From an uncultured bacterium (GTDB lineage Bacteria > Oederibacteriota > PGYV01 > CAWJRG01): a DNA stretch of 64,000 bases. Positions 1 through 64,000 of the stretch are shown one piece after another. Where the stretch lies: contig CAWJRG010000009.1 in NCBI GenBank assembly GCA_963845185.1, positions 608,001-672,000 of the forward strand. Reading direction: 5' to 3'. Below the pieces are notes generated by a model that saw nothing but the letters and a program-made list of their open reading frames with translations, was not told where the DNA came from and searched no databases. Within the stretch, counting starts at the first letter, position 1; every line of letters starts with the position of its first letter. The position numbers and the translations under genes were made by a program.

Positions 1-111
1 AGGAAAATCGAAAAGCACGATGAAGAAATAACGGCAATATTTGATGCCATACGCCAGCTAATACGCCAGCCAGAGAAACCCAAACATAAACAAATCGGGT
101 TCAGGCCGTAA
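1..111 (+). CDS. 3' end of a gene, resembling the C-terminus of ORF6N-domain DNA-binding proteins (partial)
   Basis: Frame 1 reads RKIEKHDEEITAIFDAIRQLIRQPEKPKHKQIGFRP*; the IFDAIRQL...IGF ending is typical of this family. Confidence 0.45.
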   Translation, partial: RKIEKHDEEITAIFDAIRQLIRQPEKPKHKQIGFRP

Positions 112-239
112 ATTCTTTATCTTCTCCCCCTTGTGGAGGAGAAAACAAGAGAGGGGATAAAAATGAAAATACCAATCTCAAACCATAAACCACTCACTTT
201 CGTTCGGGTATATGGTTGCTATTTTAAGGGGGTTCTATT

Positions 240-1427
240 ATGAGGATAGCAATTTCCAAAATCAAAGAAAATCCCAATAACCCGAGGCATGTCTTTGACC
301 AGGCAGAGGACGACAGCCTGGCCGCGTCCATGCAAAAACAGGGACAGCTTGTCGCCTGCGTGGTCAGGCAGGCTGCGTCTGACAGCTTTCAGCTTATTTC
401 CGGCGCACGCAGGCTGAGGGCAGCCAAAAAGAACGGGTGGCCAGAGCTGGAATGCGTCATTGAGGATAAGTCAGAGGGGGATGAGGCCATAGAGCTCATG
501 GTGTACAACGGCGGAAAGAAGCTTTTCTGGCTGGAGGAGTACGAGGGTATTGAATATGCCCGGTCAAAGAACCCAGGTATGACCCAGCAGGAGCTTGCAG
601 ACAGACTTGAGGTAACTCAGCAAAAGGTAAGTTGCGTCCAAAAAGCCTTGTCGTTATTGAATAAATCGGCGCGGGAGGCAATTTACCGGAATCCGGTAAA
701 ATCTGATAATTGGATGGTTACAGAGGCTGCTGTTCTAGCTCTGATCAAGCTGGCAAATGGCCAACCTGATGACCAAGACGGGGTAGAGCAGGCTTTGAGG
801 GTCGTTCTTGACCGCCGAATGACCGAAAAACAGGTAAAGAAGCTGATAGCATGGATTAAGAAAGGCAATTCGCCCGAGACCTTCCCCCAGGACGGTAAGC
901 TGTCAGGGGTAAAGGGGGCAAAACAGCAGAACTTTGACCCTAATGACCAGTATGCCGACCTCTGGCAGCCTTTGCCAAAGAATGTGGCAATCCACAAGAC
1001 TTCAAAGGGGTATAGGATAACCATGAATGTTTCCGAAGCCGAGGCACCGGGCATTGTATATGGGGCAATGGCGTTCAGGGAGTCCCTAGATCAAAAGCTC
1101 AATGGCCAAGGTTCAAATGGCAATAATAAGTACTCCGAAGCTCTGCCGGGGCTGCGGGAAAAGGCGGCGGAACGGATAAAGGCGTGCAACATGCCGGGTG
1201 CTCCGTGCGACGGGGATGGCTCCGAGCCAGGAACCAGGAATCAGAAATTAGAAACTTCAGGTAATTCCGGAAATGCCCCCATGACTCTGTTGAATGGCAT
1301 ATTGAACCAAAAAGTTATATCGACGAGCGCTGACCCTGTTGACCAGATTAAGGCCGAAATGTTAAATAATGGAGCTGATCTTTTAAAGAAAGGCGTAAAG
1401 AAGCTTTGGGATCATTTTAATAAGTAA
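240..1427 (+). CDS. ParB/RepB/Spo0J family protein with HTH and an unrecognised C-terminal half
   Basis: N-terminal NPNNPR...LAASM...LISGARRLRAA ParB motif; HTH-like MTQQELADRLEVTQQKVS. Confidence 0.8.
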   Translation: MRIAISKIKENPNNPRHVFDQAEDDSLAASMQKQGQLVACVVRQAASDSFQLISGARRLRAAKKNGWPELECVIEDKSEGDEAIELMVYNGGKKLFWLEEYEGIEYARSKNPGMTQQELADRLEVTQQKVSCVQKALSLLNKSAREAIYRNPVKSDNWMVTEAAVLALIKLANGQPDDQDGVEQALRVVLDRRMTEKQVKKLIAWIKKGNSPETFPQDGKLSGVKGAKQQNFDPNDQYADLWQPLPKNVAIHKTSKGYRITMNVSEAEAPGIVYGAMAFRESLDQKLNGQGSNGNNKYSEALPGLREKAAERIKACNMPGAPCDGDGSEPGTRNQKLETSGNSGNAPMTLLNGILNQKVISTSADPVDQIKAEMLNNGADLLKKGVKKLWDHFNK

Positions 1428-1572
1428 TCCTGAGCGAAATCGAAGGATGGGATCATTTTAGGAAGGATTTGTGATAAAATTGAAAATGAAAGGCGGCGGT
1501 AAATGATAAGATTTCAACTTTCTGTTCAAGATTTAAAACGCACGAAGCAAGGTCTGGCACTTTTTTTTCTTT

Positions 1573-1728
1573 TTATCAATTAAGAATTATCAATTTTCAA
1601 TGAAATGAAAGGCTTAAATTGACAACATTGACAACTGAGAATTGAAAATTATTAAAAAAGCAGGAGGAAAAAAAGATGAAAAAAATGATTTTAATTATTT
1701 GTTGGTTGTTTTTAATTGTCTGCTGGCC
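1573..1728 (+). repeat. Leader repeat copy 1 (AT-rich imperfect palindrome, GGAGG RBS, signal peptide start); other copies at about 2415-2556 and 3968-4123
   Basis: 1573-1728 is nearly identical to 3968-4123; the middle copy is diverged but shares GAAAATTATTAAAAAAGCAGGAGGAAA and the MKKxIxIICxLFLxVCWP start. Confidence 0.9.
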
Positions 1729-2062
1729 CGTGGGAGTTATGTTGCGAGGCGGGGATAATGCCGGCGCCGGGATAAAAGCAGCTCCGGCCGCTTCGGCAGA
1801 GACGGCAAACAAAAACATACCGGGCGTGACAGAAGAAATAGGCTCAGACGGGGTAAAGACGGTGACGATAAACCTGTCTGAGATAGATGAGAACAAACTG
1901 CCGGAAAAATATGTGCCGGAAGTTATATTGGAGGCGCCGATAATCGGAGCTGAAAGCGGGGAAGGAACGCTTGAATTAAACGGAAAAATGATTGCCAAAC
2001 AGGACATGAATGGAATAATGAATCTCGGGGATAAAAGTTTCACACCCGATGGGACAATCTGA
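1676..2062 (+). pseudogene. Truncated paralogue of the secreted protein at 2502-3713
   Basis: Near-identical to the second copy up to CCCGATGGGAC (2055 matches 2878), then runs into the IS110 remnant and stops. Confidence 0.85.
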
Positions 2063-2210
2063 AACGTAAAACCATGACTGTTCTTTGTGAAGATCAACTC
2101 CGACATAATGCATGTGTGGTTCCTCCTTTGTTATTTTGTTACTCGCATAACTATTTTAACAAAGATTTGGAACCCACGTGCATTCTAATAAACACTTAAC
2201 ATATTATCAG
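2056..2210 (-). mobile_element. IS110-family element remnant (left end plus first ~19 codons of transposase)
   Basis: Minus strand has AAAGGAGG RBS, then ATG at 2113 encoding MHYVGVDLHKEQSWFYVSD, matching the IS110 DEDD N-terminal YVGxDxHK motif; not in the ORF track. Confidence 0.75.
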
Positions 2211-2310
2211 ACCTTGCTTGTTGCATTTTTAAAAGAAAGGGCCGTCGGCAAATGAAAAGATTTCAATTTTCTGTCCGGGATTTAAAACGCACGAAGCAAG
2301 GTCTGGCACT
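2208..2310. repeat. REP/MITE-like element with 12-bp inverted ends; right part also present at about 1487-1561
   Basis: CAGACCTTGCTT (2208-2219) and AAGCAAGGTCTG (2294-2305); GATTTAAAACGCACGAAGCAAGGTCTGGCACT is shared with 1530-1561. Confidence 0.7.
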
Positions 2311-2321
2311 CTTACCGTTCT

Positions 2322-2408
2322 TCCAGCACAGTATATAACAACGAAATGTGGGTAATAGGCGGATATAACGGCATAAATTATTTAAATGACGTTTGGTGGA
2401 GCTATTAA
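2322..2408 (+). pseudogene. 3'-terminal fragment of a Kelch-like repeat gene
   Basis: Encodes SSTVYNNEMWVIGGYNGINYLNDVWWSY*, the same repeat type as the proteins at 35141 and 46197. Confidence 0.8.
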
Positions 2409-2501
2409 AGCAATTATTAATTAAGAATTATCAGTTTTCATTTTAACGATTAGTTAAAAATTGGAAAGTGAAAATTATTAAAAAAGCAGGAGGAAAGAAA
2501 G

Positions 2502-3713
2502 ATGAAAAAAATAATTACAATAATTTGTTGTTTGTTTTTACTTGTTTGTTGGCCTACGGGAGTAATGGCGCAGGTAAATAATAATGCCATTGGGATAACG
2601 ACAACTCCATCCGTATCGGCAGAAACGACAAACAAAAACATACCCGGAGTGACAGAAGAAATAGGCTCAGACGGGGTAAAGACGGTGACGATAAACCTGT
2701 CTGAGATAGATGAGAACAAACTGCCGGAGCGATATGTGCCGGAGGTTATATTGGAGGCGCCGATAATCGGAGCTGAAAGCGGGGAAGGAACGCTTGAATT
2801 AAACGGAAAAATGATTGCCAAACAGGACATGAATGGAATAATGAATCTCGGGGATAAAAGTTTCACACCCGATGGGACGTTTTTAATGTCATCAGTGACC
2901 GACGGCTATCCTGACGAATCCTCGTTTGATGTAAAAATAGACGACAAAGGGAATATCTATATTTTGGATATTCTGAACGGCAGGATTCAAATGTTTAATA
3001 ATAAGGGCAAGCATGTGAAAAATATACCAATAAAAAATAGTTTTAAAACGCGCTGGGACGAAGTTAAAAGCTATAAAATTTACGAGAATTTTAAGAATGA
3101 AATTGCCATAACAGACGGCAAAATATACGTAAGGGACAGGAGTAAAAATAAAATCGAACAGCTTGATGAAACCGGCACAATAAAGGAAACCATAGACATA
3201 CCGGATAAGATAGAAGGACAAGATACAGCGGGAATGAAGCTCTGGGCAGATGAAGAAGGGGTGGGGGTGGGGAAGTGGAAAAATGTCAAGAAAGCGACAA
3301 ACACAATTGACGTTAAACAAATAACACCAAATGAATTTGAAATTTGGCAAAGAGGTCAGAAAATTATGATTGTTAAGAATATACCTTCTGAGGATAATAT
3401 GCAATTAATTTACACTGATAAATTTAATGACACATATTTTTATTTCTTTGGAATGAAGGATAACGGTATTATAAAAGTATCAAGAAATGGTTCGGTTTTA
3501 TCAATTATTAGAGATTGGAAATATCAGTTTGGTAAAGAGTGGTACGATGATTGCGGTAACAAGCCCCAGCCCTTGTTACTGAATTGGGCAAAAAGTATGA
3601 TATTTGATAGCAAAGGCAATCTATATATTTGTTATAAAAATTGTTGCAAAGAAAAAGAAAATTGTTTGAACAAAATTAAAATTATTAAATTGTCACCAGT
3701 TAAAGGAAAATAA
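2502..3713 (+). CDS. Secreted protein with NHL-like beta-propeller repeat(s)
   Basis: Signal peptide ending VMA-Q; VKIDDKGNIYILDILNGRIQMF and MIFDSKGNLYI blades. Confidence 0.75.
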   Translation: MKKIITIICCLFLLVCWPTGVMAQVNNNAIGITTTPSVSAETTNKNIPGVTEEIGSDGVKTVTINLSEIDENKLPERYVPEVILEAPIIGAESGEGTLELNGKMIAKQDMNGIMNLGDKSFTPDGTFLMSSVTDGYPDESSFDVKIDDKGNIYILDILNGRIQMFNNKGKHVKNIPIKNSFKTRWDEVKSYKIYENFKNEIAITDGKIYVRDRSKNKIEQLDETGTIKETIDIPDKIEGQDTAGMKLWADEEGVGVGKWKNVKKATNTIDVKQITPNEFEIWQRGQKIMIVKNIPSEDNMQLIYTDKFNDTYFYFFGMKDNGIIKVSRNGSVLSIIRDWKYQFGKEWYDDCGNKPQPLLLNWAKSMIFDSKGNLYICYKNCCKEKENCLNKIKIIKLSPVKGK

Positions 3714-3962
3714 ATGAAACACAAATATTTGATCTTAGGAATATTCCCGGGAATTATGGGAATATTTTTATTTTCAAATATTTTATATGCTTTGACTGGA
3801 AGTCAAATAATAACAAATGCACAAAATTATGAAAATTTTCCATGGGCATGTAATGCTCAAAATGCAAGGCCTGCAAATACTGGCGCATGGAATTATTATG
3901 ATACAACTGGGGGTGGTGGTAACGGCACAAATTATTTAAATGACGTATGGTGGAGCTATTAA
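3714..3962 (+). pseudogene. 5' stub of a secreted protein fused to the Kelch-gene tail
   Basis: Signal peptide plus ~45 residues, then from 3920 the sequence repeats 2366-2408 (NGTNYLNDVWWSY*). Confidence 0.7.
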
Positions 3963-4070
3963 AGCAATTATCAATTAAGAATTATCAATTTTCAATGAAA
4001 TGAAAGGCTTAAATTGACAACATTGACAACTGAGAATTGAAAATTATTAAAAAAGCAGGAGGAAAGAAAG

Positions 4071-5127
4071 ATGAAAAAGACAATTTTAATTATTTGTTGG
4101 TTATTTTTAATTGTTTGCTGGCCGGGGGGGGTACTGGCGCAGGGGGAGAATACAGGAGTTACAACAAGCCGTAACACAACAGGCTGAATCAGAAACAATA
4201 ATGGCTCAGGGTGAAGGAAATGCAAAATTAAAAGTTGAAGAAGTTTTATTTTGTCCATGGGGAAATGGCAAAGGAAAAATCAATATTAAGGAAGAAAAAT
4301 ACACTACAAATATGGGTCAGGAAGCATTTGAAAGGCATGGGCCTGAAGAATTAAAAGTAGATAATAACGGTGATATATATATATATATTTATGACGGAAA
4401 AAATAAATATATTAAGAAATTTGAGGATGGTCAAGAAAAGAATGTAATATTAAATCCACTTACACCGCAGAGTTGGAAAATTGATGAAGAGGGAAGCATT
4501 ATTATTACAAATGGTATGTATGAACTTAAAACTGAAATATACGATAAAAATTTAAATAAAATGTTATCGAAAACATATATAGATAAAAAAGGATGGGGAT
4601 ATGTTCATTTTTATGGGAATGAAATGGCATTAAGTAACGGGATTTTTGATAAATCAAAAATGGAAAAAATTAAATTCAGGGATAAAGTATATAAAAAAGA
4701 AAAAAAATATCACTCTTTTGATATAACAACTCAAGTTACTTATCCTGATCCTATGCGCCCGGTAGTTAATGAAAAAATCATAATAAGTAACTTAAAAAAT
4801 ATCGGCTGGGACAAAGATGTTTTAGTGCTATCAAGACCAGGTAAAGATGATGTGGGTAGTGTAGAAATATTACATATAAATGACAATGGAGATATATTTA
4901 TTTGCCTTCGAATGTACGAAGCGCGACCTGTAAATATGAGCAGAGATAGTGCGATAATGAAAATAAATAAAAATGGAATAATCGAATATGAATATAAAAC
5001 AATAAAAGATGACTTTATTGAATCTGACGGCAGTGGTCGTTATGCCGTGGATGACAATGATAATGTTTATTATATGTATACAAATGAAAAAGGAGTGCAT
5101 GTTATAAAAATCAGCGAGGTAAAATGA
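4071..5127 (+). pseudogene. Secreted NHL-like beta-propeller protein, frameshifted just after the signal peptide
   Basis: RBS and ATG at 4071 give MKKTILIICWLFLIVCWPGGVLAQ, stopping near 4187; the body (GPEELKVDNNGDIYI, YAVDDNDNVYY) is in the +1 frame (track ORF 4111-5127). Confidence 0.75.
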
Positions 5128-5354
5128 AAAAATTTTGTTTACTTTTAGGCCTTGCGAGTTTAATGATATTGTTTTTTATAGAAAATATTTTATGCCTGGA
5201 TAATATAAATTTCACACAGACTTTTAATGTAGATAATGTATATGCAAATAATGTTCCCGATCAAATATCAATAAAAAATTATATTAAAAGGGTTATTATC
5301 GGCGAAATTGGACAGACATGGAGTCAACAAGCAAATTATTTAAACGGAACGTAG
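5124..5354 (+). pseudogene. 5' stub of a secreted SpoIID/LytB-like protein
   Basis: Signal peptide, then KNYIKRVIIGEIGQTWSQQA resembling the SpoIID YLxGVVxxEMxxSWxxEA motif; it ends where LKAQAVAARTY would follow. Confidence 0.55.
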
Positions 5355-5486
5355 CGGAGGAGTGGAAGCATGGAAGTTCGGGAAACGGAAGGAAGCCGCC
5401 GACTCCTGCGCGCGGGTTCCACTGTACCCAAAACATTTGATTTTCACGCAAATTTTTAGTATTATTAAGACAAGCGAGGTGCAACA

Positions 5487-5678
5487 ATGCATAAAATAAA
5501 AGAAGAATTTATCACGGACAAAAAAGGAAAAAAAACAGCGGTTATTATTCCAATAAAGGAATATGAAGAGTTGATGGAAGACCTTCACGATATTTCAATA
5601 GTCGCGGAAAGAAAAGACGAGTCCACAATATCTTTTGAAGAGGTTGAAAAAAGGTTGAAGAAAAATGGGCGGGTATAG
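5487..5678 (+). CDS. Antitoxin of a type II TA pair
   Basis: FITDKKGKKTAVIIPIKEYEELMEDLHD pattern; overlaps the RelE-like gene. Confidence 0.8.
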   Translation: MHKIKEEFITDKKGKKTAVIIPIKEYEELMEDLHDISIVAERKDESTISFEEVEKRLKKNGRV

Positions 5679-5931
5679 GATAGATTTAAAAAATTCCGCG
5701 TATCACGACCTGAAAAAAATTGACAGGCATATGCAGGCCAAAATACTTGGAGAAATCAAAGGCCTATCGCATAATCCATTTCCATCTGACGTGAAAAAAC
5801 TAAAAGGCACTGAAAGCATTTATCGGATAAGAACGGGGGATTACAGAGTTATTTATAAAATCGAAGAAAACACAATAATTATTTATTATATAAGGCACAG
5901 GAAAGATGCATACGGGTTTTTAAATAGTTAA
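5665..5931 (+). CDS. RelE/ParE family toxin
   Basis: KKLKG...YRIRTGDYRVIY...IRHRKDAY motif. Confidence 0.9.
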   Translation: MGGYRIDLKNSAYHDLKKIDRHMQAKILGEIKGLSHNPFPSDVKKLKGTESIYRIRTGDYRVIYKIEENTIIIYYIRHRKDAYGFLNS

Positions 5932-5995
5932 GCAATGCTTTTGTTATTTTACTCTGTAAATTGGGAATCCTTTAAAGGCTCAAAACAATACAAAC

Positions 5996-6030
5996 ACGGC
6001 GGATGCGGGAAACTGCACCGCCGTTTTTTT
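5996..6030 (+). terminator. Rho-independent terminator
   Basis: ACGGCGG...CCGCCGT stem followed by a T run. Confidence 0.7.
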
Positions 6031-6098
6031 GTTTTCAATAGCCCCAAGTTGTGCGATAATATCCTTATTGACAATAATAAAAACAGCGAGGTGACGTC

Positions 6099-7388
6099 AT
6101 GATTAAAAGATATACTCTTGAAAAGATGGGCGCATTATGGTCAGAGGAAGCAAAATATAATTCATGGCTCAATGTCGAGATAGCGGTATGCGAGGCATGG
6201 GCAAAGCAGGGCAAAATACCGAAAAAGGACCTTGCCAGCATAAAGAAAAAAGCCAAATTTGACGTTAAGCAGATTGAGGAAATAGAGGCCATAAGGCGGC
6301 ATGACGTGATTGCTTTTACTGAATCAGTCGCAAAGCACGTAGGCCCGGCGGCGCGCTATATCCACATGGGCATCACTTCTTCTGATATCGTGGATACGGC
6401 ATTTGCGCTGAGGCTTGTTAAAGCCTGCGATATAGTGATGGAAGACACAACAAAATTAATAGCAACTTTGAAAAAACTTGCCATAAAGTATAAATATACC
6501 GTGCAGATAGGCCGTACGCACAACGTACACGCAGAGCCTATAACTTTCGGGCTGAAAATACTTGTATGGTATTTTGAAATGAAAAGGAACTATGACAGGC
6601 TCAAATACGCAAGGGAAGGCGTGAGGGTGGGTAAACTCTCGGGCGCAGTAGGCAATTACGCCAACATACCTCCTTCGATTGAAAGTTTTACATTATCGCG
6701 GCTTGGTCTGAAAAGGGCAGAGGCGACAAACCAGGTAATACAGCGCGACAGGTACGCGCAGCTCATGACTACGCTTGCCATAACCGCAGGCTCCATAGAA
6801 AAAATAGCCACGGAAATCAGGAATTTACAGCATACTGAGATACTCGAAGTTGAGGAGCCTTTTGCTGAGGGACAAAAGGGCTCGTCTGCCATGCCGCATA
6901 AAAGGAATCCGGTCGTATGCGAGCAGATAACAGGCCTTTCAAGGGTAATAAGGAGCAACTCTATAGCGGCGCTTGAGAACATCACTCTATGGCACGAGAG
7001 GGACATATCCCACTCGTCTGTAGAGAGGATAATAGTTCCGGACAGTTTTATACTCACGCACTACATCACAAACAAAATAAACTGGGTGCTTACTAACCTG
7101 CTTGTTTATCCTTCGAACATGAAAAGGAACCTGCATTATTTAAAAGGAGCCATATTCTCGCAGAGGCTTCTGCTCGCGCTTGTGCAAAAAGGCATGACAA
7201 GGGAAAAAGCATATGAGATAGTGCAGAGTAACGCGATGAAGGTATGGAAAGGCGAGTCGCCTGATTTTATAACAGCGCTGCTTGCCGACAAGGATGTGAA
7301 AAAAGATTTCACGGGCAAAGAGCTTGATAAGATTTTTGACGTGAATTATTATCTGAAGTACGTGGGCGAGTTTTACAAAAGGGTGTAG
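6099..7388 (+). CDS. purB: Adenylosuccinate lyase
   Basis: HDVIAF, GRTHNVHAEP, GSSAMPHKRNP signature, WHERDISHSSVER. Confidence 0.97.
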   Translation: MIKRYTLEKMGALWSEEAKYNSWLNVEIAVCEAWAKQGKIPKKDLASIKKKAKFDVKQIEEIEAIRRHDVIAFTESVAKHVGPAARYIHMGITSSDIVDTAFALRLVKACDIVMEDTTKLIATLKKLAIKYKYTVQIGRTHNVHAEPITFGLKILVWYFEMKRNYDRLKYAREGVRVGKLSGAVGNYANIPPSIESFTLSRLGLKRAEATNQVIQRDRYAQLMTTLAITAGSIEKIATEIRNLQHTEILEVEEPFAEGQKGSSAMPHKRNPVVCEQITGLSRVIRSNSIAALENITLWHERDISHSSVERIIVPDSFILTHYITNKINWVLTNLLVYPSNMKRNLHYLKGAIFSQRLLLALVQKGMTREKAYEIVQSNAMKVWKGESPDFITALLADKDVKKDFTGKELDKIFDVNYYLKYVGEFYKRV

Positions 7389-7520
7389 TTGATTTTGCAT
7401 TACGGATTTCGTATATGCCGTTAAACTCTCCTTGGGGATTTAGTAGTAATATTGCAGTACCTTCCCTTTGACTCTGGATAGCTCTGAAAACTTTAAACTG
7501 ATTAATTACATGAGGGCAAA

Positions 7521-7622
7521 TACCGCTTGTCCTCGGCCCGAAAGGCCTCTGACTTGAGCGGGTATAAGACTCCGTAAGATTTTGCCTTCGCTGTTGACAC
7601 TCGGCAAAATCAACGGACTCTA
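7521..7622 (+). repeat. Dispersed double-hairpin element; relatives at 45956-46047 (+), 48501-48613 (-) and 63472-63588 (+)
   Basis: Shared TACC(G/T)CTTGTC...GACTTGAGCGG hairpin followed by an ATTTTG...CAAAAT hairpin. Confidence 0.75.
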
Positions 7623-7635
7623 AGGAGCTCTGTAT

Positions 7636-8535
7636 ATGTCAATAGTCATAGTAGGTTCAATAGCCATGGATACGATAAAGACGCCTTTTGCCAAAAAGGA
7701 CCACATTCTCGGAGGCGCGGCTGTTTATTCATCAATATCAGCTTCCTTTTTTGCTAAGCCATACGTGGTTGGCGTCATTGGCGATGATTTTCCTGACGAG
7801 CACATTAAGCTTTTGCACTCAAAAGGTGTTGATACGGCAGGGGTAAAAAAAGAAAAAGGCAAGACATTCCACTGGGAAGGCGAATATGAGTTTGACATGA
7901 ATTCACGGCATACGATAGTAACCGAGCTTAATGTATTCGGCAACTTCGACCCTGTTATCCCGGAGCAGTATAAAAAGATGCCTTATTTGTTCCTGGCAAA
8001 TATCCAGCCGGATTTGCAGCTTAAAGTGCTGAATTCAATGGAACGCCTGAAGTTTTCGATTTGCGACACAATGAATTACTGGATTGAAAACGCAAAAGAC
8101 AAGTTGATTGAGGTTTTTAAAAAGGTTGACGCCGTGGTTTTAAACGATTCCGAGGTCCGGGAATTTACAGGCGCGACAAACCTCGCGACTGCCGCAAAAA
8201 AAATAAAAAAACTGGGTCCCAAATATGTTATAATCAAACGTGGTGAACACGGAGCCTCGATAATGGGCGACGATATGTACTTTGTCCTCGGCACTTACCC
8301 TGTCGAGAACGTAGTTGACCCCACAGGAGCAGGCGATTCGTTCGCAGGCGCTTTTATAGGTTATATTGCCAGGACAGGCAATACTAAAGATTCCACGCTA
8401 AAAAGGGCGCTTGCTTACGCGAACGTGGTCGCATCTTACAGTGTCGAGGATTTCGGCATAGACAGGCTGGTCAAGCTCTCCACAAAAGAAATTGAAAAAA
8501 GGATTAAAGAAGTAAAAAAAATGATTTCATTTTAA
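7636..8535 (+). CDS. PfkB family carbohydrate/nucleoside kinase
   Basis: VVDPTGAGDSFAG PfkB signature. Confidence 0.93.
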   Translation: MSIVIVGSIAMDTIKTPFAKKDHILGGAAVYSSISASFFAKPYVVGVIGDDFPDEHIKLLHSKGVDTAGVKKEKGKTFHWEGEYEFDMNSRHTIVTELNVFGNFDPVIPEQYKKMPYLFLANIQPDLQLKVLNSMERLKFSICDTMNYWIENAKDKLIEVFKKVDAVVLNDSEVREFTGATNLATAAKKIKKLGPKYVIIKRGEHGASIMGDDMYFVLGTYPVENVVDPTGAGDSFAGAFIGYIARTGNTKDSTLKRALAYANVVASYSVEDFGIDRLVKLSTKEIEKRIKEVKKMISF

Positions 8536-8593
8536 ATGAAAACTTAAGCCACTAATTGGGCATGCGGGCAAAGGCCTCTCATGGTTGGCATCA

Positions 8594-8766
8594 CTCTCCC
8601 TTGATGGGAGAGGGTAGGGTGAGGGTGAAGTAGCAGTAACAGCTATGTAATTAAAGCTAAAATTATAGAATGCGAAATAAGAAAAAGAAGTTTTGGGATT
8701 GGGTGTTAGCGCGAAATGCCGCTACGTCACCCCCATCCCGGCCTTCCCCCGTCGAGGGGGAAGGGG
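8594..8766. repeat. Inverted pair of CTCCC...GGGAG-type REP-like palindromes; related hairpins at about 122-158, 14914-14947 and 45654-45751
   Basis: CTCTCCCTTGATGGGAGAGGGTAGGGTGAGGGTG and the oppositely oriented CCCCCATCCCGGCCTTCCCCCGTCGAGGGGGAAGG. Confidence 0.7.
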
Positions 8767-8825
8767 TGTTCTTAAAGCCGTTGACAAACGGCGTAATTTA
8801 TTCATCACGACGGGAGATGATTTAT

Positions 8826-10040
8826 ATGATAGAAGAATTACACGGTGACCTTCTAAGGCTGCTTGAAAACCTTGAAGGCGAAAAATTAAAAAGCATCCCT
8901 CCGTATGTTTTTGGAGTGATAAAAAAAGAAATAGCCAAACTGCGCAAGGCAGGAGAGGACGTAATTGATTTTTCAATGGGAAATCCCGACGGCGCCACGC
9001 CCCAGCATATAGTTGACAAGCTTATAGAAGCGGCACAAAACCCGAGAAACCACAGGTATTCGGCCTCAAGGGGAATTAATAAATTAAACGCGGCCATAGC
9101 CGATTATTACAAAAGGCGTTTTAACGTGGACCTTGACCCAAACACCGAATGCATAACTACAATAGGCTCAAAAGAGGGCATTTCGCACCTGATGTACGCC
9201 ATAATAAACAGGGGGGACAGCGTAATAGTGCCGACGCCATGCTACCCGATACATGCTTATGCAGTAACATTGGCAGGAGGAAACGTAATATCTGTGCCAA
9301 TAGTCAAGGGCAAGGATTTTTTTGAGGATATGGTAAGAGTTGTCCAGAACATGTGGCCAAAACCTAAAATAATACTTTTGAATTATCCGAACAATCCGAC
9401 TACTGAAGTCGTGGACCTGGATTTTTTCGAGAAAATTGTCGACTTCGCTGTTAAAAATAACATAATAGTCCTTCATGACCTGGCATATGCCGAGCTTTAC
9501 TTTGACGGCTACGTGCCGCCAAGCTTTTTGCAGGTGCCGGGCGCAAAAGAAATAGGCGCGGAGTTTTACACGCTTTCAAAGACATATAACATGCCCGGAT
9601 GGCGGGTAGGATTCCTTGTCGGCAATAAAAACATAATCAAGGCCCTGGAAAAGATCAAAAGCTACCTTGATTACGGCATGTTCCAGCCCATACAGATAGC
9701 AGCCATACATGCCTTAAACAGCTCGGACGAGTGCGTAAAGGACATCAGGGAAAAATACAGGCAAAGGCGCGATGTGCTTGTGGATGGGCTGCAAAAATTG
9801 GGCTGGGAGGTAGAGAAGCCGAAAGCCACAATGTTTGTCTGGGCAAAAATTCCCGGGCAGTACAAAGACATGAAAAGCACTGATTTTGCAATGAAGCTTT
9901 TGAAAGAAGCAAAAACCGGTGTTTCTGATGGCTCTGGTTTCGGCGAGGGCGGCGAAGGATTTGTAAGGTTTGCTTTAATAGAAAACGAGCAGAGGACAAA
10001 ACAGGCTCTAAAGAACATGAAACAAATGATGGAAAAATAA
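8826..10040 (+). CDS. Class I/II PLP aminotransferase, AlaC-like (start probably 8817 or 8826, not 8670)
   Basis: PPYVF, MGNPD, HRYSASRGI, SKTYNMPGWRVG, FALIENEQR. Confidence 0.9.
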   Translation: MIEELHGDLLRLLENLEGEKLKSIPPYVFGVIKKEIAKLRKAGEDVIDFSMGNPDGATPQHIVDKLIEAAQNPRNHRYSASRGINKLNAAIADYYKRRFNVDLDPNTECITTIGSKEGISHLMYAIINRGDSVIVPTPCYPIHAYAVTLAGGNVISVPIVKGKDFFEDMVRVVQNMWPKPKIILLNYPNNPTTEVVDLDFFEKIVDFAVKNNIIVLHDLAYAELYFDGYVPPSFLQVPGAKEIGAEFYTLSKTYNMPGWRVGFLVGNKNIIKALEKIKSYLDYGMFQPIQIAAIHALNSSDECVKDIREKYRQRRDVLVDGLQKLGWEVEKPKATMFVWAKIPGQYKDMKSTDFAMKLLKEAKTGVSDGSGFGEGGEGFVRFALIENEQRTKQALKNMKQMMEK

Positions 10041-10130
10041 TAAAGTGGCAGGTGTTAAGTGCTAAGTGGTAAGTAATTTTACATACCACATATCCCTTAT
10101 CACACACCACATTTTTAAAAGGAGGAAAGC

Positions 10131-11315
10131 ATGCTTGCAGAAAGAGCAAAAAAAGTTTCACCGTCGCTGACGCTGGCGATAGACGCAAAGGCAAAACAGA
10201 TGAAAAAAGACGGGATTGATGTCGTGGGATTCGGGGCAGGCGAGCCGGATTTTAATACGCCTGAGAACATAAAAGAAGCCGGAATAAAGGCCATAAGGGA
10301 CAACCAGACCAGGTATACGCCGGCGTCAGGTACAATAGAGCTTAAGACAGCTGTCGCGGAGAAGTTTAAAAGGGAAAACAACCTTGATTACAAACCGTCG
10401 GATATCATTATTTCCTGCGGGGCCAAGCACTCGCTTTATAATATATTCATGGCAATCATCAATCCGGGCGACGAGGTCATAATTTTTTCACCGTACTGGG
10501 TTTCTTACGAAGAGCAGGTAAAGCTTGCTGACGGCATACCTGTATTTGTGGAGCTGGACGAGTCAAGGAAATTTGAAATTGATTTTGGCCTCCTTGAGAA
10601 AAAAATAACGAAAAAAACAAAAGCAATGCTTATTAATTCTCCGTCAAACCCGACAGGCGCTATTTTTTCCGGAGAGACGCTCAAAAAGCTGGTTGAAATA
10701 GCGCTGAAAAACAACCTCATCATAATTACCGATGAAATTTACGAGAAATGCCTTTACAACGGGAAAAAACACATTTCAATAGCATCGTTTTCGAAAGAAA
10801 TAAAGGAAAGGACAATTGTTGTCAACGGCGTGTCCAAGTCTTACGCAATGACGGGCTGGAGGATAGGCTACCTGGCTTCTGACAACAAGGAAATAATAAC
10901 CGCAATAGACAACATACAGTCGCACTCGACGTCGAACCCGACTACCATTGCACAGGTAGCTGCAATCGAGGCGCTGAAAACCGACAATAAAGTCGTCCAG
11001 GCAATGGTGGCAGAGTTTGATAAAAGAAGGATATACATGCTTGAAAGGATAAGAAAAATAAACGGCATGACATGCGTAGAGCCTGACGGAGCTTTTTACC
11101 TTTTCCCGAATTTTTCCGGGATAACAGGCAGGGACATTAAAGGGAAGCAGATAAAAGGCTCGCTTGACCTGGCTGATTTGCTGCTCAGCGAGGCAAAAGT
11201 CGCTGTTGTGCCGGGCATAGCCTTTGGCTCAGACAAGCATTTCAGGCTTTCTTACGCGACTTCGATGGCGAATATAGAAAAAGGCCTGGACAGGATTGCA
11301 GAAATACTTAAGTAA
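10131..11315 (+). CDS. Aspartate aminotransferase family (class I PLP)
   Basis: GAGEPDF, NSPSNPTG, DEIY, SKSYAMTGWRIGY. Confidence 0.93.
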   Translation: MLAERAKKVSPSLTLAIDAKAKQMKKDGIDVVGFGAGEPDFNTPENIKEAGIKAIRDNQTRYTPASGTIELKTAVAEKFKRENNLDYKPSDIIISCGAKHSLYNIFMAIINPGDEVIIFSPYWVSYEEQVKLADGIPVFVELDESRKFEIDFGLLEKKITKKTKAMLINSPSNPTGAIFSGETLKKLVEIALKNNLIIITDEIYEKCLYNGKKHISIASFSKEIKERTIVVNGVSKSYAMTGWRIGYLASDNKEIITAIDNIQSHSTSNPTTIAQVAAIEALKTDNKVVQAMVAEFDKRRIYMLERIRKINGMTCVEPDGAFYLFPNFSGITGRDIKGKQIKGSLDLADLLLSEAKVAVVPGIAFGSDKHFRLSYATSMANIEKGLDRIAEILK

Positions 11316-11386
11316 CGTGTTTAGTGCCGTGTGGGACGTGCTGAGTGAAATACTTATGACAAAAAAATGTATGCGAGGTAGTTTAG

Positions 11387-12118
11387 ATGCTCAATGACCC
11401 GATATGGATGAAGGAAGTGCAGTGTAAGGCGTGCGACGCGAAGTTTAAGACAGCGAGGATTAAATCATCCGCTTTGAAAGTAAAAAGCATGGAAAGCGAT
11501 TTCCACAAGGTTTATGAGAATATAAACCCTTTGTTTTATGCAGTCACGGTATGTCCTGAATGCAATTACGCGGCCAGGGACGAGGATTTCGACAAGCAGG
11601 AGTTGCAATATTACCCGGAAGTATTAAACATAGCGCTCGCCATAAAACAGTCCCGTAAAAATGTCCAGTTCCCGTGCTCCAGGGAAACAAACATGGAAGA
11701 AGCCGTGAAAAAGCACCTTTTGGCCATAATTTTTTACAAGCAATTCAAACCGGAAAACCCGAACACCATTTCAGGCCTTTATATGCATATTACATGGATG
11801 TACAGGGAAGCAGGCCTTCCGGAAAGGGAAAAGGAATATTTGCAAAAGGCACTTGATTATTACATCAAGACTTTTGAGAGGGGCTCTTATGTGCCTGAAA
11901 AAATAGGCGAGCCCGGCATAATATACATGATAGGCGAGTTGAACCGCAGGCTGGGTAATTATCCTGAAGCTGTCAAATGGTTTTCCCGCGGAGTAAAGCA
12001 CGCTGAAATAGGTGCGTTCCCGAATATCGAGAACATGACCAGGGACGCGTGGGAAAAGATAACCGAGGAAAGAAAACAGAAAGAAAATACAAGGATGCAA
12101 ACCGGAGGTTCCAAATGA
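11387..12118 (+). CDS. DUF2225-like zinc-binding/TPR protein
   Basis: CxxC...NPLFYAVTVCPECNYA, YMIGELNRRLG. Confidence 0.8.
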   Translation: MLNDPIWMKEVQCKACDAKFKTARIKSSALKVKSMESDFHKVYENINPLFYAVTVCPECNYAARDEDFDKQELQYYPEVLNIALAIKQSRKNVQFPCSRETNMEEAVKKHLLAIIFYKQFKPENPNTISGLYMHITWMYREAGLPEREKEYLQKALDYYIKTFERGSYVPEKIGEPGIIYMIGELNRRLGNYPEAVKWFSRGVKHAEIGAFPNIENMTRDAWEKITEERKQKENTRMQTGGSK

Positions 12119-13299
12119 AAATAGCTTTGGTCACGGATACGTACAGACCCAGGGTAAACGGCGTTGTGGCTTCCATAGACACATTCGCGCACGAATACAG
12201 GAAGATGGGGCATGATGTGAGGATAATAGCCCCGGAATTCCCCACGGAACAGGTGGACGTGAAGGACAAGGCAAATGAGGACTGCGTCATCAGGATAAAA
12301 TCGCATTATCTGTTTTTCGACCCTGAGGACAGGCTGCCTGCGCCGTGGTCGTCCGCTGCCAAAAAAATGATAAAAGAACAGATAATCGGTTTTAATTTCG
12401 ACATAGTACACACGCAGACGCCTTTTACGCTCGGCATTGAAGCCATAAAATGGGCAAAAAAAATGAAATGCCCCATACTGCACACCTACCACACCATGTT
12501 CGAGGCTTATGTGCATTATTTCAAGTTCCTGCCGAAGGCCGTGTCGGTCTCGCTTGCCAAAAGGATAAGCAGGTGGTACTGCAACAAGATGGACCTGAAC
12601 ATCACGCCGTCCACGCAGATGAAAGACCTGCTCGTGTCATATAAAATCAAGAAACCGGTTGAAGTGAACCCCACAGGAATAAAAATGGACAAGTTCAAGA
12701 ACTTCAACGGCGACGACTTCAGGAAAAAATACAACATTTCAGACGATACTACGCTTTTTCTTTTTATGGGCAGGATAGGCACGGAAAAAAATATACCATT
12801 TCTTTTCGAAGTCCTGAAGAATGTACTGCAGAAAATGCCGGATACGAAATTAATCGTGGCAGGCAAGGGCCCGGCAGAGGAAGAAGTGCATGAGGCATGC
12901 GAGAAAATAGGGGTAAAGGACAATGTGATATTCCTGGGCTATTTTGAGCCGCAGGATTGGGTAAACTGCTACGCGGCCGCGGACCTTTTTACATTTGCCT
13001 CGGTTACAGAGACACAGGGCCTTGTCGTCACGGAAGCCATGGCAGTCGGGACCCCTGTGGTGGCAGTTGGTGAAATGGGCGTGGCAGAAGTCATGGCAGG
13101 CAACAAGGGCGGCCTGCTGACAAAGCTTGACGTGAATGAATTCACAGGCGCTGTTTTCAGGATGCTTGACGATAAAGAGCTTTATGAAACCAAGAAAAAA
13201 GAAGCTTTTGAATACGCGAAAGAATGGTCTGCCGAAGCCATGGCAAAGAAAATGATGGAAAAATACGAAAGATTGATAAAACAGAAAAAAGGCGTATAA
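12115..13299 (+). CDS. Glycosyltransferase family 4 (diacylglycerol glucosyltransferase-like)
   Basis: TDTYRPRVNGV, HTYHT, ETQGLVVTEAMA; GGAGG RBS before ATG 12115. Confidence 0.92.
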   Translation: MKIALVTDTYRPRVNGVVASIDTFAHEYRKMGHDVRIIAPEFPTEQVDVKDKANEDCVIRIKSHYLFFDPEDRLPAPWSSAAKKMIKEQIIGFNFDIVHTQTPFTLGIEAIKWAKKMKCPILHTYHTMFEAYVHYFKFLPKAVSVSLAKRISRWYCNKMDLNITPSTQMKDLLVSYKIKKPVEVNPTGIKMDKFKNFNGDDFRKKYNISDDTTLFLFMGRIGTEKNIPFLFEVLKNVLQKMPDTKLIVAGKGPAEEEVHEACEKIGVKDNVIFLGYFEPQDWVNCYAAADLFTFASVTETQGLVVTEAMAVGTPVVAVGEMGVAEVMAGNKGGLLTKLDVNEFTGAVFRMLDDKELYETKKKEAFEYAKEWSAEAMAKKMMEKYERLIKQKKGV

Positions 13300-13357
13300 A
13301 TCATATTTTCCCCTTAATAAGGTGGAACAAAAGGGGGTAAAAGTTAAAGGAGCAGAT

Positions 13358-13711
13358 ATGAAAAAGCTTCTTTTAGCAACAGCAGTATTAGTGATTGTGT
13401 TTTTGGCAGGATGCAGGCCCGGATTCGAGCGCAAGCCCATGATAATAGAGCTCGGGTTCATGACCTGCGACCACTGCATGCAAATGAAGCAGGTCCTTGC
13501 TGAAGTGGAAAAAGAATATAAAGGGAAAGTTAGAGTAATGTTTTACGACCTTGACTCGCCGGCGGGGCAAAAACAGGAAGCCATCTACGGGGTACAAAAC
13601 GTCCCGACAACAGTATTTTTGGATAAAGACGGTTACGAGTATTTTAAAGCCAACGACGCTTTGCTGAAAGAGCAGGTCATCGCAATACTGAAGTCGGCAC
13701 GTATAAATTAA
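13358..13711 (+). CDS. Thioredoxin-fold lipoprotein
   Basis: LAGC lipobox, CDHC motif, VPT cis-Pro motif. Confidence 0.85.
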   Translation: MKKLLLATAVLVIVFLAGCRPGFERKPMIIELGFMTCDHCMQMKQVLAEVEKEYKGKVRVMFYDLDSPAGQKQEAIYGVQNVPTTVFLDKDGYEYFKANDALLKEQVIAILKSARIN

Positions 13712-13714
13712 AGC

Positions 13715-14608
13715 CTATAACTTACATTCCTTTGAATGGTCAAAATCCGGGCCCTCGAGCTGGATAGTCGAGTGCCCGATATTAAAATCACATACCAAAA
13801 TTTCATTTATCTTGTTTATTATGGCATCGGTTTGTTTCAGGCATTTTTTTGCCACAACCACATGCGCGTCAAAAATTACGTCCTCGCTCGATATGTTCCA
13901 TATGTGCACATGGTGCACGCCGCGCACGCATAATTTTCTCTCTTTTTTCAGCCTCGCGATGATTTTATTCACGTCAATGCCCTTGGGCGTGCCCTGCATC
14001 AGGATATTGACCGTGTCCATGAAAACGCTGAAACTTTCTTTCATGATATAAGCCACTATAAAAAACGACGCGATTGAATCCAGGAAATACCATTTTACAA
14101 AGAAAAGCATGAATGCAACTACGAGCACAGCAGCCGAAGATATCGCATCACCGAACATATGAAGGTACGAGCTTTTGATATTGATATTTTTACCAGAGCC
14201 GCCGTGCAAAAGCATGGCTGATAAACCGTTTATCAAAAGTCCCAGCAGGGCAATTGCAAACATTATCGGCGCGTTTATGTGCTGCGGTGAATAAAGCCTT
14301 TTGACTGCTTCATATACGACAAAACCGCATATAAAAAACAGTAAAAGGATGTTAAACAGGGCAGTCAGTATCTCGGCGCGCTTGTAGCCGTAGGTTTTTA
14401 CATTGGTTGATGGTTTTTTTGCCACATTTATGGCGACATAGGATATTATCAGGGAAAAGACGTCGGAAAAATTATGGAACGCGTCTGAAAACAGTGCAAG
14501 ACTGCCTGAAACAATCCCACCTATAATTTCGGCAATGGTTATTACTATGTTCAGGACAATTGCTGTAAAAAGGTTTTTAATATTCCTGTTTTCTTCGTGT
14601 ATGTGCAT
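13715..14608 (-). CDS. Cation diffusion facilitator (CzcD/ZitB-like) transporter
   Basis: SLALFSDAFHNFSD, TYGYKRAE, YLHMFGD, HHVHIW, HSTIQLE. Confidence 0.95.
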   Translation of the reverse strand: MHIHEENRNIKNLFTAIVLNIVITIAEIIGGIVSGSLALFSDAFHNFSDVFSLIISYVAINVAKKPSTNVKTYGYKRAEILTALFNILLLFFICGFVVYEAVKRLYSPQHINAPIMFAIALLGLLINGLSAMLLHGGSGKNINIKSSYLHMFGDAISSAAVLVVAFMLFFVKWYFLDSIASFFIVAYIMKESFSVFMDTVNILMQGTPKGIDVNKIIARLKKERKLCVRGVHHVHIWNISSEDVIFDAHVVVAKKCLKQTDAIINKINEILVCDFNIGHSTIQLEGPDFDHSKECKL

Positions 14609-14627
14609 TTAAACCGCCGGCAATAAA

Positions 14628-14702
14628 TGGTACCGCTACGGGGAATCGAACCCCGATCTGATGGCTGAGAACCACCTGTCCTAACCGTTAGACGATAGCG
14701 GC
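14628..14702 (-). tRNA. tRNA-Glu (anticodon CTC)
   Basis: Reverse complement GCCGCTATCGTCTAACGGTTAGGACAGGTGGTT-CTC-AGCCATCAGATCGGGGTTCGATTCCCCGTAGCGGTACCA folds as a cloverleaf with TTCGA and an encoded CCA. Confidence 0.95.
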
Positions 14703-15120
14703 ATTAATGCAATTAATAACAGGAAAATATTTAACATTAAAAACAAGGTTGTGTCAAGGATTTAGTAGGTGTCTTGTATTTTTTCCCCTCCTTAACAAAA
14801 AGGGGTTGAATATTCTTGCAGAATAGTTAAATAATCCGGTGGATTATTTAACGTTGAGGATCACACGATTAAGTATTTCTCGACAGGAACAGGAAGGTTT
14901 GCATTATTTTTTTATCCCCCTTTAATAAAGGGGGATATAGGGGGATTTGTCGGTATCCCGTATCCCTTTTCCCAAATTCAGTTTTTTATTGTATATCTAA
15001 TTGGGCAACAAATAACTTGATAAAATCCGAATGTTGGAGTATAACTTATTGTATTGCTGGTCTCTTACAAGCCAGGGACTTATACCGGCAAAACAAACGG
15101 AATTAAAGGAGAAAATAAAA

Positions 15121-15510
15121 ATGGCCGATAAAAAGAAAATCGTAATTGTCGACGACGAACCCATCATGATTTCAATGCTTACGGAAGTCCTTTCCGATGC
15201 TTACAATGTTTATTCAGCGGTAAACGGTAGGCTGGCGATATCAGAGGTGGAAAAGACAAAACCTGATATGGTCATCCTGGATATTCTCATGCCTGTAATG
15301 GACGGGATTGAGGCGTGCAAAGAGCTGAAAAAGAACAAAGTTACCTCCGCAATTCCCGTAATACTCCTGACCGCAAAGGGCATGATAACCGACATTGAAA
15401 AAGGCCTTAAGTCAGGTGCAGACGCTTACGTCGTAAAGCCGTTTTCGCCTTTTAAGCTTATTCAGAAAGTCGAGGAAATTTTCGAGAAAAGCCATAAACC
15501 TTTCTCCTAG
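15121..15510 (+). CDS. Single-domain response regulator
   Basis: IVDDE, ILDILMP, LLTA, KPF; AAGGAG before ATG 15121. Confidence 0.92.
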   Translation: MADKKKIVIVDDEPIMISMLTEVLSDAYNVYSAVNGRLAISEVEKTKPDMVILDILMPVMDGIEACKELKKNKVTSAIPVILLTAKGMITDIEKGLKSGADAYVVKPFSPFKLIQKVEEIFEKSHKPFS

Positions 15511-15608
15511 CGCAGGTTTATGGCCATGTACCGGAATGTAGAGACTGGTATATGGAATTTTTAGAAGCCTTTAATTGATGACATGGCAATTGATAATTGA
15601 GGTAAAAC

Positions 15609-15815
15609 ATGCCTTCTGATTGCAAATATTTTCAACTTAAAAAAGGAATTAAATATATGTATGGAGAGGATATCCCCAAAACAAGCCAGGAGTTTGCCCA
15701 ATGCACTAAGGCTTTGGAATTCGGCGGTATTTTAGACCCATGTCCTTTGTATCTGTCCAATATGAACCCGGAAAAAGAATGCCCGTTTTTCAGGGAAAGA
15801 CCGAAGCAGATATAA
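15609..15815 (+). CDS. Small Cys-containing hypothetical protein
   Basis: GAGG RBS, 68 aa, four Cys. Confidence 0.55.
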   Translation: MPSDCKYFQLKKGIKYMYGEDIPKTSQEFAQCTKALEFGGILDPCPLYLSNMNPEKECPFFRERPKQI

Positions 15816-15869
15816 ATATCATAAAGTTGTGTGTTTAATTCCCGTAAATTTTTTTGTAATATAAGTAAA

Positions 15870-15898
15870 TTGACAAAGCAACAAACAAGTGGTATAAT
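15870..15898 (+). promoter_or_regulatory. Consensus sigma70 promoter
   Basis: TTGACA-17 bp-TATAAT with extended -10 TG. Confidence 0.85.
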
Positions 15899-15942
15899 TA
15901 GCCATACAAGGAAATAAAGTCATAATTCGGGAGGCATGTAAA

Positions 15943-16185
15943 ATGAGAGAAAAAGGCAGGTTCAGGAAAGAAAGAAAGATACTGATAAGGGTGAGTGAAG
16001 ATGAAAAGAAGTCAGCAGAAGAGTTATCGCAAAAAGAGGGGAAAAACACTTCGGAGTTTTTCAGAGATTTGCTTGAAGAACACCGCCAAAAGAAATTTAT
16101 GGATATCCATATGGAAATAGTCGGAAAGTACGAAAACATGCTTGAAAAATACAGGCAGTTACTGGCGGAACACAAAAAGAAATAG
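15943..16185 (+). CDS. Ribbon-helix-helix type DNA-binding protein
   Basis: KILIRVSEDEKK...EGKNTSEFFRDLL RHH pattern; GGAGG RBS. Confidence 0.7.
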   Translation: MREKGRFRKERKILIRVSEDEKKSAEELSQKEGKNTSEFFRDLLEEHRQKKFMDIHMEIVGKYENMLEKYRQLLAEHKKK

Positions 16186-16333
16186 GAATTTGATCCCACT
16201 CCGCGATAATCCCCGCTAGTAGGGCTTCGACTGAGCTCAGCCGAAGTCAGGCGGGGATAGGAAGATATCCCGGTGGGAATATCTGACCGCTCCGGGGAGG
16301 GAGCATATTATAGACGGCAATTCGAAAGAAAGC

Positions 16334-16369
16334 AAACTCGGCGAGGTAAAACCTAGCCGAGTTTTTTTT
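16334..16369 (+). terminator. Rho-independent terminator (a second one at 16491-16510)
   Basis: AAACTCGGC-AGGT...ACCT-GCCGAG followed by a T run. Confidence 0.7.
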
Positions 16370-16713
16370 AAAGGTGCCCCGCCTGTGAAGGCGGGGGGGC
16401 TCCACTTGTTGGCATAAAACAAATAAATTTTTTTTTCAAACGGAAAAATTGTAATTTTTTTTCTTATTATGCGGTTCACACCACAATGACCCGGCGCAAG
16501 CCGGTTTTTTCAATATAACCTGCATTAGCACAAGTAAAGTTTCCAGCATTTAAAAAACAAAAACATATCACTATTGGTTGTATGTATTTTATCTTGACTC
16601 AAAGGCTTTTGCGATATACAATGTTTTGCATTAAGAAACAGCCTGGAGAGCTGATTTGGGAAAATTCTGTACGTCCTGTAAGGAAATCATTGAACAAAAT
16701 CTCATGAAAGGAA

Positions 16714-17970
16714 GTGGTATTTATGTATTTTAAAAAACGAAGGGTAGTTGTAACAGGCATGGGCGTGGTGGCGCCAAATGGGAAAAACAAAGATGAATAC
16801 TGGGAATCACTATTACATGGCAGATCGGGTGTCAGGAAAATCAGTCTTTTTGACGTTTCTGAATTTCAAACTCAGATAGGAGGCGAGATCAGCGATTTTA
16901 ATCCGGAGGATTACGGCATTGATAAAAAAGAATCCAAAAGGATGGGAAGGTTTTCCAAGTTTGCGCTTGCCGCGGCCAAAATGGCTGTTGTGGATGCGGG
17001 TATTTTTATCGATGAAGAGATGCAGGAAAAAATCGGAGTAGTGATGGGTGTAAGCGTGAATGGAGTGGAAATAATAGAGCGGGAAGCTGAAACCCTCAGG
17101 ACAAAAGGCGTCAAGATGATGAACCCTTTTGGCGTCCCAGGCGCCCTGCCAAACGCGGCAGCAAGCCATATTGCAATAGAGTTCGGGATAAAAGGCAAGG
17201 TATCTACGATTTCAACAGGCTGTTCCTCTACGTTGAACGCTATAGGCTACGCGCATGAATTGATAAAATACGGTAAAACCGATATGATAATCTGCGGCGG
17301 ATCCGAATCACCGCTCACGCCTTCGGTTTTAGGATCTTTTTGCGCGTCAAACAGCCTGTCCAAAAGAAATGAGGAACCGGAAAAAGCAAGCAGGCCTTTT
17401 GACAAAAACAGGGACGGGTATGTTTTGTGCGAAGGCGCGGCAATATTTGTGCTTGAAAGCCTCGAGTCTGCGATCAGGAGAGACGCGGAAATTTATGCTG
17501 AAATTATAGGGTATGGCGACACATCGGACGCATTCAGCATGTATAAGATTGAAGAGAGCGGGAACCAGGCTGCCCGCGCAATGGCAATGTGTATGAATGA
17601 TGCGGACATAGACCTTTGCGAAGTTGATTATATCAACGCGCACGGAAGTTCTTCCTATATTTCGGACATAAGGGAAACAGTAGCAATAAAAAAGGTATTT
17701 GGAGATTATGCTGGAAAGATACCGGTTTCTTCTGTAAAATCGATGATAGGGCACGGGCTTGGCGTAGCAGGGGGGTTCCAGACAGCAGCGACACTGCTTG
17801 CCGGCAAAAACGGATACATCCCGGCGACGATTAATTACGAGCATGAGGACCCGAACTGCGACCTTGATTACGTGCCGAACGAAGCAATAAGGAAAAGAAT
17901 CAATGTTGCCATGGTAAATTCCTTCGGCATGGGCGGCAATAACGCGAGTTTGCTTTTCAGGATGTTTTAA
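16714..17970 (+). CDS. Beta-ketoacyl synthase II (FabF-like / KS-alpha-like)
   Basis: RRVVVTGMG, STGCSS, INAHGSS, KSMIGH, NSFGMGGNNA; Cys-His-His triad present. Confidence 0.93.
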   Translation: MVFMYFKKRRVVVTGMGVVAPNGKNKDEYWESLLHGRSGVRKISLFDVSEFQTQIGGEISDFNPEDYGIDKKESKRMGRFSKFALAAAKMAVVDAGIFIDEEMQEKIGVVMGVSVNGVEIIEREAETLRTKGVKMMNPFGVPGALPNAAASHIAIEFGIKGKVSTISTGCSSTLNAIGYAHELIKYGKTDMIICGGSESPLTPSVLGSFCASNSLSKRNEEPEKASRPFDKNRDGYVLCEGAAIFVLESLESAIRRDAEIYAEIIGYGDTSDAFSMYKIEESGNQAARAMAMCMNDADIDLCEVDYINAHGSSSYISDIRETVAIKKVFGDYAGKIPVSSVKSMIGHGLGVAGGFQTAATLLAGKNGYIPATINYEHEDPNCDLDYVPNEAIRKRINVAMVNSFGMGGNNASLLFRMF

Positions 17971-18454
17971 AAAACAAGATAAATAGTGGAGATAATAATC
18001 AATGGCAAAAGGAAATTTTAAGAAAAAAACAGAAAAAATATTTTGGGATTCTTATGCAAGCGCTTATGACGACATGGCGAAATATTATGAACCGTACAAA
18101 CAGCTTGTAAATGAAATTACAGGGTTTTTGGCAACAAATGCAGGAAAAGATAGCAGGGTTTTGGACGCCGGTTGTGGAACAGGAGCATTATCCATTAAAC
18201 TTGCAGAAAAAAAATATGCAGTATACTCCATGGATATGTCAAATGCAATGCTCAGTGTTTTTAGAGGGAAAATAAAAAAAATGAATTTGGATAATTTATA
18301 TATAAGTAACGGCGATTTGAATAAAAAACTTGTGTATAAAAGCAAATATTTTAATATAGTTATAAACGTGCATTCATTATTTATGCTGGATAATATCTTT
18401 TTTACTTTGGATGAATTTAACAGTGGAATGAACCCCTTCGTTTGGACACTCGGA

Positions 18455-19264
18455 TTAGAACAAACCGGCCTGTTCCTGTAGTTTAGTTTCAAATTCTACC
18501 GGTGGAACGTAGCCTATTGCCGAATGCAATCTTTTTTGATTATACACCTCCTCTATAAAAAATGGAATCCTTTTCAAGACGTCATCGATAGTTTTATAAT
18601 CCCACATATAAACTTCTTCACATTTAATTGTTTTCATAAAACTCTCGGCTCCGGCGTTGTCGTACGGGTTGCCTTTGCGCGACATGCTGATAGTAAATTC
18701 GTGTTCCTTCAAGATGCCAACGTAATCGTTGCAGGCATACTGCACGCCGCGGTCTGAATGATGGACTACGCCTGTTCCGGGCTTACGTCTCTCTATGGCC
18801 ATTTTAAGCGCTCCTATAGCAAGGTCGGCATCAAGATACAGCGAAATATTGTAGCCTATGACCTTTCTTGAAAAAGCGTCCAGTATCACCGCTAAATACA
18901 CGAAGCCAAGCAAAATTCTGATGTATGTTATGTCTGAACGCCAGAGCTGGTTTAACGTTGTCAGGATCATGTCCTTCGCTATATTCGGGTAAATCCTGAA
19001 CGGGTGATTGGAGTCTGTGGTTTTTACCCACTTGCGTTTGTACACCACCAAAAGCGAGCTTTCACGCATGATTCTTTGTACTCTTTTGTGGTTTACAATC
19101 ACACCTTCACGGTGAAGCTGTTTTGTAACCCGCCTATATCCATATCCTGCAAACTCAAGAACTATCCGTTCAATTTTATCTCTTAAATCACAGTCCACCT
19201 TTAATTTTTTCTGGTTTTTTTCTTTGGGTTTGTAGTAATAACTGCTTCGGCTCAACCCAGTCAT
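18455..19264 (-). CDS. IS3 transposase OrfB (rve/DDE)
   Basis: YGYRR, WRSDITYI, HHSDRGVQY, DNAGAESF. Confidence 0.95.
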   Translation of the reverse strand: MTGLSRSSYYYKPKEKNQKKLKVDCDLRDKIERIVLEFAGYGYRRVTKQLHREGVIVNHKRVQRIMRESSLLVVYKRKWVKTTDSNHPFRIYPNIAKDMILTTLNQLWRSDITYIRILLGFVYLAVILDAFSRKVIGYNISLYLDADLAIGALKMAIERRKPGTGVVHHSDRGVQYACNDYVGILKEHEFTISMSRKGNPYDNAGAESFMKTIKCEEVYMWDYKTIDDVLKRIPFFIEEVYNQKRLHSAIGYVPPVEFETKLQEQAGLF

Positions 19265-19620
19265 TTTGCACCATCTTTTAACTTCTCCTTGCCTTCTTCG
19301 CCCGGATATGGCCCGCCGAATAAACTCTCTCTTTTCTTTGGTGCTTTTGCAAGGTGTTGACAGGCTTTTTTTAAAAAGTCATTGTCCATAGTCATCTGCC
19401 CAAGCTTGCGTTCAAGCTCCCGGACATGTTCTTTAAGCCCCTCGACTTCATCAGGTTCATTGCCGTATTTGCCACGGGCATAATTTTGCTTCCAATTCTG
19501 GAGTAATCCCCCTGATATTCCATATTTCCGGCTTATCTGCGCCGGCGTACTTACCTTGGATAGCAATTCTTCTACTACTTGTATCCTAAATTCTTTGTCA
19601 AAAACTCTCTTTGGTTTCAT
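19261..19620 (-). CDS. IS3 transposase OrfA (HTH); -1 slippery A7 run at 19372-19366
   Basis: FDKEFRIQVV...LQNWK...DFLKKA; the -1 frame after TTA AAA AAA G is open into OrfB, and there is also an ATGA overlap. Confidence 0.9.
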   Translation of the reverse strand: MKPKRVFDKEFRIQVVEELLSKVSTPAQISRKYGISGGLLQNWKQNYARGKYGNEPDEVEGLKEHVRELERKLGQMTMDNDFLKKACQHLAKAPKKRESLFGGPYPGEEGKEKLKDGAK

Positions 19621-20016
19621 AGATGGTCTCCTTTGCCTTATCAGGCCAGGTCTCCGTCTATTCTAACACATGTGTCCAGTCTCTTGGGTGCAGCCCACAG
19701 GGTATTAAAATCAAAAGGTTATTTAATAATAGCGCATCCGAAACCAATGAAATTATCTGTAATTATTTCACTGATAAGAGATGAAGGGGTTTTTAATGGT
19801 ATATGGACTTTATTGAAACTTTCCAAAGTGTTCTTTTTTAACGTGCTTTTAAAGTTCTTATATAAGAGGGTTTATGGGGAAATTCCCGCCAGCGATATAA
19901 TAGAATATATGAAGAAAAAAAAATACAAATTACTAATGCGAAAAAGTATTTACAGCAATATCGATGATTTAATTATACTTAAAAAAGTAAAATAAATTAT
20001 TTAACGGAGGTATTAG

Positions 20017-21395
20017 ATGGACAAAATAAAGAAAATAGTGCTTGTGAATCCCATGTATAAAAGGCCGGGTTATTATGGAGGGCTTCACAGTGGATATCAG
20101 CCGCTTGCGCTGGGAGTGCTGGCTACGCTAACCCCTAAAGATATCGAAATAATACTGATAGATGAAAAATTTGAGAATTATGACGAGGCAATTAAAAAGA
20201 TACAAAATGTTGATATCGTAGGCATTACCGGATTTACTACAAATATCACTCGTGGATATGAAATAGCAAAAAAAACCAAGGAAAATGGCATACCGGTTAT
20301 CATGGGAGGCGTGCATGTTTCTTTTATGCCTGAAGAAGCGCTGAAATATTGTGATAGCGTTGTAATAGGAGAGGCAGAAGGATTATGGGAACAGGTTCTC
20401 GCAGATGCAGAACAAGGTTCGTTAAAAAAAACATATGTGCATAATGGAAATATTGAAGATATTAAGCCCCGGGCGGCAAGACGTGATATCTTTGATAAAT
20501 ATGATTATGCAATAGGGGGGCTACAAACAGCAAGAGGCTGCCCTATGAACTGCGATTTTTGTTCGGTTACTGCTTATAATGGTTTCAAGTACAGGAAAAG
20601 GGATATAGACGATGTCATAAATGAATTAAAGCAGATCAAACAAAAAGAGATCCTCGTTTTTGATGATAATATCATTGGAAGAACAAAAGAACAAAAAGAA
20701 CATTCACTTAATTTATTTAAAAGGATAGTCAAGGAAAAAATAAATAAATTATGGGTCTGCCAGTCATCTTTAAACGTTGCTGAAGATGAGGAACTCCTTA
20801 AATGGATGTATAAAAGCGGATGCAGGATAATGCTTGTTGGCATTGAAAGCGTTGATAAAGACAATCTTAGAGCCATGAATAAAGCATATAATCTGAGTGC
20901 ATACGAAAGGTATGCGGAGCTCATAAACAGGATACATAAAAACGGCATGGCCTTAATTGGATCTTTCATTATAGGGTATCCAAACGACGGCATGCATACA
21001 GTAAAGGCAATATCCGATTTTATCAATGATTTTAAAATCGATGTTTTTGTTATATCACATTTGACTCCCTTGCCGGGACCAGGCTTTTTCAAAAAATGCA
21101 AAATGAAAACAGGGTATTGACTTCTAATTACCCCGAAGATTGGAAGAGGTATTCATTAGTCAACGTTGTTTATAAACATGAGAAACTTTCAAAAGAAGAA
21201 CTTGAAAAAATAATGTACGAACTCAGAGAAAAATTAACCGTGCCTTTTAATTTTTTATTAGTGAGATTTTTCAGGACGCTTAGGGAGACGGGAAAACTGC
21301 TAACGGCATTTTTAGCATTAAGGCACAGTTTTTTTTACAGGCAGACCTACATGAAAAGATATAAACTTATTAAAAAATCGCAGAATGTAATTTAA
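20017..21395 (+). pseudogene. B12-binding radical SAM protein with a 1-nt frameshift near 21078
   Basis: GGVHVS, RGCPMNCDFC; adding one A to CCG GGA CC restores LTPLPGTRLFQKMQNENRV and joins ORFs 20017-21120 and 21096-21395. Confidence 0.85.
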
Positions 21396-21448
21396 GATTT
21401 TGTACGAAAAAAGCCGATATAAATATTTTTTTTAACCGGGAGCCAATT

Positions 21449-23536
21449 GTGAGAAATATTGTTTTTAATTTAGGTTTATACGAAATACAAACGCTTATAG
21501 CTGCTTTGGGGACGCTTTTATTCGGCTTAGTGAGTTTATTAAGAAATCCCAAAAATAAATTAAATATTACCCTCGCTCTTTTTAATTTTATGGTTATGTT
21601 TTGGATGATAGATTTGTTTCTTATAAGGACTGCAAATAGTGTTAATGCGGCAAATACTATATCGAGATTTCTAAGGCCGACCTTGTTATTCATACCTGTT
21701 TTTTTCATAAGATTTGTAATCTTGTTTGTAAAATTAGAAAACCGCTGGATAAAACTAATATATAACTTTTTGTTATATTTCATGGTTATTATTTCAATAT
21801 TGAATATAATGGGTATTGGATTTAAGGGTTTTTCATATAAACCTGAGTATGGTTACGTGGCGAAGCCTGATTTTATTTATTTTTGTCTTATTATAAATTT
21901 TCTAACTGCATTAACGATAGGCATATATACGCTTATAAAAAAATATTTATCGTCAAACATACTATCTATTGAGAAAAAACAAACACAATATCTATTATTG
22001 GCATTTGTAATATTAACCATTTTTGGTGTAATGAATGTCCTTAATATTTTTGGCATAAAAATATATCCCATGGGCGGTTTTGGCGGGCTTTTATATACAT
22101 TTATCATCACTTATGCCGTATTGAATTATGATTTATTAAGAATAAAGGAATTATTGGTTAAAGCACTTGTATATTGCATCATTGGCCTGGTTTTATTATC
22201 TATATACGCCATATTGCTGCCTGTCCTGGAAAAAATTCCGGATATTAAAAGGCAGCTCGCGGTCAGCTTGTTCGCCGGTATAACGGCAATATTTTTAATT
22301 ACCAAGCTGTATGAAATATTAAATAAATTCGCGGGCGAGATATTTTTAAACAAAAAAGACCTGGAAAGGTCAGCCGTCACCATCCGGGAACAAACAGCAA
22401 CCAAGACAAATCTGGATGAAATTCTTAATGAAATCAACAGCGCGGCAATAAAAGTACTTGAGCTGAAAAGCTCGTATTTTTTAGTCCAATACGGAAAAGA
22501 CAATAATTTTGCCAATGCTGAAAAAAGGGCAAACCTGACGCAGGAACACCCGCTGATAAAATTGCTTATTTCAAAAAAGCAAAAAATATATTTTGAGGAA
22601 TTAAACAACCGGTTATATTATTTAATAGGCGAAAAGGGGATAAAAAGCGATATTGAGCAAATGATTGCCGTGATGAAACAGTTTGAGGCGGCTGCGTGTT
22701 TTCCTGTTTTTATCGGCAGCAATTTAAAAGGCGCATGGTTTTTGGGAGAAAGAAAATCAAAGAACGTATATTCCCGTGAGGAGATAAGGTTTATAAACAG
22801 CGTTATTTACAACCTTTCGGTGCGCATGGAAAATATATTGCTTTACGAACAGCTTGCGAGTTCTGAGAGGCTTGTCATGCTCGGTAAAATGGCCGCTGCT
22901 GTCGCGCATGAAATAAGAAACCCGCTTACAGGACTCGGCGGTTTTGTGGAAATGATGGCAAGCAAAAAAAACGGGGACGCAGTGCTGATGGGGAAATTCC
23001 TGGAAATAGCCCCTGCTGAGTTCAAGAGGCTGGAAAAACTCACCGATAATCTTTTAGCCCTCAGCCATACGACAAAAATCAAGCTGGAAAATGTCGATAT
23101 AGCCGCTGTAATTGACGATGTAAATTTATTTATGTCGCATGTCCACAAAATGTATGGAATACAGGTAGTAAAGAATTTTAATCAACTGCCTCTTATTCAC
23201 GCGGACAAGGAACAAACCATGCAGGTTATTCTTAATGTAATGATAAACGCGATACAGTCTATGCCCGAAGGCGGCACAGTCGAGGTTACTGCTAATAATG
23301 AAATGCGTGACGGCAAAGAATATTTAATAATAAGCGTTAAAGACACGGGCTGCGGAATAGATGAAAACATAAAGGATAAAATATTCGAACCTTTTTTTAC
23401 GACAAAAGCCGACGGTACAGGACTGGGGCTTGCGGTAAGCAAAAAGATAATGGAACTGCATAACGGGTTCATAGAAGTAAAAACCAGGAAGGGGGAAGGC
23501 AGCACTTTTTATTTGTGGTTCCCTTTAAAACAATAA
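21449..23536 (+). CDS. Sensor histidine kinase with multi-TM (7TM-type) N-terminus and GAF-like domain
   Basis: Many hydrophobic helices; AHEIRNPL H-box; DTGCGI, FFTTK and GTGLGL boxes. Confidence 0.9.
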   Translation: MRNIVFNLGLYEIQTLIAALGTLLFGLVSLLRNPKNKLNITLALFNFMVMFWMIDLFLIRTANSVNAANTISRFLRPTLLFIPVFFIRFVILFVKLENRWIKLIYNFLLYFMVIISILNIMGIGFKGFSYKPEYGYVAKPDFIYFCLIINFLTALTIGIYTLIKKYLSSNILSIEKKQTQYLLLAFVILTIFGVMNVLNIFGIKIYPMGGFGGLLYTFIITYAVLNYDLLRIKELLVKALVYCIIGLVLLSIYAILLPVLEKIPDIKRQLAVSLFAGITAIFLITKLYEILNKFAGEIFLNKKDLERSAVTIREQTATKTNLDEILNEINSAAIKVLELKSSYFLVQYGKDNNFANAEKRANLTQEHPLIKLLISKKQKIYFEELNNRLYYLIGEKGIKSDIEQMIAVMKQFEAAACFPVFIGSNLKGAWFLGERKSKNVYSREEIRFINSVIYNLSVRMENILLYEQLASSERLVMLGKMAAAVAHEIRNPLTGLGGFVEMMASKKNGDAVLMGKFLEIAPAEFKRLEKLTDNLLALSHTTKIKLENVDIAAVIDDVNLFMSHVHKMYGIQVVKNFNQLPLIHADKEQTMQVILNVMINAIQSMPEGGTVEVTANNEMRDGKEYLIISVKDTGCGIDENIKDKIFEPFFTTKADGTGLGLAVSKKIMELHNGFIEVKTRKGEGSTFYLWFPLKQ

Positions 23537-23706
23537 TTTATATCTTAAATAATTATATTAAAGAGTCATAAAATTCCTTCCAAAAATCAAACAAACAATT
23601 ACATTCCAGCAAAAAAAAAATTAAAGATCGCTTGCCATTTGTAAATACATTTGATACACTATACTTAGTTCCAGTAAACTTAAATTAATTAAACGGAGAG
23701 TGAAAA

Positions 23707-24840
23707 ATGCTGGAAAGCAGGTTGCTTATTGTTGACGATGAATATTCGATAAGGGAAGCACTGAAACTTTTTTTCGATGGCAAGGGGTTTAAAACAGAAA
23801 TAGCCGTAAACGGCCTTGAAGCGATAGATTTTATAGAAAAAGAAGATTTTGATATAGTTGTTTCCGATGTCCGCATGGACAAAATCGACGGGCTGGCCCT
23901 CCTGAAAAAAATAAAAGAATACAACAGAAAAATGCCTGTCATACTTATCACGGCATACGCGGATTTAAACGGCGCAATTGAGGCCCTGAGGAACGGGGCT
24001 TCGGAATACGTAATCAAGCCGTTTAACATGGAAGCCATGGCTGAAAAAGTCGACAAAGTCTTAAAACTGGCAAAAGACACATCAGAAGAAACTTATGTAA
24101 AAAAATATGAGGAGCAAAAAGTTGATTTTATAACACGGTTTTCGCATGAATTGAGGACACCCTTGACGCCGGTTTACGGATATATAAGCCTTATGCTTAA
24201 AAAAGAATTCGGGGAAATTCCAATTCCACAAATGGAAGTGGTCAAAACAATACATAAAAACAGCAAAAGGCTTAAAAGAATAATCGACGACCTTATAATG
24301 ATTTACTATATTGATTATATGAATGAAATACCCGTGATCCAGAAATATGAAATAGTAAAACTAATTGACGACACCCTTAAGGAAGAAGATGAGGTTATCA
24401 AAAAGAAAAATCAGGCAGTGGAAATAAAAATTTACGACGGGATTGAAACCGTAGACTGCGACAGGGATAAAATGAAAAGGGTTTTATTTCACCTTATTGA
24501 CAACGCTGTCAAGTTCAGCCCTGCCTCGTCGAAAATTATCATAGAAATCAGCAACTTCGAGCACAGGGGCAAAGATCATATCAAATTTTCAGTTAAAGAC
24601 AACAGCGTGAGGCTGAAAACAAACAAGCGGCTTATATTCAGGCAATTTTACGAGTTTACAAGCAACGCCGACGACCCTTTTGTAAGCAAGGAAATCAAGG
24701 GCATGGGCATCGGCCTTACCCTGTCGAAGAGCATAGTCGAGTTACACGGCGGGAAAATCTGGATTGAAAGTGAAGGCGAAGATTTACTGTCGGGAAATAC
24801 TTTCAGTTTTATCCTGCCGATAGTGCAGTTAAGAAAATAA
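23707..24840 (+). CDS. Hybrid receiver / histidine kinase
   Basis: N-terminal REC (VDDE, SDVRM, KPF); SHELRTPL; GMGIGL. Confidence 0.9.
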   Translation: MLESRLLIVDDEYSIREALKLFFDGKGFKTEIAVNGLEAIDFIEKEDFDIVVSDVRMDKIDGLALLKKIKEYNRKMPVILITAYADLNGAIEALRNGASEYVIKPFNMEAMAEKVDKVLKLAKDTSEETYVKKYEEQKVDFITRFSHELRTPLTPVYGYISLMLKKEFGEIPIPQMEVVKTIHKNSKRLKRIIDDLIMIYYIDYMNEIPVIQKYEIVKLIDDTLKEEDEVIKKKNQAVEIKIYDGIETVDCDRDKMKRVLFHLIDNAVKFSPASSKIIIEISNFEHRGKDHIKFSVKDNSVRLKTNKRLIFRQFYEFTSNADDPFVSKEIKGMGIGLTLSKSIVELHGGKIWIESEGEDLLSGNTFSFILPIVQLRK

Positions 24841-24856
24841 TTTAATCCAGAAAGAA

Positions 24857-24965
24857 ATCCCCCAACTTCAGTTGGTGGGATGAATGATACCTTTCTGGAG
24901 GGAACTCTTTATAACCTCCGGTGGGTTTTAGAGGAGCCGCCGACTTCAGTCGGCGGGGTTCCACT
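24857..24965. mobile_element. Non-coding IS200/IS605-like remnant (two subterminal hairpins)
   Basis: CCAACTTCAGTTGG and CCGCCGACTTCAGTCGGCGG hairpins; a degenerate end also at about 5391-5422. Confidence 0.55.
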
Positions 24966-25167
24966 ACTAGGCATTAAATCAAAAAAACAAAACCCGCTAA
25001 TATATGTTCCGGCCATGTCAAGCCTGTTTCTCATCAACCTTTGGTTTCCCGGTTTAAATATATGATATAATATTTTTGATGTATCTTTGCATGCCTATCC
25101 GGGCTGATATCTGGGCAGACAGGCACCCAAGCACAGCAGGCATTGGGCAGAAAGCAGGTTAAAAAGC

Positions 25168-27084
25168 ATGATTAGGCGTACCTTGAATCATACAATTGTC
25201 CGTAAGCTAAAAAGTCCTGAAACAATAAAGGTTCCTTTTGGAAAGTATTTTTTAGTACTTATATTTATTTTTGTTTGCGCAAATTTATACTCAAATTCGG
25301 ATAATCAAAACGCAACTTATCTTGTCTGGGAAGACACAAGCCAGGATGAGGGCCAGCTCCATATATTTGCAGTGTTTCCAAACACAACAGTTACGGTTTA
25401 TAAGGCAGAAGTGCCGGGAAATATAATACAGGAGGCCACTGGCATAACCAATTATAGTCTGGCTTATGCTGGCCAGCCCATTAACTGGATAAACATAGCG
25501 GGCGGGCCTTTTGAAAGGGAATTTTTCAAAATAACATCCAATTATCCTGTGATAGCACAATTACAGACCGAAATCAGCGTGCAAAGCCGTGATTTTGAAA
25601 CAGACCTTATTTCAACAAACGGGACTTATACAGGCAGTACATTTTATACATATATGCAGTACATGACCGATGATAATACAACGTCGTACGGTAGTGTCAT
25701 TACTGTTTTTAATCCTGACACGGTTGCTAAAACAGTAACTATAAGCGGCTGGGGAGGGACGGCATACAGTGTTGCCCCTTATGTTTTTTCAGTGCCGTCC
25801 GACGGCGTATATACCTATGGCGGAACCAATGCCTCAGCCACAGGATATTATCAAATACAATGTTCAGACGGCAATATATCCGTTATGGAAGGCAACGGCC
25901 AGACAAGCGATAACGATAACTGGTTTGAGTATGGTGTTGACTGGAATACAGGCAGAAAAATAGGTGGTTTGATATACGGTAAATTCGGCAGCAACCCAAC
26001 TAAAATTATTATTACAGGCGTAAGCGGGGCGCCGTCATACCAGGTTTATACCATGCCCATACCTGCATTGATGAGCTCAAGTAATGCATGGACATTTTAT
26101 GCATCCGGCACAGTAGGGGTAGGAGCTGAAGAACTTTTAAACCCTCCGGACAGCACAGGCGCGTATAAAGTGGTTGTGACCGGGGGGACGGTGAATGTAG
26201 GCGGCGGAACCGACGACCTGTCAATGGGCGTGTCGGACGGGGATTATATTTCGGGGACAAATACAAATTCACCGCTTGACAATGATTTTTATTTTTCGAC
26301 AGCGACACTGCCTATGGGAATCAACGGAAGCATGACCCTGTCTGTTGTATGCCCGACATCCGGTACGGCGGTAAACCTGTCGCCCGCAGGCGGTACTACA
26401 ATGAACGGAATAAACCCGACCACGGCCGAGGACATGGCTATTGACTGGCTGGGCCTGCCCTTTAACACAACTTTTCATGTGACATCAAATAACCCTGTTT
26501 ATTGTTTTATACAGGGGCCTGACGGCGGCGAAAAAGCCATTAGCATGTCTTTCCTGCTCATACCATCTCCTACAATAACTCCAATTGTTACGGAAATACC
26601 AACGCCCACATTTACTATAACGCCGACCAATACAATCACGAATATTGATACTTCAACCATAACAGCGACATCAACTATAACCGCCACAGAAACCATAACC
26701 GCTTCGCAAACAAATACCATTACAACAACACAAACTCAAACATCTACAGCAAGTATGACTTGCACAATAACAGTAACACCTACGCCTTTAGTTCCGCTTT
26801 GCCTGATTTTATACAAAAATTCGCCGAACCCATGTTCAGACAGCACAAATATAATTTATCAGTTATGTGATGAGGCAAATGTAAATGTAAAAATATACAC
26901 GATAAGCGGCGAGGTTGTGAGGGGATTTTCGCAGCAGGGCGTTGCGGGCATGAACAGCATATACTGGGACACTAAAAATAAAGCAGGCAAAGGAGTGGCA
27001 AGCGGCGTGTATATTTACAGCCTGGAGGCAGCGGACAGCAGGACAAAGCAAAAAGCATGGGGAAAGATGGCAGTTGTAAAATAG
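25168..27084 (+). CDS. Secreted protein with Thr/Pro linker and FlgD-Ig/T9SS-like C-terminal domain (start uncertain)
   Basis: Hydrophobic leader, T-x-T-P repeats, NSPNP...KIYTISGEVVR...WD...GVASGVYIY tail. Confidence 0.8.
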   Translation: MIRRTLNHTIVRKLKSPETIKVPFGKYFLVLIFIFVCANLYSNSDNQNATYLVWEDTSQDEGQLHIFAVFPNTTVTVYKAEVPGNIIQEATGITNYSLAYAGQPINWINIAGGPFEREFFKITSNYPVIAQLQTEISVQSRDFETDLISTNGTYTGSTFYTYMQYMTDDNTTSYGSVITVFNPDTVAKTVTISGWGGTAYSVAPYVFSVPSDGVYTYGGTNASATGYYQIQCSDGNISVMEGNGQTSDNDNWFEYGVDWNTGRKIGGLIYGKFGSNPTKIIITGVSGAPSYQVYTMPIPALMSSSNAWTFYASGTVGVGAEELLNPPDSTGAYKVVVTGGTVNVGGGTDDLSMGVSDGDYISGTNTNSPLDNDFYFSTATLPMGINGSMTLSVVCPTSGTAVNLSPAGGTTMNGINPTTAEDMAIDWLGLPFNTTFHVTSNNPVYCFIQGPDGGEKAISMSFLLIPSPTITPIVTEIPTPTFTITPTNTITNIDTSTITATSTITATETITASQTNTITTTQTQTSTASMTCTITVTPTPLVPLCLILYKNSPNPCSDSTNIIYQLCDEANVNVKIYTISGEVVRGFSQQGVAGMNSIYWDTKNKAGKGVASGVYIYSLEAADSRTKQKAWGKMAVVK

Positions 27085-27162
27085 TCGGAACTTTTCAACC
27101 TGAGGTTTGTCTAATTATCGCAATAAAAAAAATTCAGTTTTTACGATATGAGGAGATTATAA

Positions 27163-29889
27163 ATGCGTTTAAGATTTTTTTTATGTGGCCTCTTATTAAT
27201 TTCTATTTGCGCGCCTGTTCATGCCGATGTCTGGGCAGACAGGCACGGCACGACAAGCACGGCAGGCATGGATTCAGGCACAAGATATAACCCGTACACT
27301 ACATCAATACCGCCGCTGGTATTGCTTTGGTCGCATACAAACTGGGACGGCACAGGGGTAAATACATTACAGGAATCTTCACCCGCAATAGTAAACGGTA
27401 TTGTTTATGCAGGCTCTTCAAACAATTTCAACGCGGCAAGCCATGGTTTATATGCATGGGATACAAATACAGGCACGCCTATTGCGGGTTTTCCAATAAG
27501 TACTCCCAATGACGTAATTTCGTCGCCTGCAGTGGCAAACGGGCTTGTGTATGACGCTTCATACGTAAGCGCCGGAAGCTTATACGCATTCAACGCGCTT
27601 ACAGGCGCGGGCATTGCCGGATTTCCCGGGGTCACAGGAAACCAGATATGGGCATCGCCTGCAGTAGCAAACGGGATTGTATATGAAGGAAGCCTGGACA
27701 ATAACTTATACGCATGGGACGCCGCGACCGGAGCCCCTGTTACAGGTTTTCCTGTGACTACAAGCGCGGCAATTTATTCATCACCTGCAATAGCAAATGG
27801 TATTGTTTATGTAGGTTCCACTGATTATAACTTATATGCCTGGAACGCAGCAACCGGAATCCCTATTGCAGGTTTTCCTGTGAGTACCGGCGGTGCAATT
27901 GTTTCGTCGCCTGCAGTCGCAAACGGAATAGTTTATGCAGGTTCGGATGATGGTGAATTACATGCATGGGACGCGGCGACAGGCTCAATTATTGCAGGTT
28001 TTCCTGCAACTACATCGCCAGTCAGGCCAATTGAATCATCACCGGCCATAGCGAATGGCGTAGTTTATATAAGTTCGGAAAATGGTAAAGTATATGCATG
28101 GAATGCCGCAACAGGCGCGAGTGTGACAGGTTTTCCGGTGCAATTGAACGGGCAAACAGATTCATCCCCGGCCGTAGCAAACGGTTATTTATATGTCGGT
28201 GACGACACCAATAACATCTATGCGATTGACATAACAAATGGAGCCCTTGTCTGGCGGTACCAGTTTCCGGATAATTATGCCGCTGAAGGCATTGATTTTT
28301 GTTCGCCCGCAATAGCAGAAAACAAGTTGTTTGTGACAACTGACGAGGGCAACGGAATATATGTATTTAGCATGTCAAACCCGGCTGTAACACCTACAAT
28401 AACCGAAACGCAGCCGGCTGCGACGGCTTCTGCGGTAATAACTCCAACTTTAACAATGACACCTACAAATTCATTTTCATCCACACCTACATATACTGCA
28501 ACTCCAATATCCGGGTCACCGCCCTGTTATATAACGCAATGGGGAACTTATGGAACCGGCAACGGGCAGTTTTATAGATCTGATGGAATAGCAGTAGACA
28601 GTGGCGGTAAAGTGTATGTCGCAGATACTCAGAACAACAGAATCCAGGAATTCAGCAATACAGGTACATATATCACCCAATGGGGCAGTGCCGGAACCGG
28701 CAATGGTCAGTTTGCAGAGCCTTGGAGAGTGGCAGTAGACAGTAGCGGGGATGTGTATGTCGCAGATACTCAGAACCATAGAATCCAGGAATTCAGCAAT
28801 ACGGGTACATATATAACCCAATGGGGCAGTGCCGGAACCGGCAACGGGCAGTTTGGGTCTCCTGAAGGAATAGCAATAGACAGCAGCGGAGACGTGTATG
28901 TTACAGATAATGGTAGTAATAGAATCCAGGAATTCAGCAATTCCGGCACATATATAACTCAATGGGGCAGTTATGGAAGCGGTAACGGGCAGTTTTGGGG
29001 TCCTGCTGGAATAGCAGTAGACAGTAGCGGAGACGTGTATGTTGCAGACGAAGGTAACAACAGAATCGAAGAATTCAGCAGTACAGGCGCGTATATAAAA
29101 CAATGGGGTGGACTTCCTTATGGAAGCGGTAATGGGCAATTTTATGTCCCTGAAGGAATAGCATTGGACAGCAACGGGAACGTGTATGTTACAGATGAAG
29201 GTAACAACAGAATAGAAGAATTCAGCAGTAATGGCACATATATAACCCAATGGGGCAGCGCCGGAACCGGCAACGGGCAATTTAATACCCCTGAAGGAAT
29301 AGCCGTAGACAGCAACGGGAATGTATATGTTGCAGACTCGGGTAATTACAGAATACAGGAATTCGGCGCATGCGCCAGCCCTATGCCGACTATGTTTGTT
29401 ACTTCTACGCAGACAAGCACTGTATCACCGACAATTACAATCACGGACACATATACAGCAACATTAACTATGACAGAAACGTTTACTGCAACACCAACTT
29501 CAACCATAACGCCGACCAATACTATTACAACAACACAAACATTTACGCTGACAGCAAGTATGACAAATACAGTAACCATAACACCCACGCCGGTAATACC
29601 GCTTTGTCTGTCTTTATATAAAAATTCGCCCAACCCATGTTCAAACAGTACGAATATAATTTACCAGTTATGCGATGAGGCAAATGTAAATGTAAAAATA
29701 TACACCATAAGCGGCGAGGTAGTTAGGGAGCTGACGCAGCAGGGCGTTGCGGGCATGAACAGCATATACTGGGACACTAAAAATAAAACAGGCAAAGGAG
29801 TGGCAAGCGGCGTGTATATTTACAGCCTGGAGGCAGCGGACAGCAGGACAAAGCAAAAAGCATGGGGAAAGATGGCTGTTTTAAAATAA
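27163..29889 (+). CDS. Secreted PQQ-like propeller + NHL repeat protein with Thr/Pro linkers and FlgD-Ig/T9SS-like tail
   Basis: Repeated SSPAxANGxVYxGS..LYAWDAATG and QWGSxGxGNGQF..PxGIAVDSSGxVYVAD units. Confidence 0.9.
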   Translation: MRLRFFLCGLLLISICAPVHADVWADRHGTTSTAGMDSGTRYNPYTTSIPPLVLLWSHTNWDGTGVNTLQESSPAIVNGIVYAGSSNNFNAASHGLYAWDTNTGTPIAGFPISTPNDVISSPAVANGLVYDASYVSAGSLYAFNALTGAGIAGFPGVTGNQIWASPAVANGIVYEGSLDNNLYAWDAATGAPVTGFPVTTSAAIYSSPAIANGIVYVGSTDYNLYAWNAATGIPIAGFPVSTGGAIVSSPAVANGIVYAGSDDGELHAWDAATGSIIAGFPATTSPVRPIESSPAIANGVVYISSENGKVYAWNAATGASVTGFPVQLNGQTDSSPAVANGYLYVGDDTNNIYAIDITNGALVWRYQFPDNYAAEGIDFCSPAIAENKLFVTTDEGNGIYVFSMSNPAVTPTITETQPAATASAVITPTLTMTPTNSFSSTPTYTATPISGSPPCYITQWGTYGTGNGQFYRSDGIAVDSGGKVYVADTQNNRIQEFSNTGTYITQWGSAGTGNGQFAEPWRVAVDSSGDVYVADTQNHRIQEFSNTGTYITQWGSAGTGNGQFGSPEGIAIDSSGDVYVTDNGSNRIQEFSNSGTYITQWGSYGSGNGQFWGPAGIAVDSSGDVYVADEGNNRIEEFSSTGAYIKQWGGLPYGSGNGQFYVPEGIALDSNGNVYVTDEGNNRIEEFSSNGTYITQWGSAGTGNGQFNTPEGIAVDSNGNVYVADSGNYRIQEFGACASPMPTMFVTSTQTSTVSPTITITDTYTATLTMTETFTATPTSTITPTNTITTTQTFTLTASMTNTVTITPTPVIPLCLSLYKNSPNPCSNSTNIIYQLCDEANVNVKIYTISGEVVRELTQQGVAGMNSIYWDTKNKTGKGVASGVYIYSLEAADSRTKQKAWGKMAVLK

Positions 29890-30039
29890 GATAGGGGCAA
29901 TTCAAGAATTGCCAGGTTCTTGCTGTTTACGCCTGCAAAATTAAACTTCATAATAACAAAAAAATATTGAATTAGTCTGTTTATAGGAGTATATTCCTTA
30001 TAACTGGCAGTTGAAAATTAGTAGAAAACGGAGGTTAAC

Positions 30040-31266
30040 ATGAAAAAAATTTTAATTCCCACGTTAATTCTTATCACAATCTTATTTGTATTTAATTGCA
30101 AAAAAATTTCTGCCCCTATTATGCCTGTTGCAACAAATACCCCAACTATCCAAACCAGCGTTTTCGTCCACCCTGGAGCGTGGTCGTCAGCCGGAGAGCT
30201 GAACTTCGTGAAGGCGCGGATCCAGGTAGGAAGCCAGCCCTGGACAAACCAGTTAAATATGATCGAGGGCTCGTCCCAGGGGAACCAGACAACTGCGCTG
30301 TTCTCCGGGACAAGCTTTAATTCATGCACCGTCGAGAGCCAGGGCCAGGCAGACTCCGAAGCTGCTTATGCAAACGCGCTCATCTGGTATTTGGAACCAA
30401 ACAGCGCCAAAGCCACAACCCACGCCAACATGGCGATTGCCATCCTAAATTCCTGGGCGAAAGTACAGAGCATCGTAGCCACAGGAGGCTGTTATAACGA
30501 ACAGAACATGCTGGACGCAGGGTGGTTCGGAGCGGATTTCGCGAATGCGGCTGAGATAATGCGAAGCTATCCGGGCTGGTCAGCCCCGGACATTAAAGCA
30601 TTTCAGAACATGTTAAAGACAGTGTTCTATCCCTTGCTGAATACAGCCAGCACCGGGAACGGGAACATAGACCTCACCCAGATCGACGCAATGATGTCCT
30701 GCGCCATATTCAACGATGACCAGACAGAATTCAACGCGGGCCTATCCAGGCTGCAACTCAGGGTCGCGGCCTACGTATATACTTATACTTCACCTACCAG
30801 TATCCCGCGCATTGCCGGAGACGCATGCTGCGGAACCTGGCCGGCAGCCTTCTGGTATAATCCAACCTCGTGGGTCATTGGGCTGGAACAGGAGACCTGC
30901 CGCGACAACGGTCACCACGTGCAGTTCGGCTTGAATTCGGCGATACACGCTGCGGAAATCGCCTGGCACCAGGGAACAGACGTTTACACTGCCTACCAGG
31001 CAGCCTTTGTGCCTGCCCTGGAGCTGCTGTCACTCCAGTTGACGTCAGGCAGCATGCAGGGCACCTGCAGCAACGACACGTCGGATAATATCAACTCCGA
31101 CCTCTTCGATACTTTTGAAATCGGTTACAACCACTACGCCCTGCGCAAGGGCCTGTCTTTGCCGAATACCAACAATATAATCATGAATCATGTAAGATGC
31201 TGCTCAAATAACTGGATTTTGTTTAACCTGGCATACGAGACACTGACCCACGCAGGGGTGTACTAA
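30040..31266 (+). CDS. Lipoprotein with alginate-lyase-like fold
   Basis: FVHPG, AILNSW, ANAAEIMR, QETCRD..H motifs. Confidence 0.75.
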   Translation: MKKILIPTLILITILFVFNCKKISAPIMPVATNTPTIQTSVFVHPGAWSSAGELNFVKARIQVGSQPWTNQLNMIEGSSQGNQTTALFSGTSFNSCTVESQGQADSEAAYANALIWYLEPNSAKATTHANMAIAILNSWAKVQSIVATGGCYNEQNMLDAGWFGADFANAAEIMRSYPGWSAPDIKAFQNMLKTVFYPLLNTASTGNGNIDLTQIDAMMSCAIFNDDQTEFNAGLSRLQLRVAAYVYTYTSPTSIPRIAGDACCGTWPAAFWYNPTSWVIGLEQETCRDNGHHVQFGLNSAIHAAEIAWHQGTDVYTAYQAAFVPALELLSLQLTSGSMQGTCSNDTSDNINSDLFDTFEIGYNHYALRKGLSLPNTNNIIMNHVRCCSNNWILFNLAYETLTHAGVY

Positions 31267-31275
31267 GGAGGAACA

Positions 31276-31800
31276 ATGGTCGGGACTACCATGAATGTAA
31301 TTGCAAATTCATCCCTTGATAAAATTTTGACAATACTGCTGGTTTTATTTATCGGCCTGCTTGCGTTTATTATTTATAAATTTGAAAAGAAGTTCAGGGT
31401 AAGCAACCTGCTTGTTCACTTTCCCATTTCATTGATAACCAAAGAAGAAGAGAACATAAGCGCGGAATTTTCCAAGATCGGGGTTAATTATCGTGCGGTT
31501 ACAGAGCCCATAAACCAGTCTTTTATCGCGACTATTATCAGCAGCGTCCCGTTAAATGCCGCGGTAGCCCACTATATTAATTTTTTTGAGGGGCTGTGTG
31601 TTTTTGTTGACAAGAAAGTGTTTGACGAGCATGCGGCTGAAGAACTTTACGGCGATTATGTCGTGAAAACATATAAAAAATTTTCAGGTTTCATTGAAAA
31701 CCAGCGCAAGGCCGATAAAGATGAAGAACGCTGGAGATATATGGAAAAGTACGCAAAAAAATGGGCCAAACCGGAACAAAGGTATGACAGGGCAAGATGA
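31276..31800 (+). CDS. DUF4760-like membrane-anchored protein
   Basis: N-terminal TM; YINFFE...VFDE...W..ME..AKKW. Confidence 0.55.
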   Translation: MVGTTMNVIANSSLDKILTILLVLFIGLLAFIIYKFEKKFRVSNLLVHFPISLITKEEENISAEFSKIGVNYRAVTEPINQSFIATIISSVPLNAAVAHYINFFEGLCVFVDKKVFDEHAAEELYGDYVVKTYKKFSGFIENQRKADKDEERWRYMEKYAKKWAKPEQRYDRAR

Positions 31801-31824
31801 TCTGGTATTTAGACGGAGTAATCA

Positions 31825-32343
31825 ATGGAAATAAAAGTTAAACTTACCCTTGATGACTACAGGAAATGGGCTTTCTGGCAATATTACGGCGGACTAAGAG
31901 GGAAAATACTGATCCTGCTGGCAGCGGTTTTTTTTGGCTGCTTTATATTATATATACTGCTTTCGGTGATGTCGGGCATCCATATTGACGCCAGGCTGAC
32001 AATACTTGGACTGATAATTTTTTTCCTGCTGGTTTTTTTGCGGCTCACAATGCATTTCAGGCTGAAAACAATTTTTAACAGCGACAAGCTGATTCGGGAA
32101 GAAATAACATACGTTATAGACGAAAAGGGCATGAAAACAAGCGCCAGCTACGGCGGCTCACAGATTACCTGGGATAATATATACGGGGCACGTCTGGGAA
32201 AAATACTTATAACAATCAATCTTGGAGAAGGCCGCATGTATTTACTGCCGGCGAGGTTCTTCAGGGACAAAAGCCAGATGCAGGAGCTCGCGGATTTATT
32301 GAAAAAAGTACTGCCGAAGGGCAGGGTAAAAGGGAAAATATAA
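31825..32343 (+). CDS. YcxB-like membrane protein
   Basis: Two TM helices followed by IDEKG...ITWDNI...LLPARFF. Confidence 0.7.
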   Translation: MEIKVKLTLDDYRKWAFWQYYGGLRGKILILLAAVFFGCFILYILLSVMSGIHIDARLTILGLIIFFLLVFLRLTMHFRLKTIFNSDKLIREEITYVIDEKGMKTSASYGGSQITWDNIYGARLGKILITINLGEGRMYLLPARFFRDKSQMQELADLLKKVLPKGRVKGKI

Positions 32344-32386
32344 AAGCGGTATGCATGGATTCATAAAATTCAGAAGGAGTAGTATT

Positions 32387-33910
32387 ATGGAAAAGTCAGT
32401 TATTATTATCGGCGCAGGCATAGCAGGCCTTTCTGCAGGGTGTTACGCGAGGATGAACGGGTATAAAACCACCATACTGGAAATGAACGACAAGTCAGGC
32501 GGGCTTTGCACCGGATGGAAGAGGAAAGGATATACTTTTGACGGATGCCTGGACTGGCTCGTGGGCTCAAAGCCCGGCGACGCCATGCACGAGGGCTGGC
32601 TTGAGCTTGGCGCCATACAGGGCAAAAAAATGATAGACCATGAAATTTTAATGGTGATTGAAGGCGATAACGGCCAGAAATTCACGGTATACGAGGATGC
32701 CGGCAAACTGGGGCAGGAAATGTTGAGGCTGGCACCTGAAGATAAAAATGCAATCACGGGTTTTATAAACGACATAAAGGCTTTTGGGGACATGCCAATG
32801 GCTCCGCCCGAGCCTGCGGCAGGCGCGAAAAAAACGGGATTCTTTGAATCTGTTGCGGATTTTTTGCGATTCTCGCCGAAACTTTTAAAAATTATAATGT
32901 ATTCGCGCATGTCGGATAAAAAATTTGCCGGCAAATTCAAAAACAAGTTTTTGAGATTTGCATTCATGGAAATGTTCAATGGCCTGGATGATTTTTCCAT
33001 GCTGGCGCTTATATTCACTTTTGCCTGGATGAACGCCAAAAACGCGGCTTATGTCATTGGCGGCTCGCTTGAATTCATAGGTGGCATAGAAAAAAGGTAT
33101 AAAGGCCTTGGCGGCGAAATACAGTTTGATTCAAAGGTAAATAAGATACTCGTTGAAAACAACAGGGCCTGCGGCGTAGCGCTTGAAAACGGCAAAGAAT
33201 ACAGGGCTGATACCGTGATATCCGCGGCAGACGGCTACTCAACCATCTTTAAACTGCTGGAAGGCAGATACACAGGCAATAAAATAAAAAGAATTTACAG
33301 GACTTTCAAGCCTTTCCCTGCGATAATCCAGGTTTCCATAGGCGTGGACATGGACATGACTGGCCTGCCGCCGCTGATAAACTACCCTTTAAAAAACAAG
33401 CTCGAAATACCCGGCACTTCGGCCGCGAACAGGATGGCAGTAAGAATATTTAATTATGACCCGGCCATGGCGCCCAGGGGAAAGACCGCGGTTACCACCA
33501 TACTGGACGGCAATTACGAATACTGGAAGAACCTCAGGGAAAAAGACAAAGCCAAATACGACGAGGAAAAGAAAAAAACAGGAGAGGCAGCAGTCAGGGC
33601 CATTGAGGAAAGGTTTCCGGGTTTCGCGTCAAAAGTTGAGGTGATTGACGTGGCAACGCCGGCTACATACGACAGGTACACAGGCAACTGGAAAGCGTCG
33701 TTTGAGGGATGGCAGCCCACGACCAAAACCCTTATGGCGAAAATACCCAAAACCCTTCCGGGGCTTTTCGGTTTCCACATGATAGGCCAGTGGGTGGCGC
33801 CGGGCGGCGGCCTGCCGAGCGGGCTCATGACAGGCAAGGAAGTAATAAAGAAAATATGCAAAGAGGACGGGAAAGAGTTTACGGCAAGCAAGCCGGTTCA
33901 GGAGGAATGA
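32387..33910 (+). CDS. FAD-dependent oxidoreductase, phytoene dehydrogenase-like
   Basis: IIGAGIAGL, GGLCTGW, DVATPAT, GQWVAPGGGLP. Confidence 0.9.
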   Translation: MEKSVIIIGAGIAGLSAGCYARMNGYKTTILEMNDKSGGLCTGWKRKGYTFDGCLDWLVGSKPGDAMHEGWLELGAIQGKKMIDHEILMVIEGDNGQKFTVYEDAGKLGQEMLRLAPEDKNAITGFINDIKAFGDMPMAPPEPAAGAKKTGFFESVADFLRFSPKLLKIIMYSRMSDKKFAGKFKNKFLRFAFMEMFNGLDDFSMLALIFTFAWMNAKNAAYVIGGSLEFIGGIEKRYKGLGGEIQFDSKVNKILVENNRACGVALENGKEYRADTVISAADGYSTIFKLLEGRYTGNKIKRIYRTFKPFPAIIQVSIGVDMDMTGLPPLINYPLKNKLEIPGTSAANRMAVRIFNYDPAMAPRGKTAVTTILDGNYEYWKNLREKDKAKYDEEKKKTGEAAVRAIEERFPGFASKVEVIDVATPATYDRYTGNWKASFEGWQPTTKTLMAKIPKTLPGLFGFHMIGQWVAPGGGLPSGLMTGKEVIKKICKEDGKEFTASKPVQEE

Positions 33911-33913
33911 TAA

Positions 33914-34618
33914 ATGAAAAATGATAAAAGGCTTTGGAACCCGGATAATTTCATATGGCTCAGCGCGCTTTTTTCGTTTTATCCTGCCGCGATACTGTGC
34001 GCGCTCAACTGGGGCAGGCTGGGGCAAAAGGATAAACAGAGGAATTACATGATATATTATTCCATAGGGTTTATTGCGCTGATAGCCGCCTTAATTTATA
34101 TCCCGGAAAGTTTCGCAAAAGGCGTGGCTGTAGGCGTAAACGTCGCGCTGGGCTTTCAAATGCAGCGGGCGCAAAAGGCAGAGTACGCAAAAAAAGCTGG
34201 GTATAACGGCAAGGCGCCCATACTGCTGCCGCTTGCGGCCTGCATTGCTGTAACAGGGCTGGTTGTGTGGTATATGCTCGCGTTCCCGGCTTTTTCGGGC
34301 AGCAACCTGGATTTCAACGGCAATAAAGTATTTTATACGCAGGGCGTGAGCAAAGACGAGGCGGAAAAACTTGGGAATTACATGGTATCGACCGGGTTTT
34401 TCAGCGGCGAAAATAAAAAAGACATAAAGCTTGACAATGCGCAGGATTGTTTTATCGTATCGTTTGTGATGGCCAACAACGCCGTGGCTGGGAAAAATGA
34501 AACCAAGGATACATTCAGGCAACTGGCGAAGCTCATATCAAAAACAGTGTTTAATAATGCAAAGGTTAAAGTGGAACTGTGCGATGATTCTTTTAAGCCT
34601 TTGGTAACTTTGGAGTAG
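33914..34618 (+). CDS. Hypothetical membrane protein
   Basis: About four TM segments plus a soluble C-terminal domain; in operon. Confidence 0.7.
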   Translation: MKNDKRLWNPDNFIWLSALFSFYPAAILCALNWGRLGQKDKQRNYMIYYSIGFIALIAALIYIPESFAKGVAVGVNVALGFQMQRAQKAEYAKKAGYNGKAPILLPLAACIAVTGLVVWYMLAFPAFSGSNLDFNGNKVFYTQGVSKDEAEKLGNYMVSTGFFSGENKKDIKLDNAQDCFIVSFVMANNAVAGKNETKDTFRQLAKLISKTVFNNAKVKVELCDDSFKPLVTLE

Positions 34619-34656
34619 CGGCATTTGGCTGATTTTTGGTTAAAGGAGGATATATT

Positions 34657-35067
34657 ATGACAGATGAAAATCCCGGTAAAAAGAAAATCATGGTGGTGGA
34701 CGACGATGAGGATATAGTCAAGATAATAAAAATTGTTTTTGAAGAGGAAAATTATTCCGTTATAGCGGCATACAGGGGCAAAGAATGCCTTGATAAACTT
34801 GCAGCAAATGAAAAACCCGATATTATCCTTATTGATATCATGATGGCCGGAATGAGCGGATATGATTTATATGCAAAAATAAAGGAAAACGGCGAATACA
34901 AAGACATGAAAATAGCTTTTTTCTCAGTGAAAGCCCGGGCTGAAGACATCGAAAAAGGCCTGGCAATGGGCGCGGACGATTATATAACGAAACCTTTTGA
35001 CCCGTATGAGCTTGTAGAGCGCGTAAATAAAATCCTCGAAAATGATAAAGCAAAAGGTGGGGATTAA
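34657..35067 (+). CDS. Single-domain response regulator
   Basis: VVDDD, LIDIMM, DDYITKPFD; GGAGG RBS. Confidence 0.9.
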   Translation: MTDENPGKKKIMVVDDDEDIVKIIKIVFEEENYSVIAAYRGKECLDKLAANEKPDIILIDIMMAGMSGYDLYAKIKENGEYKDMKIAFFSVKARAEDIEKGLAMGADDYITKPFDPYELVERVNKILENDKAKGGD

Positions 35068-35140
35068 TTGCATCCCGAATAACGGTAATTGGAAATTTTT
35101 AAAAGTTGAAAATTGATAATTTGTAAAACAGGAGGCCTTT

Positions 35141-36136
35141 ATGAAAAAAACTTTTTTGGTCCTGGCAGTATTATTTGTTATTGTTCTTATCAGCACCTGC
35201 GGGTGCAGCAAGAAAAAAAGCAACCCTGCAGGGCCGGCGCCTGCGGCAACTAACACGCCTGTTTCCGGAAGCGACTGGACAGCGGCAACAACATCCGCGG
35301 CATTTACCGGAAGAGAAAATTTTTCCGGCGTGGTATTCAATAATGAAATGTGGGTGATAGGCGGCGCTGGCGGCGGCACAGGTTATTTGAATGACGTATG
35401 GCACTCAAGCGACGGCATAAACTGGACAGAGGCGACAGCAGGCGCTGGATTCAGCGCAAGATACAGTCATACAAGCGTGGCATACAGCAGCGTAATATGG
35501 GTAATAGGAGGAAGGAACGCGAGCAGTTATTTTAACGACGTATGGTATTCAGGCGACGGCATTAACTGGAATGAGGCAACGCCGGGTGCGGCATTTACCG
35601 GAAGATGCGGCCATTCAGGCATTGTATTTAACAATGAAATGTGGGTTATGGGCGGATGGACAGGTAGCGTTTTGGAAAGCGACGTATGGTATTCAAGCAA
35701 CGGCATAGACTGGGGATGCACAATCACCGCGGCGGCATTCGGCCCGAGGCAAAACCAGACCAGCGTTGTATATAACAATGAAATGTGGCTTATAGCCGGC
35801 GATGGTAACGGCCCTTTTTTGAATGACGTATGGTATTCAAGCAATGGAGTGGACTGGGCAGTGGCTACAACAAACGCGGCATTCAGCGCAAGGTCGTATC
35901 ATAGCAGCATTGTATATGGCAATAAAATGTGGGTAATAGGCGGCGAGGATAACAGCTATAATTTTAATAATGACGTGTGGTATTCCAGCGACGGGGTAAA
36001 CTGGACAGAAGCCACAGCGTCGGCAGGATTCGACGCAAGGGCTAACCCTGTAGGTTTGGCATATAACAATGAAATGTGGATAATAGGAGGATGGGACTAC
36101 AGCCATTTAAAAAACAACGTGTGGTGGGCGAAGTAA
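35141..36136 (+). CDS. Lipoprotein with six Kelch-like repeats
   Basis: Repeated F..R..H...VxNNEMWVIGG...NDVWxSxDGxNW. Confidence 0.88.
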   Translation: MKKTFLVLAVLFVIVLISTCGCSKKKSNPAGPAPAATNTPVSGSDWTAATTSAAFTGRENFSGVVFNNEMWVIGGAGGGTGYLNDVWHSSDGINWTEATAGAGFSARYSHTSVAYSSVIWVIGGRNASSYFNDVWYSGDGINWNEATPGAAFTGRCGHSGIVFNNEMWVMGGWTGSVLESDVWYSSNGIDWGCTITAAAFGPRQNQTSVVYNNEMWLIAGDGNGPFLNDVWYSSNGVDWAVATTNAAFSARSYHSSIVYGNKMWVIGGEDNSYNFNNDVWYSSDGVNWTEATASAGFDARANPVGLAYNNEMWIIGGWDYSHLKNNVWWAK

Positions 36137-36234
36137 ATAATTATCAATTAAAAATTGTCAGTTTTCAATTAAGGTAGTTTGGTTTTAATTGAAAATTGAG
36201 AATTGAAAATTTAAATTTAAGGAGGTTTTTGATT

Positions 36235-36768
36235 ATGAGGCCATCAGGAGCATTGATGATAGAGCACAGGCGCATTGAGAAAATACTGCCTGTCATCCAG
36301 AAAAGGATCAGCAGGCAGGAAAAAGACCAGCCCATGGACCCGGTTTTTATCGATACAGTGGTGGATTTTTTCAGGTTTTACGCGGACTGGACGCACCACG
36401 GCAAGGAAGAGGACATACTATTCATGGCAATCGGGGAAAAGGAACTTTCAAACGCGCACAACAGGATGAAGGAAGAGCTGATAAAAGAGCATGCTTATGC
36501 CAGGTCGGTGGTCGGAGATATTGTCGAGTGCAACAAAAAATACAGGCTGGGCGACAAAACCGCGCTGGACGAGATTATCAAAAACCTGAAAATACTTATC
36601 GGATTTTACCCGAAGCACATAAAAAAAGAGGACGAGGTTTTCTTCCCGGAAGTGATGAAATATTTCAGCAGGGAGGAACTGGATTTAATGCTGCATGACT
36701 TCTGGGATTTTGACAGCAAAATGATTCACGAAAAATACGACAGGGTGCTTGAGAGCCTAAATTTTTAG
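36235..36768 (+). CDS. Hemerythrin HHE domain protein
   Basis: EHRRI, HHGKEE..LF, EH, HIKKED..FP. Confidence 0.9.
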   Translation: MRPSGALMIEHRRIEKILPVIQKRISRQEKDQPMDPVFIDTVVDFFRFYADWTHHGKEEDILFMAIGEKELSNAHNRMKEELIKEHAYARSVVGDIVECNKKYRLGDKTALDEIIKNLKILIGFYPKHIKKEDEVFFPEVMKYFSREELDLMLHDFWDFDSKMIHEKYDRVLESLNF

Positions 36769-36917
36769 GTAAAATTTGGGATTTGGGATTCTGTATTTGG
36801 GATTTGGTGCAAAATTCCAAATTACTGAATGGAAATTAATTGACAAATTATAATTGAATGAAACTGGGAGGGAACGATAGATGCCAAATAGTGAATTAAT
36901 GTATTTTGGTTTACTAA

Positions 36918-39900
36918 ATGGTGATAAATTCCAAATTTCACTTGTCCACCGAAGTAGTAACAAAGGAGAAAATTCCAAATCCCATTACTGAATGGAATAA
37001 ATACTCAAAACCCATCCGCGTCATAAACAGCTTGATAAATAAATATTTTATTTTATTATTTATGCTGATTTTTCCGGCACTTGTTGCAAGCAGCCTGCAG
37101 GCAGCGCCTGTTTCATACGATAACAGCGCTTTTGCCGTGCTTAACCCGTGGGAAGGCGGAACCGGGAATACTTTGTGTGTCAATATAGATGTCACCTCAA
37201 ATAATGGCATGCTGCTGGTGGAGCTCTGTAAAGACCCGGCGGTCAATGGCCCGGTGGGAAATGCATCTGTCAGCAGTGTAACATACGATGATATAGCAAT
37301 GCAATTCGTGACATCGGTCGCGGATAGCGACAACCCCATAGAAGTCGACATTTACGCGCTTGCAAACCCTCCGGACGGCAATTATCCTGTCTGCGTAACG
37401 CTTACCGCAAATGATTTTGTGATAATGGATGTGGTCAGTTACAACAACGTCGGCCAAATAGGGGCAATTTCAGTCAACCATGTATACCTGGATTCTTACC
37501 TGTCAACAACGATTACCACGACAACGCCGGGGAGCTGGATTGCGGGTATTGCCGGCGTAAGGGCGAATGATAATATAGCCACGATGAGCAGCGACTGGAT
37601 TCCCAGGTTAAATGTAACTATGAACGGAGACAGGACAGGATTGAGCTTTGACCAGCCCGCTGCGTCGCCGGGCACTTATTTTCCAAACGTCACCAATGAC
37701 TACTACAGCGAGTGGCAGGCACTGGTCATTGCGGCCGTCGAGCTTGAGCCGTCAGACATACAGGTGCCGCCTGACTCTACAACGACAATCACGATTACAA
37801 TATCGCCGACAATTACAGTGACGGAAACGCTCACGCTGACGCCCAGTTATACCGCCACTTTGGTATCCGGGCCGACACCATGTTTTATAACAAAATGGGG
37901 GTCTTCAGGAACCGGCAACGGGCAGTTTTCAGTGCCTGAAGGAATAGCGGTATCCGGCATCGGAAACGTGTATGTCACGGATTTTTTAAATGACAGGATC
38001 GAGGAATTCAGCGGCACAGGTGCGTATATCACGCAGTGGGGCAATCAGGGAAATAACAACGGCCAGTTTGTCCATCCCCTGGGAGTGGCTATAGACAGCA
38101 GCGGAGACGTGTATGTCGCAGACTCTAATAATAACAGGATACAGGAATTCAGCAGCACGGGCGCGTATATAACGCAATTTGGAATGCAGGGGCCAGATGC
38201 AGGAATGTTTCACAGTCCTTCCGGCATAGCAATAGACAGCAGCGGAGACGTATATGTCGCGGACTCGGGCAATAACAGGATACAGGAATTCAGCAGCACG
38301 GGCACGTATATCACGCAATTTGGCAGTTCGTATTATGGTTCCGGAACCGGCAACGGACAGTTTAATCATCCTGAAGGAGTGGCAATAGACAGCAGCGGGA
38401 ATGTTTTTGTTACAGATTCGTGGAATAACAGGGTAGAGGAATTCAGCAGCACAGGCGCATATATAACACAATGGGGAAGCAGCGGGACCAGCCCCGGGCA
38501 GTTTAGTACGCCGATCGGCATAGCAATAGACAGAAGCGGAAATATATATATTGCAGACGTTGGCAATAACAGGATACAGGAATTCAGCAATACAGGCGTG
38601 TATATGACACAATGGGGTAGTTATGGAACCGGCAATGGATTTTTTGATTGGCCTTATGTCGTAGCAGCAGACAGCAGCGGCGACGTGTATGTCGCGGATG
38701 ATAATGACAAGGTTCAGGAATTCGGCGTATGTGGCAGCCCGACGATAACGCCCGTAGTGTCATTAACAATCACAGTGACATTAACGCCGACCGATACTGC
38801 CACTTTAGTACCCGGGCCGACGCCTTGCCTTATCATGCAATGGGGCAGCTCCGGAAACGGCAACGGGCAGTTTTATAATCCTTATGGAATAGCATTAAAC
38901 AGCAGCGGGGATGTGTATGTAACAGATGATAGTAATGACAGAATCGAAGAATTCAGCAGCACAGGCGCATATATGAATCAATGGGGCGTTCTTGGAAACG
39001 GCAACGGGCAGTTTCATGGGCCTTTTGGAGTGGCAGTATCCGGCAGTGGAAATGTTTATATTGCCGACACATATAATAACAGAATCCAGGAATTCAGCAG
39101 TACAGGAACATATATAACACAATGGGGCAGTAATGGGTCCGGCAACGGGCAGTTTAATTTGCCTTATGGAGTGGCAGTGGACAGCAGCGGGAATGTGTAT
39201 GTTACAGACGAAGGTAACAACAGAATCGAAGAATACGGAGTATGCGCGAGCCCGACGCCGACTTTGCCGGTAACACCTTCGATAACACAAACCATATCAA
39301 TAACGGCAACGGCTTCATGCACTCCGGTAGTTACAGGAACGGCTACACCGACAAGCACATGCAGTTTCCCGTCAAGTTACGACACGGACACGATTGCTGC
39401 GTATGAATTTGAGAACAACGGGAACGACAGCAGCGGCAACGGCTACAATTTAATACCTGTAAACGGCGGAGGGAGTTATCAGACTTCTCCTGTAAAATAT
39501 GGCTCATATTCTTATTACAATAGCCTGACAAACAACAGCTATGATTTATTCCCTGCAGCGCTCGAAACCAGACTGGCTGCATTAAGTTCCTTTGCTATTG
39601 AATTCTGGGTTTATATACCCGTTCAAACCCCGTGCGTACATTCACTCATACCGGTAGTCAGGGGAACTGCAGAAGGGCAGCCAAACGTCATTATGCTGCA
39701 GATAAATAACAGCAGTAACTGGAACGACTGGGGCGGCGCTTTGATTAATTTTAAAATAGGGGCAACTGAGATTTTTATAACCATGTCTTATCCATCAGTT
39801 GGATGGCACCATTTCAGTATTGACTGGACAGGCACGGTATATAATTTATACATGGACAGCACGATTGCCGGGTATATAAATTCGACGGCAAATGTTTTTG

Positions 39901-40754
39901 CGTCCGGTTCTGGTAATACGTTTGGACTTTCGTCATATTTTGGAAACACGGAAGGCGACTATGGCATTCCTGCAGGGTCCGGGCTTGACAGGCTGATTAT
40001 TTCAGACATAGCCCGCGGCGGGCATGAGACGTTACCGAGCGGCTGCTACGGACCGACAAATACGGCAACATACACACGGACGCCGACGTATACAAACACT
40101 ACATCGCCGATAAGCACTTATACGCAGACAGCGGCATTCACCATGTCACCGACAAATATAAACACGAATACTGATACAGCAACATCAACGATTACGGAGG
40201 CATTTACTGAGACGCCGACGTATACAACAACGCCGACGTACACAAACACTGCATCGCAGACAAGTACTTATACGCAGACAGCGACATTTACCATATCGCC
40301 AACCTATACAATTACAGATACCGGCACAGCGATACCGACCATGACAGCAACGCTTACCCAAACCCTGACTTACACAATAACGCCGACTGATACGAATACC
40401 CCGGCGCTGACTTTCACGGCAAGTATAACGCCCACTTCCACAATATCGCCTACAATTACAATAACTCCCACTTATTATTACGGCAGCGGAATTATTATTT
40501 ATCCCAACCCGTATAATCCCGGGAAAGCAGTTGACGGAACGTTGAAATTCATCAACGTGCCGATTAACGCAAACATATTCATTTATACAATATCAGGGGA
40601 AATAGTGATTTCACTGGCAGCGCAGGCGCCGGATGTTTTCTGGAATGGCAGGAATTCATACAACAGCCCGGTATCGCCCGGAATTTATTATTACGTAATT
40701 AAACTGGGTTCAAGCAATATATTAGAAATCGGCAAGATATTCGTGGTTCATTAA
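36918..40754 (+). CDS. Large secreted protein: NHL repeats, LamG-like domain, Thr/Pro linkers, FlgD/T9SS-like tail (true start likely near 37032)
   Basis: Nine NHL-type units; AAYEFENNGNDSSGNG...FAIEFWV...WHH LamG pattern; IYPNP...IYTISGE...WNGRN...PGIYYY. Confidence 0.85.
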   Translation: MVINSKFHLSTEVVTKEKIPNPITEWNKYSKPIRVINSLINKYFILLFMLIFPALVASSLQAAPVSYDNSAFAVLNPWEGGTGNTLCVNIDVTSNNGMLLVELCKDPAVNGPVGNASVSSVTYDDIAMQFVTSVADSDNPIEVDIYALANPPDGNYPVCVTLTANDFVIMDVVSYNNVGQIGAISVNHVYLDSYLSTTITTTTPGSWIAGIAGVRANDNIATMSSDWIPRLNVTMNGDRTGLSFDQPAASPGTYFPNVTNDYYSEWQALVIAAVELEPSDIQVPPDSTTTITITISPTITVTETLTLTPSYTATLVSGPTPCFITKWGSSGTGNGQFSVPEGIAVSGIGNVYVTDFLNDRIEEFSGTGAYITQWGNQGNNNGQFVHPLGVAIDSSGDVYVADSNNNRIQEFSSTGAYITQFGMQGPDAGMFHSPSGIAIDSSGDVYVADSGNNRIQEFSSTGTYITQFGSSYYGSGTGNGQFNHPEGVAIDSSGNVFVTDSWNNRVEEFSSTGAYITQWGSSGTSPGQFSTPIGIAIDRSGNIYIADVGNNRIQEFSNTGVYMTQWGSYGTGNGFFDWPYVVAADSSGDVYVADDNDKVQEFGVCGSPTITPVVSLTITVTLTPTDTATLVPGPTPCLIMQWGSSGNGNGQFYNPYGIALNSSGDVYVTDDSNDRIEEFSSTGAYMNQWGVLGNGNGQFHGPFGVAVSGSGNVYIADTYNNRIQEFSSTGTYITQWGSNGSGNGQFNLPYGVAVDSSGNVYVTDEGNNRIEEYGVCASPTPTLPVTPSITQTISITATASCTPVVTGTATPTSTCSFPSSYDTDTIAAYEFENNGNDSSGNGYNLIPVNGGGSYQTSPVKYGSYSYYNSLTNNSYDLFPAALETRLAALSSFAIEFWVYIPVQTPCVHSLIPVVRGTAEGQPNVIMLQINNSSNWNDWGGALINFKIGATEIFITMSYPSVGWHHFSIDWTGTVYNLYMDSTIAGYINSTANVFASGSGNTFGLSSYFGNTEGDYGIPAGSGLDRLIISDIARGGHETLPSGCYGPTNTATYTRTPTYTNTTSPISTYTQTAAFTMSPTNINTNTDTATSTITEAFTETPTYTTTPTYTNTASQTSTYTQTATFTISPTYTITDTGTAIPTMTATLTQTLTYTITPTDTNTPALTFTASITPTSTISPTITITPTYYYGSGIIIYPNPYNPGKAVDGTLKFINVPINANIFIYTISGEIVISLAAQAPDVFWNGRNSYNSPVSPGIYYYVIKLGSSNILEIGKIFVVH

Positions 40755-41064
40755 TAATTGGATACTTTTTTTATTGAAGTTCAACGCTTGCTGGAGAAGA
40801 GGCTGATTTAAGAAATATAGGATTCTTAGGTTGTGCCTATTCTGAAAAATCAAATCTCGTACCGGAGCTTCACTCCGTTTCCACCCGTTTTAACACCTGT
40901 TTTTTCCTGGGATTAAAGGCCATAAAAAGCGGAATAAAGGTCTATCTAAATAACTGCCTGCAGTATACAATTGTTTGTTTAAGGTGGATGAATAAAAGGG
41001 TATTGAAGTTACAAAGCTAACGCAGTAAAAACTGCCTGAGTTACTAAATCACAAGGAGGATTTT

Positions 41065-41205
41065 ATGAAAAAAGGTTTTATAAATAAAAATGCTATTTTA
41101 ATTATCGGAATTGTTTTAGTCGGCGCCAGTTTTTTTGTCCATGACTATTCCATGCAGCCTTTAGTGGTCGGCGCTGTTTTAATCGGCGTAGGCCTTTTGA
41201 AATAG
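41065..41205 (+). CDS. Small two-helix membrane protein (46 aa), below the ORF-track cutoff
   Basis: AAGGAGG RBS; MKKGFINKNAILIIGIVLVGASFFVHDYSMQPLVVGAVLIGVGLLK*. Confidence 0.65.
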   Translation: MKKGFINKNAILIIGIVLVGASFFVHDYSMQPLVVGAVLIGVGLLK

Positions 41206-41393
41206 CTGCAGGTTTTAACCAGGTCCATTACGCAGTATTAGGGGCGTACGCTGAATCCGTATAAAATTTTAACCAAGGACTCATATCTGTAGAGGAAACC
41301 ATAAACTATCCGCTATTGCTCGAGTTTATGGTCCTGTTCCGGGGCAAAACGGCTGGTACACGGGAAATTGAAATCAAAGGAAGGAGAACACTA

Positions 41394-41558
41394 ATGGCAA
41401 AAGAAACACAGAAACTGTCACTCGAAGCATTTCAGAACGAAGTCCGCAAGCTCGCCGGAGAAATCTACAAGAAAAGAACTGCCGGCAAGAAGTCCGGCGA
41501 TTCGCTTTCAGACTGGCTGCAGGCGGAGAAAGAAGTAAAGAAGGAATACGGGATATAA
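41394..41558 (+). CDS. DUF2934-like small protein
   Basis: VRKLAGEIYKKR...DWLQAEKE; AAGGAG RBS. Confidence 0.75.
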   Translation: MAKETQKLSLEAFQNEVRKLAGEIYKKRTAGKKSGDSLSDWLQAEKEVKKEYGI

Positions 41559-41693
41559 GATAATCATCCAGCCACACGGTAGTTAAGGAAAAAGGCATCA
41601 CTTGCCCGCTTAATTATGCGTTGCAGGCATTTAATTGACAATTAATCGCAAGATTAAATTGTGCATGAACCTGTTTAAAAGGAGGTAACTTAA

Positions 41694-41939
41694 ATGAAAA
41701 AAATAATCATGGTATTGATGGCAACCGCGTTTGCAATTTCGATGGCGTTTGCAGTTGAAAAACCTGCTGCAGTAGCAACAGCAGCGGTTGCAGTTTCAGC
41801 TCCAGCCGGGGCAACCGGGACAGTAAAACCGGTTGTAAAGAAAATAAAGAAAGCAAAAAAAGCGAAAAAGGCAGTTGTGAAAGTCAAGGCTACAGAAACA
41901 GCTCCAGCAGCAGCAGCCGTAACTCCAGCAGCAAAGTAA
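41694..41939 (+). CDS. Small secreted Ala/Lys-rich protein
   Basis: AGGAGG RBS, signal peptide ending AFA, low-complexity mature part, downstream terminator. Confidence 0.75.
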   Translation: MKKIIMVLMATAFAISMAFAVEKPAAVATAAVAVSAPAGATGTVKPVVKKIKKAKKAKKAVVKVKATETAPAAAAVTPAAK

Positions 41940-41963
41940 AGCAAAAATATTGTTTTGATTTTG

Positions 41964-42001
41964 AAAAGGCATAGAATCATAACGGTTCTATGCCTTTTTT
42001 T
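41964..42001 (+). terminator. Rho-independent terminator
   Basis: AAAAGGCATAGAA...TTCTATGCCTTTTTTT. Confidence 0.8.
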
Positions 42002-42163
42002 GTCCGCCGGTTTATCCGCCGGCTTGCACGCCATAGTCTACTGACGAAGGCGGCAATTGAAAATTGGAAATTGTTTAAAATTTCAAATCCAAACCCTCAT
42101 CCTTGTTTTGAATGAGCGCATGATATTGCTTGATTCTGCGAAAAAATATATTATAATAAGCAT

Positions 42164-42454
42164 ATGAAAAAACTTGATGAAATAATCAGGCGTTTAAAAG
42201 AGCTTGAGCCGGAACTGGCTGAAAAATACAAGGTGAAAAGCCTTGCTGTATTCGGTTCATTTGCAAGAAACCAGCAGGGGGAAAACAGCGACCTGGATAT
42301 ACTTGTCGAATTTTCCGGGCCTGTAGGTTTTGAGTTTTTTAGGGCCCAGAGATTTCTGGAAGAGAAACTGGGGATGAAAGTCGACCTTGTCACAAGGGAC
42401 GCTATCAAGCCGGGCATTGAAAAGAACGTATTGAGGGATCTGGCACGTGTCTGA
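42164..42454 (+). CDS. MNT-type nucleotidyltransferase antitoxin
   Basis: FGSFAR...SDLDILV...KVDLV. Confidence 0.9.
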   Translation: MKKLDEIIRRLKELEPELAEKYKVKSLAVFGSFARNQQGENSDLDILVEFSGPVGFEFFRAQRFLEEKLGMKVDLVTRDAIKPGIEKNVLRDLARV

Positions 42455-42782
42455 AAGAGATTACAGCCTTTATATTTCCGATATTCTCCAGTCAATCAAG
42501 AACATACATGAATATATCGCCGGGATGGACGAGTCAAAATTTAAATCGGATAAAAAAACCATAGATGCCGTGATTAGAAATTTTGAAATAATAGGCGAGG
42601 CCGCGAATAAACTGCCGGATGATATAAGAATGAAAACCCCTGATATACCGTGGCGGGATATTATTGATTTCAGGAACAGGATAGCGCATGAATATTTTGG
42701 AGTAAGTGTTTCAATAGTATGGCAGATAATCGGGAAAGAACTCACGCCCTTAAAAGATAATATGGAAAAATTAAACAAATAA
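42447..42782 (+). CDS. HEPN (DUF86/HepT-like) ribonuclease toxin
   Basis: DAVIRNFEIIGEA, RNRIAHEY (Rx4H). Confidence 0.92.
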   Translation: MSERDYSLYISDILQSIKNIHEYIAGMDESKFKSDKKTIDAVIRNFEIIGEAANKLPDDIRMKTPDIPWRDIIDFRNRIAHEYFGVSVSIVWQIIGKELTPLKDNMEKLNK

Positions 42783-42931
42783 CCCATCATGCCTTTTTTA
42801 ACCGATAAATGCTCTCGCCGCCTGCATTATTTAAATTTTTTCCCGCTTACCGTTTTACCCGCTTTTATGAAGGGAAGTGATTGGTCCGTGGGATTGGTAC
42901 GGGAATTCCAAATTACTGAATGGAGAACACA

Positions 42932-43468
42932 ATGAGCCAGTATGAAAGCCCGGTACGGGAAAAGCAGGAAAAAGCCCTGAAGTTTTTGTTCATTGGTTTC
43001 GCCGCGGTGCCGGTGCTGTATTTTATTATATGCGTGGTTTTGTTGCGCTATAGGTTTAAGCCGATACACCCGGGATTTGCGCCGCTGACTCCAGCAAATT
43101 ACAATATACTCAGGATAGTCCTGGCTGTGATAAGCATTGTCGAAACCCTGTTTGTCCTGAACATCAAGCGCGCGATAGACTCCGGGAACATCTTCGGGTT
43201 TGCCAGAGGATTTTTCAGCCAGTTGACGGAATCAACGGCAGATGACATGTCAACTGCCGCGAATTTTAATATTTCCATATACGCTTTTTGCGTGTCAATC
43301 GCGATATACGGGCTGGTACTTTTCCTGCTGAACGGAATAGCCATTGACGCTTATGCGTTCTTTGTTTTAAGTGAAATTTTATTTTTGATGTTTGTGCCGG
43401 CCAAAGCATATATAAATAAGCTGATTGCCATGAAGGCAGCCAGCCGGCAGCAGGGGATGGGAAGTTGA
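42932..43468 (+). CDS. Hypothetical membrane protein
   Basis: Four hydrophobic segments; GGAG before ATG 42932. Confidence 0.7.
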   Translation: MSQYESPVREKQEKALKFLFIGFAAVPVLYFIICVVLLRYRFKPIHPGFAPLTPANYNILRIVLAVISIVETLFVLNIKRAIDSGNIFGFARGFFSQLTESTADDMSTAANFNISIYAFCVSIAIYGLVLFLLNGIAIDAYAFFVLSEILFLMFVPAKAYINKLIAMKAASRQQGMGS

Positions 43469-43519
43469 TTGGTCCGGCATTCAAGCATTTGAACCCCAAA
43501 TTGAATAAACAGGCATAAT

Positions 43520-44119
43520 ATGAAAAAAATATTACTGGTTCTTCTTGCATTCCTTGCAATGGGTCCCGCAGTATTGGCAATATGGCCGGATTTGCCCGCA
43601 GAAAAAAGTTTCTACTATGGCCTAAGAGCAGGCCTGGATGCCCCTTTAAACACAGACGGCAGCGATGCGTTTTTTACAGCAGGATTATTTGCGGGGCATA
43701 ACATTAACGGCATTCTGGCATTGCAGCTGGAACTTAATTATTTTGGCGTATACGTCACTTATATGGACCTTGTTTTTTCGCCAAGCTATTCCAATCCGAT
43801 TGAACATACGGTATCCAATTATATCCAGGTCCCGCTTTTATTAAAAACACATTTTCTGAAATCAAAAGATTATTCTCCCTATGCGGATATTGGGCCTGCT
43901 TTTGATTCGATATTTTCGGTAAGTTCAAACGCAGGCAATCTGCCGCTCAAGTACACATACATGAGCCTGGGCGGCATAATCGGCCTGGGCATTGATTTTC
44001 CTTACGAAGGGGGAAACGCGGTGGAAGCGGAAATCAGGGCTGACCAGTCCATTGTAAATAATTCCGGCATAACAACACTTCCGGTTTTTCTTTATATAAC
44101 GCTCGGGTATATTTTTTAA
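43520..44119 (+). CDS. Small outer-membrane beta-barrel protein
   Basis: Signal peptide, LQLELNY, YIQVPLLLK, C-terminal GYIF. Confidence 0.75.
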   Translation: MKKILLVLLAFLAMGPAVLAIWPDLPAEKSFYYGLRAGLDAPLNTDGSDAFFTAGLFAGHNINGILALQLELNYFGVYVTYMDLVFSPSYSNPIEHTVSNYIQVPLLLKTHFLKSKDYSPYADIGPAFDSIFSVSSNAGNLPLKYTYMSLGGIIGLGIDFPYEGGNAVEAEIRADQSIVNNSGITTLPVFLYITLGYIF

Positions 44120-44256
44120 AATACTTTACAGTGGGATTTGCTCCTGCCTGCCCCCCGGCCTTATCGCATATCCGGAGCCGTTGCAAAATAACCTTGAATT
44201 AGCCTGCTTATTGGGGTATATTTTATACAGGAATTATGCCTGAAAAAGGAGACGCC

Positions 44257-45396
44257 ATGAAAAAAGCATTGTCAGTTATTGCAGCATTAATTGTTTTTGT
44301 TTTAATATCCGGTTCGTGTTCAAAGAAAAACCCGTCAGCGCCGGCTCCGACGCCGAACGCCACGCAGACAGCAGCCGCAATCGGGACAATGGTTGCGCAG
44401 CAGCAGACAGCGGGTGCGGCAGGATATACCGTTACAGCCACATTTACGCTTACCCCGACGCTGAACGCCACGCAGACAGCAGCGGCAATTTTGACGCTTG
44501 TTGCGCAGCAGCAGACAGCAGGCGCATCAGGATATACCGCGACGCCTACATTTACATCCACGCTTACGCCGAATGCCACGCAGACAGCGGCCGCAATCGC
44601 GACAATAGTTGCGCAGCAGCAGACAGCTGCAGCGGCGCTGTGGACAAAAACCCCGACATTTACGGTGACACCCGGGCCGCCCGCATGCCCGATAAAGACT
44701 CCTGTGCCTCCGTCATACGGACTGCTTATAGACAACTGCGACAGCGGAAATAATACGAACCTGCTCGGCGGGGGATGGTACACCGTAAATGACTGCAGCA
44801 ACGGCGGTAATTCCCGGGTCTGGCCATCTTCATACACCACGGGAGGGTTTTTTGCCATGGATTATCCGGGAATAGGGAACTGCGGTTATGCGGCACACAT
44901 TACAGGGACAGTAAACGGCGCAAGCCAGGGCGGGTACCAGTACGGGTATATCGCCCTGGGCACAGATTCAAACCAAAATGCATGGTCACAATGCATGGGC
45001 GTGGACTGGTCGGCTTATGCAGGCATCCAGTTCTGGGCAAAAACCGGGCCATCGGATTCGGGCTACGGTTACAGGGTAATAATACCCTACTCGGCAGACG
45101 GCGCAAGCAACACAGTAGCAGCAGGCACGGGCAATACATGCATTGACCCGCAGTATGCAGTATCGTGCATATCGCTGGACGCATATTCGGACAACCAGTA
45201 CGTATTTTCGCCTCCGGCAACATGGACTCAATATAAAGTACCTTTCAGCTCTTTTTCCGGGCCGGGCTGGGGCACTACGCCGCCCATTGCAACAGTGCTG
45301 AAAGACGTAAAAAGCGTGGAGTGGCACACTTACAACGAAACGAGTTACCCGTATAATGTTGATTTTTGGCTGGATGAGATAATGCTGTATTATTGA
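44257..45396 (+). CDS. Lipoprotein with 36-aa repeats and a CBM11/CIA30-like carbohydrate-binding domain
   Basis: 108-bp repeats starting at 44350, 44458 and 44566; LLIDNCD...GGGWY, DWSAYAGIQFWAK, WTQYKVPFSSF, FWLDEI. Confidence 0.75.
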   Translation: MKKALSVIAALIVFVLISGSCSKKNPSAPAPTPNATQTAAAIGTMVAQQQTAGAAGYTVTATFTLTPTLNATQTAAAILTLVAQQQTAGASGYTATPTFTSTLTPNATQTAAAIATIVAQQQTAAAALWTKTPTFTVTPGPPACPIKTPVPPSYGLLIDNCDSGNNTNLLGGGWYTVNDCSNGGNSRVWPSSYTTGGFFAMDYPGIGNCGYAAHITGTVNGASQGGYQYGYIALGTDSNQNAWSQCMGVDWSAYAGIQFWAKTGPSDSGYGYRVIIPYSADGASNTVAAGTGNTCIDPQYAVSCISLDAYSDNQYVFSPPATWTQYKVPFSSFSGPGWGTTPPIATVLKDVKSVEWHTYNETSYPYNVDFWLDEIMLYY

Positions 45397-45424
45397 TGAA
45401 TTGAATGTTGGATTATAAATATGG

Positions 45425-45454
45425 GCCCGGGGCGAAAGCTCCGGGCTTTTTTTT
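45425..45454 (+). terminator. Rho-independent terminator
   Basis: GCCCGGGGC-GAAA-GCTCCGGGC-T8. Confidence 0.88.
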
Positions 45455-46196
45455 ATGCGGAGGGATTTTTGATTTTGTAATGGAATGCCGGCCATAAACT
45501 ATTTGCTGTTGCTCAAGTCTTTAGTCATGTACCGGGCTATGTACCGGAACAAAGTGATTGGTTCAGGGGACTGGCACAGGTATGCCGGATTACTGAATGG
45601 ATATTGTTATTATTAGTGTGTAATTTCAATTCTATTATAATTAGAAAGAGAAACCCCTCTCCCTTGACGGGAGAGGGACAGGGTGAGGGTGGAAATTTTT
45701 ACGGTTTCTACGCTCCCCTCACTCTGACTCTCTCCCGCAAGGGGAGAGAGGTTATTTATTTTTGAAATTACACACTTTTTTATACACCATCCTGAATGGA
45801 TACTTCTTGATTTTTCACCTGTTTGGGCGCATACTTATGTGTATAAACATTAAGATATTTGGTATTTTGCATTTGGGATTTGGTATTCGAATGCAAATGC
45901 AAAATTCCAAATGCCAAATGACTGAATGGATTTTAATTGAAAATTGAAAAAATAATACCGCTTGTCCTTGGCTAAAGCCTCGGACTTGAGCGGCTTGACA
46001 GAGTTTGATTTTGCAAGCGTCAATAGCGAAGCAAAATCGTTACTCTGACATGTCCATGCAAAGCATGGAGTGAAAGATGTTTTGTTTGAGCCTGTTGACG
46101 GCTTGACAAAATAAACTATGGGTAGTTTTTATATGATGATTTAAGGAAACTACCCGTCAAATAGTCCGCTGGACTATTTGACTAAAGGAGGCGGAA

Positions 46197-47324
46197 ATGA
46201 AAAAATTTTTAATCCCGGTATTGATTCTCGCAATGATTTTTATTACAGTTACCTGCGCGAAAAAGAAATCCTCACCGACTGCTCCTGCGCCGACAAATAC
46301 GCAGCAGCCTGCGCCTGTAAATACGGCAACCAATACTATAACCAATATTACGCTGACATTGACAATTACAAATACCTATACAAGTACCTCTTCTTATACG
46401 CCTACTTTTACCGTTACGTCGACGCCGACCGATACAGTGGTCCCTTGCTCCACATGGACACAGGCAATAACCGGCGCAAGTTTTTCCATCAGGCACAGCG
46501 CCACAAGCCTGGCATATAACAATTTAATGTGGGTAATAGGCGGATGGATATGCCCGAATACTACAAACGATGTCTGGTTCTCTTTGGACGGAATAAGCTG
46601 GTATAATGCAACAGCTTCTGCTTCATTTCCCATAAGGCACAACCACAACAGCGTAGTTTATAATAATGCAATGTGGGTTATTGCAGGATGGACTTCCGGC
46701 CCTCCCGCAAGTTATCTTAATGATGTTTGGTATTCCACAGATGGAACAAACTGGTACAGCGCAAATCCAGGCGCGCCTTTTTCGCCAAGGGAATTTTCTT
46801 CAAGTGTTGTATATAACAATTTAATGTGGGTTATAGGCGGATGGGCAAACAACGTTGATTATAACGACGTTTGGTGGTCCGCAGACGGCGTAAACTGGTA
46901 TTCCGCCACAAATAACGCGGAATTTTCACCGCGGCACGGCCATACCACTCTGGCGTATGACAATAAGATGTGGGTAATAGGCGGCCAGCAGGGAAGCAGC
47001 TTCAATAATTGCCTGAATGATGTGTGGTATTCAACAAACGGGATTTCATGGACACAGGCAAGTTCAGGCGGTTTCAGCGCAAGGATGGGGCATTCAAGCG
47101 TGGTTTATGACAACAGCATGTGGGTAATAGGCGGATTAGGCGTTACAGATTATAATGACATTTATTATTCATCGGACGGCGTCAGTTGGACACACATAGT
47201 GCCTTCTTCGGGCTTTCCTACGAGATACTATGCCGGTACCGTAGTCTTTAACAATAAAATCTGGGAAATTGCCGGCATGAACAATAGTGTTGAGTGCCTT
47301 AACGATGTCTGGTCTACACCATAA
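46197..47324 (+). CDS. Lipoprotein with Thr-rich linker and six Kelch-like repeats
   Basis: Paralogue of 35141-36136 (YNNxMWVIGG...NDVW). Confidence 0.88.
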   Translation: MKKFLIPVLILAMIFITVTCAKKKSSPTAPAPTNTQQPAPVNTATNTITNITLTLTITNTYTSTSSYTPTFTVTSTPTDTVVPCSTWTQAITGASFSIRHSATSLAYNNLMWVIGGWICPNTTNDVWFSLDGISWYNATASASFPIRHNHNSVVYNNAMWVIAGWTSGPPASYLNDVWYSTDGTNWYSANPGAPFSPREFSSSVVYNNLMWVIGGWANNVDYNDVWWSADGVNWYSATNNAEFSPRHGHTTLAYDNKMWVIGGQQGSSFNNCLNDVWYSTNGISWTQASSGGFSARMGHSSVVYDNSMWVIGGLGVTDYNDIYYSSDGVSWTHIVPSSGFPTRYYAGTVVFNNKIWEIAGMNNSVECLNDVWSTP

Positions 47325-47394
47325 AATTGTTTTTCGTTGAAAATTGAAAATTATTTGATTGCCGGATTTTGAGGTATGATAATGACTGGGAAAG

Positions 47395-48481
47395 ATGATA
47401 AAACAACAAAAAGGACAGGTTATGAAACCGGAAAAAAATAAAGACATTATCACGCAATCATATAAAAAGGCCATAAAGGATATAAAAAACAAGATACTGC
47501 GGGCGAGGCAAAACGCCGTTGTTTCGGTAAATAAAGAGCTTATATTTTTGTATTGGGAAATAGGGAATATAATACTTCAAAAACAGGAAAACGAAGGATG
47601 GGGCGCGAAAGTAATAGACAGGATGTCCACCGACCTGTCGCGTGAATTTGCCGATATGAAGGGTTTTTCTGTGCGGAACCTTAAATACATGCTCAAGTTC
47701 GCGGAAGAAAACAAGTACCGCGCAATTGTGCAACAGGTTGTTGCACAATTGCCATGGGGAAGCAATATCGTACTTCTGAATAAACTCAACAGCCAGGCCG
47801 ACAGGCTATGGTACGCGAAAAAAGCTATAGAAAACGGCTGGTCAAGAAATGTCCTTGCGCATCAGATAGAGTCCGGACTGTATAAAAGGCAGGTATCCGG
47901 AAGCAAGACGCATAATTTTCGCAAGACACTGCAGGGAACACAGTCCGACCTGGCTCATGAAACCATCAAGGACCCTTATATTTTTGACTTTTTAAATATG
48001 TCCGAACAGGTTTCTGAAAAAGAGCTCGAAACCGGGCTAATAAACCATCTCGCATCATTTTTGCTCGAACTCGGCAAAGGTTTTGCCTATGTCGGCAGGC
48101 AATACCATCTGGAAGCAGGCGGGGAAGATTTTTTATATAGACCTGCTTTTTTATCATCTTGAACTCCGCTGTTATGTTGCGATAGAATTAAAAACTGGAA
48201 AGTTTAAGCCCGAATATGCCGGTAAAATGAATTTTTACCTGACTGCCATAGACAGCCTGCTGAATAAACCCGGAGACAACCAGGCGATAGGCATAATACT
48301 ATGCAAGGACAAAAATAAAGTGATAGCAGAGTACTCGCTGCGCGATATAAAGAAACCGATAGGCATATCGGCGTATAAGACAGCAACAAAGATAAAAAAC
48401 AAACTGCCGGATATTAAAATAATGGAAAAAGAAATGGATAATTATTTACTTAAAGAAGAAGCGGCGAAATACGGGAAATGA
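47395..48481 (+). pseudogene. YhcG/DUF1016 PD-(D/E)XK protein, frameshifted at a T6 run (48129-48134)
   Basis: GWGAKVI, KDPYIFDFL, LLELGKGF; removing one T restores EDFYIDLLFYH. Confidence 0.88.
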
Positions 48482-48693
48482 ATCCCGGAATGTTTTTTTA
48501 ATTGAAAATTGGAAACTTATAGCGTTTATTTTGTCGAGCCAAAGGCGATAACAAAATATTACGCTATCAAGTACCCGCTCAAGTCTTGAGCTTGCGAAAG
48601 ACAAGAGGTATTGGGAATTATTAAAAGCCAAAGGAAAGTCCTGAGCCCAGCCCTGAGCTTGCCGAAGGGGATGGATTTTGAGGTATGAGGATT

Positions 48694-49401
48694 ATGAATA
48701 AAAATAACGATAACAAGACAAAAAGAGCTGATACAAGAGCCGCTGAAGCATGCAACATCAGCGGGATAGTAAAAGGGAAATCAGGCGATTTTAAAAGCGC
48801 CATCAGGGATTTTAACAAAGCCATAAAATACGACCCCGGATACGCGCCTGCTTACATCAACCGCGGCAACGCGAAATATTATCTTGCTGACTTTAAAGGC
48901 GCCATTGAGGATTGCATGCAGGCAATAGAGCTTGAACCAAGATCCGCGGCTGCTTATAACAACCTCGGCAATGCCAGAGGCGCTTTAGGCGATTGCAAGG
49001 CGGCGATTAAGGATTATGATAAGGCAATGGAACTAAACCCAAAGGACGCGGAATTTTGCTATAACCGGGGCACTGTTAAATATGCTTCAGGTGATTTTAA
49101 AGGCGCTATCGGGGATTGCAACAGGGCAATAGAATTAAATCCGGAATACGCGGATGCTTATAACAACCGGGCCACAGCAAAAGACAGGCTGGGCGACTTC
49201 AAAGGAGCAATTGAGGATTATACCAAAACAATCGGGCTAAAGCCGGAACTGGCCCGTGCTTACAGCAACCGCGGGCTCGTTAAAAATAAACTGGGCGATA
49301 AGCGGGGCGCGATTGAGGATTTAAACATGGCTGTGGAGCTTGGGGATACCGGAGCATATGAAATAATCAAGCAAATTGAGGGGAAATTGGATGGGAAATG
49401 A
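48694..49401 (+). CDS. Tetratricopeptide repeat protein
   Basis: Six AYxNRG...GDxKGAIxD..KAIELxP units. Confidence 0.92.
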   Translation: MNKNNDNKTKRADTRAAEACNISGIVKGKSGDFKSAIRDFNKAIKYDPGYAPAYINRGNAKYYLADFKGAIEDCMQAIELEPRSAAAYNNLGNARGALGDCKAAIKDYDKAMELNPKDAEFCYNRGTVKYASGDFKGAIGDCNRAIELNPEYADAYNNRATAKDRLGDFKGAIEDYTKTIGLKPELARAYSNRGLVKNKLGDKRGAIEDLNMAVELGDTGAYEIIKQIEGKLDGK

Positions 49402-49524
49402 ATCCCGGATTGTTTTAATGAATGCGCCGGGAATAATGTGTTTGGTGTTTTGAATCCCCGATACCGAACAGAGAATTTATGTTAAAATAAGTATTGAAAA
49501 TGAAAAAGTGACAGGAGAAAAACA

Positions 49525-50565
49525 TTGAAATCATTTATTAAAAAAGGTAGAGAGTTGTCGATACCGGCAGGCGCGGTATGGCTCATGAACGACATTTCCG
49601 AATTCAAGGGCAAACAGGAGCTTTACGCAAAGCAATCCCCGCAGGTTTTAAAGGCATTGATCGAGCGGGCTTTGATAGAAAGCGCGGAGTCTTCGAACAG
49701 GATAGAGGGAATAACAGTCGAGCATTCGCGCCTTAAACCGCTTGTGCTTCAGAACGCGAAGCCTAAAGACCGGTCAGAAGAGGAAGTTGCGGGATACAGG
49801 AAGGCGCTTGATTACATCCATAAAAATCACGCGTCAATAGAAATAACCCCTGATGTCGTAAAAGAACTTCATGCCATGGCGCAGGCCGGGGCGTGGGACG
49901 CGGGAAAATGGAAGGAAAAAGACAACGACATTATTAAAAAATATCCGGACGGCAGGAGCGAAGTAATATTCAGGCCTGTTTCCGCAAAAGATACGCCGGA
50001 GGCGATGAACAACCTTTGCAGGGCTTACTCTCATTCCGTGGACCAGTTAAAATACCCGCCGCTTTATGCCATATCCTGTCTTATCCTTGATTTCCTGAGC
50101 ATACACCCTTTCAGGGACGGCAACGGCAGGGTGTCGCGACTTCTGACGCTTCTTGCGCTTTATAAATATGGTTTTAACGTCGGCAAATACATAAGCCTCG
50201 AGCGCATTACAGAGGAATCAAAAGAAACATATTATGAAACTTTAAGTAAAAGTTCAGAGGGCTGGCATGAAGCAAAGCATGATGTGGAGCCGTGGCTGTT
50301 TTACTTCCTGGGTACGGTTTTGGCTGCTTACAGGGAATTTGAGCAAAGAGCGGGGAATGTTAAGGCCGCGCGCGGAGCGAAGACAGAGATGATAATAACG
50401 GCCATAAAGGAGTTTCCCGGAAATTTTAAAATAAGCGACATAGAACGCGCCTGCCCGTCTGTGAGCAGGGATATGATACGCACAATTTTAAGAAAATTAC
50501 AGAAAAACAAAGTCATAAAAAGCATGGGAAAGGGCCAATCTGCAGAGTGGAAACGAATAGGGTAA
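49525..50565 (+). CDS. Fic family protein
   Basis: HPFRDGNGRVSR Fic motif; C-terminal wHTH-like segment. Confidence 0.93.
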   Translation: MKSFIKKGRELSIPAGAVWLMNDISEFKGKQELYAKQSPQVLKALIERALIESAESSNRIEGITVEHSRLKPLVLQNAKPKDRSEEEVAGYRKALDYIHKNHASIEITPDVVKELHAMAQAGAWDAGKWKEKDNDIIKKYPDGRSEVIFRPVSAKDTPEAMNNLCRAYSHSVDQLKYPPLYAISCLILDFLSIHPFRDGNGRVSRLLTLLALYKYGFNVGKYISLERITEESKETYYETLSKSSEGWHEAKHDVEPWLFYFLGTVLAAYREFEQRAGNVKAARGAKTEMIITAIKEFPGNFKISDIERACPSVSRDMIRTILRKLQKNKVIKSMGKGQSAEWKRIG

Positions 50566-50832
50566 TAACCGCGTGAATGGGGTAATGAATGGGGTAATAA
50601 CATAAACGTGGTAATAAGTAGCCTGAACATAGTAATAAACGTGGCAATAACAAATAAACGCCTTAAAAATAAAGCAAATAATAGCTAAATAGGTAATATG
50701 TGTTTAATTAGGTATTTAATTAGGTGTTTTGAATCCCAAATCCGAGTTGGGTCAATTAATTGAGATTGACAATTGAGAATTGAAAATTTTTTGAATGCTG
50801 GATTTTGAGGTATAATGATTTAGGAGGAAAAA

Positions 50833-51636
50833 ATGAAAAATTGGCTAGTATTGCATGATATGTCAGCTTTTTCAACTCATCCAGATTATATTGGGAAAGA
50901 AGAAAGACAAGAAGGGAAAATTTCTAAAATTAAAAAGGGAGATAACGTTATTTATTATTGTACAGGTGATATGATAATAACAGGAATTTACAAAGTTGTT
51001 TCGGATTTGCAACATTGGAAAAAAGACCCGTTCTGGGAAGGTGGCCATGTTGTATATAAAATAAAACCGATTATTGAAGCACATGGGCCACAATATATTG
51101 GTTTAAATAACATGTTAAAAGAGATTTCTCTTAATGCATTCCCAAAGGGGAAAGTAGAAGGTATAAAACTTAAAGGCAGGACTGCTATTCCAATATCAAA
51201 GCATGATTTAAAAGCAATAGAAATGTATATAAAAAATTACAAAGGAAAATCAGAAAAATTATTTGCCGGAGTATCAAATGATGAAGGACTTGGGGAACCG
51301 ATGGAACTTGAGGTTATGGGCTATGCACCTACTTCAGAGGCAGGTGTTATTGTGTTGTTTGCTCATTTTTTAAAAAAACTCGGTTTTGAAAGGATTGAGT
51401 TTATTAGGGCTGGATTTCCGGATGCCTGTGTTCTTAAAAAAGTTGGCGAAAAATTTGAAAGAAAATATATTGAATTCGAATTTCAGTCTTCCTCTTTTAG
51501 AATTCATATTAAAAATCCCAAGCATAAGAATATTAAATGCGATTACATAGTATGCTGGGAAAATGATTTTATTAATTGTCCTGTACCTGTTATTGAATTA
51601 AAAACCGAATTGCAAAAATTAAGGATATTGAAATGA
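50833..51636 (+). CDS. EVE-like domain + PD-(D/E)XK-type nuclease; candidate modification-dependent endonuclease
   Basis: N-terminal W...KIKKGDNVIYY...GIYKVVS; C-terminal FPD...IEFE..S...CDYIVCW. Confidence 0.6.
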   Translation: MKNWLVLHDMSAFSTHPDYIGKEERQEGKISKIKKGDNVIYYCTGDMIITGIYKVVSDLQHWKKDPFWEGGHVVYKIKPIIEAHGPQYIGLNNMLKEISLNAFPKGKVEGIKLKGRTAIPISKHDLKAIEMYIKNYKGKSEKLFAGVSNDEGLGEPMELEVMGYAPTSEAGVIVLFAHFLKKLGFERIEFIRAGFPDACVLKKVGEKFERKYIEFEFQSSSFRIHIKNPKHKNIKCDYIVCWENDFINCPVPVIELKTELQKLRILK

Positions 51637-51728
51637 TTATAAAAATTTTTAAAAATCATTTCCAAACGTAAAGGATTTGATGAAAATACATTAATTTGAT
51701 AGAATGTAAACAAAAGTAAAGGAGCTTT

Positions 51729-53630
51729 ATGGACGGGAAATCGGAAGACGTGCTAAAAGACAGGATAAAAGAGCTGAAAAAGCTGTTCCCTGAAGCGGTG
51801 ACAGAGGGGAAAGTAGACCTCGAGATGCTCAAGGCAACACTCGGCGGGGAGATAAATACAGACAACGAGCGGTATGTGCTGAACTGGGCCGGGAAAGCAG
51901 AGGCTTTCCGCGTACTGCAGACGCCCACCACGGCCACGCTCGCGCTTGCGGAAAAAGAATCAATAAATTTTAACAATACTGAAAATATTTTTATCGAGGG
52001 GGAAAATCTTGAAGTCTTAAAAATCCTGCAAAAATCATATTACGGCAAAATAAAGATGATATATATAGACCCGCCGTATAATACCGGAAGCGACAGCTTC
52101 ATATATCCCGATAAGTTCGCGGAAAGCAAGGATGAATATTTGAAAAGGATAGGGGAAAAAGACGAGGAAGGATACCTGCTGAAAGAGGGGCTTTTCAGGA
52201 AAAACAGCAAGGAAAACGGCCAGTTCCACAGCGTGTGGCTGTCCATGATGTACCCGCGCCTTTTCCTCGCCCGCAACCTGCTCCGCGACGACGGCGTGAT
52301 ATTCATTTCCATAGACGACAACGAAGTGCATAATTTAAGAATGATGATGAATGAGATTTTTGGTGAGGAGAATTTTGTTGCTGTTTTTCCATGGCGCAAA
52401 AGGACAGCAAAAAGTGATGTACCATTTGGCGTTTCACAGGATTTTGAATGGATATTAATGTATGGGAAAGGTGATTTTTGGGCTGGATATTCCCTAGAAC
52501 GCAAATATTACAAATCAAAAGATTATAAAGACGGATGGAGACTAGCCGATTTAACAACACAAAGAACAAAGGAAGAACGACCTAATTCATTTTTCACCAT
52601 GATAAATCCAAAAGATAAGAAGAAGTACGAAGCCAATCCAAACAGAGTTTGGGGAGTTACCAAAGAAACTTTCAAAGATTACTATGAAAAAGGAAAAATT
52701 GTATTCCCGGGAGATTATGATTTTTTAAATATTTCAATACCTGCATTTAGAGTTTTTGAAAGCGAAGATAAGGAAAAGAATCTTAAAAAATTCGGTTCGG
52801 AAGAAGCTTTCCGAACGGTATCAACTTTATTACCTCCGGATATTGGCAGGACAGAGGACGGCACTAAAGAAATTACCGAACTTTTTCAGAGTAAAGTATT
52901 CTCATTTCCTAAACCACAATCATTAATTAAGTATTTGATTAGCATAATACCTGAAAACGATTTTACGATTTTAGATTTTTTTGTCGGATCGGGAACAACC
53001 GCACATGCAACTTTTGAACTCAATAAAGAAGATGGCGGACAACGTAATTTTATTTGTATTCAATTACCGGAAAAGACAACAGAAGACACTGAAGCACTTA
53101 AAGAAGGATATAAAACTATCGCTGAAATCGGTAAAGAGCGCATACGCAGGGTAATAAAGAAAATAAAGGAAGAAAAGAAAAGCAATCCTGACCTTTTTTC
53201 CAAAGACAAGCCTGAACTTGACCTTGGATTTAAGGTATTCAAACTTAAAGAATCAAACTTTAAAGTCTGGCGGAGTGATGTGGTGGAGAATGAAAAGGAT
53301 TTAAACAGGCAGATGGAGATATTCCAGGAGCCTGTCAAACCAGGCGCGGAAATGAATAATATGATGTGGGAACTGCTGGTAAAAAACGGGTATGAACTGA
53401 CGACAAAGGTAGAAGAACGGGAACTCGCCAAATGCCCGTGTTTCGTCGTCGCCGAAGGCGAACTTATTGTCTGCCTCTCCAAACTCACTGAAACCGCAGT
53501 CAAAGAGATTTTGAAGCTGAAACCAAAGAAAGTCATCTGCCTTGACTCTCTCTTTGAGCGTAACGATAAGCTGAAAACCAACACCGCCCTGCAAATGAAA
53601 GACGCAGGGGTGGAGTTGAAGACGATATGA
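51729..53630 (+). CDS. mod: Type III RM methyltransferase subunit
   Basis: ERYVLNWAGK, IYIDPPYNTG, DFFVGSGTT, DLGFKVFKL. Confidence 0.95.
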   Translation: MDGKSEDVLKDRIKELKKLFPEAVTEGKVDLEMLKATLGGEINTDNERYVLNWAGKAEAFRVLQTPTTATLALAEKESINFNNTENIFIEGENLEVLKILQKSYYGKIKMIYIDPPYNTGSDSFIYPDKFAESKDEYLKRIGEKDEEGYLLKEGLFRKNSKENGQFHSVWLSMMYPRLFLARNLLRDDGVIFISIDDNEVHNLRMMMNEIFGEENFVAVFPWRKRTAKSDVPFGVSQDFEWILMYGKGDFWAGYSLERKYYKSKDYKDGWRLADLTTQRTKEERPNSFFTMINPKDKKKYEANPNRVWGVTKETFKDYYEKGKIVFPGDYDFLNISIPAFRVFESEDKEKNLKKFGSEEAFRTVSTLLPPDIGRTEDGTKEITELFQSKVFSFPKPQSLIKYLISIIPENDFTILDFFVGSGTTAHATFELNKEDGGQRNFICIQLPEKTTEDTEALKEGYKTIAEIGKERIRRVIKKIKEEKKSNPDLFSKDKPELDLGFKVFKLKESNFKVWRSDVVENEKDLNRQMEIFQEPVKPGAEMNNMMWELLVKNGYELTTKVEERELAKCPCFVVAEGELIVCLSKLTETAVKEILKLKPKKVICLDSLFERNDKLKTNTALQMKDAGVELKTI

Positions 53631-54442
53631 AGGAGTTAATAAATATAGTAAATACGAAATATAAAGAATTTGATATAAATAAATTAGATTATAATAAACC
53701 GTATTTTATTGTTTCTCCAAAAGACGATCTGGAAGGAATAATTTTGGAGAATGAAACAATTATGTTAAAATATAAAGAAATGTTTTCGTTTAAAATGCCA
53801 ACTGGTAATATTTGTAATTTAAGACAATGGATAATTTTATATAACAAAGATATAAACGATATAACATATTTTAGAAATTATTTCTATGATAACAATTGTA
53901 ATCCATATGCAATAGCTATGCTGTTTAAATATTTGCGTTATAATGTTAAAGAATTAACAAATTTAACGCAATTTCCACCATTGAATTTTAAAAAAACTAA
54001 AGAAGAACAATCAAATGCAATGGATCTTGTTATACAAAAGGCTGAACCTTCGGATTTAATATTTGTATATGATAGAAAAAGTGGAATTTCTAAGTATATT
54101 AGAAAAATAGATAGATGTATGTGGTCGCATTGCGGGGGAATCAATATGAATAAAGAAATTATTGAAATGACAACTGCCGGAATTAGAAGGGGTAGTTTTG
54201 AAGAATATAGAAATGAAAATATAGATTTAGGATTGTATAGATTGAAACAACAAATTTCATTTGAGAGTAAGGAAAAGATGCATGATTTTTCAGAAGATAA
54301 ATTAAGGAAACAAACAAGATATAACTGGAAGGGTGTTGTTAAACTTTATTTGAAAAAGAAATTTAAAATTCCTATTGACGCAGGTCCGTCCCCGGCGGAT
54401 ATAATATACGGTAATAAATTGCAATTAATTGCATATGCATAA
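53627..54442 (+). CDS. Protein with C-terminal permuted papain-like (YiiX/YaeF-like) domain
   Basis: EPSDLIF...WSHCG...IIEMT..GI...GLYRL...YNW...SPADI; ATGA overlap with mod. Confidence 0.6.
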   Translation: MKELINIVNTKYKEFDINKLDYNKPYFIVSPKDDLEGIILENETIMLKYKEMFSFKMPTGNICNLRQWIILYNKDINDITYFRNYFYDNNCNPYAIAMLFKYLRYNVKELTNLTQFPPLNFKKTKEEQSNAMDLVIQKAEPSDLIFVYDRKSGISKYIRKIDRCMWSHCGGINMNKEIIEMTTAGIRRGSFEEYRNENIDLGLYRLKQQISFESKEKMHDFSEDKLRKQTRYNWKGVVKLYLKKKFKIPIDAGPSPADIIYGNKLQLIAYA

Positions 54443-54484
54443 TAGTTATATATCCATATCGCTCTTTGAACAAATCAATGAAGA

Positions 54485-54781
54485 GTGAGGTTGCGGACAA
54501 TGATTGAAAGAGAAGATTTAAAGGATATTAAAAATACAGTTGCTCATTTAAATGATTTAGCTAAAGTTTTTCACAAATTTAATGTAGAAGATTGGTCAAT
54601 ATTATGGTATGCCCGTAATAAACGCGCTGGTGAAAGTCTTGAAAATCTATACTTTGTAAAAGATAAGGATTTCATTAATGCTGTTGAAAGTGTTTATCGT
54701 GAAGGAAGACAAATAGCCGTAGATTTATCATATGATTTACCGCTCATTGATCAAATCGAAGTTTTCCCTAAGATATTCTAA
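54485..54781 (+). CDS. Hypothetical ORF, possibly the frameshifted 5' part of the TIR gene
   Basis: Overlaps 54732-55745 in another frame; no clear RBS. Confidence 0.4.
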   Translation: MRLRTMIEREDLKDIKNTVAHLNDLAKVFHKFNVEDWSILWYARNKRAGESLENLYFVKDKDFINAVESVYREGRQIAVDLSYDLPLIDQIEVFPKIF

Positions 54782-55745
54782 TTATTTAGATCATATGAAT
54801 AATTATTTTGACTTAGTTGATAAAATTGCACCCGAATTTTTAAAATGGGAACAAATAATTAATGCGAAAAGGGATTATGAAGTAGATTATGGCGCGATTG
54901 ACGATATGATAAAACTTTTTAAAGCACAGTTAAATTTAATAAAGGGTTTAAAAAATGATTTTGAAAATATTAAGAACTCAGAAAGATTTAAAATTGAAAA
55001 CGATTCAAAAATAATTGAAAATGTACAAAATACAAATCAAAATAATAAATCTTTAATTTTTATAAGTTATAATGTAATTGATAAAGTAATTGCGGGTGAA
55101 ATATTTGACTTTTTGAATACTTTTTTTGAAGTTTTTTTAGCTCATGAAAAAATTAAATCCGGCGTTGATTGGCAAGAGGAGATAATACTTAATTTACAAA
55201 AAGCAGATATATTTATGCCTATTATAACTAAATCATTCAAACAGTCGGATTGGACTGATCAAGAATGCGGAATTGCATATTTATTAGCAAATTTAAAAAA
55301 CACAAAAATACTTCCGCTTAATAAACCACAATCACATAAAAAAAATCTTCCATATGGATTTATAAGTAAATTTCAATCTTTTCCTTTTACTGATATGAAA
55401 AAACAAGAAGAGCAGATTGAATTTTTTGCAAAATTATTAGAATTAATCAATAAAAACGAAAAAAAACGTTTATTTGATTTGCTTGTTTTAAAACTTACAG
55501 GATGCAATACAAAAAACGACTGTACAAAATATACAAGAATGCTATTACACTTTGATATAACAGAATATAGACTTAATAAGATTTTTGAAGCTTTTAGCAT
55601 GGATATTAGTAAAAAATATTCTAAAAGTATAATAAAAATATTTGAGGATTTTATTAAAAACAAACATATCGAATTTTTAGATAAATTTAAAAAATTCAAA
55701 GCTTCTATTTTTAAACAAATTAGCATAAAAAATGGTAAAACATGA
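54732..55745 (+). CDS. TIR-domain protein
   Basis: IFISY...VFLAHEKIKSGVDWQEEI...SDWTDQECGIA with the catalytic-position Glu. Confidence 0.85.
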   Translation: MIYRSLIKSKFSLRYSNYLDHMNNYFDLVDKIAPEFLKWEQIINAKRDYEVDYGAIDDMIKLFKAQLNLIKGLKNDFENIKNSERFKIENDSKIIENVQNTNQNNKSLIFISYNVIDKVIAGEIFDFLNTFFEVFLAHEKIKSGVDWQEEIILNLQKADIFMPIITKSFKQSDWTDQECGIAYLLANLKNTKILPLNKPQSHKKNLPYGFISKFQSFPFTDMKKQEEQIEFFAKLLELINKNEKKRLFDLLVLKLTGCNTKNDCTKYTRMLLHFDITEYRLNKIFEAFSMDISKKYSKSIIKIFEDFIKNKHIEFLDKFKKFKASIFKQISIKNGKT

Positions 55746-55796
55746 AACTACATTTTGATTCCAATCAGGCATATCAATTAGAGGCGGCTGGAAAAG
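55742..55796 (+). repeat. res 5' stub 1 (45 bp) plus GCTGGAAAAG tail
   Basis: Encodes MKLHFDSNQAYQLEA; 39/45 identical to 59679-59723. Confidence 0.92.
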
Positions 55797-55956
55797 ACCG
55801 TGGTGAGTGCGACGTGGGACGTGGAACGGAAAATATAAACATTCGGAATTCGGGATTTGGAATTTGGTATTCGGGATTTGGGATTTGAAAGACACATTCA
55901 GCGTTTGGTATTCAAGAATTTGAATCCGGAATTCCAAATGCAGAATCGGAGTTACA

Positions 55957-57399
55957 ATGACAAAAAAGGAATTAATCAATAAAATCCAGGACATAGAGTG
56001 GGAGGATTTTGAAGTAAAAGAGGCAGCGGGAGGTTTGCCTAAATCCTCATGGGAGACTGTGAGCGCTTTTGCGAATACCGCCGGCGGGTGGATTGTATTC
56101 GGAGTTTCCGGCATGGGCTCAAAATACGCGATTACCGGAGTGGATAAGCCCGGGAAACTGGAGCAGGACTTTTTAAACACCCTTCGCGGGGATAAATTTA
56201 ACAGGAAAATCAGCGTTAAGTGCAAAAAATATAAAATTGAGGATAAAACCGTACTGGGATTTTACGTACCTTCGGCGCAGGGCAAAGACAAGCCGGTCTA
56301 TTTTAATTCCAAGGCAAATACTTTCATAAGGACAGGAAGCGGCGACCAGCGGGCGACAAGCGAAGAGATAGACGCCATGTACAGGAACTCTTCTTTCGAC
56401 AAAAAAGACGAGCAGCCGACGCGCTTTACGATAAAAAGCCTTGATGCCCGTACGATAGAACGCTTCAGGACATATCTGAAAAACATAAATCCCGGGCACA
56501 GATATAACAGCTTAAAAAATGAGGAATTTCTTGAAAAGCTGAGGGCGGTTTCACGGGGCAGGGTGACAATAGGCGGGCTTTTGTTTTTTGGGAAAGAAGA
56601 AAGCATAAGCGAATATGCGCCGGATTTCAGGATAGATTATCTGGAGATTTCCGGGACATCATACGGGGACGCGCCGGAACGCTACAGCTACAGGCTTCCT
56701 GAGGAAATCAATATTTTTAATTATTATTTCGCCGTAATGGACAGGCTGATGAGAAAAATAGATATTCCTTTCAAACTCAAAGGAATGGCAAGGGACGAAA
56801 ACCCGCCGCAGTTGACCGCGATAAGGGAAGCGCTTGTAAACCTGCTGATGCACAGCGATTATTTCAGCGGCGCAAAGCCGAGGATAAGGGTATTCACCGA
56901 CAGGATAGAGTTCTTTAATCCAGGCTCTTTGCCGAAAGAGATAAAATACATTTTAAAGGAAGATTTTTCGCTTCCGAGAAACCCGACCATAGCCAGGTCG
57001 TTCAGGATGGTACAGCTTGCCGAAAGCATAGGCTCGGGATTTTATAAAATGATAAACGGCTGGAAATCCTACTACAAAATAAAACCTGAAATAACAGGCG
57101 ATTTTGATTATTATAAAATCGTATTTAAATTTGAATCCGCGGCTGATGATGCTGTAAATGTCCCTGTAAATGTCCCTGTAAATGCCCCTGTAAATGCCCC
57201 TGTAAATGCCCCTGTAAAAAGATTGGAAATGATAGTAGAACAAATGAAAGTTAACGACAGGATAACATTTGTGCAATTAGCAAAGTTTCTTAAGGTAGAT
57301 GTGACTACAATAAGGCGAAATGTCTCAAAATTGAAAAATGAGGGGCGAATAAGGAGAATAGGGCCGGATAAGAACGGAAGATGGGAAGTGCTTAAATGA
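55957..57399 (+). CDS. AlbA_2 (Schlafen-like) + HATPase_c_4 + HTH protein
   Basis: ETVSAFANTAGGWIVFGV, AIREALVNLLMHSDY, C-terminal RIGPDKNGRW; 12-bp tandem repeats at 57152-57218 (VN[V/A]P). Confidence 0.88.
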   Translation: MTKKELINKIQDIEWEDFEVKEAAGGLPKSSWETVSAFANTAGGWIVFGVSGMGSKYAITGVDKPGKLEQDFLNTLRGDKFNRKISVKCKKYKIEDKTVLGFYVPSAQGKDKPVYFNSKANTFIRTGSGDQRATSEEIDAMYRNSSFDKKDEQPTRFTIKSLDARTIERFRTYLKNINPGHRYNSLKNEEFLEKLRAVSRGRVTIGGLLFFGKEESISEYAPDFRIDYLEISGTSYGDAPERYSYRLPEEINIFNYYFAVMDRLMRKIDIPFKLKGMARDENPPQLTAIREALVNLLMHSDYFSGAKPRIRVFTDRIEFFNPGSLPKEIKYILKEDFSLPRNPTIARSFRMVQLAESIGSGFYKMINGWKSYYKIKPEITGDFDYYKIVFKFESAADDAVNVPVNVPVNAPVNAPVNAPVKRLEMIVEQMKVNDRITFVQLAKFLKVDVTTIRRNVSKLKNEGRIRRIGPDKNGRWEVLK

Positions 57400-57450
57400 A
57401 ATTACATTTTGATGCCAATCAGGCATATCAATTAGAGGCGGCTAGAAAAG
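57396..57450 (+). repeat. res 5' stub 2 (45 bp) plus GCTAGAAAAG tail
   Basis: Encodes MKLHFDANQAYQLEA; 43/45 identical to stub 1 and 39/45 to res. Confidence 0.92.
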
Positions 57451-57503
57451 CAGGGGTAAGGGGGAAGGGTGGAACAGATAAAAGCGGGGGAAGTGGTAAG
57501 GGG

Positions 57504-57523
57504 CCCTTCGACAGGCTCAGGAT
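57504..57523. repeat. CTTCGACAGGCTCAGG-type REP-like unit; relatives at about 1428-1447, 16224-16248, 48638-48670 and 58497-58517
   Basis: Shared CCTGAGC....(T/C)CGAAGG core in either orientation. Confidence 0.6.
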
Positions 57524-57635
57524 GAAGAAAAGCAGTGGTAAGTGGGGATGGGAAGAGAAAGAAGTTTCTGGTTTCAAGTTTCTGGGTATTGAAAAGATAT
57601 TTGCTGTGACATAAATTACAGATAAAATAATAGAT

Positions 57636-57790
57636 ACCCCACGGCTAAAGCCGTGGTACTGTAGTCCTACGACTTCGTCGTCGGACTCTTAACAAAGGGC
57701 TAACGCCCTTTGAAACCTCTCAGCAAGGTTGGATGTTTGATTTTAGTCTGCGTTCATTCAACCACGGGCAAGCCCGTGGTCTTCTGAACG
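57636..57790. mobile_element. Non-coding IS200/IS605-like miniature element
   Basis: CCACGGCTAAAGCCGTGG and CCACGGGCAAGCCCGTGG hairpins bracketing about 110 bp without an ORF. Confidence 0.6.
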
Positions 57791-57819
57791 CATTTCTGAT
57801 AAACTAACGGAGTAAAACA

Positions 57820-58344
57820 ATGGAAAAACAACAGTTTGAAAAGCTCGATAAGCTTGCGGACAGGATATGCGATAAATTCGCGGAGCTGGATAAAAAGGGC
57901 GCGTTTTCCGGAATAGAAGAGGAAATGAATAAAATTTGCTCTGAACTGCCGGAGAAATACGACATCACATTCCGGTTTACGCTTGGTATCTTCGACGAGG
58001 AAAAAGAAAATGAGATTCAGCTTCTTGAAACAGGCATAAGCTGTTTCGGGCAAAATACCGCGTACCGCCTGCAGGGCACGGGGTCAACGCCCCATTCATA
58101 CCTCGTAAACGGCAAAATATCAAAAATTCCGCATGATTATTGCCCTGCATGCTGGGGCCGGTGGGATTTTAAGCTGAAAAATAAAACATGCCCTGGGTGC
58201 GGGGCAGTGATGGGCAAGGAAGTAAAACTCATGCTCGACTCGGACGTCTGCCCGTCATGCGAAGACGGCAAAATCACGCGGAACAACCCGAAATGCGGCA
58301 AGTGCGGGTTTGAAGTGGACGGAACTACGGTATACTGGGGATGA
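57820..58344 (+). CDS. Hypothetical protein with four CxxC motifs (double zinc ribbon)
   Basis: CPAC, CPGC, CPSC, CGKC; GGAG RBS. Confidence 0.75.
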   Translation: MEKQQFEKLDKLADRICDKFAELDKKGAFSGIEEEMNKICSELPEKYDITFRFTLGIFDEEKENEIQLLETGISCFGQNTAYRLQGTGSTPHSYLVNGKISKIPHDYCPACWGRWDFKLKNKTCPGCGAVMGKEVKLMLDSDVCPSCEDGKITRNNPKCGKCGFEVDGTTVYWG

Positions 58345-58611
58345 CGCCGCGTAGCGGCGAGAGATTTGAACAGTAGAAAGGTGAATTGAAGACAGTGGTA
58401 AGTGATAGAGATAAGGGGGAAGTGGTAAGGGGTATGGGGCAGAAGAGCAAGTTTCTGGGGTTTCTGGTTTCTAAATGAGGAAAAATGAGCGAAAGAATCC
58501 TGCGACAGGCTCAGGACTAACAAGTAAAAGCGTGCGGCAGAAAGAACAGGAAAAGGCCGATTCAGTTATCCGGAATTTCCGGAATACTGATGTTTATGAG
58601 GAGCGTGAAAC

Positions 58612-59682
58612 ATGAATGAAAAAAGCGGGCTGCCCGCGAAAACAGAGTTTCTTTTATACACGACAGAGGACGGGAAAACAAGAATCCAGACCCGCATGCA
58701 GAATGAGACTGTGTGGCTGACACAGCAGATGATGGCGGATTTATTCCGGACTACAAAGCAGAATATCAGTTTGCATATTCAAAATATATTAAAAGAGGGC
58801 GAATTGGGCGAGGGGGCAACTGTCAAGGATTTCTTGACAGTTCAAAATGAGGGCGGAAGGGATATCAAAAGAAACATAGAATATTATAATCTCGACATGA
58901 TTATATCCGTCGGATACCGCGTAAAAAGCGTCATAGCCACGCAATTCCGCATATGGGCCACGCAAAGGCTGAAAGAGTATATCATAAAGGGATTTACCAT
59001 GGACGACGACAAACTGAAGCAGGCAGGCGGCGGGAACTATTTCGAAGAACTGCTCGCCCGCATACGGGATATAAGGTCTTCGGAAAAAATATTCTGGCGC
59101 AAGGTGCTGGATATATACGCCACAAGCATTGACTATAACCCGGATATTGATTTATCAAAGCAGTTTTTCGCGACAATACAGAATAAAATGCACTGGGCGG
59201 CCCACGGGCGGACCGCAGCTGAAGTTATCTACGGCAGGGCCGACGCCGCAAAACAAAACATGGGGCTGACAAACTGGGTAGGCGCGGGCATACGAAAGGA
59301 AGAGACTGAAATCGCCAAAAATTACCTTAACGAAAAAGAACTGGATATGCTGAACAGGATAGTGACGGCTTATCTTGAGTTTGCCGAGGTCCAGGCCTTG
59401 AACCGCAGGCCCATGACAATGAAAGACTGGATAGCCAAGCTGGATGATTTTTTAAAGCTTTCAGGCAGGGATATACTGACGCACGCAGGGACAATAAGCC
59501 ATGATAAAGCCCTGAAAAAAGCCCATGAGGAGTACGAAAAATACAGGGCGGCGCGGATGGACGCGCCGTCTGAGGCTGAAAAGGATTTTCTGGAAGCGGA
59601 AAAAGAAATAAAAAGAATTGAGAAAACGGCAAAGAATAAAAAAATAAAAAATTCAAAAAAGAAGAACAAAGGGAAAAGATGA
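58612..59682 (+). CDS. RhuM family protein
   Basis: TVWLTQ, YNLDMIISVGYRV, QFRIWAT, QNKMHWA, AKNYL. Confidence 0.92.
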   Translation: MNEKSGLPAKTEFLLYTTEDGKTRIQTRMQNETVWLTQQMMADLFRTTKQNISLHIQNILKEGELGEGATVKDFLTVQNEGGRDIKRNIEYYNLDMIISVGYRVKSVIATQFRIWATQRLKEYIIKGFTMDDDKLKQAGGGNYFEELLARIRDIRSSEKIFWRKVLDIYATSIDYNPDIDLSKQFFATIQNKMHWAAHGRTAAEVIYGRADAAKQNMGLTNWVGAGIRKEETEIAKNYLNEKELDMLNRIVTAYLEFAEVQALNRRPMTMKDWIAKLDDFLKLSGRDILTHAGTISHDKALKKAHEEYEKYRAARMDAPSEAEKDFLEAEKEIKRIEKTAKNKKIKNSKKKNKGKR

Positions 59683-62315
59683 AATTACATTTTGACTCCA
59701 ACCAGCAGTATCAATTAGAGGCGATGAAAGCTATTACAGATATTTTCGAAGGCCAGCCGATGAACTCCAGCGATTTCGAGTTCTCGGCGGACGTGGGCGG
59801 GTCGCTGCTGTACAACGAATTCGGCGTGGCGAATAAGCTCGTCCTGGACGACAGGCAAATAAAGAAAAACCTCAGCGTGGTCCAAAAACGCAACGGGATA
59901 CGGGACATACCGGAATTCGCGGGCATGAACTTTTCCGTGGAAATGGAAACAGGCACGGGCAAAACATACGTTTATTTGCGCACGATATACGAGATGAACA
60001 AGCTTTACGGCTTCAAGAAATTCATAATCGTGGTGCCGGGCATAGCCATACGCGAAGGAGTATTGAAAAACCTCGAAATCACACACGAACATTTCCAGGA
60101 GCTGTACTCAAAGACGCCGTGCAAATACTTTGTATATGACTCCTCGAATGTCTCGAACCTGCGCAGTTTCGCGCTGAACAACTCAATCCAGATACTCGTC
60201 ATAAACATAGACTCGTTCGCGAAGGACGAAAACGTCATAAACAAAGTCAATGACAGGCTGACAGGCAAAAAGCCGGTAGAATTCATACGCGGGGTAAACC
60301 CGATAGTCATAGTTGACGAGCCGCAAAACATGGAGACCGAGATAAGGAAGCGCGCCATAGCGAACCTGAACCCGCTGTGTACGCTGCGGTACTCGGCTAC
60401 ACACACAAACCTTTACAACCCTGTTTACAGCCTGAACCCTGTGAAGGCGTATGACATGGGGCTGGTAAAGCAGATAGAAGTGGACTCGGTATATACCGAG
60501 AACGACTTTAACCGCGCCTATGTGGCGCTCAAATCGCTATCATCCACAAAAACACGCACAAGCGCGAAGCTGGAAATAGACATAGAAACAGAAAACGGGA
60601 CAAAGCGAAAGCTGGTGACTGTGAAAGTGGGCGATAACCTGCATGACCTGTCCGGGAAAAGGGAAATATACAGCGATAATTTCACTGTGGAGCGCATTGA
60701 CCTGAAAAAAGAAATTGTAGGGTTCGCAAACGGCATAGAGATAGCTAAAGGCGAGGCAAAGGGCGGGCTGACTGACGAGGTAATGAAAGTGCAGATAGAA
60801 AAGACAATACAGGAGCATTTGGAAAAAGAGAAAAGATACAGGGACAAGGGGCTCAAAGTCCTGTCCCTGTTTTTCATAGACAGGGTAGCGAACTACAGGA
60901 CGCCTGATGGGCAAAAAGGCAAAATAGCGCTGTGGTTCGAGGAATCATATAAAAAACTCATAAAGAAACCCGAATATAAAAGCCTGCTGCCGTATAAGGT
61001 GGAGCAGATGCATAACGGATATTTTGCGCAGGATAAAAAAGGTAACTTTAAAGATTCTTCGGAAGGCAGGGATACCCAGGACGATGATAAGGCATATCAG
61101 TTAATAATGCAAAAAAAAGAACAACTTCTTGATATAAACGAGCCCCTGCGTTTTATATTCAGCCACTCTGCCCTGCGCGAGGGATGGGACAACCCGAACG
61201 TGTTCCAGATATGCGCGCTCAGGGAAATATCCACACAAAGGCAAAGGCGGCAGACAATAGGCAGGGGCATGCGGCTCGCGGTGGACCAGCAGGGAATGAG
61301 GAACCAGGAAAGGGACATAAACAGGCTCACTGTCATAGCGGGCGAGAGTTTTGAGGAGTTTGCAGACGGCCTGCAAAAGGAAATTGAAAGCGAGTGCGGG
61401 GTAAAGTTCGAAAACAGGATAAAGGACAGAAATAAAAGAATATCAGTGAAGCTGAAGAAAAACTACGCGCTCGATAAAAATTTCATGGACATGTGGGACA
61501 AAATAAAACAAAAAACAACTTACAGGGTGGAGTTTGACACTGAAAAACTTGTTGAAGAGGGCGTAAAGACCATGAAGGAGATGCAGACAGTAAGTAGGCC
61601 TGAGGTTAGGTCTGAAAAAAATTATATGTTAATGGATAAAAAAGAAGGAATCCATGGCGATTTATTAGGTGAGGAAGTGCATCATATGGACACGAGCGCA
61701 ATGGATATCCCGGATATATACGCATTCATAGAGGATAAGACATGGATTACACGGAGCAGTATTTACAGGATTTTAAACGAGTCGGGAAGGTCGGCTGATA
61801 TACTGAAAAACCCGCAGCTTTTTCTCGACATGGCCGCTAAGCAGATAAAAGACGCGCTGAACAGGCTCATGGTGGACGGGATAAAGTACGAGAAAATAGG
61901 CGGGGCAGAGTATGCGATGATGTTGTTTAAGGATAGCGAAATAGAGTCCTATATAGATAACCTCTACAAAGTTAAAAATGAGGATAAGACAATAACCGAT
62001 TACGTGGAGGCCATATCCGGGCCCGAACTGCAATTCGCAAAGGACTGCGACAGCAGGGAGGATGTGGCGTTTTACATCAAACTGCCGCGCTGGTTCAGGA
62101 TACAGACGCCAATAGGCGACTATAACCCTGACTGGGCGCTGGTTTTCAAGGGCGAAAAAAAGCTGTACTTTGTGGCAGAGACAAAGTCAAGCCTTGACCC
62201 GAAAGAACGCAGGCAGGATGAGAACGACAAGATAAAATGCGGCGAGGCGCACTTCGCCGAGTTCCCGGACGTGAAGTATAAGGTAGTGAGGAACGTGGGG
62301 GAAGTGAAGGAATAA
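59679..62315 (+). CDS. res: Type III RM restriction endonuclease subunit
   Basis: METGTGKT, DEPQ, RYSAT, LREGWDNPNVFQI, YNPDWA...AETK. Confidence 0.95.
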   Translation: MKLHFDSNQQYQLEAMKAITDIFEGQPMNSSDFEFSADVGGSLLYNEFGVANKLVLDDRQIKKNLSVVQKRNGIRDIPEFAGMNFSVEMETGTGKTYVYLRTIYEMNKLYGFKKFIIVVPGIAIREGVLKNLEITHEHFQELYSKTPCKYFVYDSSNVSNLRSFALNNSIQILVINIDSFAKDENVINKVNDRLTGKKPVEFIRGVNPIVIVDEPQNMETEIRKRAIANLNPLCTLRYSATHTNLYNPVYSLNPVKAYDMGLVKQIEVDSVYTENDFNRAYVALKSLSSTKTRTSAKLEIDIETENGTKRKLVTVKVGDNLHDLSGKREIYSDNFTVERIDLKKEIVGFANGIEIAKGEAKGGLTDEVMKVQIEKTIQEHLEKEKRYRDKGLKVLSLFFIDRVANYRTPDGQKGKIALWFEESYKKLIKKPEYKSLLPYKVEQMHNGYFAQDKKGNFKDSSEGRDTQDDDKAYQLIMQKKEQLLDINEPLRFIFSHSALREGWDNPNVFQICALREISTQRQRRQTIGRGMRLAVDQQGMRNQERDINRLTVIAGESFEEFADGLQKEIESECGVKFENRIKDRNKRISVKLKKNYALDKNFMDMWDKIKQKTTYRVEFDTEKLVEEGVKTMKEMQTVSRPEVRSEKNYMLMDKKEGIHGDLLGEEVHHMDTSAMDIPDIYAFIEDKTWITRSSIYRILNESGRSADILKNPQLFLDMAAKQIKDALNRLMVDGIKYEKIGGAEYAMMLFKDSEIESYIDNLYKVKNEDKTITDYVEAISGPELQFAKDCDSREDVAFYIKLPRWFRIQTPIGDYNPDWALVFKGEKKLYFVAETKSSLDPKERRQDENDKIKCGEAHFAEFPDVKYKVVRNVGEVKE

Positions 62316-62497
62316 TGAGGAGCAGGCCGCGCTCATGGGGGAAGGGATGGCGACTGGATAAGGCAATTATCAATTAAGAATTGTCAATTTTCAATAACAT
62401 GAATACCAAAGCAAATGCCGAATAGTCGGATTTATAATTAAAGCATAGATGTAAAAGTCTGCCGGCTTTTGTGCCGGTGAAAACGAAAGGGATAACA

Positions 62498-63283
62498 ATG
62501 TACAGGAAAATTTTTTGTTTTTTTGCAGTTGTTTTTTCAGTTTTACCGGCAGTGGCTTTTGCCGCAGGCTCTGACACGGCCCCGGACAGCGGGCAGGCAG
62601 TAACATCCGCGGTTCCTGCCGTGCAGGCGGCTCCTGTTCAGCAGTCCGCGCCTGTGTCTGACCAGTCATTTTACGCGGACAAGTTTTGCATTGCGTATAA
62701 CGGAGGACTGGATTTCAGGTGGTGGTTTGGAAAAAACTGGGGGCTTGAGATACCTATATCCGGCTCCACGACCGGCTCGCTTACCAAAGCCGACATCAGC
62801 GAGGGCGCACAGAATTCTTTCTACTGGAACGCTGTGACAGGGCTGAATTTTATTTTCCCTTTGCAGAACATATACGGGATTAACTTTAACTTTATCCCGG
62901 GTATTTACCTGAGCGGCAGCGAAAACCTTTACAGGAATGCTCCGAGTTACTGGAATTCCAACAATATATTTACTTATTATGAGCAGGATAGCTACAATTA
63001 CAGTTTTTCAGGAGGAATATCGCTGGGGCTGGAAGCGGAGGTTTTCCCGCATAATATATGCGACAAAATACCGCAGAACATCAGTTTCGGCAGCAAGTTT
63101 GCATTCAACTGCCTTTACAATTACGCTGAGTCGTGGAATCACTATCCGGGAATGAACCAGCAAATCCAGCAGTCGAACCCGTATTCGTCATTCACAGCTT
63201 TCCAGCGCAACGAAGGAATAATCACAAACTTCAGCATAGGCGGCAGTACCTGGAGCGCGCTGTATGTGAGATATTACTTCTGA
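62498..63283 (+). CDS. Secreted protein, probable outer-membrane beta-barrel
   Basis: Signal peptide ending AFA, aromatic-rich strands, C-terminal RYYF. Confidence 0.65.
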   Translation: MYRKIFCFFAVVFSVLPAVAFAAGSDTAPDSGQAVTSAVPAVQAAPVQQSAPVSDQSFYADKFCIAYNGGLDFRWWFGKNWGLEIPISGSTTGSLTKADISEGAQNSFYWNAVTGLNFIFPLQNIYGINFNFIPGIYLSGSENLYRNAPSYWNSNNIFTYYEQDSYNYSFSGGISLGLEAEVFPHNICDKIPQNISFGSKFAFNCLYNYAESWNHYPGMNQQIQQSNPYSSFTAFQRNEGIITNFSIGGSTWSALYVRYYF

Positions 63284-63325
63284 TCAAGAGTTGCTTTAGC
63301 CGGCAGTCAACAGGCGGCTGGGAGG

Positions 63326-63452
63326 ACTTCGGAGGGTCGGAAGGGCAGAAGAGCGGAAGGTTAGAGGATCGGAGGGGCAGAGGGTCGGAAGAGCAGAGGA
63401 ACGGAAGAGCGGAGGAACGGAAGAGCGGAGGAACGGAAGAGCGGAAGAATGG
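63326..63452 (+). repeat. Degenerate 8-bp purine-rich tandem repeat (about 16 units)
   Basis: CGGAAGAG/CGGAGGAA-type units; a shorter relative at 5345-5394. Confidence 0.85.
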
Positions 63453-63691
63453 CAAAGGCGTAAGGCAATTATCAATACCTCTTGTCTTGCGCAAGCGCAA
63501 GACTTGAGCGGGTACTTTATAGCGTAATATTTTGTCTGCGCCTTCGGCTTGACAAAATAAACGCTATAAGTTTTCAATTTTCAATGAAAGAAGTAAAAGA
63601 ATTATCTATCCTCAGATTCAAGGCCATAATGCAACTTGATTTTATCATAACAGATGTTATAATTATGACGAGATTTGAAAGGGACGCTCAA

Positions 63692-63982
63692 ATGACTCAG
63701 TTACAGAAACAAACAGTAAAGAAACTGCTCTGGGACTATGATTTTACAGAAGAAGAATTCATGGATATCCTGAACGGGAAAACCGAACTGGGCAGCTTCA
63801 ACAGAAAATGGGCCGTGAGAAGGGCTGTTGAAGGGCTGAATTATTACGACCTTCTCGAGGTTGTAGGGCTCAAGACGCTTGCCGAGGTCTGGCCGGAGAT
63901 AAGGCAGACTTTCCGCATAAAAAACATTAAAGACGGAATTGATTATGTTTTACGAAAATACACTGTATCCGCTTCAAGATAA
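63692..63982 (+). CDS. Putative antitoxin partner of an AbiEii-type toxin
   Basis: KKLLWDY motif; overlaps the next ORF. Confidence 0.6.
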   Translation: MTQLQKQTVKKLLWDYDFTEEEFMDILNGKTELGSFNRKWAVRRAVEGLNYYDLLEVVGLKTLAEVWPEIRQTFRIKNIKDGIDYVLRKYTVSASR

Positions 63983-64000
63983 ACTCCTCGGCACTATAGA
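63945..64000 (+). CDS. 5' start of a probable AbiEii-family nucleotidyltransferase (partial)
   Basis: MFYENTLYPLQDKLLGTI resembles AbiEii-family N-termini; only 18 codons visible. Confidence 0.45.
   Translation, partial: MFYENTLYPLQDKLLGTI

Follow-up and report, generated by a model that had tools for sequence, protein, structure and literature searches.

Probable decayed remains of a polymorphic system with exchangeable N-terminal hydrolase heads in the genome of an uncultured bacterium

The 64,000-nucleotide stretch of DNA analyzed here (the window, C9:608001-672000) contains tandem units in which a gene for a secreted, propeller-type protein is followed by the truncated start of a second secreted gene. 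These units are probably what decay has left of a polymorphic system whose giant protein can exchange the predicted peptidoglycan-hydrolase head at its N-terminus. Judging from sequence comparison, the giants encoded by related genomes are probably secreted antibacterial cell-wall hydrolases, and their upstream partners the periplasmic inhibitors of those enzymes. More tentatively, these loci may constitute an undescribed polymorphic toxin class distributed across Goldbacteria/FCPU426, Elusimicrobiota and WOR-3, combining T9SS-like export, swappable N-terminal hydrolases that include SpoIID-like weapons, a new beta-propeller immunity family, and mirror-image immunity arrays produced by head displacement, with the source genome disarmed and holding immunity but no toxin.

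Organization of the array

The source genome comprises 3.5 Mb in 11 contigs and is 99% complete. Two genomes of the same order bear the label candidate division FCPU426, a name that the excerpted literature equates with Goldbacteria (PMC7031533). GC content falls to 0.26-0.38 over the array, compared with 0.415 for the contig, and a search of Rfam gave no match within 1400-6100. The features of the region are as follows.

240-1427: ParB-like gene, left flank of the array
1573..2062, + strand: unit 0, with spacer, RBS and a 5' fragment (128 codons, ATG 1676) of a propeller-1-type gene
2057..2211, - strand: left end of a transposase gene with its first 19 codons, 155 bp, cutting unit 0
2231..2313, + strand: second copy of an 80-nt repeat, first copy at 1484-1564
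2313..2408, + strand: tail of a Kelch-repeat gene, a small gene holding copy 1 of a 12-mer and ending NDVWWSY-stop
2409..2501, + strand: AT-rich heptamer spacer and RBS, shared leader
2502..3713, + strand: propeller 1, intact secreted NHL-like beta-propeller-type protein, 403 aa, GC 0.36
3714..3962, + strand: stub 1, signal peptide plus the opening ~65 codons of a giant with an NlpC/P60 head, 82 codons, abutting propeller 1
3963..4070, + strand: second spacer and RBS, shared leader
4071..5127, + strand: propeller 2, GC 0.29, frameshifted near 4171
5124..5354, + strand: stub 2, signal peptide plus the opening ~74 codons of a SpoIID-like head, 76 codons, abutting propeller 2
5487-5931: RelB/ParE pair, right flank of the array

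The gene beyond the RelB/ParE pair is presumably purB. From its motif we take the transposase at 2057..2211 to be of the IS110 type, and the IS-family, RAYT and HEAT-like labels are likewise our assumptions from motifs.

The first-pass annotation, made from the sequence of this DNA, had described two secreted NHL-like genes of low GC. Both ORFs are present at 2502-3713 and 4071-5127 and both are low in GC, but propeller 2 has been frameshifted off its signal peptide: the signal-peptide frame opening at ATG 4071 stops at 4185-4187, and the body of the protein lies in another frame. The two propellers are homologous end to end (hhalign 98%), and both matched NHL in profile searches. Their predicted models are all-beta (pLDDT 85 for propeller 1 and 75 for propeller 2), and the best Foldseek matches of both are all NHL-type propellers, at TM-scores of only 0.2-0.4, so that a closed-propeller shape is tentative. 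The propeller 1 family has conserved Cys residues, and no propeller-1 relatives were found among viral contigs. Three of the 98 other genomes in the phylum encode propeller-2 homologues; a word-index protein search with propeller 2 returned only the self-match, and a profile search returned 19 matches.

Each propeller gene adjoins a coupled secreted gene that has been cut short (82 and 76 codons), and both stubs contain NYLN, as had been annotated. Stub 1 is broken before the catalytic Cys and joined in frame to a Kelch tail, with the junction near 3905-3920 and the second copy of the 12-mer within that tail. Stub 2 retains a Glu (codon 61) that aligns with E101 of Clostridioides difficile SpoIID and lacks the rest of the domain.

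A damaged third unit had also been proposed, and we located it at 1573-2062, where an IS end interrupts it. It is a mosaic, termed unit 0 here: the leader resembles that of unit 2 at 90-94%, and the body resembles unit 1 at 94% (for propeller 1, 94% measured over 287 nt). The interrupting 155-bp transposase end is 100% identical to C9:362915-363069. The repeat copy at 2231..2313 is likely, from its sequence, to be what is left at the 5' end of a secreted gene after a deletion that reached the Kelch tail. A role of the 1484/2231 repeat as a terminal repeat of an IS was provisionally set aside since it reads as a gene start. Across the array, an intact propeller gene survives in one of three units, a proportion that fits decay as well as selection.

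Origin of the repeats

Comparison of the repeats agrees with the annotation that units 1 and 2 start with the same Kelch tail, spacer, RBS and signal peptide. An 84-nt repeat (2366-2449 versus 3920-4003, 90% identity) codes for the NDVWWSY-terminated end of the Kelch gene, whose tail reaches upstream to about 2313 in unit 1 and about 3915 in unit 2. The AT-rich spacer, RBS and signal peptide are common to 1573-1757, 2399-2583 and 3968-4152. Neither element is peculiar to the array: the same kind of Kelch tail ends 18 other ORFs of the genome, and the spacer is a common intergenic element with 28 genome copies at up to 4 mismatches.

The two units had been described as delimited by direct copies of a 12-mer (2375, 3929 and 5333), a claim that we revise. 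Copies 1 and 2 lie inside the coding sequence of the Kelch tail, and copy 3, which falls in the coding sequence of stub 2, codes for NYLN and aligns with the native YLNG/YENG/YLEG of SpoIID-like relatives. Copy 3 is therefore likely to be native SpoIID coding sequence. There are 16 copies of the 12-mer in the genome. In 428 of 20,000 codon shuffles of stub 2, a 12-mer was shared with the Kelch repeat, making copy 3 uncommon, yet no site is needed to explain it; the 12-mer could conceivably have been used as a one-off microhomology. At the array junctions of relatives it was found in none of 120 loci examined, its occurrences in those loci being seven that overlap the window and one inside a propeller gene of locus L068. 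Contig C9 encodes no tyrosine recombinase, and the three in the genome are all on other contigs. Junctions in the window and in relatives have no conserved recombination site at each of them, and the gene upstream of the array is ParB-like. We rejected the 12-mer as a recombination site because it is Kelch coding sequence or matches native SpoIID-like sequence, is missing from the junctions of relatives and is accompanied only by recombinases on other contigs.

Enzyme heads in related genomes

The annotation had likened stub 1 to NlpC/P60-type N-termini and stub 2 to SpoIID and had suggested looking for their full-length versions; relatives do encode full-length enzymes, and profile matches to MepS/Spr and to C. 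difficile SpoIID bear out both assignments. Stub 1 matched in 4 of 40 relatives. Its homologues either form the N-termini of secreted proteins (3,938+ and 5,093 aa) or are themselves comparable stubs (80 and 86 aa), and every one of them lies directly behind a propeller-1 homologue. The NlpC head profile matches MepS/Spr with an E value of 4e-6, with DCSG, a His and an acidic third residue present, and the Cys-His-polar catalytic triad of NlpC/P60 enzymes occurs in the full-length relatives.

Stub 2 used alone as a query gave no match in 40 relatives, and its family was reached via propeller 2. Downstream of propeller-2 homologues we found one protein of 3,193 aa, another that is split (728+994 aa) and a stub of 44 aa, all starting with a SpoIID-like domain. 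The SpoIID-like profile matches C. difficile SpoIID (E 3e-9), in which E101 is described as catalytic in the part of the source consulted (PMC6221140), and it is with this residue that the Glu of stub 2 aligns. Pfam SpoIID matches fall below the cut-off. Both the catalytic Glu and a C-terminal GxGxSQxGA-type motif are found in SpoIID-like relatives. All 7 SpoIID-like domains at the head position have the Glu and all 18 internal ones lack it, counts that are not independent because the sequences are related. Such an internal domain without the Glu occurs in NlpC- and M23-headed proteins. The M23-like heads are a third class, found by searching from the enzyme side; their Pfam matches are weak and below the cut-off, and precomputed assignments place them in PF01551.

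Pairing of partners and heads

The annotation had made its reading depend on co-variation of the propellers with the downstream gene, and across loci partner type does track head type. The propeller 1 family is placed upstream of NlpC/P60-headed giants and the propeller 2 family upstream of SpoIID-like-headed giants. Our pairing scan covered 49 loci with 38 NlpC rows, eight of which were dropped (a continuation, a duplicate, three starting at a contig edge, and three with <120 nt of upstream DNA). A gene matching the propeller profiles lies upstream of 29 of the 30 NlpC heads kept (28 in the scan and one found separately); the profiles were built from many of these partners, and 7 of 7 partners outside profile building also match. 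Locus L068:840 is an NlpC-like head without an upstream propeller. Partners of five of the seven other SpoIID heads are related to propeller 2 by BLAST, those of G018 and G077 being the exceptions. None of six M23-like heads lies behind this propeller family, and the partners of M23-like heads co-cluster with head subtypes. Partners are mostly of low GC and have signal peptides, as judged by eye.

Within the NlpC class, co-divergence of partner and head is weak and confounded by shared ancestry (Mantel rho 0.35, p 0.03, 12 pairs; rho 0.25, p 0.09 without the outlier G029). One propeller superfamily is paired with two enzyme folds that are unrelated to each other, and this would be in keeping with a chaperone role as well. 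Propeller 1 remains, on these comparisons, a candidate periplasmic inhibitor.

Exchange of cassettes on a conserved scaffold

The NlpC/P60-headed giants of relatives are secreted proteins of 3,900–5,100 aa. Genes of this size are large targets for IS elements and deletion. One conserved scaffold with a FlgD-Ig tail bears either NlpC/P60 or M23-like heads, and complete giants end in FlgD_ig, Por_Secre_tail or CHU_C matches. Two contigs of one genome, G016 C54 and C136, match in the LolA-like gene that precedes the locus (85% nt), in a leader of 80 bp (82%) and, over about 3,450 residues, in the scaffold (72% aa, 89-92% nt), but their partners and heads are unrelated (NlpC versus M23-like). Moreover, G004:C18 and G016:C136 occupy the same chromosomal site with different cassettes. 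Partner and head have been exchanged together between the shared leader and the scaffold. The SpoIID-headed protein of G087 does not align with the G016 scaffold and may represent a second scaffold type; in G018, an active SpoIID-like head appears, from the reading frames, to sit on the common scaffold across a frameshift.

A conserved order of Kelch gene, propeller and hydrolase, as envisaged in the annotation, was not recovered: relatives mostly have the LolA-like gene upstream instead. The source genome itself has no full-length giant and no LolA-like partner gene, and its scaffold pieces are generic tail domains only. Of T9SS components, PorV-like genes exceed the cut-off there. A search for X-T4SS subunits, limited to VirD4, found one VirD4-like gene, on contig C8.

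Arrays in other lineages

Beyond the window, tandem partners with truncated heads were seen at 12 loci: 8 out of a set of 22 metagenome loci, G074, L068, L069 (labelled Elusimicrobiota) and L082 (labelled WOR-3). These are not all independent, because some share a dataset prefix or duplicate a genome. Orphan propellers are also over-sampled, since most loci were found with propeller queries. G074 carries a pair of propeller-2 genes, and the first of them is accompanied by a SpoIID stub of 80 aa that closely resembles stub 2. Stub ends range from 11 to about 1,100 codons, and the breaks run into the next leader, at differing points, or into mobile-element ends; a whole head is kept in some stubs (L043, the M23-like one of L040, and L082). 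The final unit exceeds the others in length in L040, L044 and L082, where it extends past the contig end; the arrays of the window, L069 and G074 finish with a unit that is itself broken.

With N-terminal heads and upstream partners, the layout is the reverse of arrays built from a toxin C-terminus plus immunity, as the first-pass annotation recognized. Its further suggestion that the propellers were captured without the toxin seems less likely than displacement or deletion of the head with the propeller staying in place, because stubs, which differ greatly in length, are still attached.

Discussion

In the mechanism that we propose, Sec and a T9SS-like route would export the giants, which would act on the walls of competing kin cells, and the producer's own wall would be guarded by the partner. 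An incoming module of partner and head could be integrated by homologous recombination in the scaffold and an illegitimate, microhomology-based join inside the resident head, which would leave the old partner and stump upstream. Later the source genome would have lost the scaffold, and what survives is an intact propeller 1, a frameshifted propeller 2 and a unit 0 interrupted by an IS. Propeller 1 may then act as an orphan immunity gene against the NlpC/P60 giants of relatives.

Several other explanations bear on the same observations. The partner could serve a giant surface enzyme, one that acts on the cell's own wall or in feeding on other cells, as a chaperone, activator or self-protection factor specific to the head; the arrays would then be leftovers of swapping and decay with no part in kin defence. 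This explanation is in keeping with the damage to two of three units in the window, with the pairing of one propeller superfamily with two enzyme folds, and with a link drawn, in the available portion of the source, between giant proteins of other uncultured phyla and cell-wall degradation by predators (10.1101/2023.11.21.568195). We nonetheless regard it as unlikely, since conflict systems typically show both features seen here, the swapping of partner and head at one site among congeners and the recurrence, across unrelated lineages, of long partner ORFs that stay intact next to stumps. It is less likely still that the upstream units are a silent reservoir of heads that recombine onto the scaffold to switch specificity, like orphan Rhs modules. 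The shared leaders would supply 5' homology for such switching, unit 0 is a mosaic of units 1 and 2, and some stubs keep a whole head; however, the window stubs and several others end before the catalytic core, and the source genome has no scaffold to recombine with.

Insertion of immunity cassettes at the 12-mer by a recombinase, as in rAID-1 or integrons, would account for three copies in register with the unit ends, for a stub 2 that ends just past copy 3, and for a coincidence reached in so few codon shuffles. We find it highly improbable given that two copies are Kelch coding sequence and the third matches native SpoIID-like sequence, that relatives' junctions vary and lack the 12-mer, and that the three tyrosine recombinases are on other contigs. 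Assembly error as the source of the repeats and truncations is scarcely credible: the frameshift in propeller 2 may be a single sequencing indel, but the repeats are 80-94% identical rather than 100%, the contig is 1 Mb, and the same layout recurs in 12 other loci. We favor the decayed polymorphic system described at the outset.

If this reading is true, polymorphic toxin biology would be widened to lineages without cultured members and to T9SS-like export, SpoIID-like enzymes would join the candidate antibacterial effectors, and a new family of peptidoglycan hydrolase inhibitors would be added. It would also give a function to some giant genes of these phyla and imply that the position of the variable domain decides on which side orphan arrays arise. 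The claim lends itself to testing in E. coli with cognate pairs taken from intact loci. We found no prior description of the system in the main texts of the open-access literature, and supplements of large toxin surveys could list its families. As excerpted, the Zhang survey mentions NlpC/P60 toxins and not SpoIID (PMC3482391), and the excerpted account of the T9SS-linked TANFOR toxins places the toxin at the C-terminus (PMC7073777).

In classical polymorphic systems, the toxin is C-terminal and the immunity gene lies downstream (PMC4436062); the window family would work alike but does not follow that layout. Like CDI, Rhs and Maf systems as summarized in the same text, it has a conserved scaffold, an exchangeable enzyme domain, an adjacent matching partner, and arrays of partial enzymes with partners (PMC4436062). 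Unlike them, it has the enzyme at the N-terminus, the partner and orphans upstream, and a predicted periplasmic target.

Individual components also have counterparts. In Pseudomonas aeruginosa, Tse1, an NlpC/P60-type hydrolase, is blocked by Tsi1, a periplasmic propeller-like protein with disulfides, but Tsi1 is a three-sheet partial propeller (PMC3391265, in the part available), and our structure and profile comparisons revealed no homology between it and the propellers here. Tsi3 is described as a beta-sandwich, not a propeller (PMC3792639, in part). The rAID-1 loci resemble the array in their co-directional, low-GC candidate orphan immunity genes and repeated intergenic sequence, and differ, on the portion of the report available, in a 5' tyrosine recombinase that is absent here, where enzyme stumps are still attached (10.1101/471110).

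The T6SS arrays of Vibrio cholerae are alike in that a new module displaces the effector and the old immunity gene remains, and the homology-facilitated illegitimate recombination described there fits the variable junctions here (PMC5361080, in part); the arrays here differ in their mirror orientation and in keeping enzyme stumps. TssB/VipA was not found in the source genome. X-Tfe/X-Tfi pairs of the Xanthomonadales X-T4SS likewise combine a variable N-terminal peptidoglycan hydrolase, a conserved C-terminal export signal and an upstream partner with a signal peptide (PMC6536674, in part), so reverse polarity is already known and novelty in this respect is limited. The window family differs from these pairs in the giants' own signal peptide, in a FlgD-Ig/Por-type tail with no XVIPCD, in tandem truncated heads upstream, and in size, at 3,000-5,000+ aa (500-1,300 aa in the WOR-3 and Elusimicrobiota loci).

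A further orphan partner outside the window

The leader (common spacer and ribosome-binding site) and signal peptide of the window array also occur beyond the window, on contig C6 of the source genome (G000:C6:26998-28050), where they are joined to an unrelated gene of 318 aa, whose product is helical and, judged by eye from its motifs, HEAT-like. Next comes a secreted stub of 30 codons, and the whole set of leader, gene and stub is flanked on either side by an IS element. The 318-aa gene is an additional orphan partner.

Partners and giants in relatives

The usual 5' neighbour of the partner gene in relatives is a secreted gene of 330-370 aa:

L037:81-1088, LolA-like/TP_0789-like gene (Atlas score 0.94), with equivalents in L011, L012, L013, L036, L110 and L116

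Its product is possibly a carrier for the giant, the large secreted protein encoded downstream of the partner; a search of the G000 genome for this gene did not find it. In the WOR-3-labelled array L082, a YARHG domain is added to the propeller partners (133-1512 and 2582-4090).

One mobile-element end truncates four giant heads, each at a different codon (L012:8490, L013:6860, L037:5600 and L053:2045); the transposase adjoining it in L012 is presumably RAYT-like, going by its motifs. At L040:2340-2400 an M23-like giant is broken within its internal SpoIID-like domain, at the motif at which window stub 2 ends, and passes into the next spacer through ~10 nt of common sequence.

Mobile elements and genomic setting

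Within the window, at 2057-2232, an inverted partial copy of the 80-nt 1484/2231 repeat adjoins the IS left end, the flank of which resembles the target of the full element at C9:362915. Immediately 3' of stub 2 is a hairpin-like, GC-rich stretch (5345-5425) with one copy in the genome, and just 5' of the window (G000:C9:604243-607320) stands a tandem pair of 475-aa transposase genes, whose sequences read identical at both ends.

Genome-wide, G000 carries 18 small, lipoprotein-like Kelch-repeat genes and encodes numerous NHL-repeat proteins; its ORFs of >1,600 aa number at least 40. ParB-HTH genes of one family (window 240-1427; C9:321120, C10:426119, C10:318216, C1:272715 and C1:6820), 32-42% identical, mark the start of several AT-rich variable islands holding restriction, toxin-antitoxin and other foreign-looking genes. 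A ParB-like gene likewise adjoins the array in the relative G074.

Follow-up and report, generated by a model that had tools for sequence, protein, structure and literature searches.

Gene blocks stacked between mod and res of a type III restriction locus are separated by fragments of the res start

How do unrelated groups of genes come to lie in series between the two genes of one restriction system, with the beginning of the second gene repeated between them? The question is raised by a type III restriction-modification locus in the 64,000-nt stretch of DNA from an uncultured bacterium that was analysed here (the window). Defence genes are known to be embedded in type I restriction-modification, BREX, DISARM and Hma operons, for example PrrC in EcoprrI and DarTG2 between hsdS and hsdR (bioRxiv 10.1101/2024.01.29.577857; PMC12255303), and such nested genes in restriction, BREX and similar operons serve the discovery of new immune systems. 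One of these two papers terms the embedding site "a potential recombination hotspot". According to the passages cited from the preprint, how embedding arose "remains to be explored", and the idea of a "genomic sink" is the only one offered (bioRxiv 10.1101/2024.01.29.577857). Our literature search, which covered sources other than subscription journals and supplements, found no description of cargo between type III mod and res or of scars from flanking genes.

The mod gene (51729..53630, + strand) encodes a type III DNA methyltransferase of 633 residues, a beta-class Mod subunit matched by Pfam N6_N4_Mtase (1.2e-32) and, over residues 3-629, by PADLOC MTase_III (1.4e-192). The res gene (59679..62315, + strand) encodes the full-length restriction endonuclease/helicase of 878 residues, with an SF2 helicase-type ATPase (Pfam ResIII and DEAD) and a C-terminal endonuclease (Pfam RE_endonuc, 5.5e-34; PADLOC REase_III, 2.8e-290). 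Residues 1-876 can be aligned to relatives, and the gene is intact. The two genes are not directly adjacent, being separated by 6,049 nt and seven ORFs. The order is mod, a 271-aa ORF, a 98-aa ORF, a TIR gene, a first res-start stub, an AlbA_2+HATPase_c_4+HTH gene, a second stub, a double-zinc-ribbon gene, a RhuM gene and res, with every cargo ORF on the + strand. The ORF coordinates place the stop of mod and the ATG of the first cargo ORF in an ATGA overlap. The end of each cargo block meets a res-type ATG in the same 4-nt overlap at 55742, 57396 and 59679, exactly as a preliminary description of this DNA had claimed for every cassette.

Block 1 (53627..55745, + strand) has a G+C content of ~24-31%, versus ~42-51% in the remainder of the array. 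It consists of the 271-aa ORF (53627-54442), a 98-aa ORF without a match (54485-54781) and a TIR-domain protein (54732-55745; Pfam TIR_2, 3.1e-14; PADLOC ThsB-like, 3.2e-9). The 271-aa ORF had been called YiiX-like; the resemblance persists as a weak Peptidase_C92/YiiX-like lead, and all leads fall below threshold (Pfam Peptidase_C92, E 0.14; Atlas scores 0.80-0.82). Block 2 (55957..57399, + strand) is a single protein of 480 residues with Pfam matches to AlbA_2 (Schlafen-type), HATPase_c_4 and a winged helix, and its stop overlaps the ATG of the second stub. Block 3 (57820..59682, + strand) holds a double-zinc-ribbon protein (57820-58344; Pfam DZR_2, 1.1e-5, with 25.6 bits just below the 27-bit curated cut-off) and a RhuM-family protein (58612-59682; Pfam Virulence_RhuM, 1.9e-114; PADLOC PDC-S05, 1.9e-147), whose stop overlaps the res ATG. 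By position, strand and defence-linked families, these genes would be classed as embedded defence cargo, and the blocks are likely to be anti-phage genes.

Repeat and sequence analysis bears out the reported 45-nt copies of the res start: three are found, each anchored at an ATG, at 55742, 57396 and 59679, the last being the start of res itself. Stub 1 (55742..55796, + strand) is made of 45 nt of res start followed by the 10 nt GCTGGAAAAG, which it has in common with stub 2 (57396..57450, + strand), where the res start is followed by GCTAGAAAAG. In both stubs the similarity to res ends after ...TTAGAGGCG (nt 45), in agreement with the identical breakpoint described earlier. Over the first 45 nt the stubs match each other at 43/45 positions, and each matches res at 39/45; over the whole common 55 nt the two copies differ at 3 positions. 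Past nt 55 the pair is no closer than shuffled sequences: its local alignment score is 16, the shuffles average 16.6, and 193/300 of them reach the score of the pair. Synonymous differences from res, also claimed before, are present, with three synonymous and one non-synonymous codon in stub 1 and two of each in stub 2. No further copy of the res start was found in this genome besides those of the window. Stub 1 starts a 48-aa ORF (55742-55888) and stub 2 a 72-aa ORF (57396-57614); a search among short proteins returned the 48-aa ORF itself as the sole candidate, which is uninformative because short ORFs are seldom called.

For comparison, relatives were picked by res similarity as the best 80 of ~600 pattern matches per collection; the locus frequencies given here are rough because the sample is res-selected and holds some near-duplicates. 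The nearest res relative among those sampled is 70% identical, and the alleles of the window's own lineage are therefore not represented. A mod end and a res start are both present in 125 loci; the gap between the two genes is at least 600 nt in 97 of these and at most 150 nt in 25, so that cargo in 97/125 sampled loci of this clade extends embedding to type III systems. Nearly all cargo ORFs of the relatives (210/213) are co-oriented. The 213 ORFs fall into 94 protein clusters, a variability that favours the preliminary description, and many belong to defence-linked families, including AlbA_2, ABC/SMC-like ATPases, YhcG, Bro-N, Fic, RhuM, TIR, GmrSD, SIR2+HerA and Shedu. The family of block 2 is the commonest cargo (cluster 0, 37/213 ORFs). 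The last cargo gene overlaps res by 4 nt in 38 of the 98 cargo loci, as at all three sites of the window.

The cargo of these loci is modular. RhuM is the sole cargo in L077, L090 and L091, and AlbA in five loci; composite arrays are concatenations of blocks, each of which is the sole cargo elsewhere. A fully documented parallel to the window is L118, in which an Eco57I-like MTase with its partner, a stub, YhcG, a second stub and Bro-N precede res, each block being the sole cargo of some other locus. The claim of an array of discrete blocks punctuated by res-start fragments is thereby supported, in the window as in relatives. Cargo also differs between loci despite res genes that are 90-96% identical (L016/L153, L108/L111, L104/L109, L097/L098 and L029/L169). 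In the pair L115 and L116 the flanks are 99.5-99.9% identical and the sequence has been replaced throughout, from the middle of mod up to the first base of res; this is an allele replacement whose homologous crossover lies at the start of res.

The stubs are not unique to this assembly. Res-head stubs, 13 in number, occur in 12/161 other loci. Both controls of the own-res probe scan, the reverse strand and a reversed probe, gave 0 matches. When res starts were sought with a loose regular expression, the background was high (27 matches on the - strand versus 39 extra on the +), and only matches to the locus's own res head or to the stub of another locus were kept from it (L121, L174); a stub in L138 was dropped as doubtful. 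A mirror image of the res heads was also found: copies of the mod tail, extending to the mod stop and located at block boundaries, lie inside the interval in nine loci at E<0.01, all on the + strand, with none at that level on the - strand.

Together, the scars in the window and in relatives suggest that such gene stacks may grow by the joining of variants of one locus. We consider it probable that the interval is a recombination-driven cargo hotspot, where occasional events with homology on one side and an illegitimate join on the other stack blocks and leave scars of the flanking genes. Strains would carry differing cargo blocks between a conserved mod 3' end and a conserved res 5' end, the blocks being tightly coupled to the gene ends through overlapping stop and start codons. 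By the usual route, homologous recombination in both flanking genes would swap block for block. Occasionally, homology would be used on one side only, and at the other end an illegitimate join would form some tens of bases into the flank, with the outcome that two blocks are stacked rather than exchanged. The join would leave a short scar, which is a res head if it follows the left block and a mod tail if it precedes the right one; the two scar-forming routes predict opposite age polarities along an array. In the window, three blocks would then have been stacked, leaving two res-head scars and an untouched res.

We infer the joining step because no before/after pair for the birth of a scar is present among the sampled loci; parental alleles were found for none of the junctions, and an illegitimate join is not seen in L115 versus L116. 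The proposed joining would resemble homology-facilitated illegitimate recombination, in which one homologous arm is combined with an illegitimate join (PMC3240628). That process inserts foreign DNA beside a conserved anchor and places the joins close to where homology stops. It would account for short scars of variable length that form with no recombinase; by itself it does not predict the repeated identical junction of the window. Independent illegitimate joins do not predict the same breakpoint followed by 10 common bases, and a further event, in which a scar serves for recombination or duplication, would be needed for the identical 55-nt junction, which stacking does not fully explain. As direct repeats of the res start, the scars could provide short homology for later reshuffling, and we propose that such re-use of a scar caused the same 55-nt junction to appear at both stubs. 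Two further observations count against stacking: the clustering of breaks at nt 43-45 in the window, L114 and L164, and the finding that a mod tail adjoins the res head at none of the junctions (0/15 stubs).

A broader, tentative possibility is that the mod and res ends act as portable recombination handles of a gene-cassette system that has no recombinase. Each block would carry along part of the mod tail or of the res head, and every scar would be a new site of short homology. First hints of such re-use are the identical 55-nt linker before two different cargoes of the window and a linker matching at 30/34 nt between L118, where it precedes YhcG, and L127, where it precedes AlbA. If handles of this kind operate, arrays could grow, shrink and trade blocks across distant bacteria in the manner of integrons, through the general recombination of the host.

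The preliminary description had proposed that whole mod-cargo-res alleles were captured serially through a fixed junction, the newest next to mod. In the version weighed here, complete alleles came to lie in tandem, new ones entering beside mod, and the stretch from res to mod was deleted through one fixed junction. We regard this as unlikely. The existence of the blocks as sole cargo of complete alleles agrees with it, as does the most deviant composition of block 1, which adjoins mod, and such deletions could leave both res heads and mod tails. However, all res stubs are at most 190 nt of a 2.6-kb gene and the mod tails are short, unlike the products of random internal deletions, and the junction varies across loci. 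The predicted GCT.GAAAAG directly after mod occurs in 0/124 relatives with a mod end, and the matches to GCT[AG]GAAAAG in relatives are scattered, and neither a mod stop nor a res-type start precedes any of them. Nor is there a mod-tail signal behind the window stubs: a copy of the mod 3' end that seemed plausible by eye failed in Smith-Waterman comparison with 124 mod tails, as the segments after the stubs scored 21 and 23, whereas the best scores of shuffled sequences over the same tails averaged 22.8 and 22.2. A mod-tail profile matched neither window stub, the best of 15 post-stub segments reaching E 0.57 and 0.7 bits.

Site-specific insertion is improbable. Here the 45-55 nt of res start would be an attachment site at which circular cassettes, each with one copy that restores res, enter by means of a recombinase supplied in trans, as in integrons or Xer/dif modules. 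The common breakpoint of both window stubs with 10 common bases behind it would be expected, as would small, co-oriented cargo coupled to a res-type ATG, and the break at nt 43-45 is common to three unrelated loci (the window, L114 and L164). In the other loci, by contrast, the breaks lie at 17, 24, 24, 25, ~29, 33, 34, 55, 69 and ~190 nt, and across the 12 loci no common sequence follows the break. With breakpoints from 17 to ~190 nt there is no universal fixed junction; this part of the preliminary description is not supported, and the scatter, which it had itself named as a test, counts against it. Mirror-image mod-tail scars misfit a single attachment site. Instead of attC-type palindromes, the array repeats a coding 5' end in direct orientation, and the inverted-repeat list contains no pair at the window stubs. 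No integrase adjoins the array: the genome has three tyrosine recombinase matches (PF00589), on contigs C5, C6 and C8, with none on the window's contig C9, and 0 serine recombinase matches (PF00239).

Little probability is likewise given to local duplication, in which each block entered the 5' end of the res of this very locus, either by slippage or with a long duplication of the target, before the upstream copy decayed. It is favoured by the resident res head being nearest to the window stubs (39/45), no sampled relative reaching more than 38/45. The stubs are nevertheless closer to each other than to res, and the boundary between each stub and its preceding gene has exactly the form of a native cargo-res junction. 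Differences between 13 stubs and their resident res heads are distributed 40/19/66 over the codon positions (chi-square p 1.7e-6), a concentration at synonymous and third positions unlike neutral decay. The stubs therefore appear to derive from other coding res alleles, which supports their earlier reading as pieces of functional alleles. An assembly artefact from the repeat is very improbable: the repeat is no longer than 55 nt and its copies differ at 3 positions, the assembly comprises 11 contigs with a completeness of 99.4%, and a similar structure is present in 12 unrelated assemblies.

The stacked array may be compared with three known systems. Like embedded defence operons, it nests co-oriented cargo in a restriction system, with overlapping families (GmrSD-like, ABC ATPases, RhuM/PDC-S05); unlike those in the cited passages, its host operon is of type III (mod-res), its blocks are stacked and its joins carry flanking-gene scars (bioRxiv 10.1101/2024.01.29.577857; PMC12255303). 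As in integron arrays, small, co-oriented and mostly promoterless cassettes follow one another at one site with a repeated separator, and the content differs widely between relatives. In contrast to integrons, the window has no adjacent integrase, its separator is a coding fragment of a neighbouring gene and not an attC palindrome, and mod-res arrays show variable breakpoints and two mirror-image kinds of scar. Phase-variable type I hsdS shufflons switch specificity through inverted repeats and a local recombinase. They too contain partial copies of a restriction-system gene inside the locus, whereas the repeats of the window are direct, are 5' res fragments between unrelated cargo and have no recombinase nearby.

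If stacking is correct, flank scars would be the physical footprint of joining events. They would mark block boundaries, giving a practical rule for dividing embedded arrays into functional units, would show that the blocks originate in allelic loci and would argue against a dedicated recombinase. They also make the joining testable, through one-arm donor DNA, RecA dependence and scar length.

Two other elements lie between the genes of the array. Stub 1 is followed by a low-complexity spacer of short tandem, TTCGGGATTTGG-like motifs (55797..55956, + strand), seen in the repeat analysis and in the sequence. In block 3, a hairpin-rich element of ~170 nt (57639..57803, + strand) precedes the zinc-ribbon gene. 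It has no match in Rfam at E<=1, and a search of Rfam with 48000-64000 gave nothing relevant, with a single chance match at E 0.89. The genome repeats include two more copies of this element.

The mod-res interval of the type III restriction-modification operon in the window consists of three cargo blocks punctuated by leftover copies of the 5' end of res, termed stubs here. A repeat finder detected a direct repeat, D3, and its three ATG-initial copies at 55742, 57396 and 59679 were confirmed in the sequence, in agreement with the preliminary description. The third copy is the 5' end of res, which encodes an 878-aa protein with Pfam ResIII, DEAD and RE_endonuc domains (PADLOC REase_III, 2.8e-290). 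In the ORF table, mod (51729-53630) is followed by block 1, comprising a 271-aa ORF, a 98-aa ORF and the TIR protein gene (54732-55745). Stub 1, from 55742, separates the TIR gene from block 2, the gene of an AlbA_2/HATPase_c_4/HTH protein (55957-57399), and stub 2, from 57396, separates the latter from block 3, which contains a zinc-ribbon protein gene (57820-58344) and RhuM (58612-59682), followed by res. The 3' ends of the TIR, AlbA and RhuM genes all overlap the res-type ATG by 4 nt (ATGA), as had been noted from the sequence alone. The earlier domain calls agree with Pfam and PADLOC, except that 'YiiX-like' is matched by sub-threshold leads only.

Over the first 45 nt, each stub is identical to res at 39 of 45 positions and the stubs to each other at 43 of 45. 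The similarity of both stubs to res ends after TTAGAGGCG, where they continue with GCTGGAAAAG or GCTAGAAAAG. Past those 10 bases, the two stubs compare at shuffle level, with 193 of 300 shuffles attaining their score of 16 (shuffle mean 16.6). No further res-start copy was found in the organism's own genome (3.5 Mb, 11 contigs, 99.4% complete). The G+C content of block 1, 24-31% versus 42-51% across other array parts, shows a foreign origin and gives no date of arrival.

Loci with res relatives, 164 in number and designated L###, comprise 4 from same-phylum genomes, 80 from species-representative genomes and 80 from metagenome contigs, each set of 80 being the best of about 600 pattern matches. 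The closest res relative among the best matches kept has 70% protein identity, and the nearest of the 20 nearest genomes listed share only the order with this organism. In the 125 loci, window counted, with both mod end and res start present, the mod-res gap is ≤150 nt in 25, 150-600 nt in 3, 600-2000 nt in 37, 2-4 kb in 45 and >4 kb in 15; cargo is the rule in the sampled relatives. Within the gaps, 213 ORFs measure 70 aa or more; 210 of them lie on the operon strand, and together they form 94 sequence clusters. AlbA_2 with or without HATPase_c_4 forms the largest cluster (37 ORFs), and an 890-aa SMC/ABC-like ATPase (19), YhcG/DUF1016 nuclease (9) and Bro-N (9) are also represented. A Pfam run on 79 proteins, chiefly cluster representatives with a few ORFs of stub-bearing loci, revealed pairs (AAA_15/AAA_21 ATPases with DUF4276; an Eco57I-like methyltransferase with a 220-aa partner) and families including PDDEXK_3, Fic, RhuM, KilA-N, TIR, GmrSD, SIR2+HerA, Shedu SduA and KAP NTPase. 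Among 98 cargo loci, the final cargo gene and res have a 4-nt overlap in 38, and in a further 29 the two are ≤15 nt apart or overlap by 1 nt.

Stubs were sought with three scans. A position-specific score for the first 16 res residues found extra res-start copies in L030, L109, L114, L164 and L173, and none in shuffled loci. Probing the upstream 9 kb of each locus with its own res (first 21 nt, ≤3 mismatches, or first 27 nt, ≤5) recovered both window stubs and copies in L019, L030, L106, L109, L114, L118 (two), L127, L164 and L165, with no matches for the reverse strand or a reversed probe. A loose res-start pattern, with a high background of 27 minus-strand matches, added L121 and L174; L121 has a 17-mer and downstream sequence in common with L127. 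The stubs are therefore not unique to this assembly, there being 13 in 12 of 161 other loci, and the array structure is genuine and recurs. Resemblance to the resident res head is lost at 17 nt in L127 and L121, 24 nt in L019 and L174, 25 and about 34 nt in the first and second stubs of L118, about 29 nt in L165, about 33 nt in L106, about 43 nt in L164, 44 nt in L114, 45 nt in both window stubs, about 55 nt in L030, about 69 nt in L173 and about 170-190 nt in L109. Breakpoints from 17 to about 190 nt in other loci do not support the fixed junction proposed earlier, and the motif predicted to lie directly after mod was found in 0 of 124 relatives that have a mod end. The scatter of breakpoints among relatives speaks against the earlier proposal, and the high variability of their cargo speaks for it. 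Apart from related arrays, no common sequence was found behind the breaks across loci. The gene 5' of a stub mostly abuts or overlaps the stub ATG as at a genuine res start. In L030, an ORF right after res (12663-12950, minus strand) has a C-terminal motif that by eye resembles a tyrosine recombinase C-terminus.

A mirror class of scar derives from mod. A profile built on the 3'-terminal 75 nt of 113 mod genes and run over the mod-res intervals found copies (E<0.01) in L129, L019, L048, L038, L047, L029, L126, L100 and L116, all on the plus strand; the best minus-strand match had E 2.3. Their start points differ, they end at the mod stop codon, and some contain in-frame stops. They are placed between blocks, as in L048 (YhcG/tail/AAA_15-DUF4276), L116 (Bro-N/tail/AAA+-subtilase) and L029 (unknown gene/tail/TIR), and the following gene begins at the scar stop, as does the first cargo gene at a genuine mod. 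The profile detected no copy in the window interval; one suspected by eye behind the window stubs was rejected, the post-stub stretches being devoid of mod-tail signal.

Composite arrays are sums of blocks. In L118, arranged as Eco57I-like methyltransferase and partner/stub/YhcG/stub/Bro-N/res, every block is the sole cargo elsewhere: the methyltransferase pair in L111, YhcG in L013, L046, L154 and L166, and the same Bro-N type in L023. The stub 3' of the methyltransferase pair measures 24 nt in L019, 25 nt in L118 and about 190 nt in L109, with different downstream cargo. AlbA is the sole gap cargo in five loci, and RhuM the sole gap gene in L077, L090 and L091, again with a 4-nt overlap with res. 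Unrelated cargo is found despite 90-96% identical res DNA in L016/L153, L108/L111, L104/L109, L097/L098 and L029/L169. In L115 and L116, two loci on metagenome contigs, identity is 99.5% upstream and 99.87% starting at the first res base, versus 84.5% identical or unmatched from mid-mod to the res start, where L116 has an extra tail-scar and AAA+-subtilase block. This pattern indicates that the variable part of mod and the cargo are transferred as a unit, one crossover falling at the res head; on these alignments, methylation specificity and cargo seem to have been exchanged together. The same tail-scar block occurs in L129 (82% identity) and can be aligned to L108's genuine mod tail; scars therefore travel with their own block and persist. 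Arrays also decay: beyond its AlbA gene, L127 has remnants of truncated YhcG and Bro-N along with two small minus-strand ORFs of one family (7248-7535 and 8629-8895 on the minus strand, and 7846-8616).

Differences between 13 stubs, the window's two included, and their resident res heads (651 nt) number 40, 19 and 66 at codon positions 1, 2 and 3 (chi-square p 1.7e-6), the majority being from L109 and L173 and the window's two stubs being non-independent; 37 codon changes are synonymous and 52 non-synonymous. The third-position excess fits divergence as coding sequence, not decay of a local duplicate. For the window stubs, the resident res head is nearest (39/45), every sampled res head reaching at most 38/45. 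The core of the earlier proposal, serial capture of allelic cargo, holds, with blocks found as sole cargo elsewhere and stubs that look like pieces of other res alleles.

The best-supported explanation is a hotspot kept up by general recombination, without a dedicated recombinase. Tyrosine recombinases number three in the genome (contigs C5, C6 and C8), with none on the window's contig; no serine recombinase was found in the genome, and no recombinase-like ORF is apparent among the ORFs as listed from 36 kb to the window end and 20 kb beyond. The usual two-sided exchange in the flanks would swap a block, and a rare one-sided event, with a presumed illegitimate join a short way into a conserved flank, would stack blocks. 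One-sided joins would explain why the scars are of two mirror kinds, short, with scattered ends, and why each block always keeps its native stop-start junction. Selection would favour such joins, since the left gene keeps its stop only if the join is downstream of TGA in ATGA and a retained mod tail keeps the ribosome site of the right-hand gene. With the anchor in res, the scar would be the res head of the recipient and the block adjoining res the newest; with the anchor in mod, the scar would be the end of a donor fragment and the block adjoining mod the newest.

Independent illegitimate joins would not yield the common breakpoint and 10 further common bases of the window stubs. This pair, the 30 of 34 nt alike behind stubs of L118 and L127 before different genes (YhcG and AlbA), and breaks at nt 43-45 in three unrelated loci (window, L114, L164) leave some room for a site preference of the joins, which has a low probability. 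Under general recombination, the common window junction could plausibly reflect recombination or unequal exchange via res-head repeats, then turnover of slippage-prone spacers; the L118/L127 linker is a parallel.

Defence genes nested in type I R-M, BREX, DISARM and Hma operons are reported as co-oriented in 96.7% of cases, their origin being left open (bioRxiv 10.1101/2024.01.29.577857), and DarTG2 between hsdS and hsdR is described as a possible recombination hotspot (PMC12255303). Nested, co-oriented cargo is common to those operons and the present array; here the host operon is type III and flank scars are present. Nothing on type III mod-res cargo or flanking-gene scars was found in the openly accessible full texts searched. 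Flank scars may be read as the footprint of embedded-array assembly.

The stretch directly 5' of mod (49525-51636) encodes a SoFic-like Fic protein and contains, within a block of low G+C (about 29-35%), an EVE-domain ORF, so the cargo hotspot may belong to a larger defence neighbourhood. A small ORF at 42447-42782 matches the HepT RNase toxin family at 45 bits (cut-off 60 bits). Within the AlbA_2/HATPase_c_4/HTH gene, a 12-nt unit (CTGTAAATGYCC) is repeated six times in tandem (57140-57230), separating the ATPase-like region from the HTH as a possible length-variable linker. The zinc-ribbon gene is preceded by a hairpin-rich element of about 170 nt (57639-57803) that has no Rfam match and recurs at C4:3-182 and C10:86740-86853 (reverse strand), upstream of unrelated genes and once at a contig end; its predicted pairs are mostly invariant across the three copies. 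Purine-rich intergenic filler with 8-nt periodicity or short tandem motifs (63332-63467, 57451-57600 and 58380-58470) recurs in pieces genome-wide and looks like a habit of the organism.
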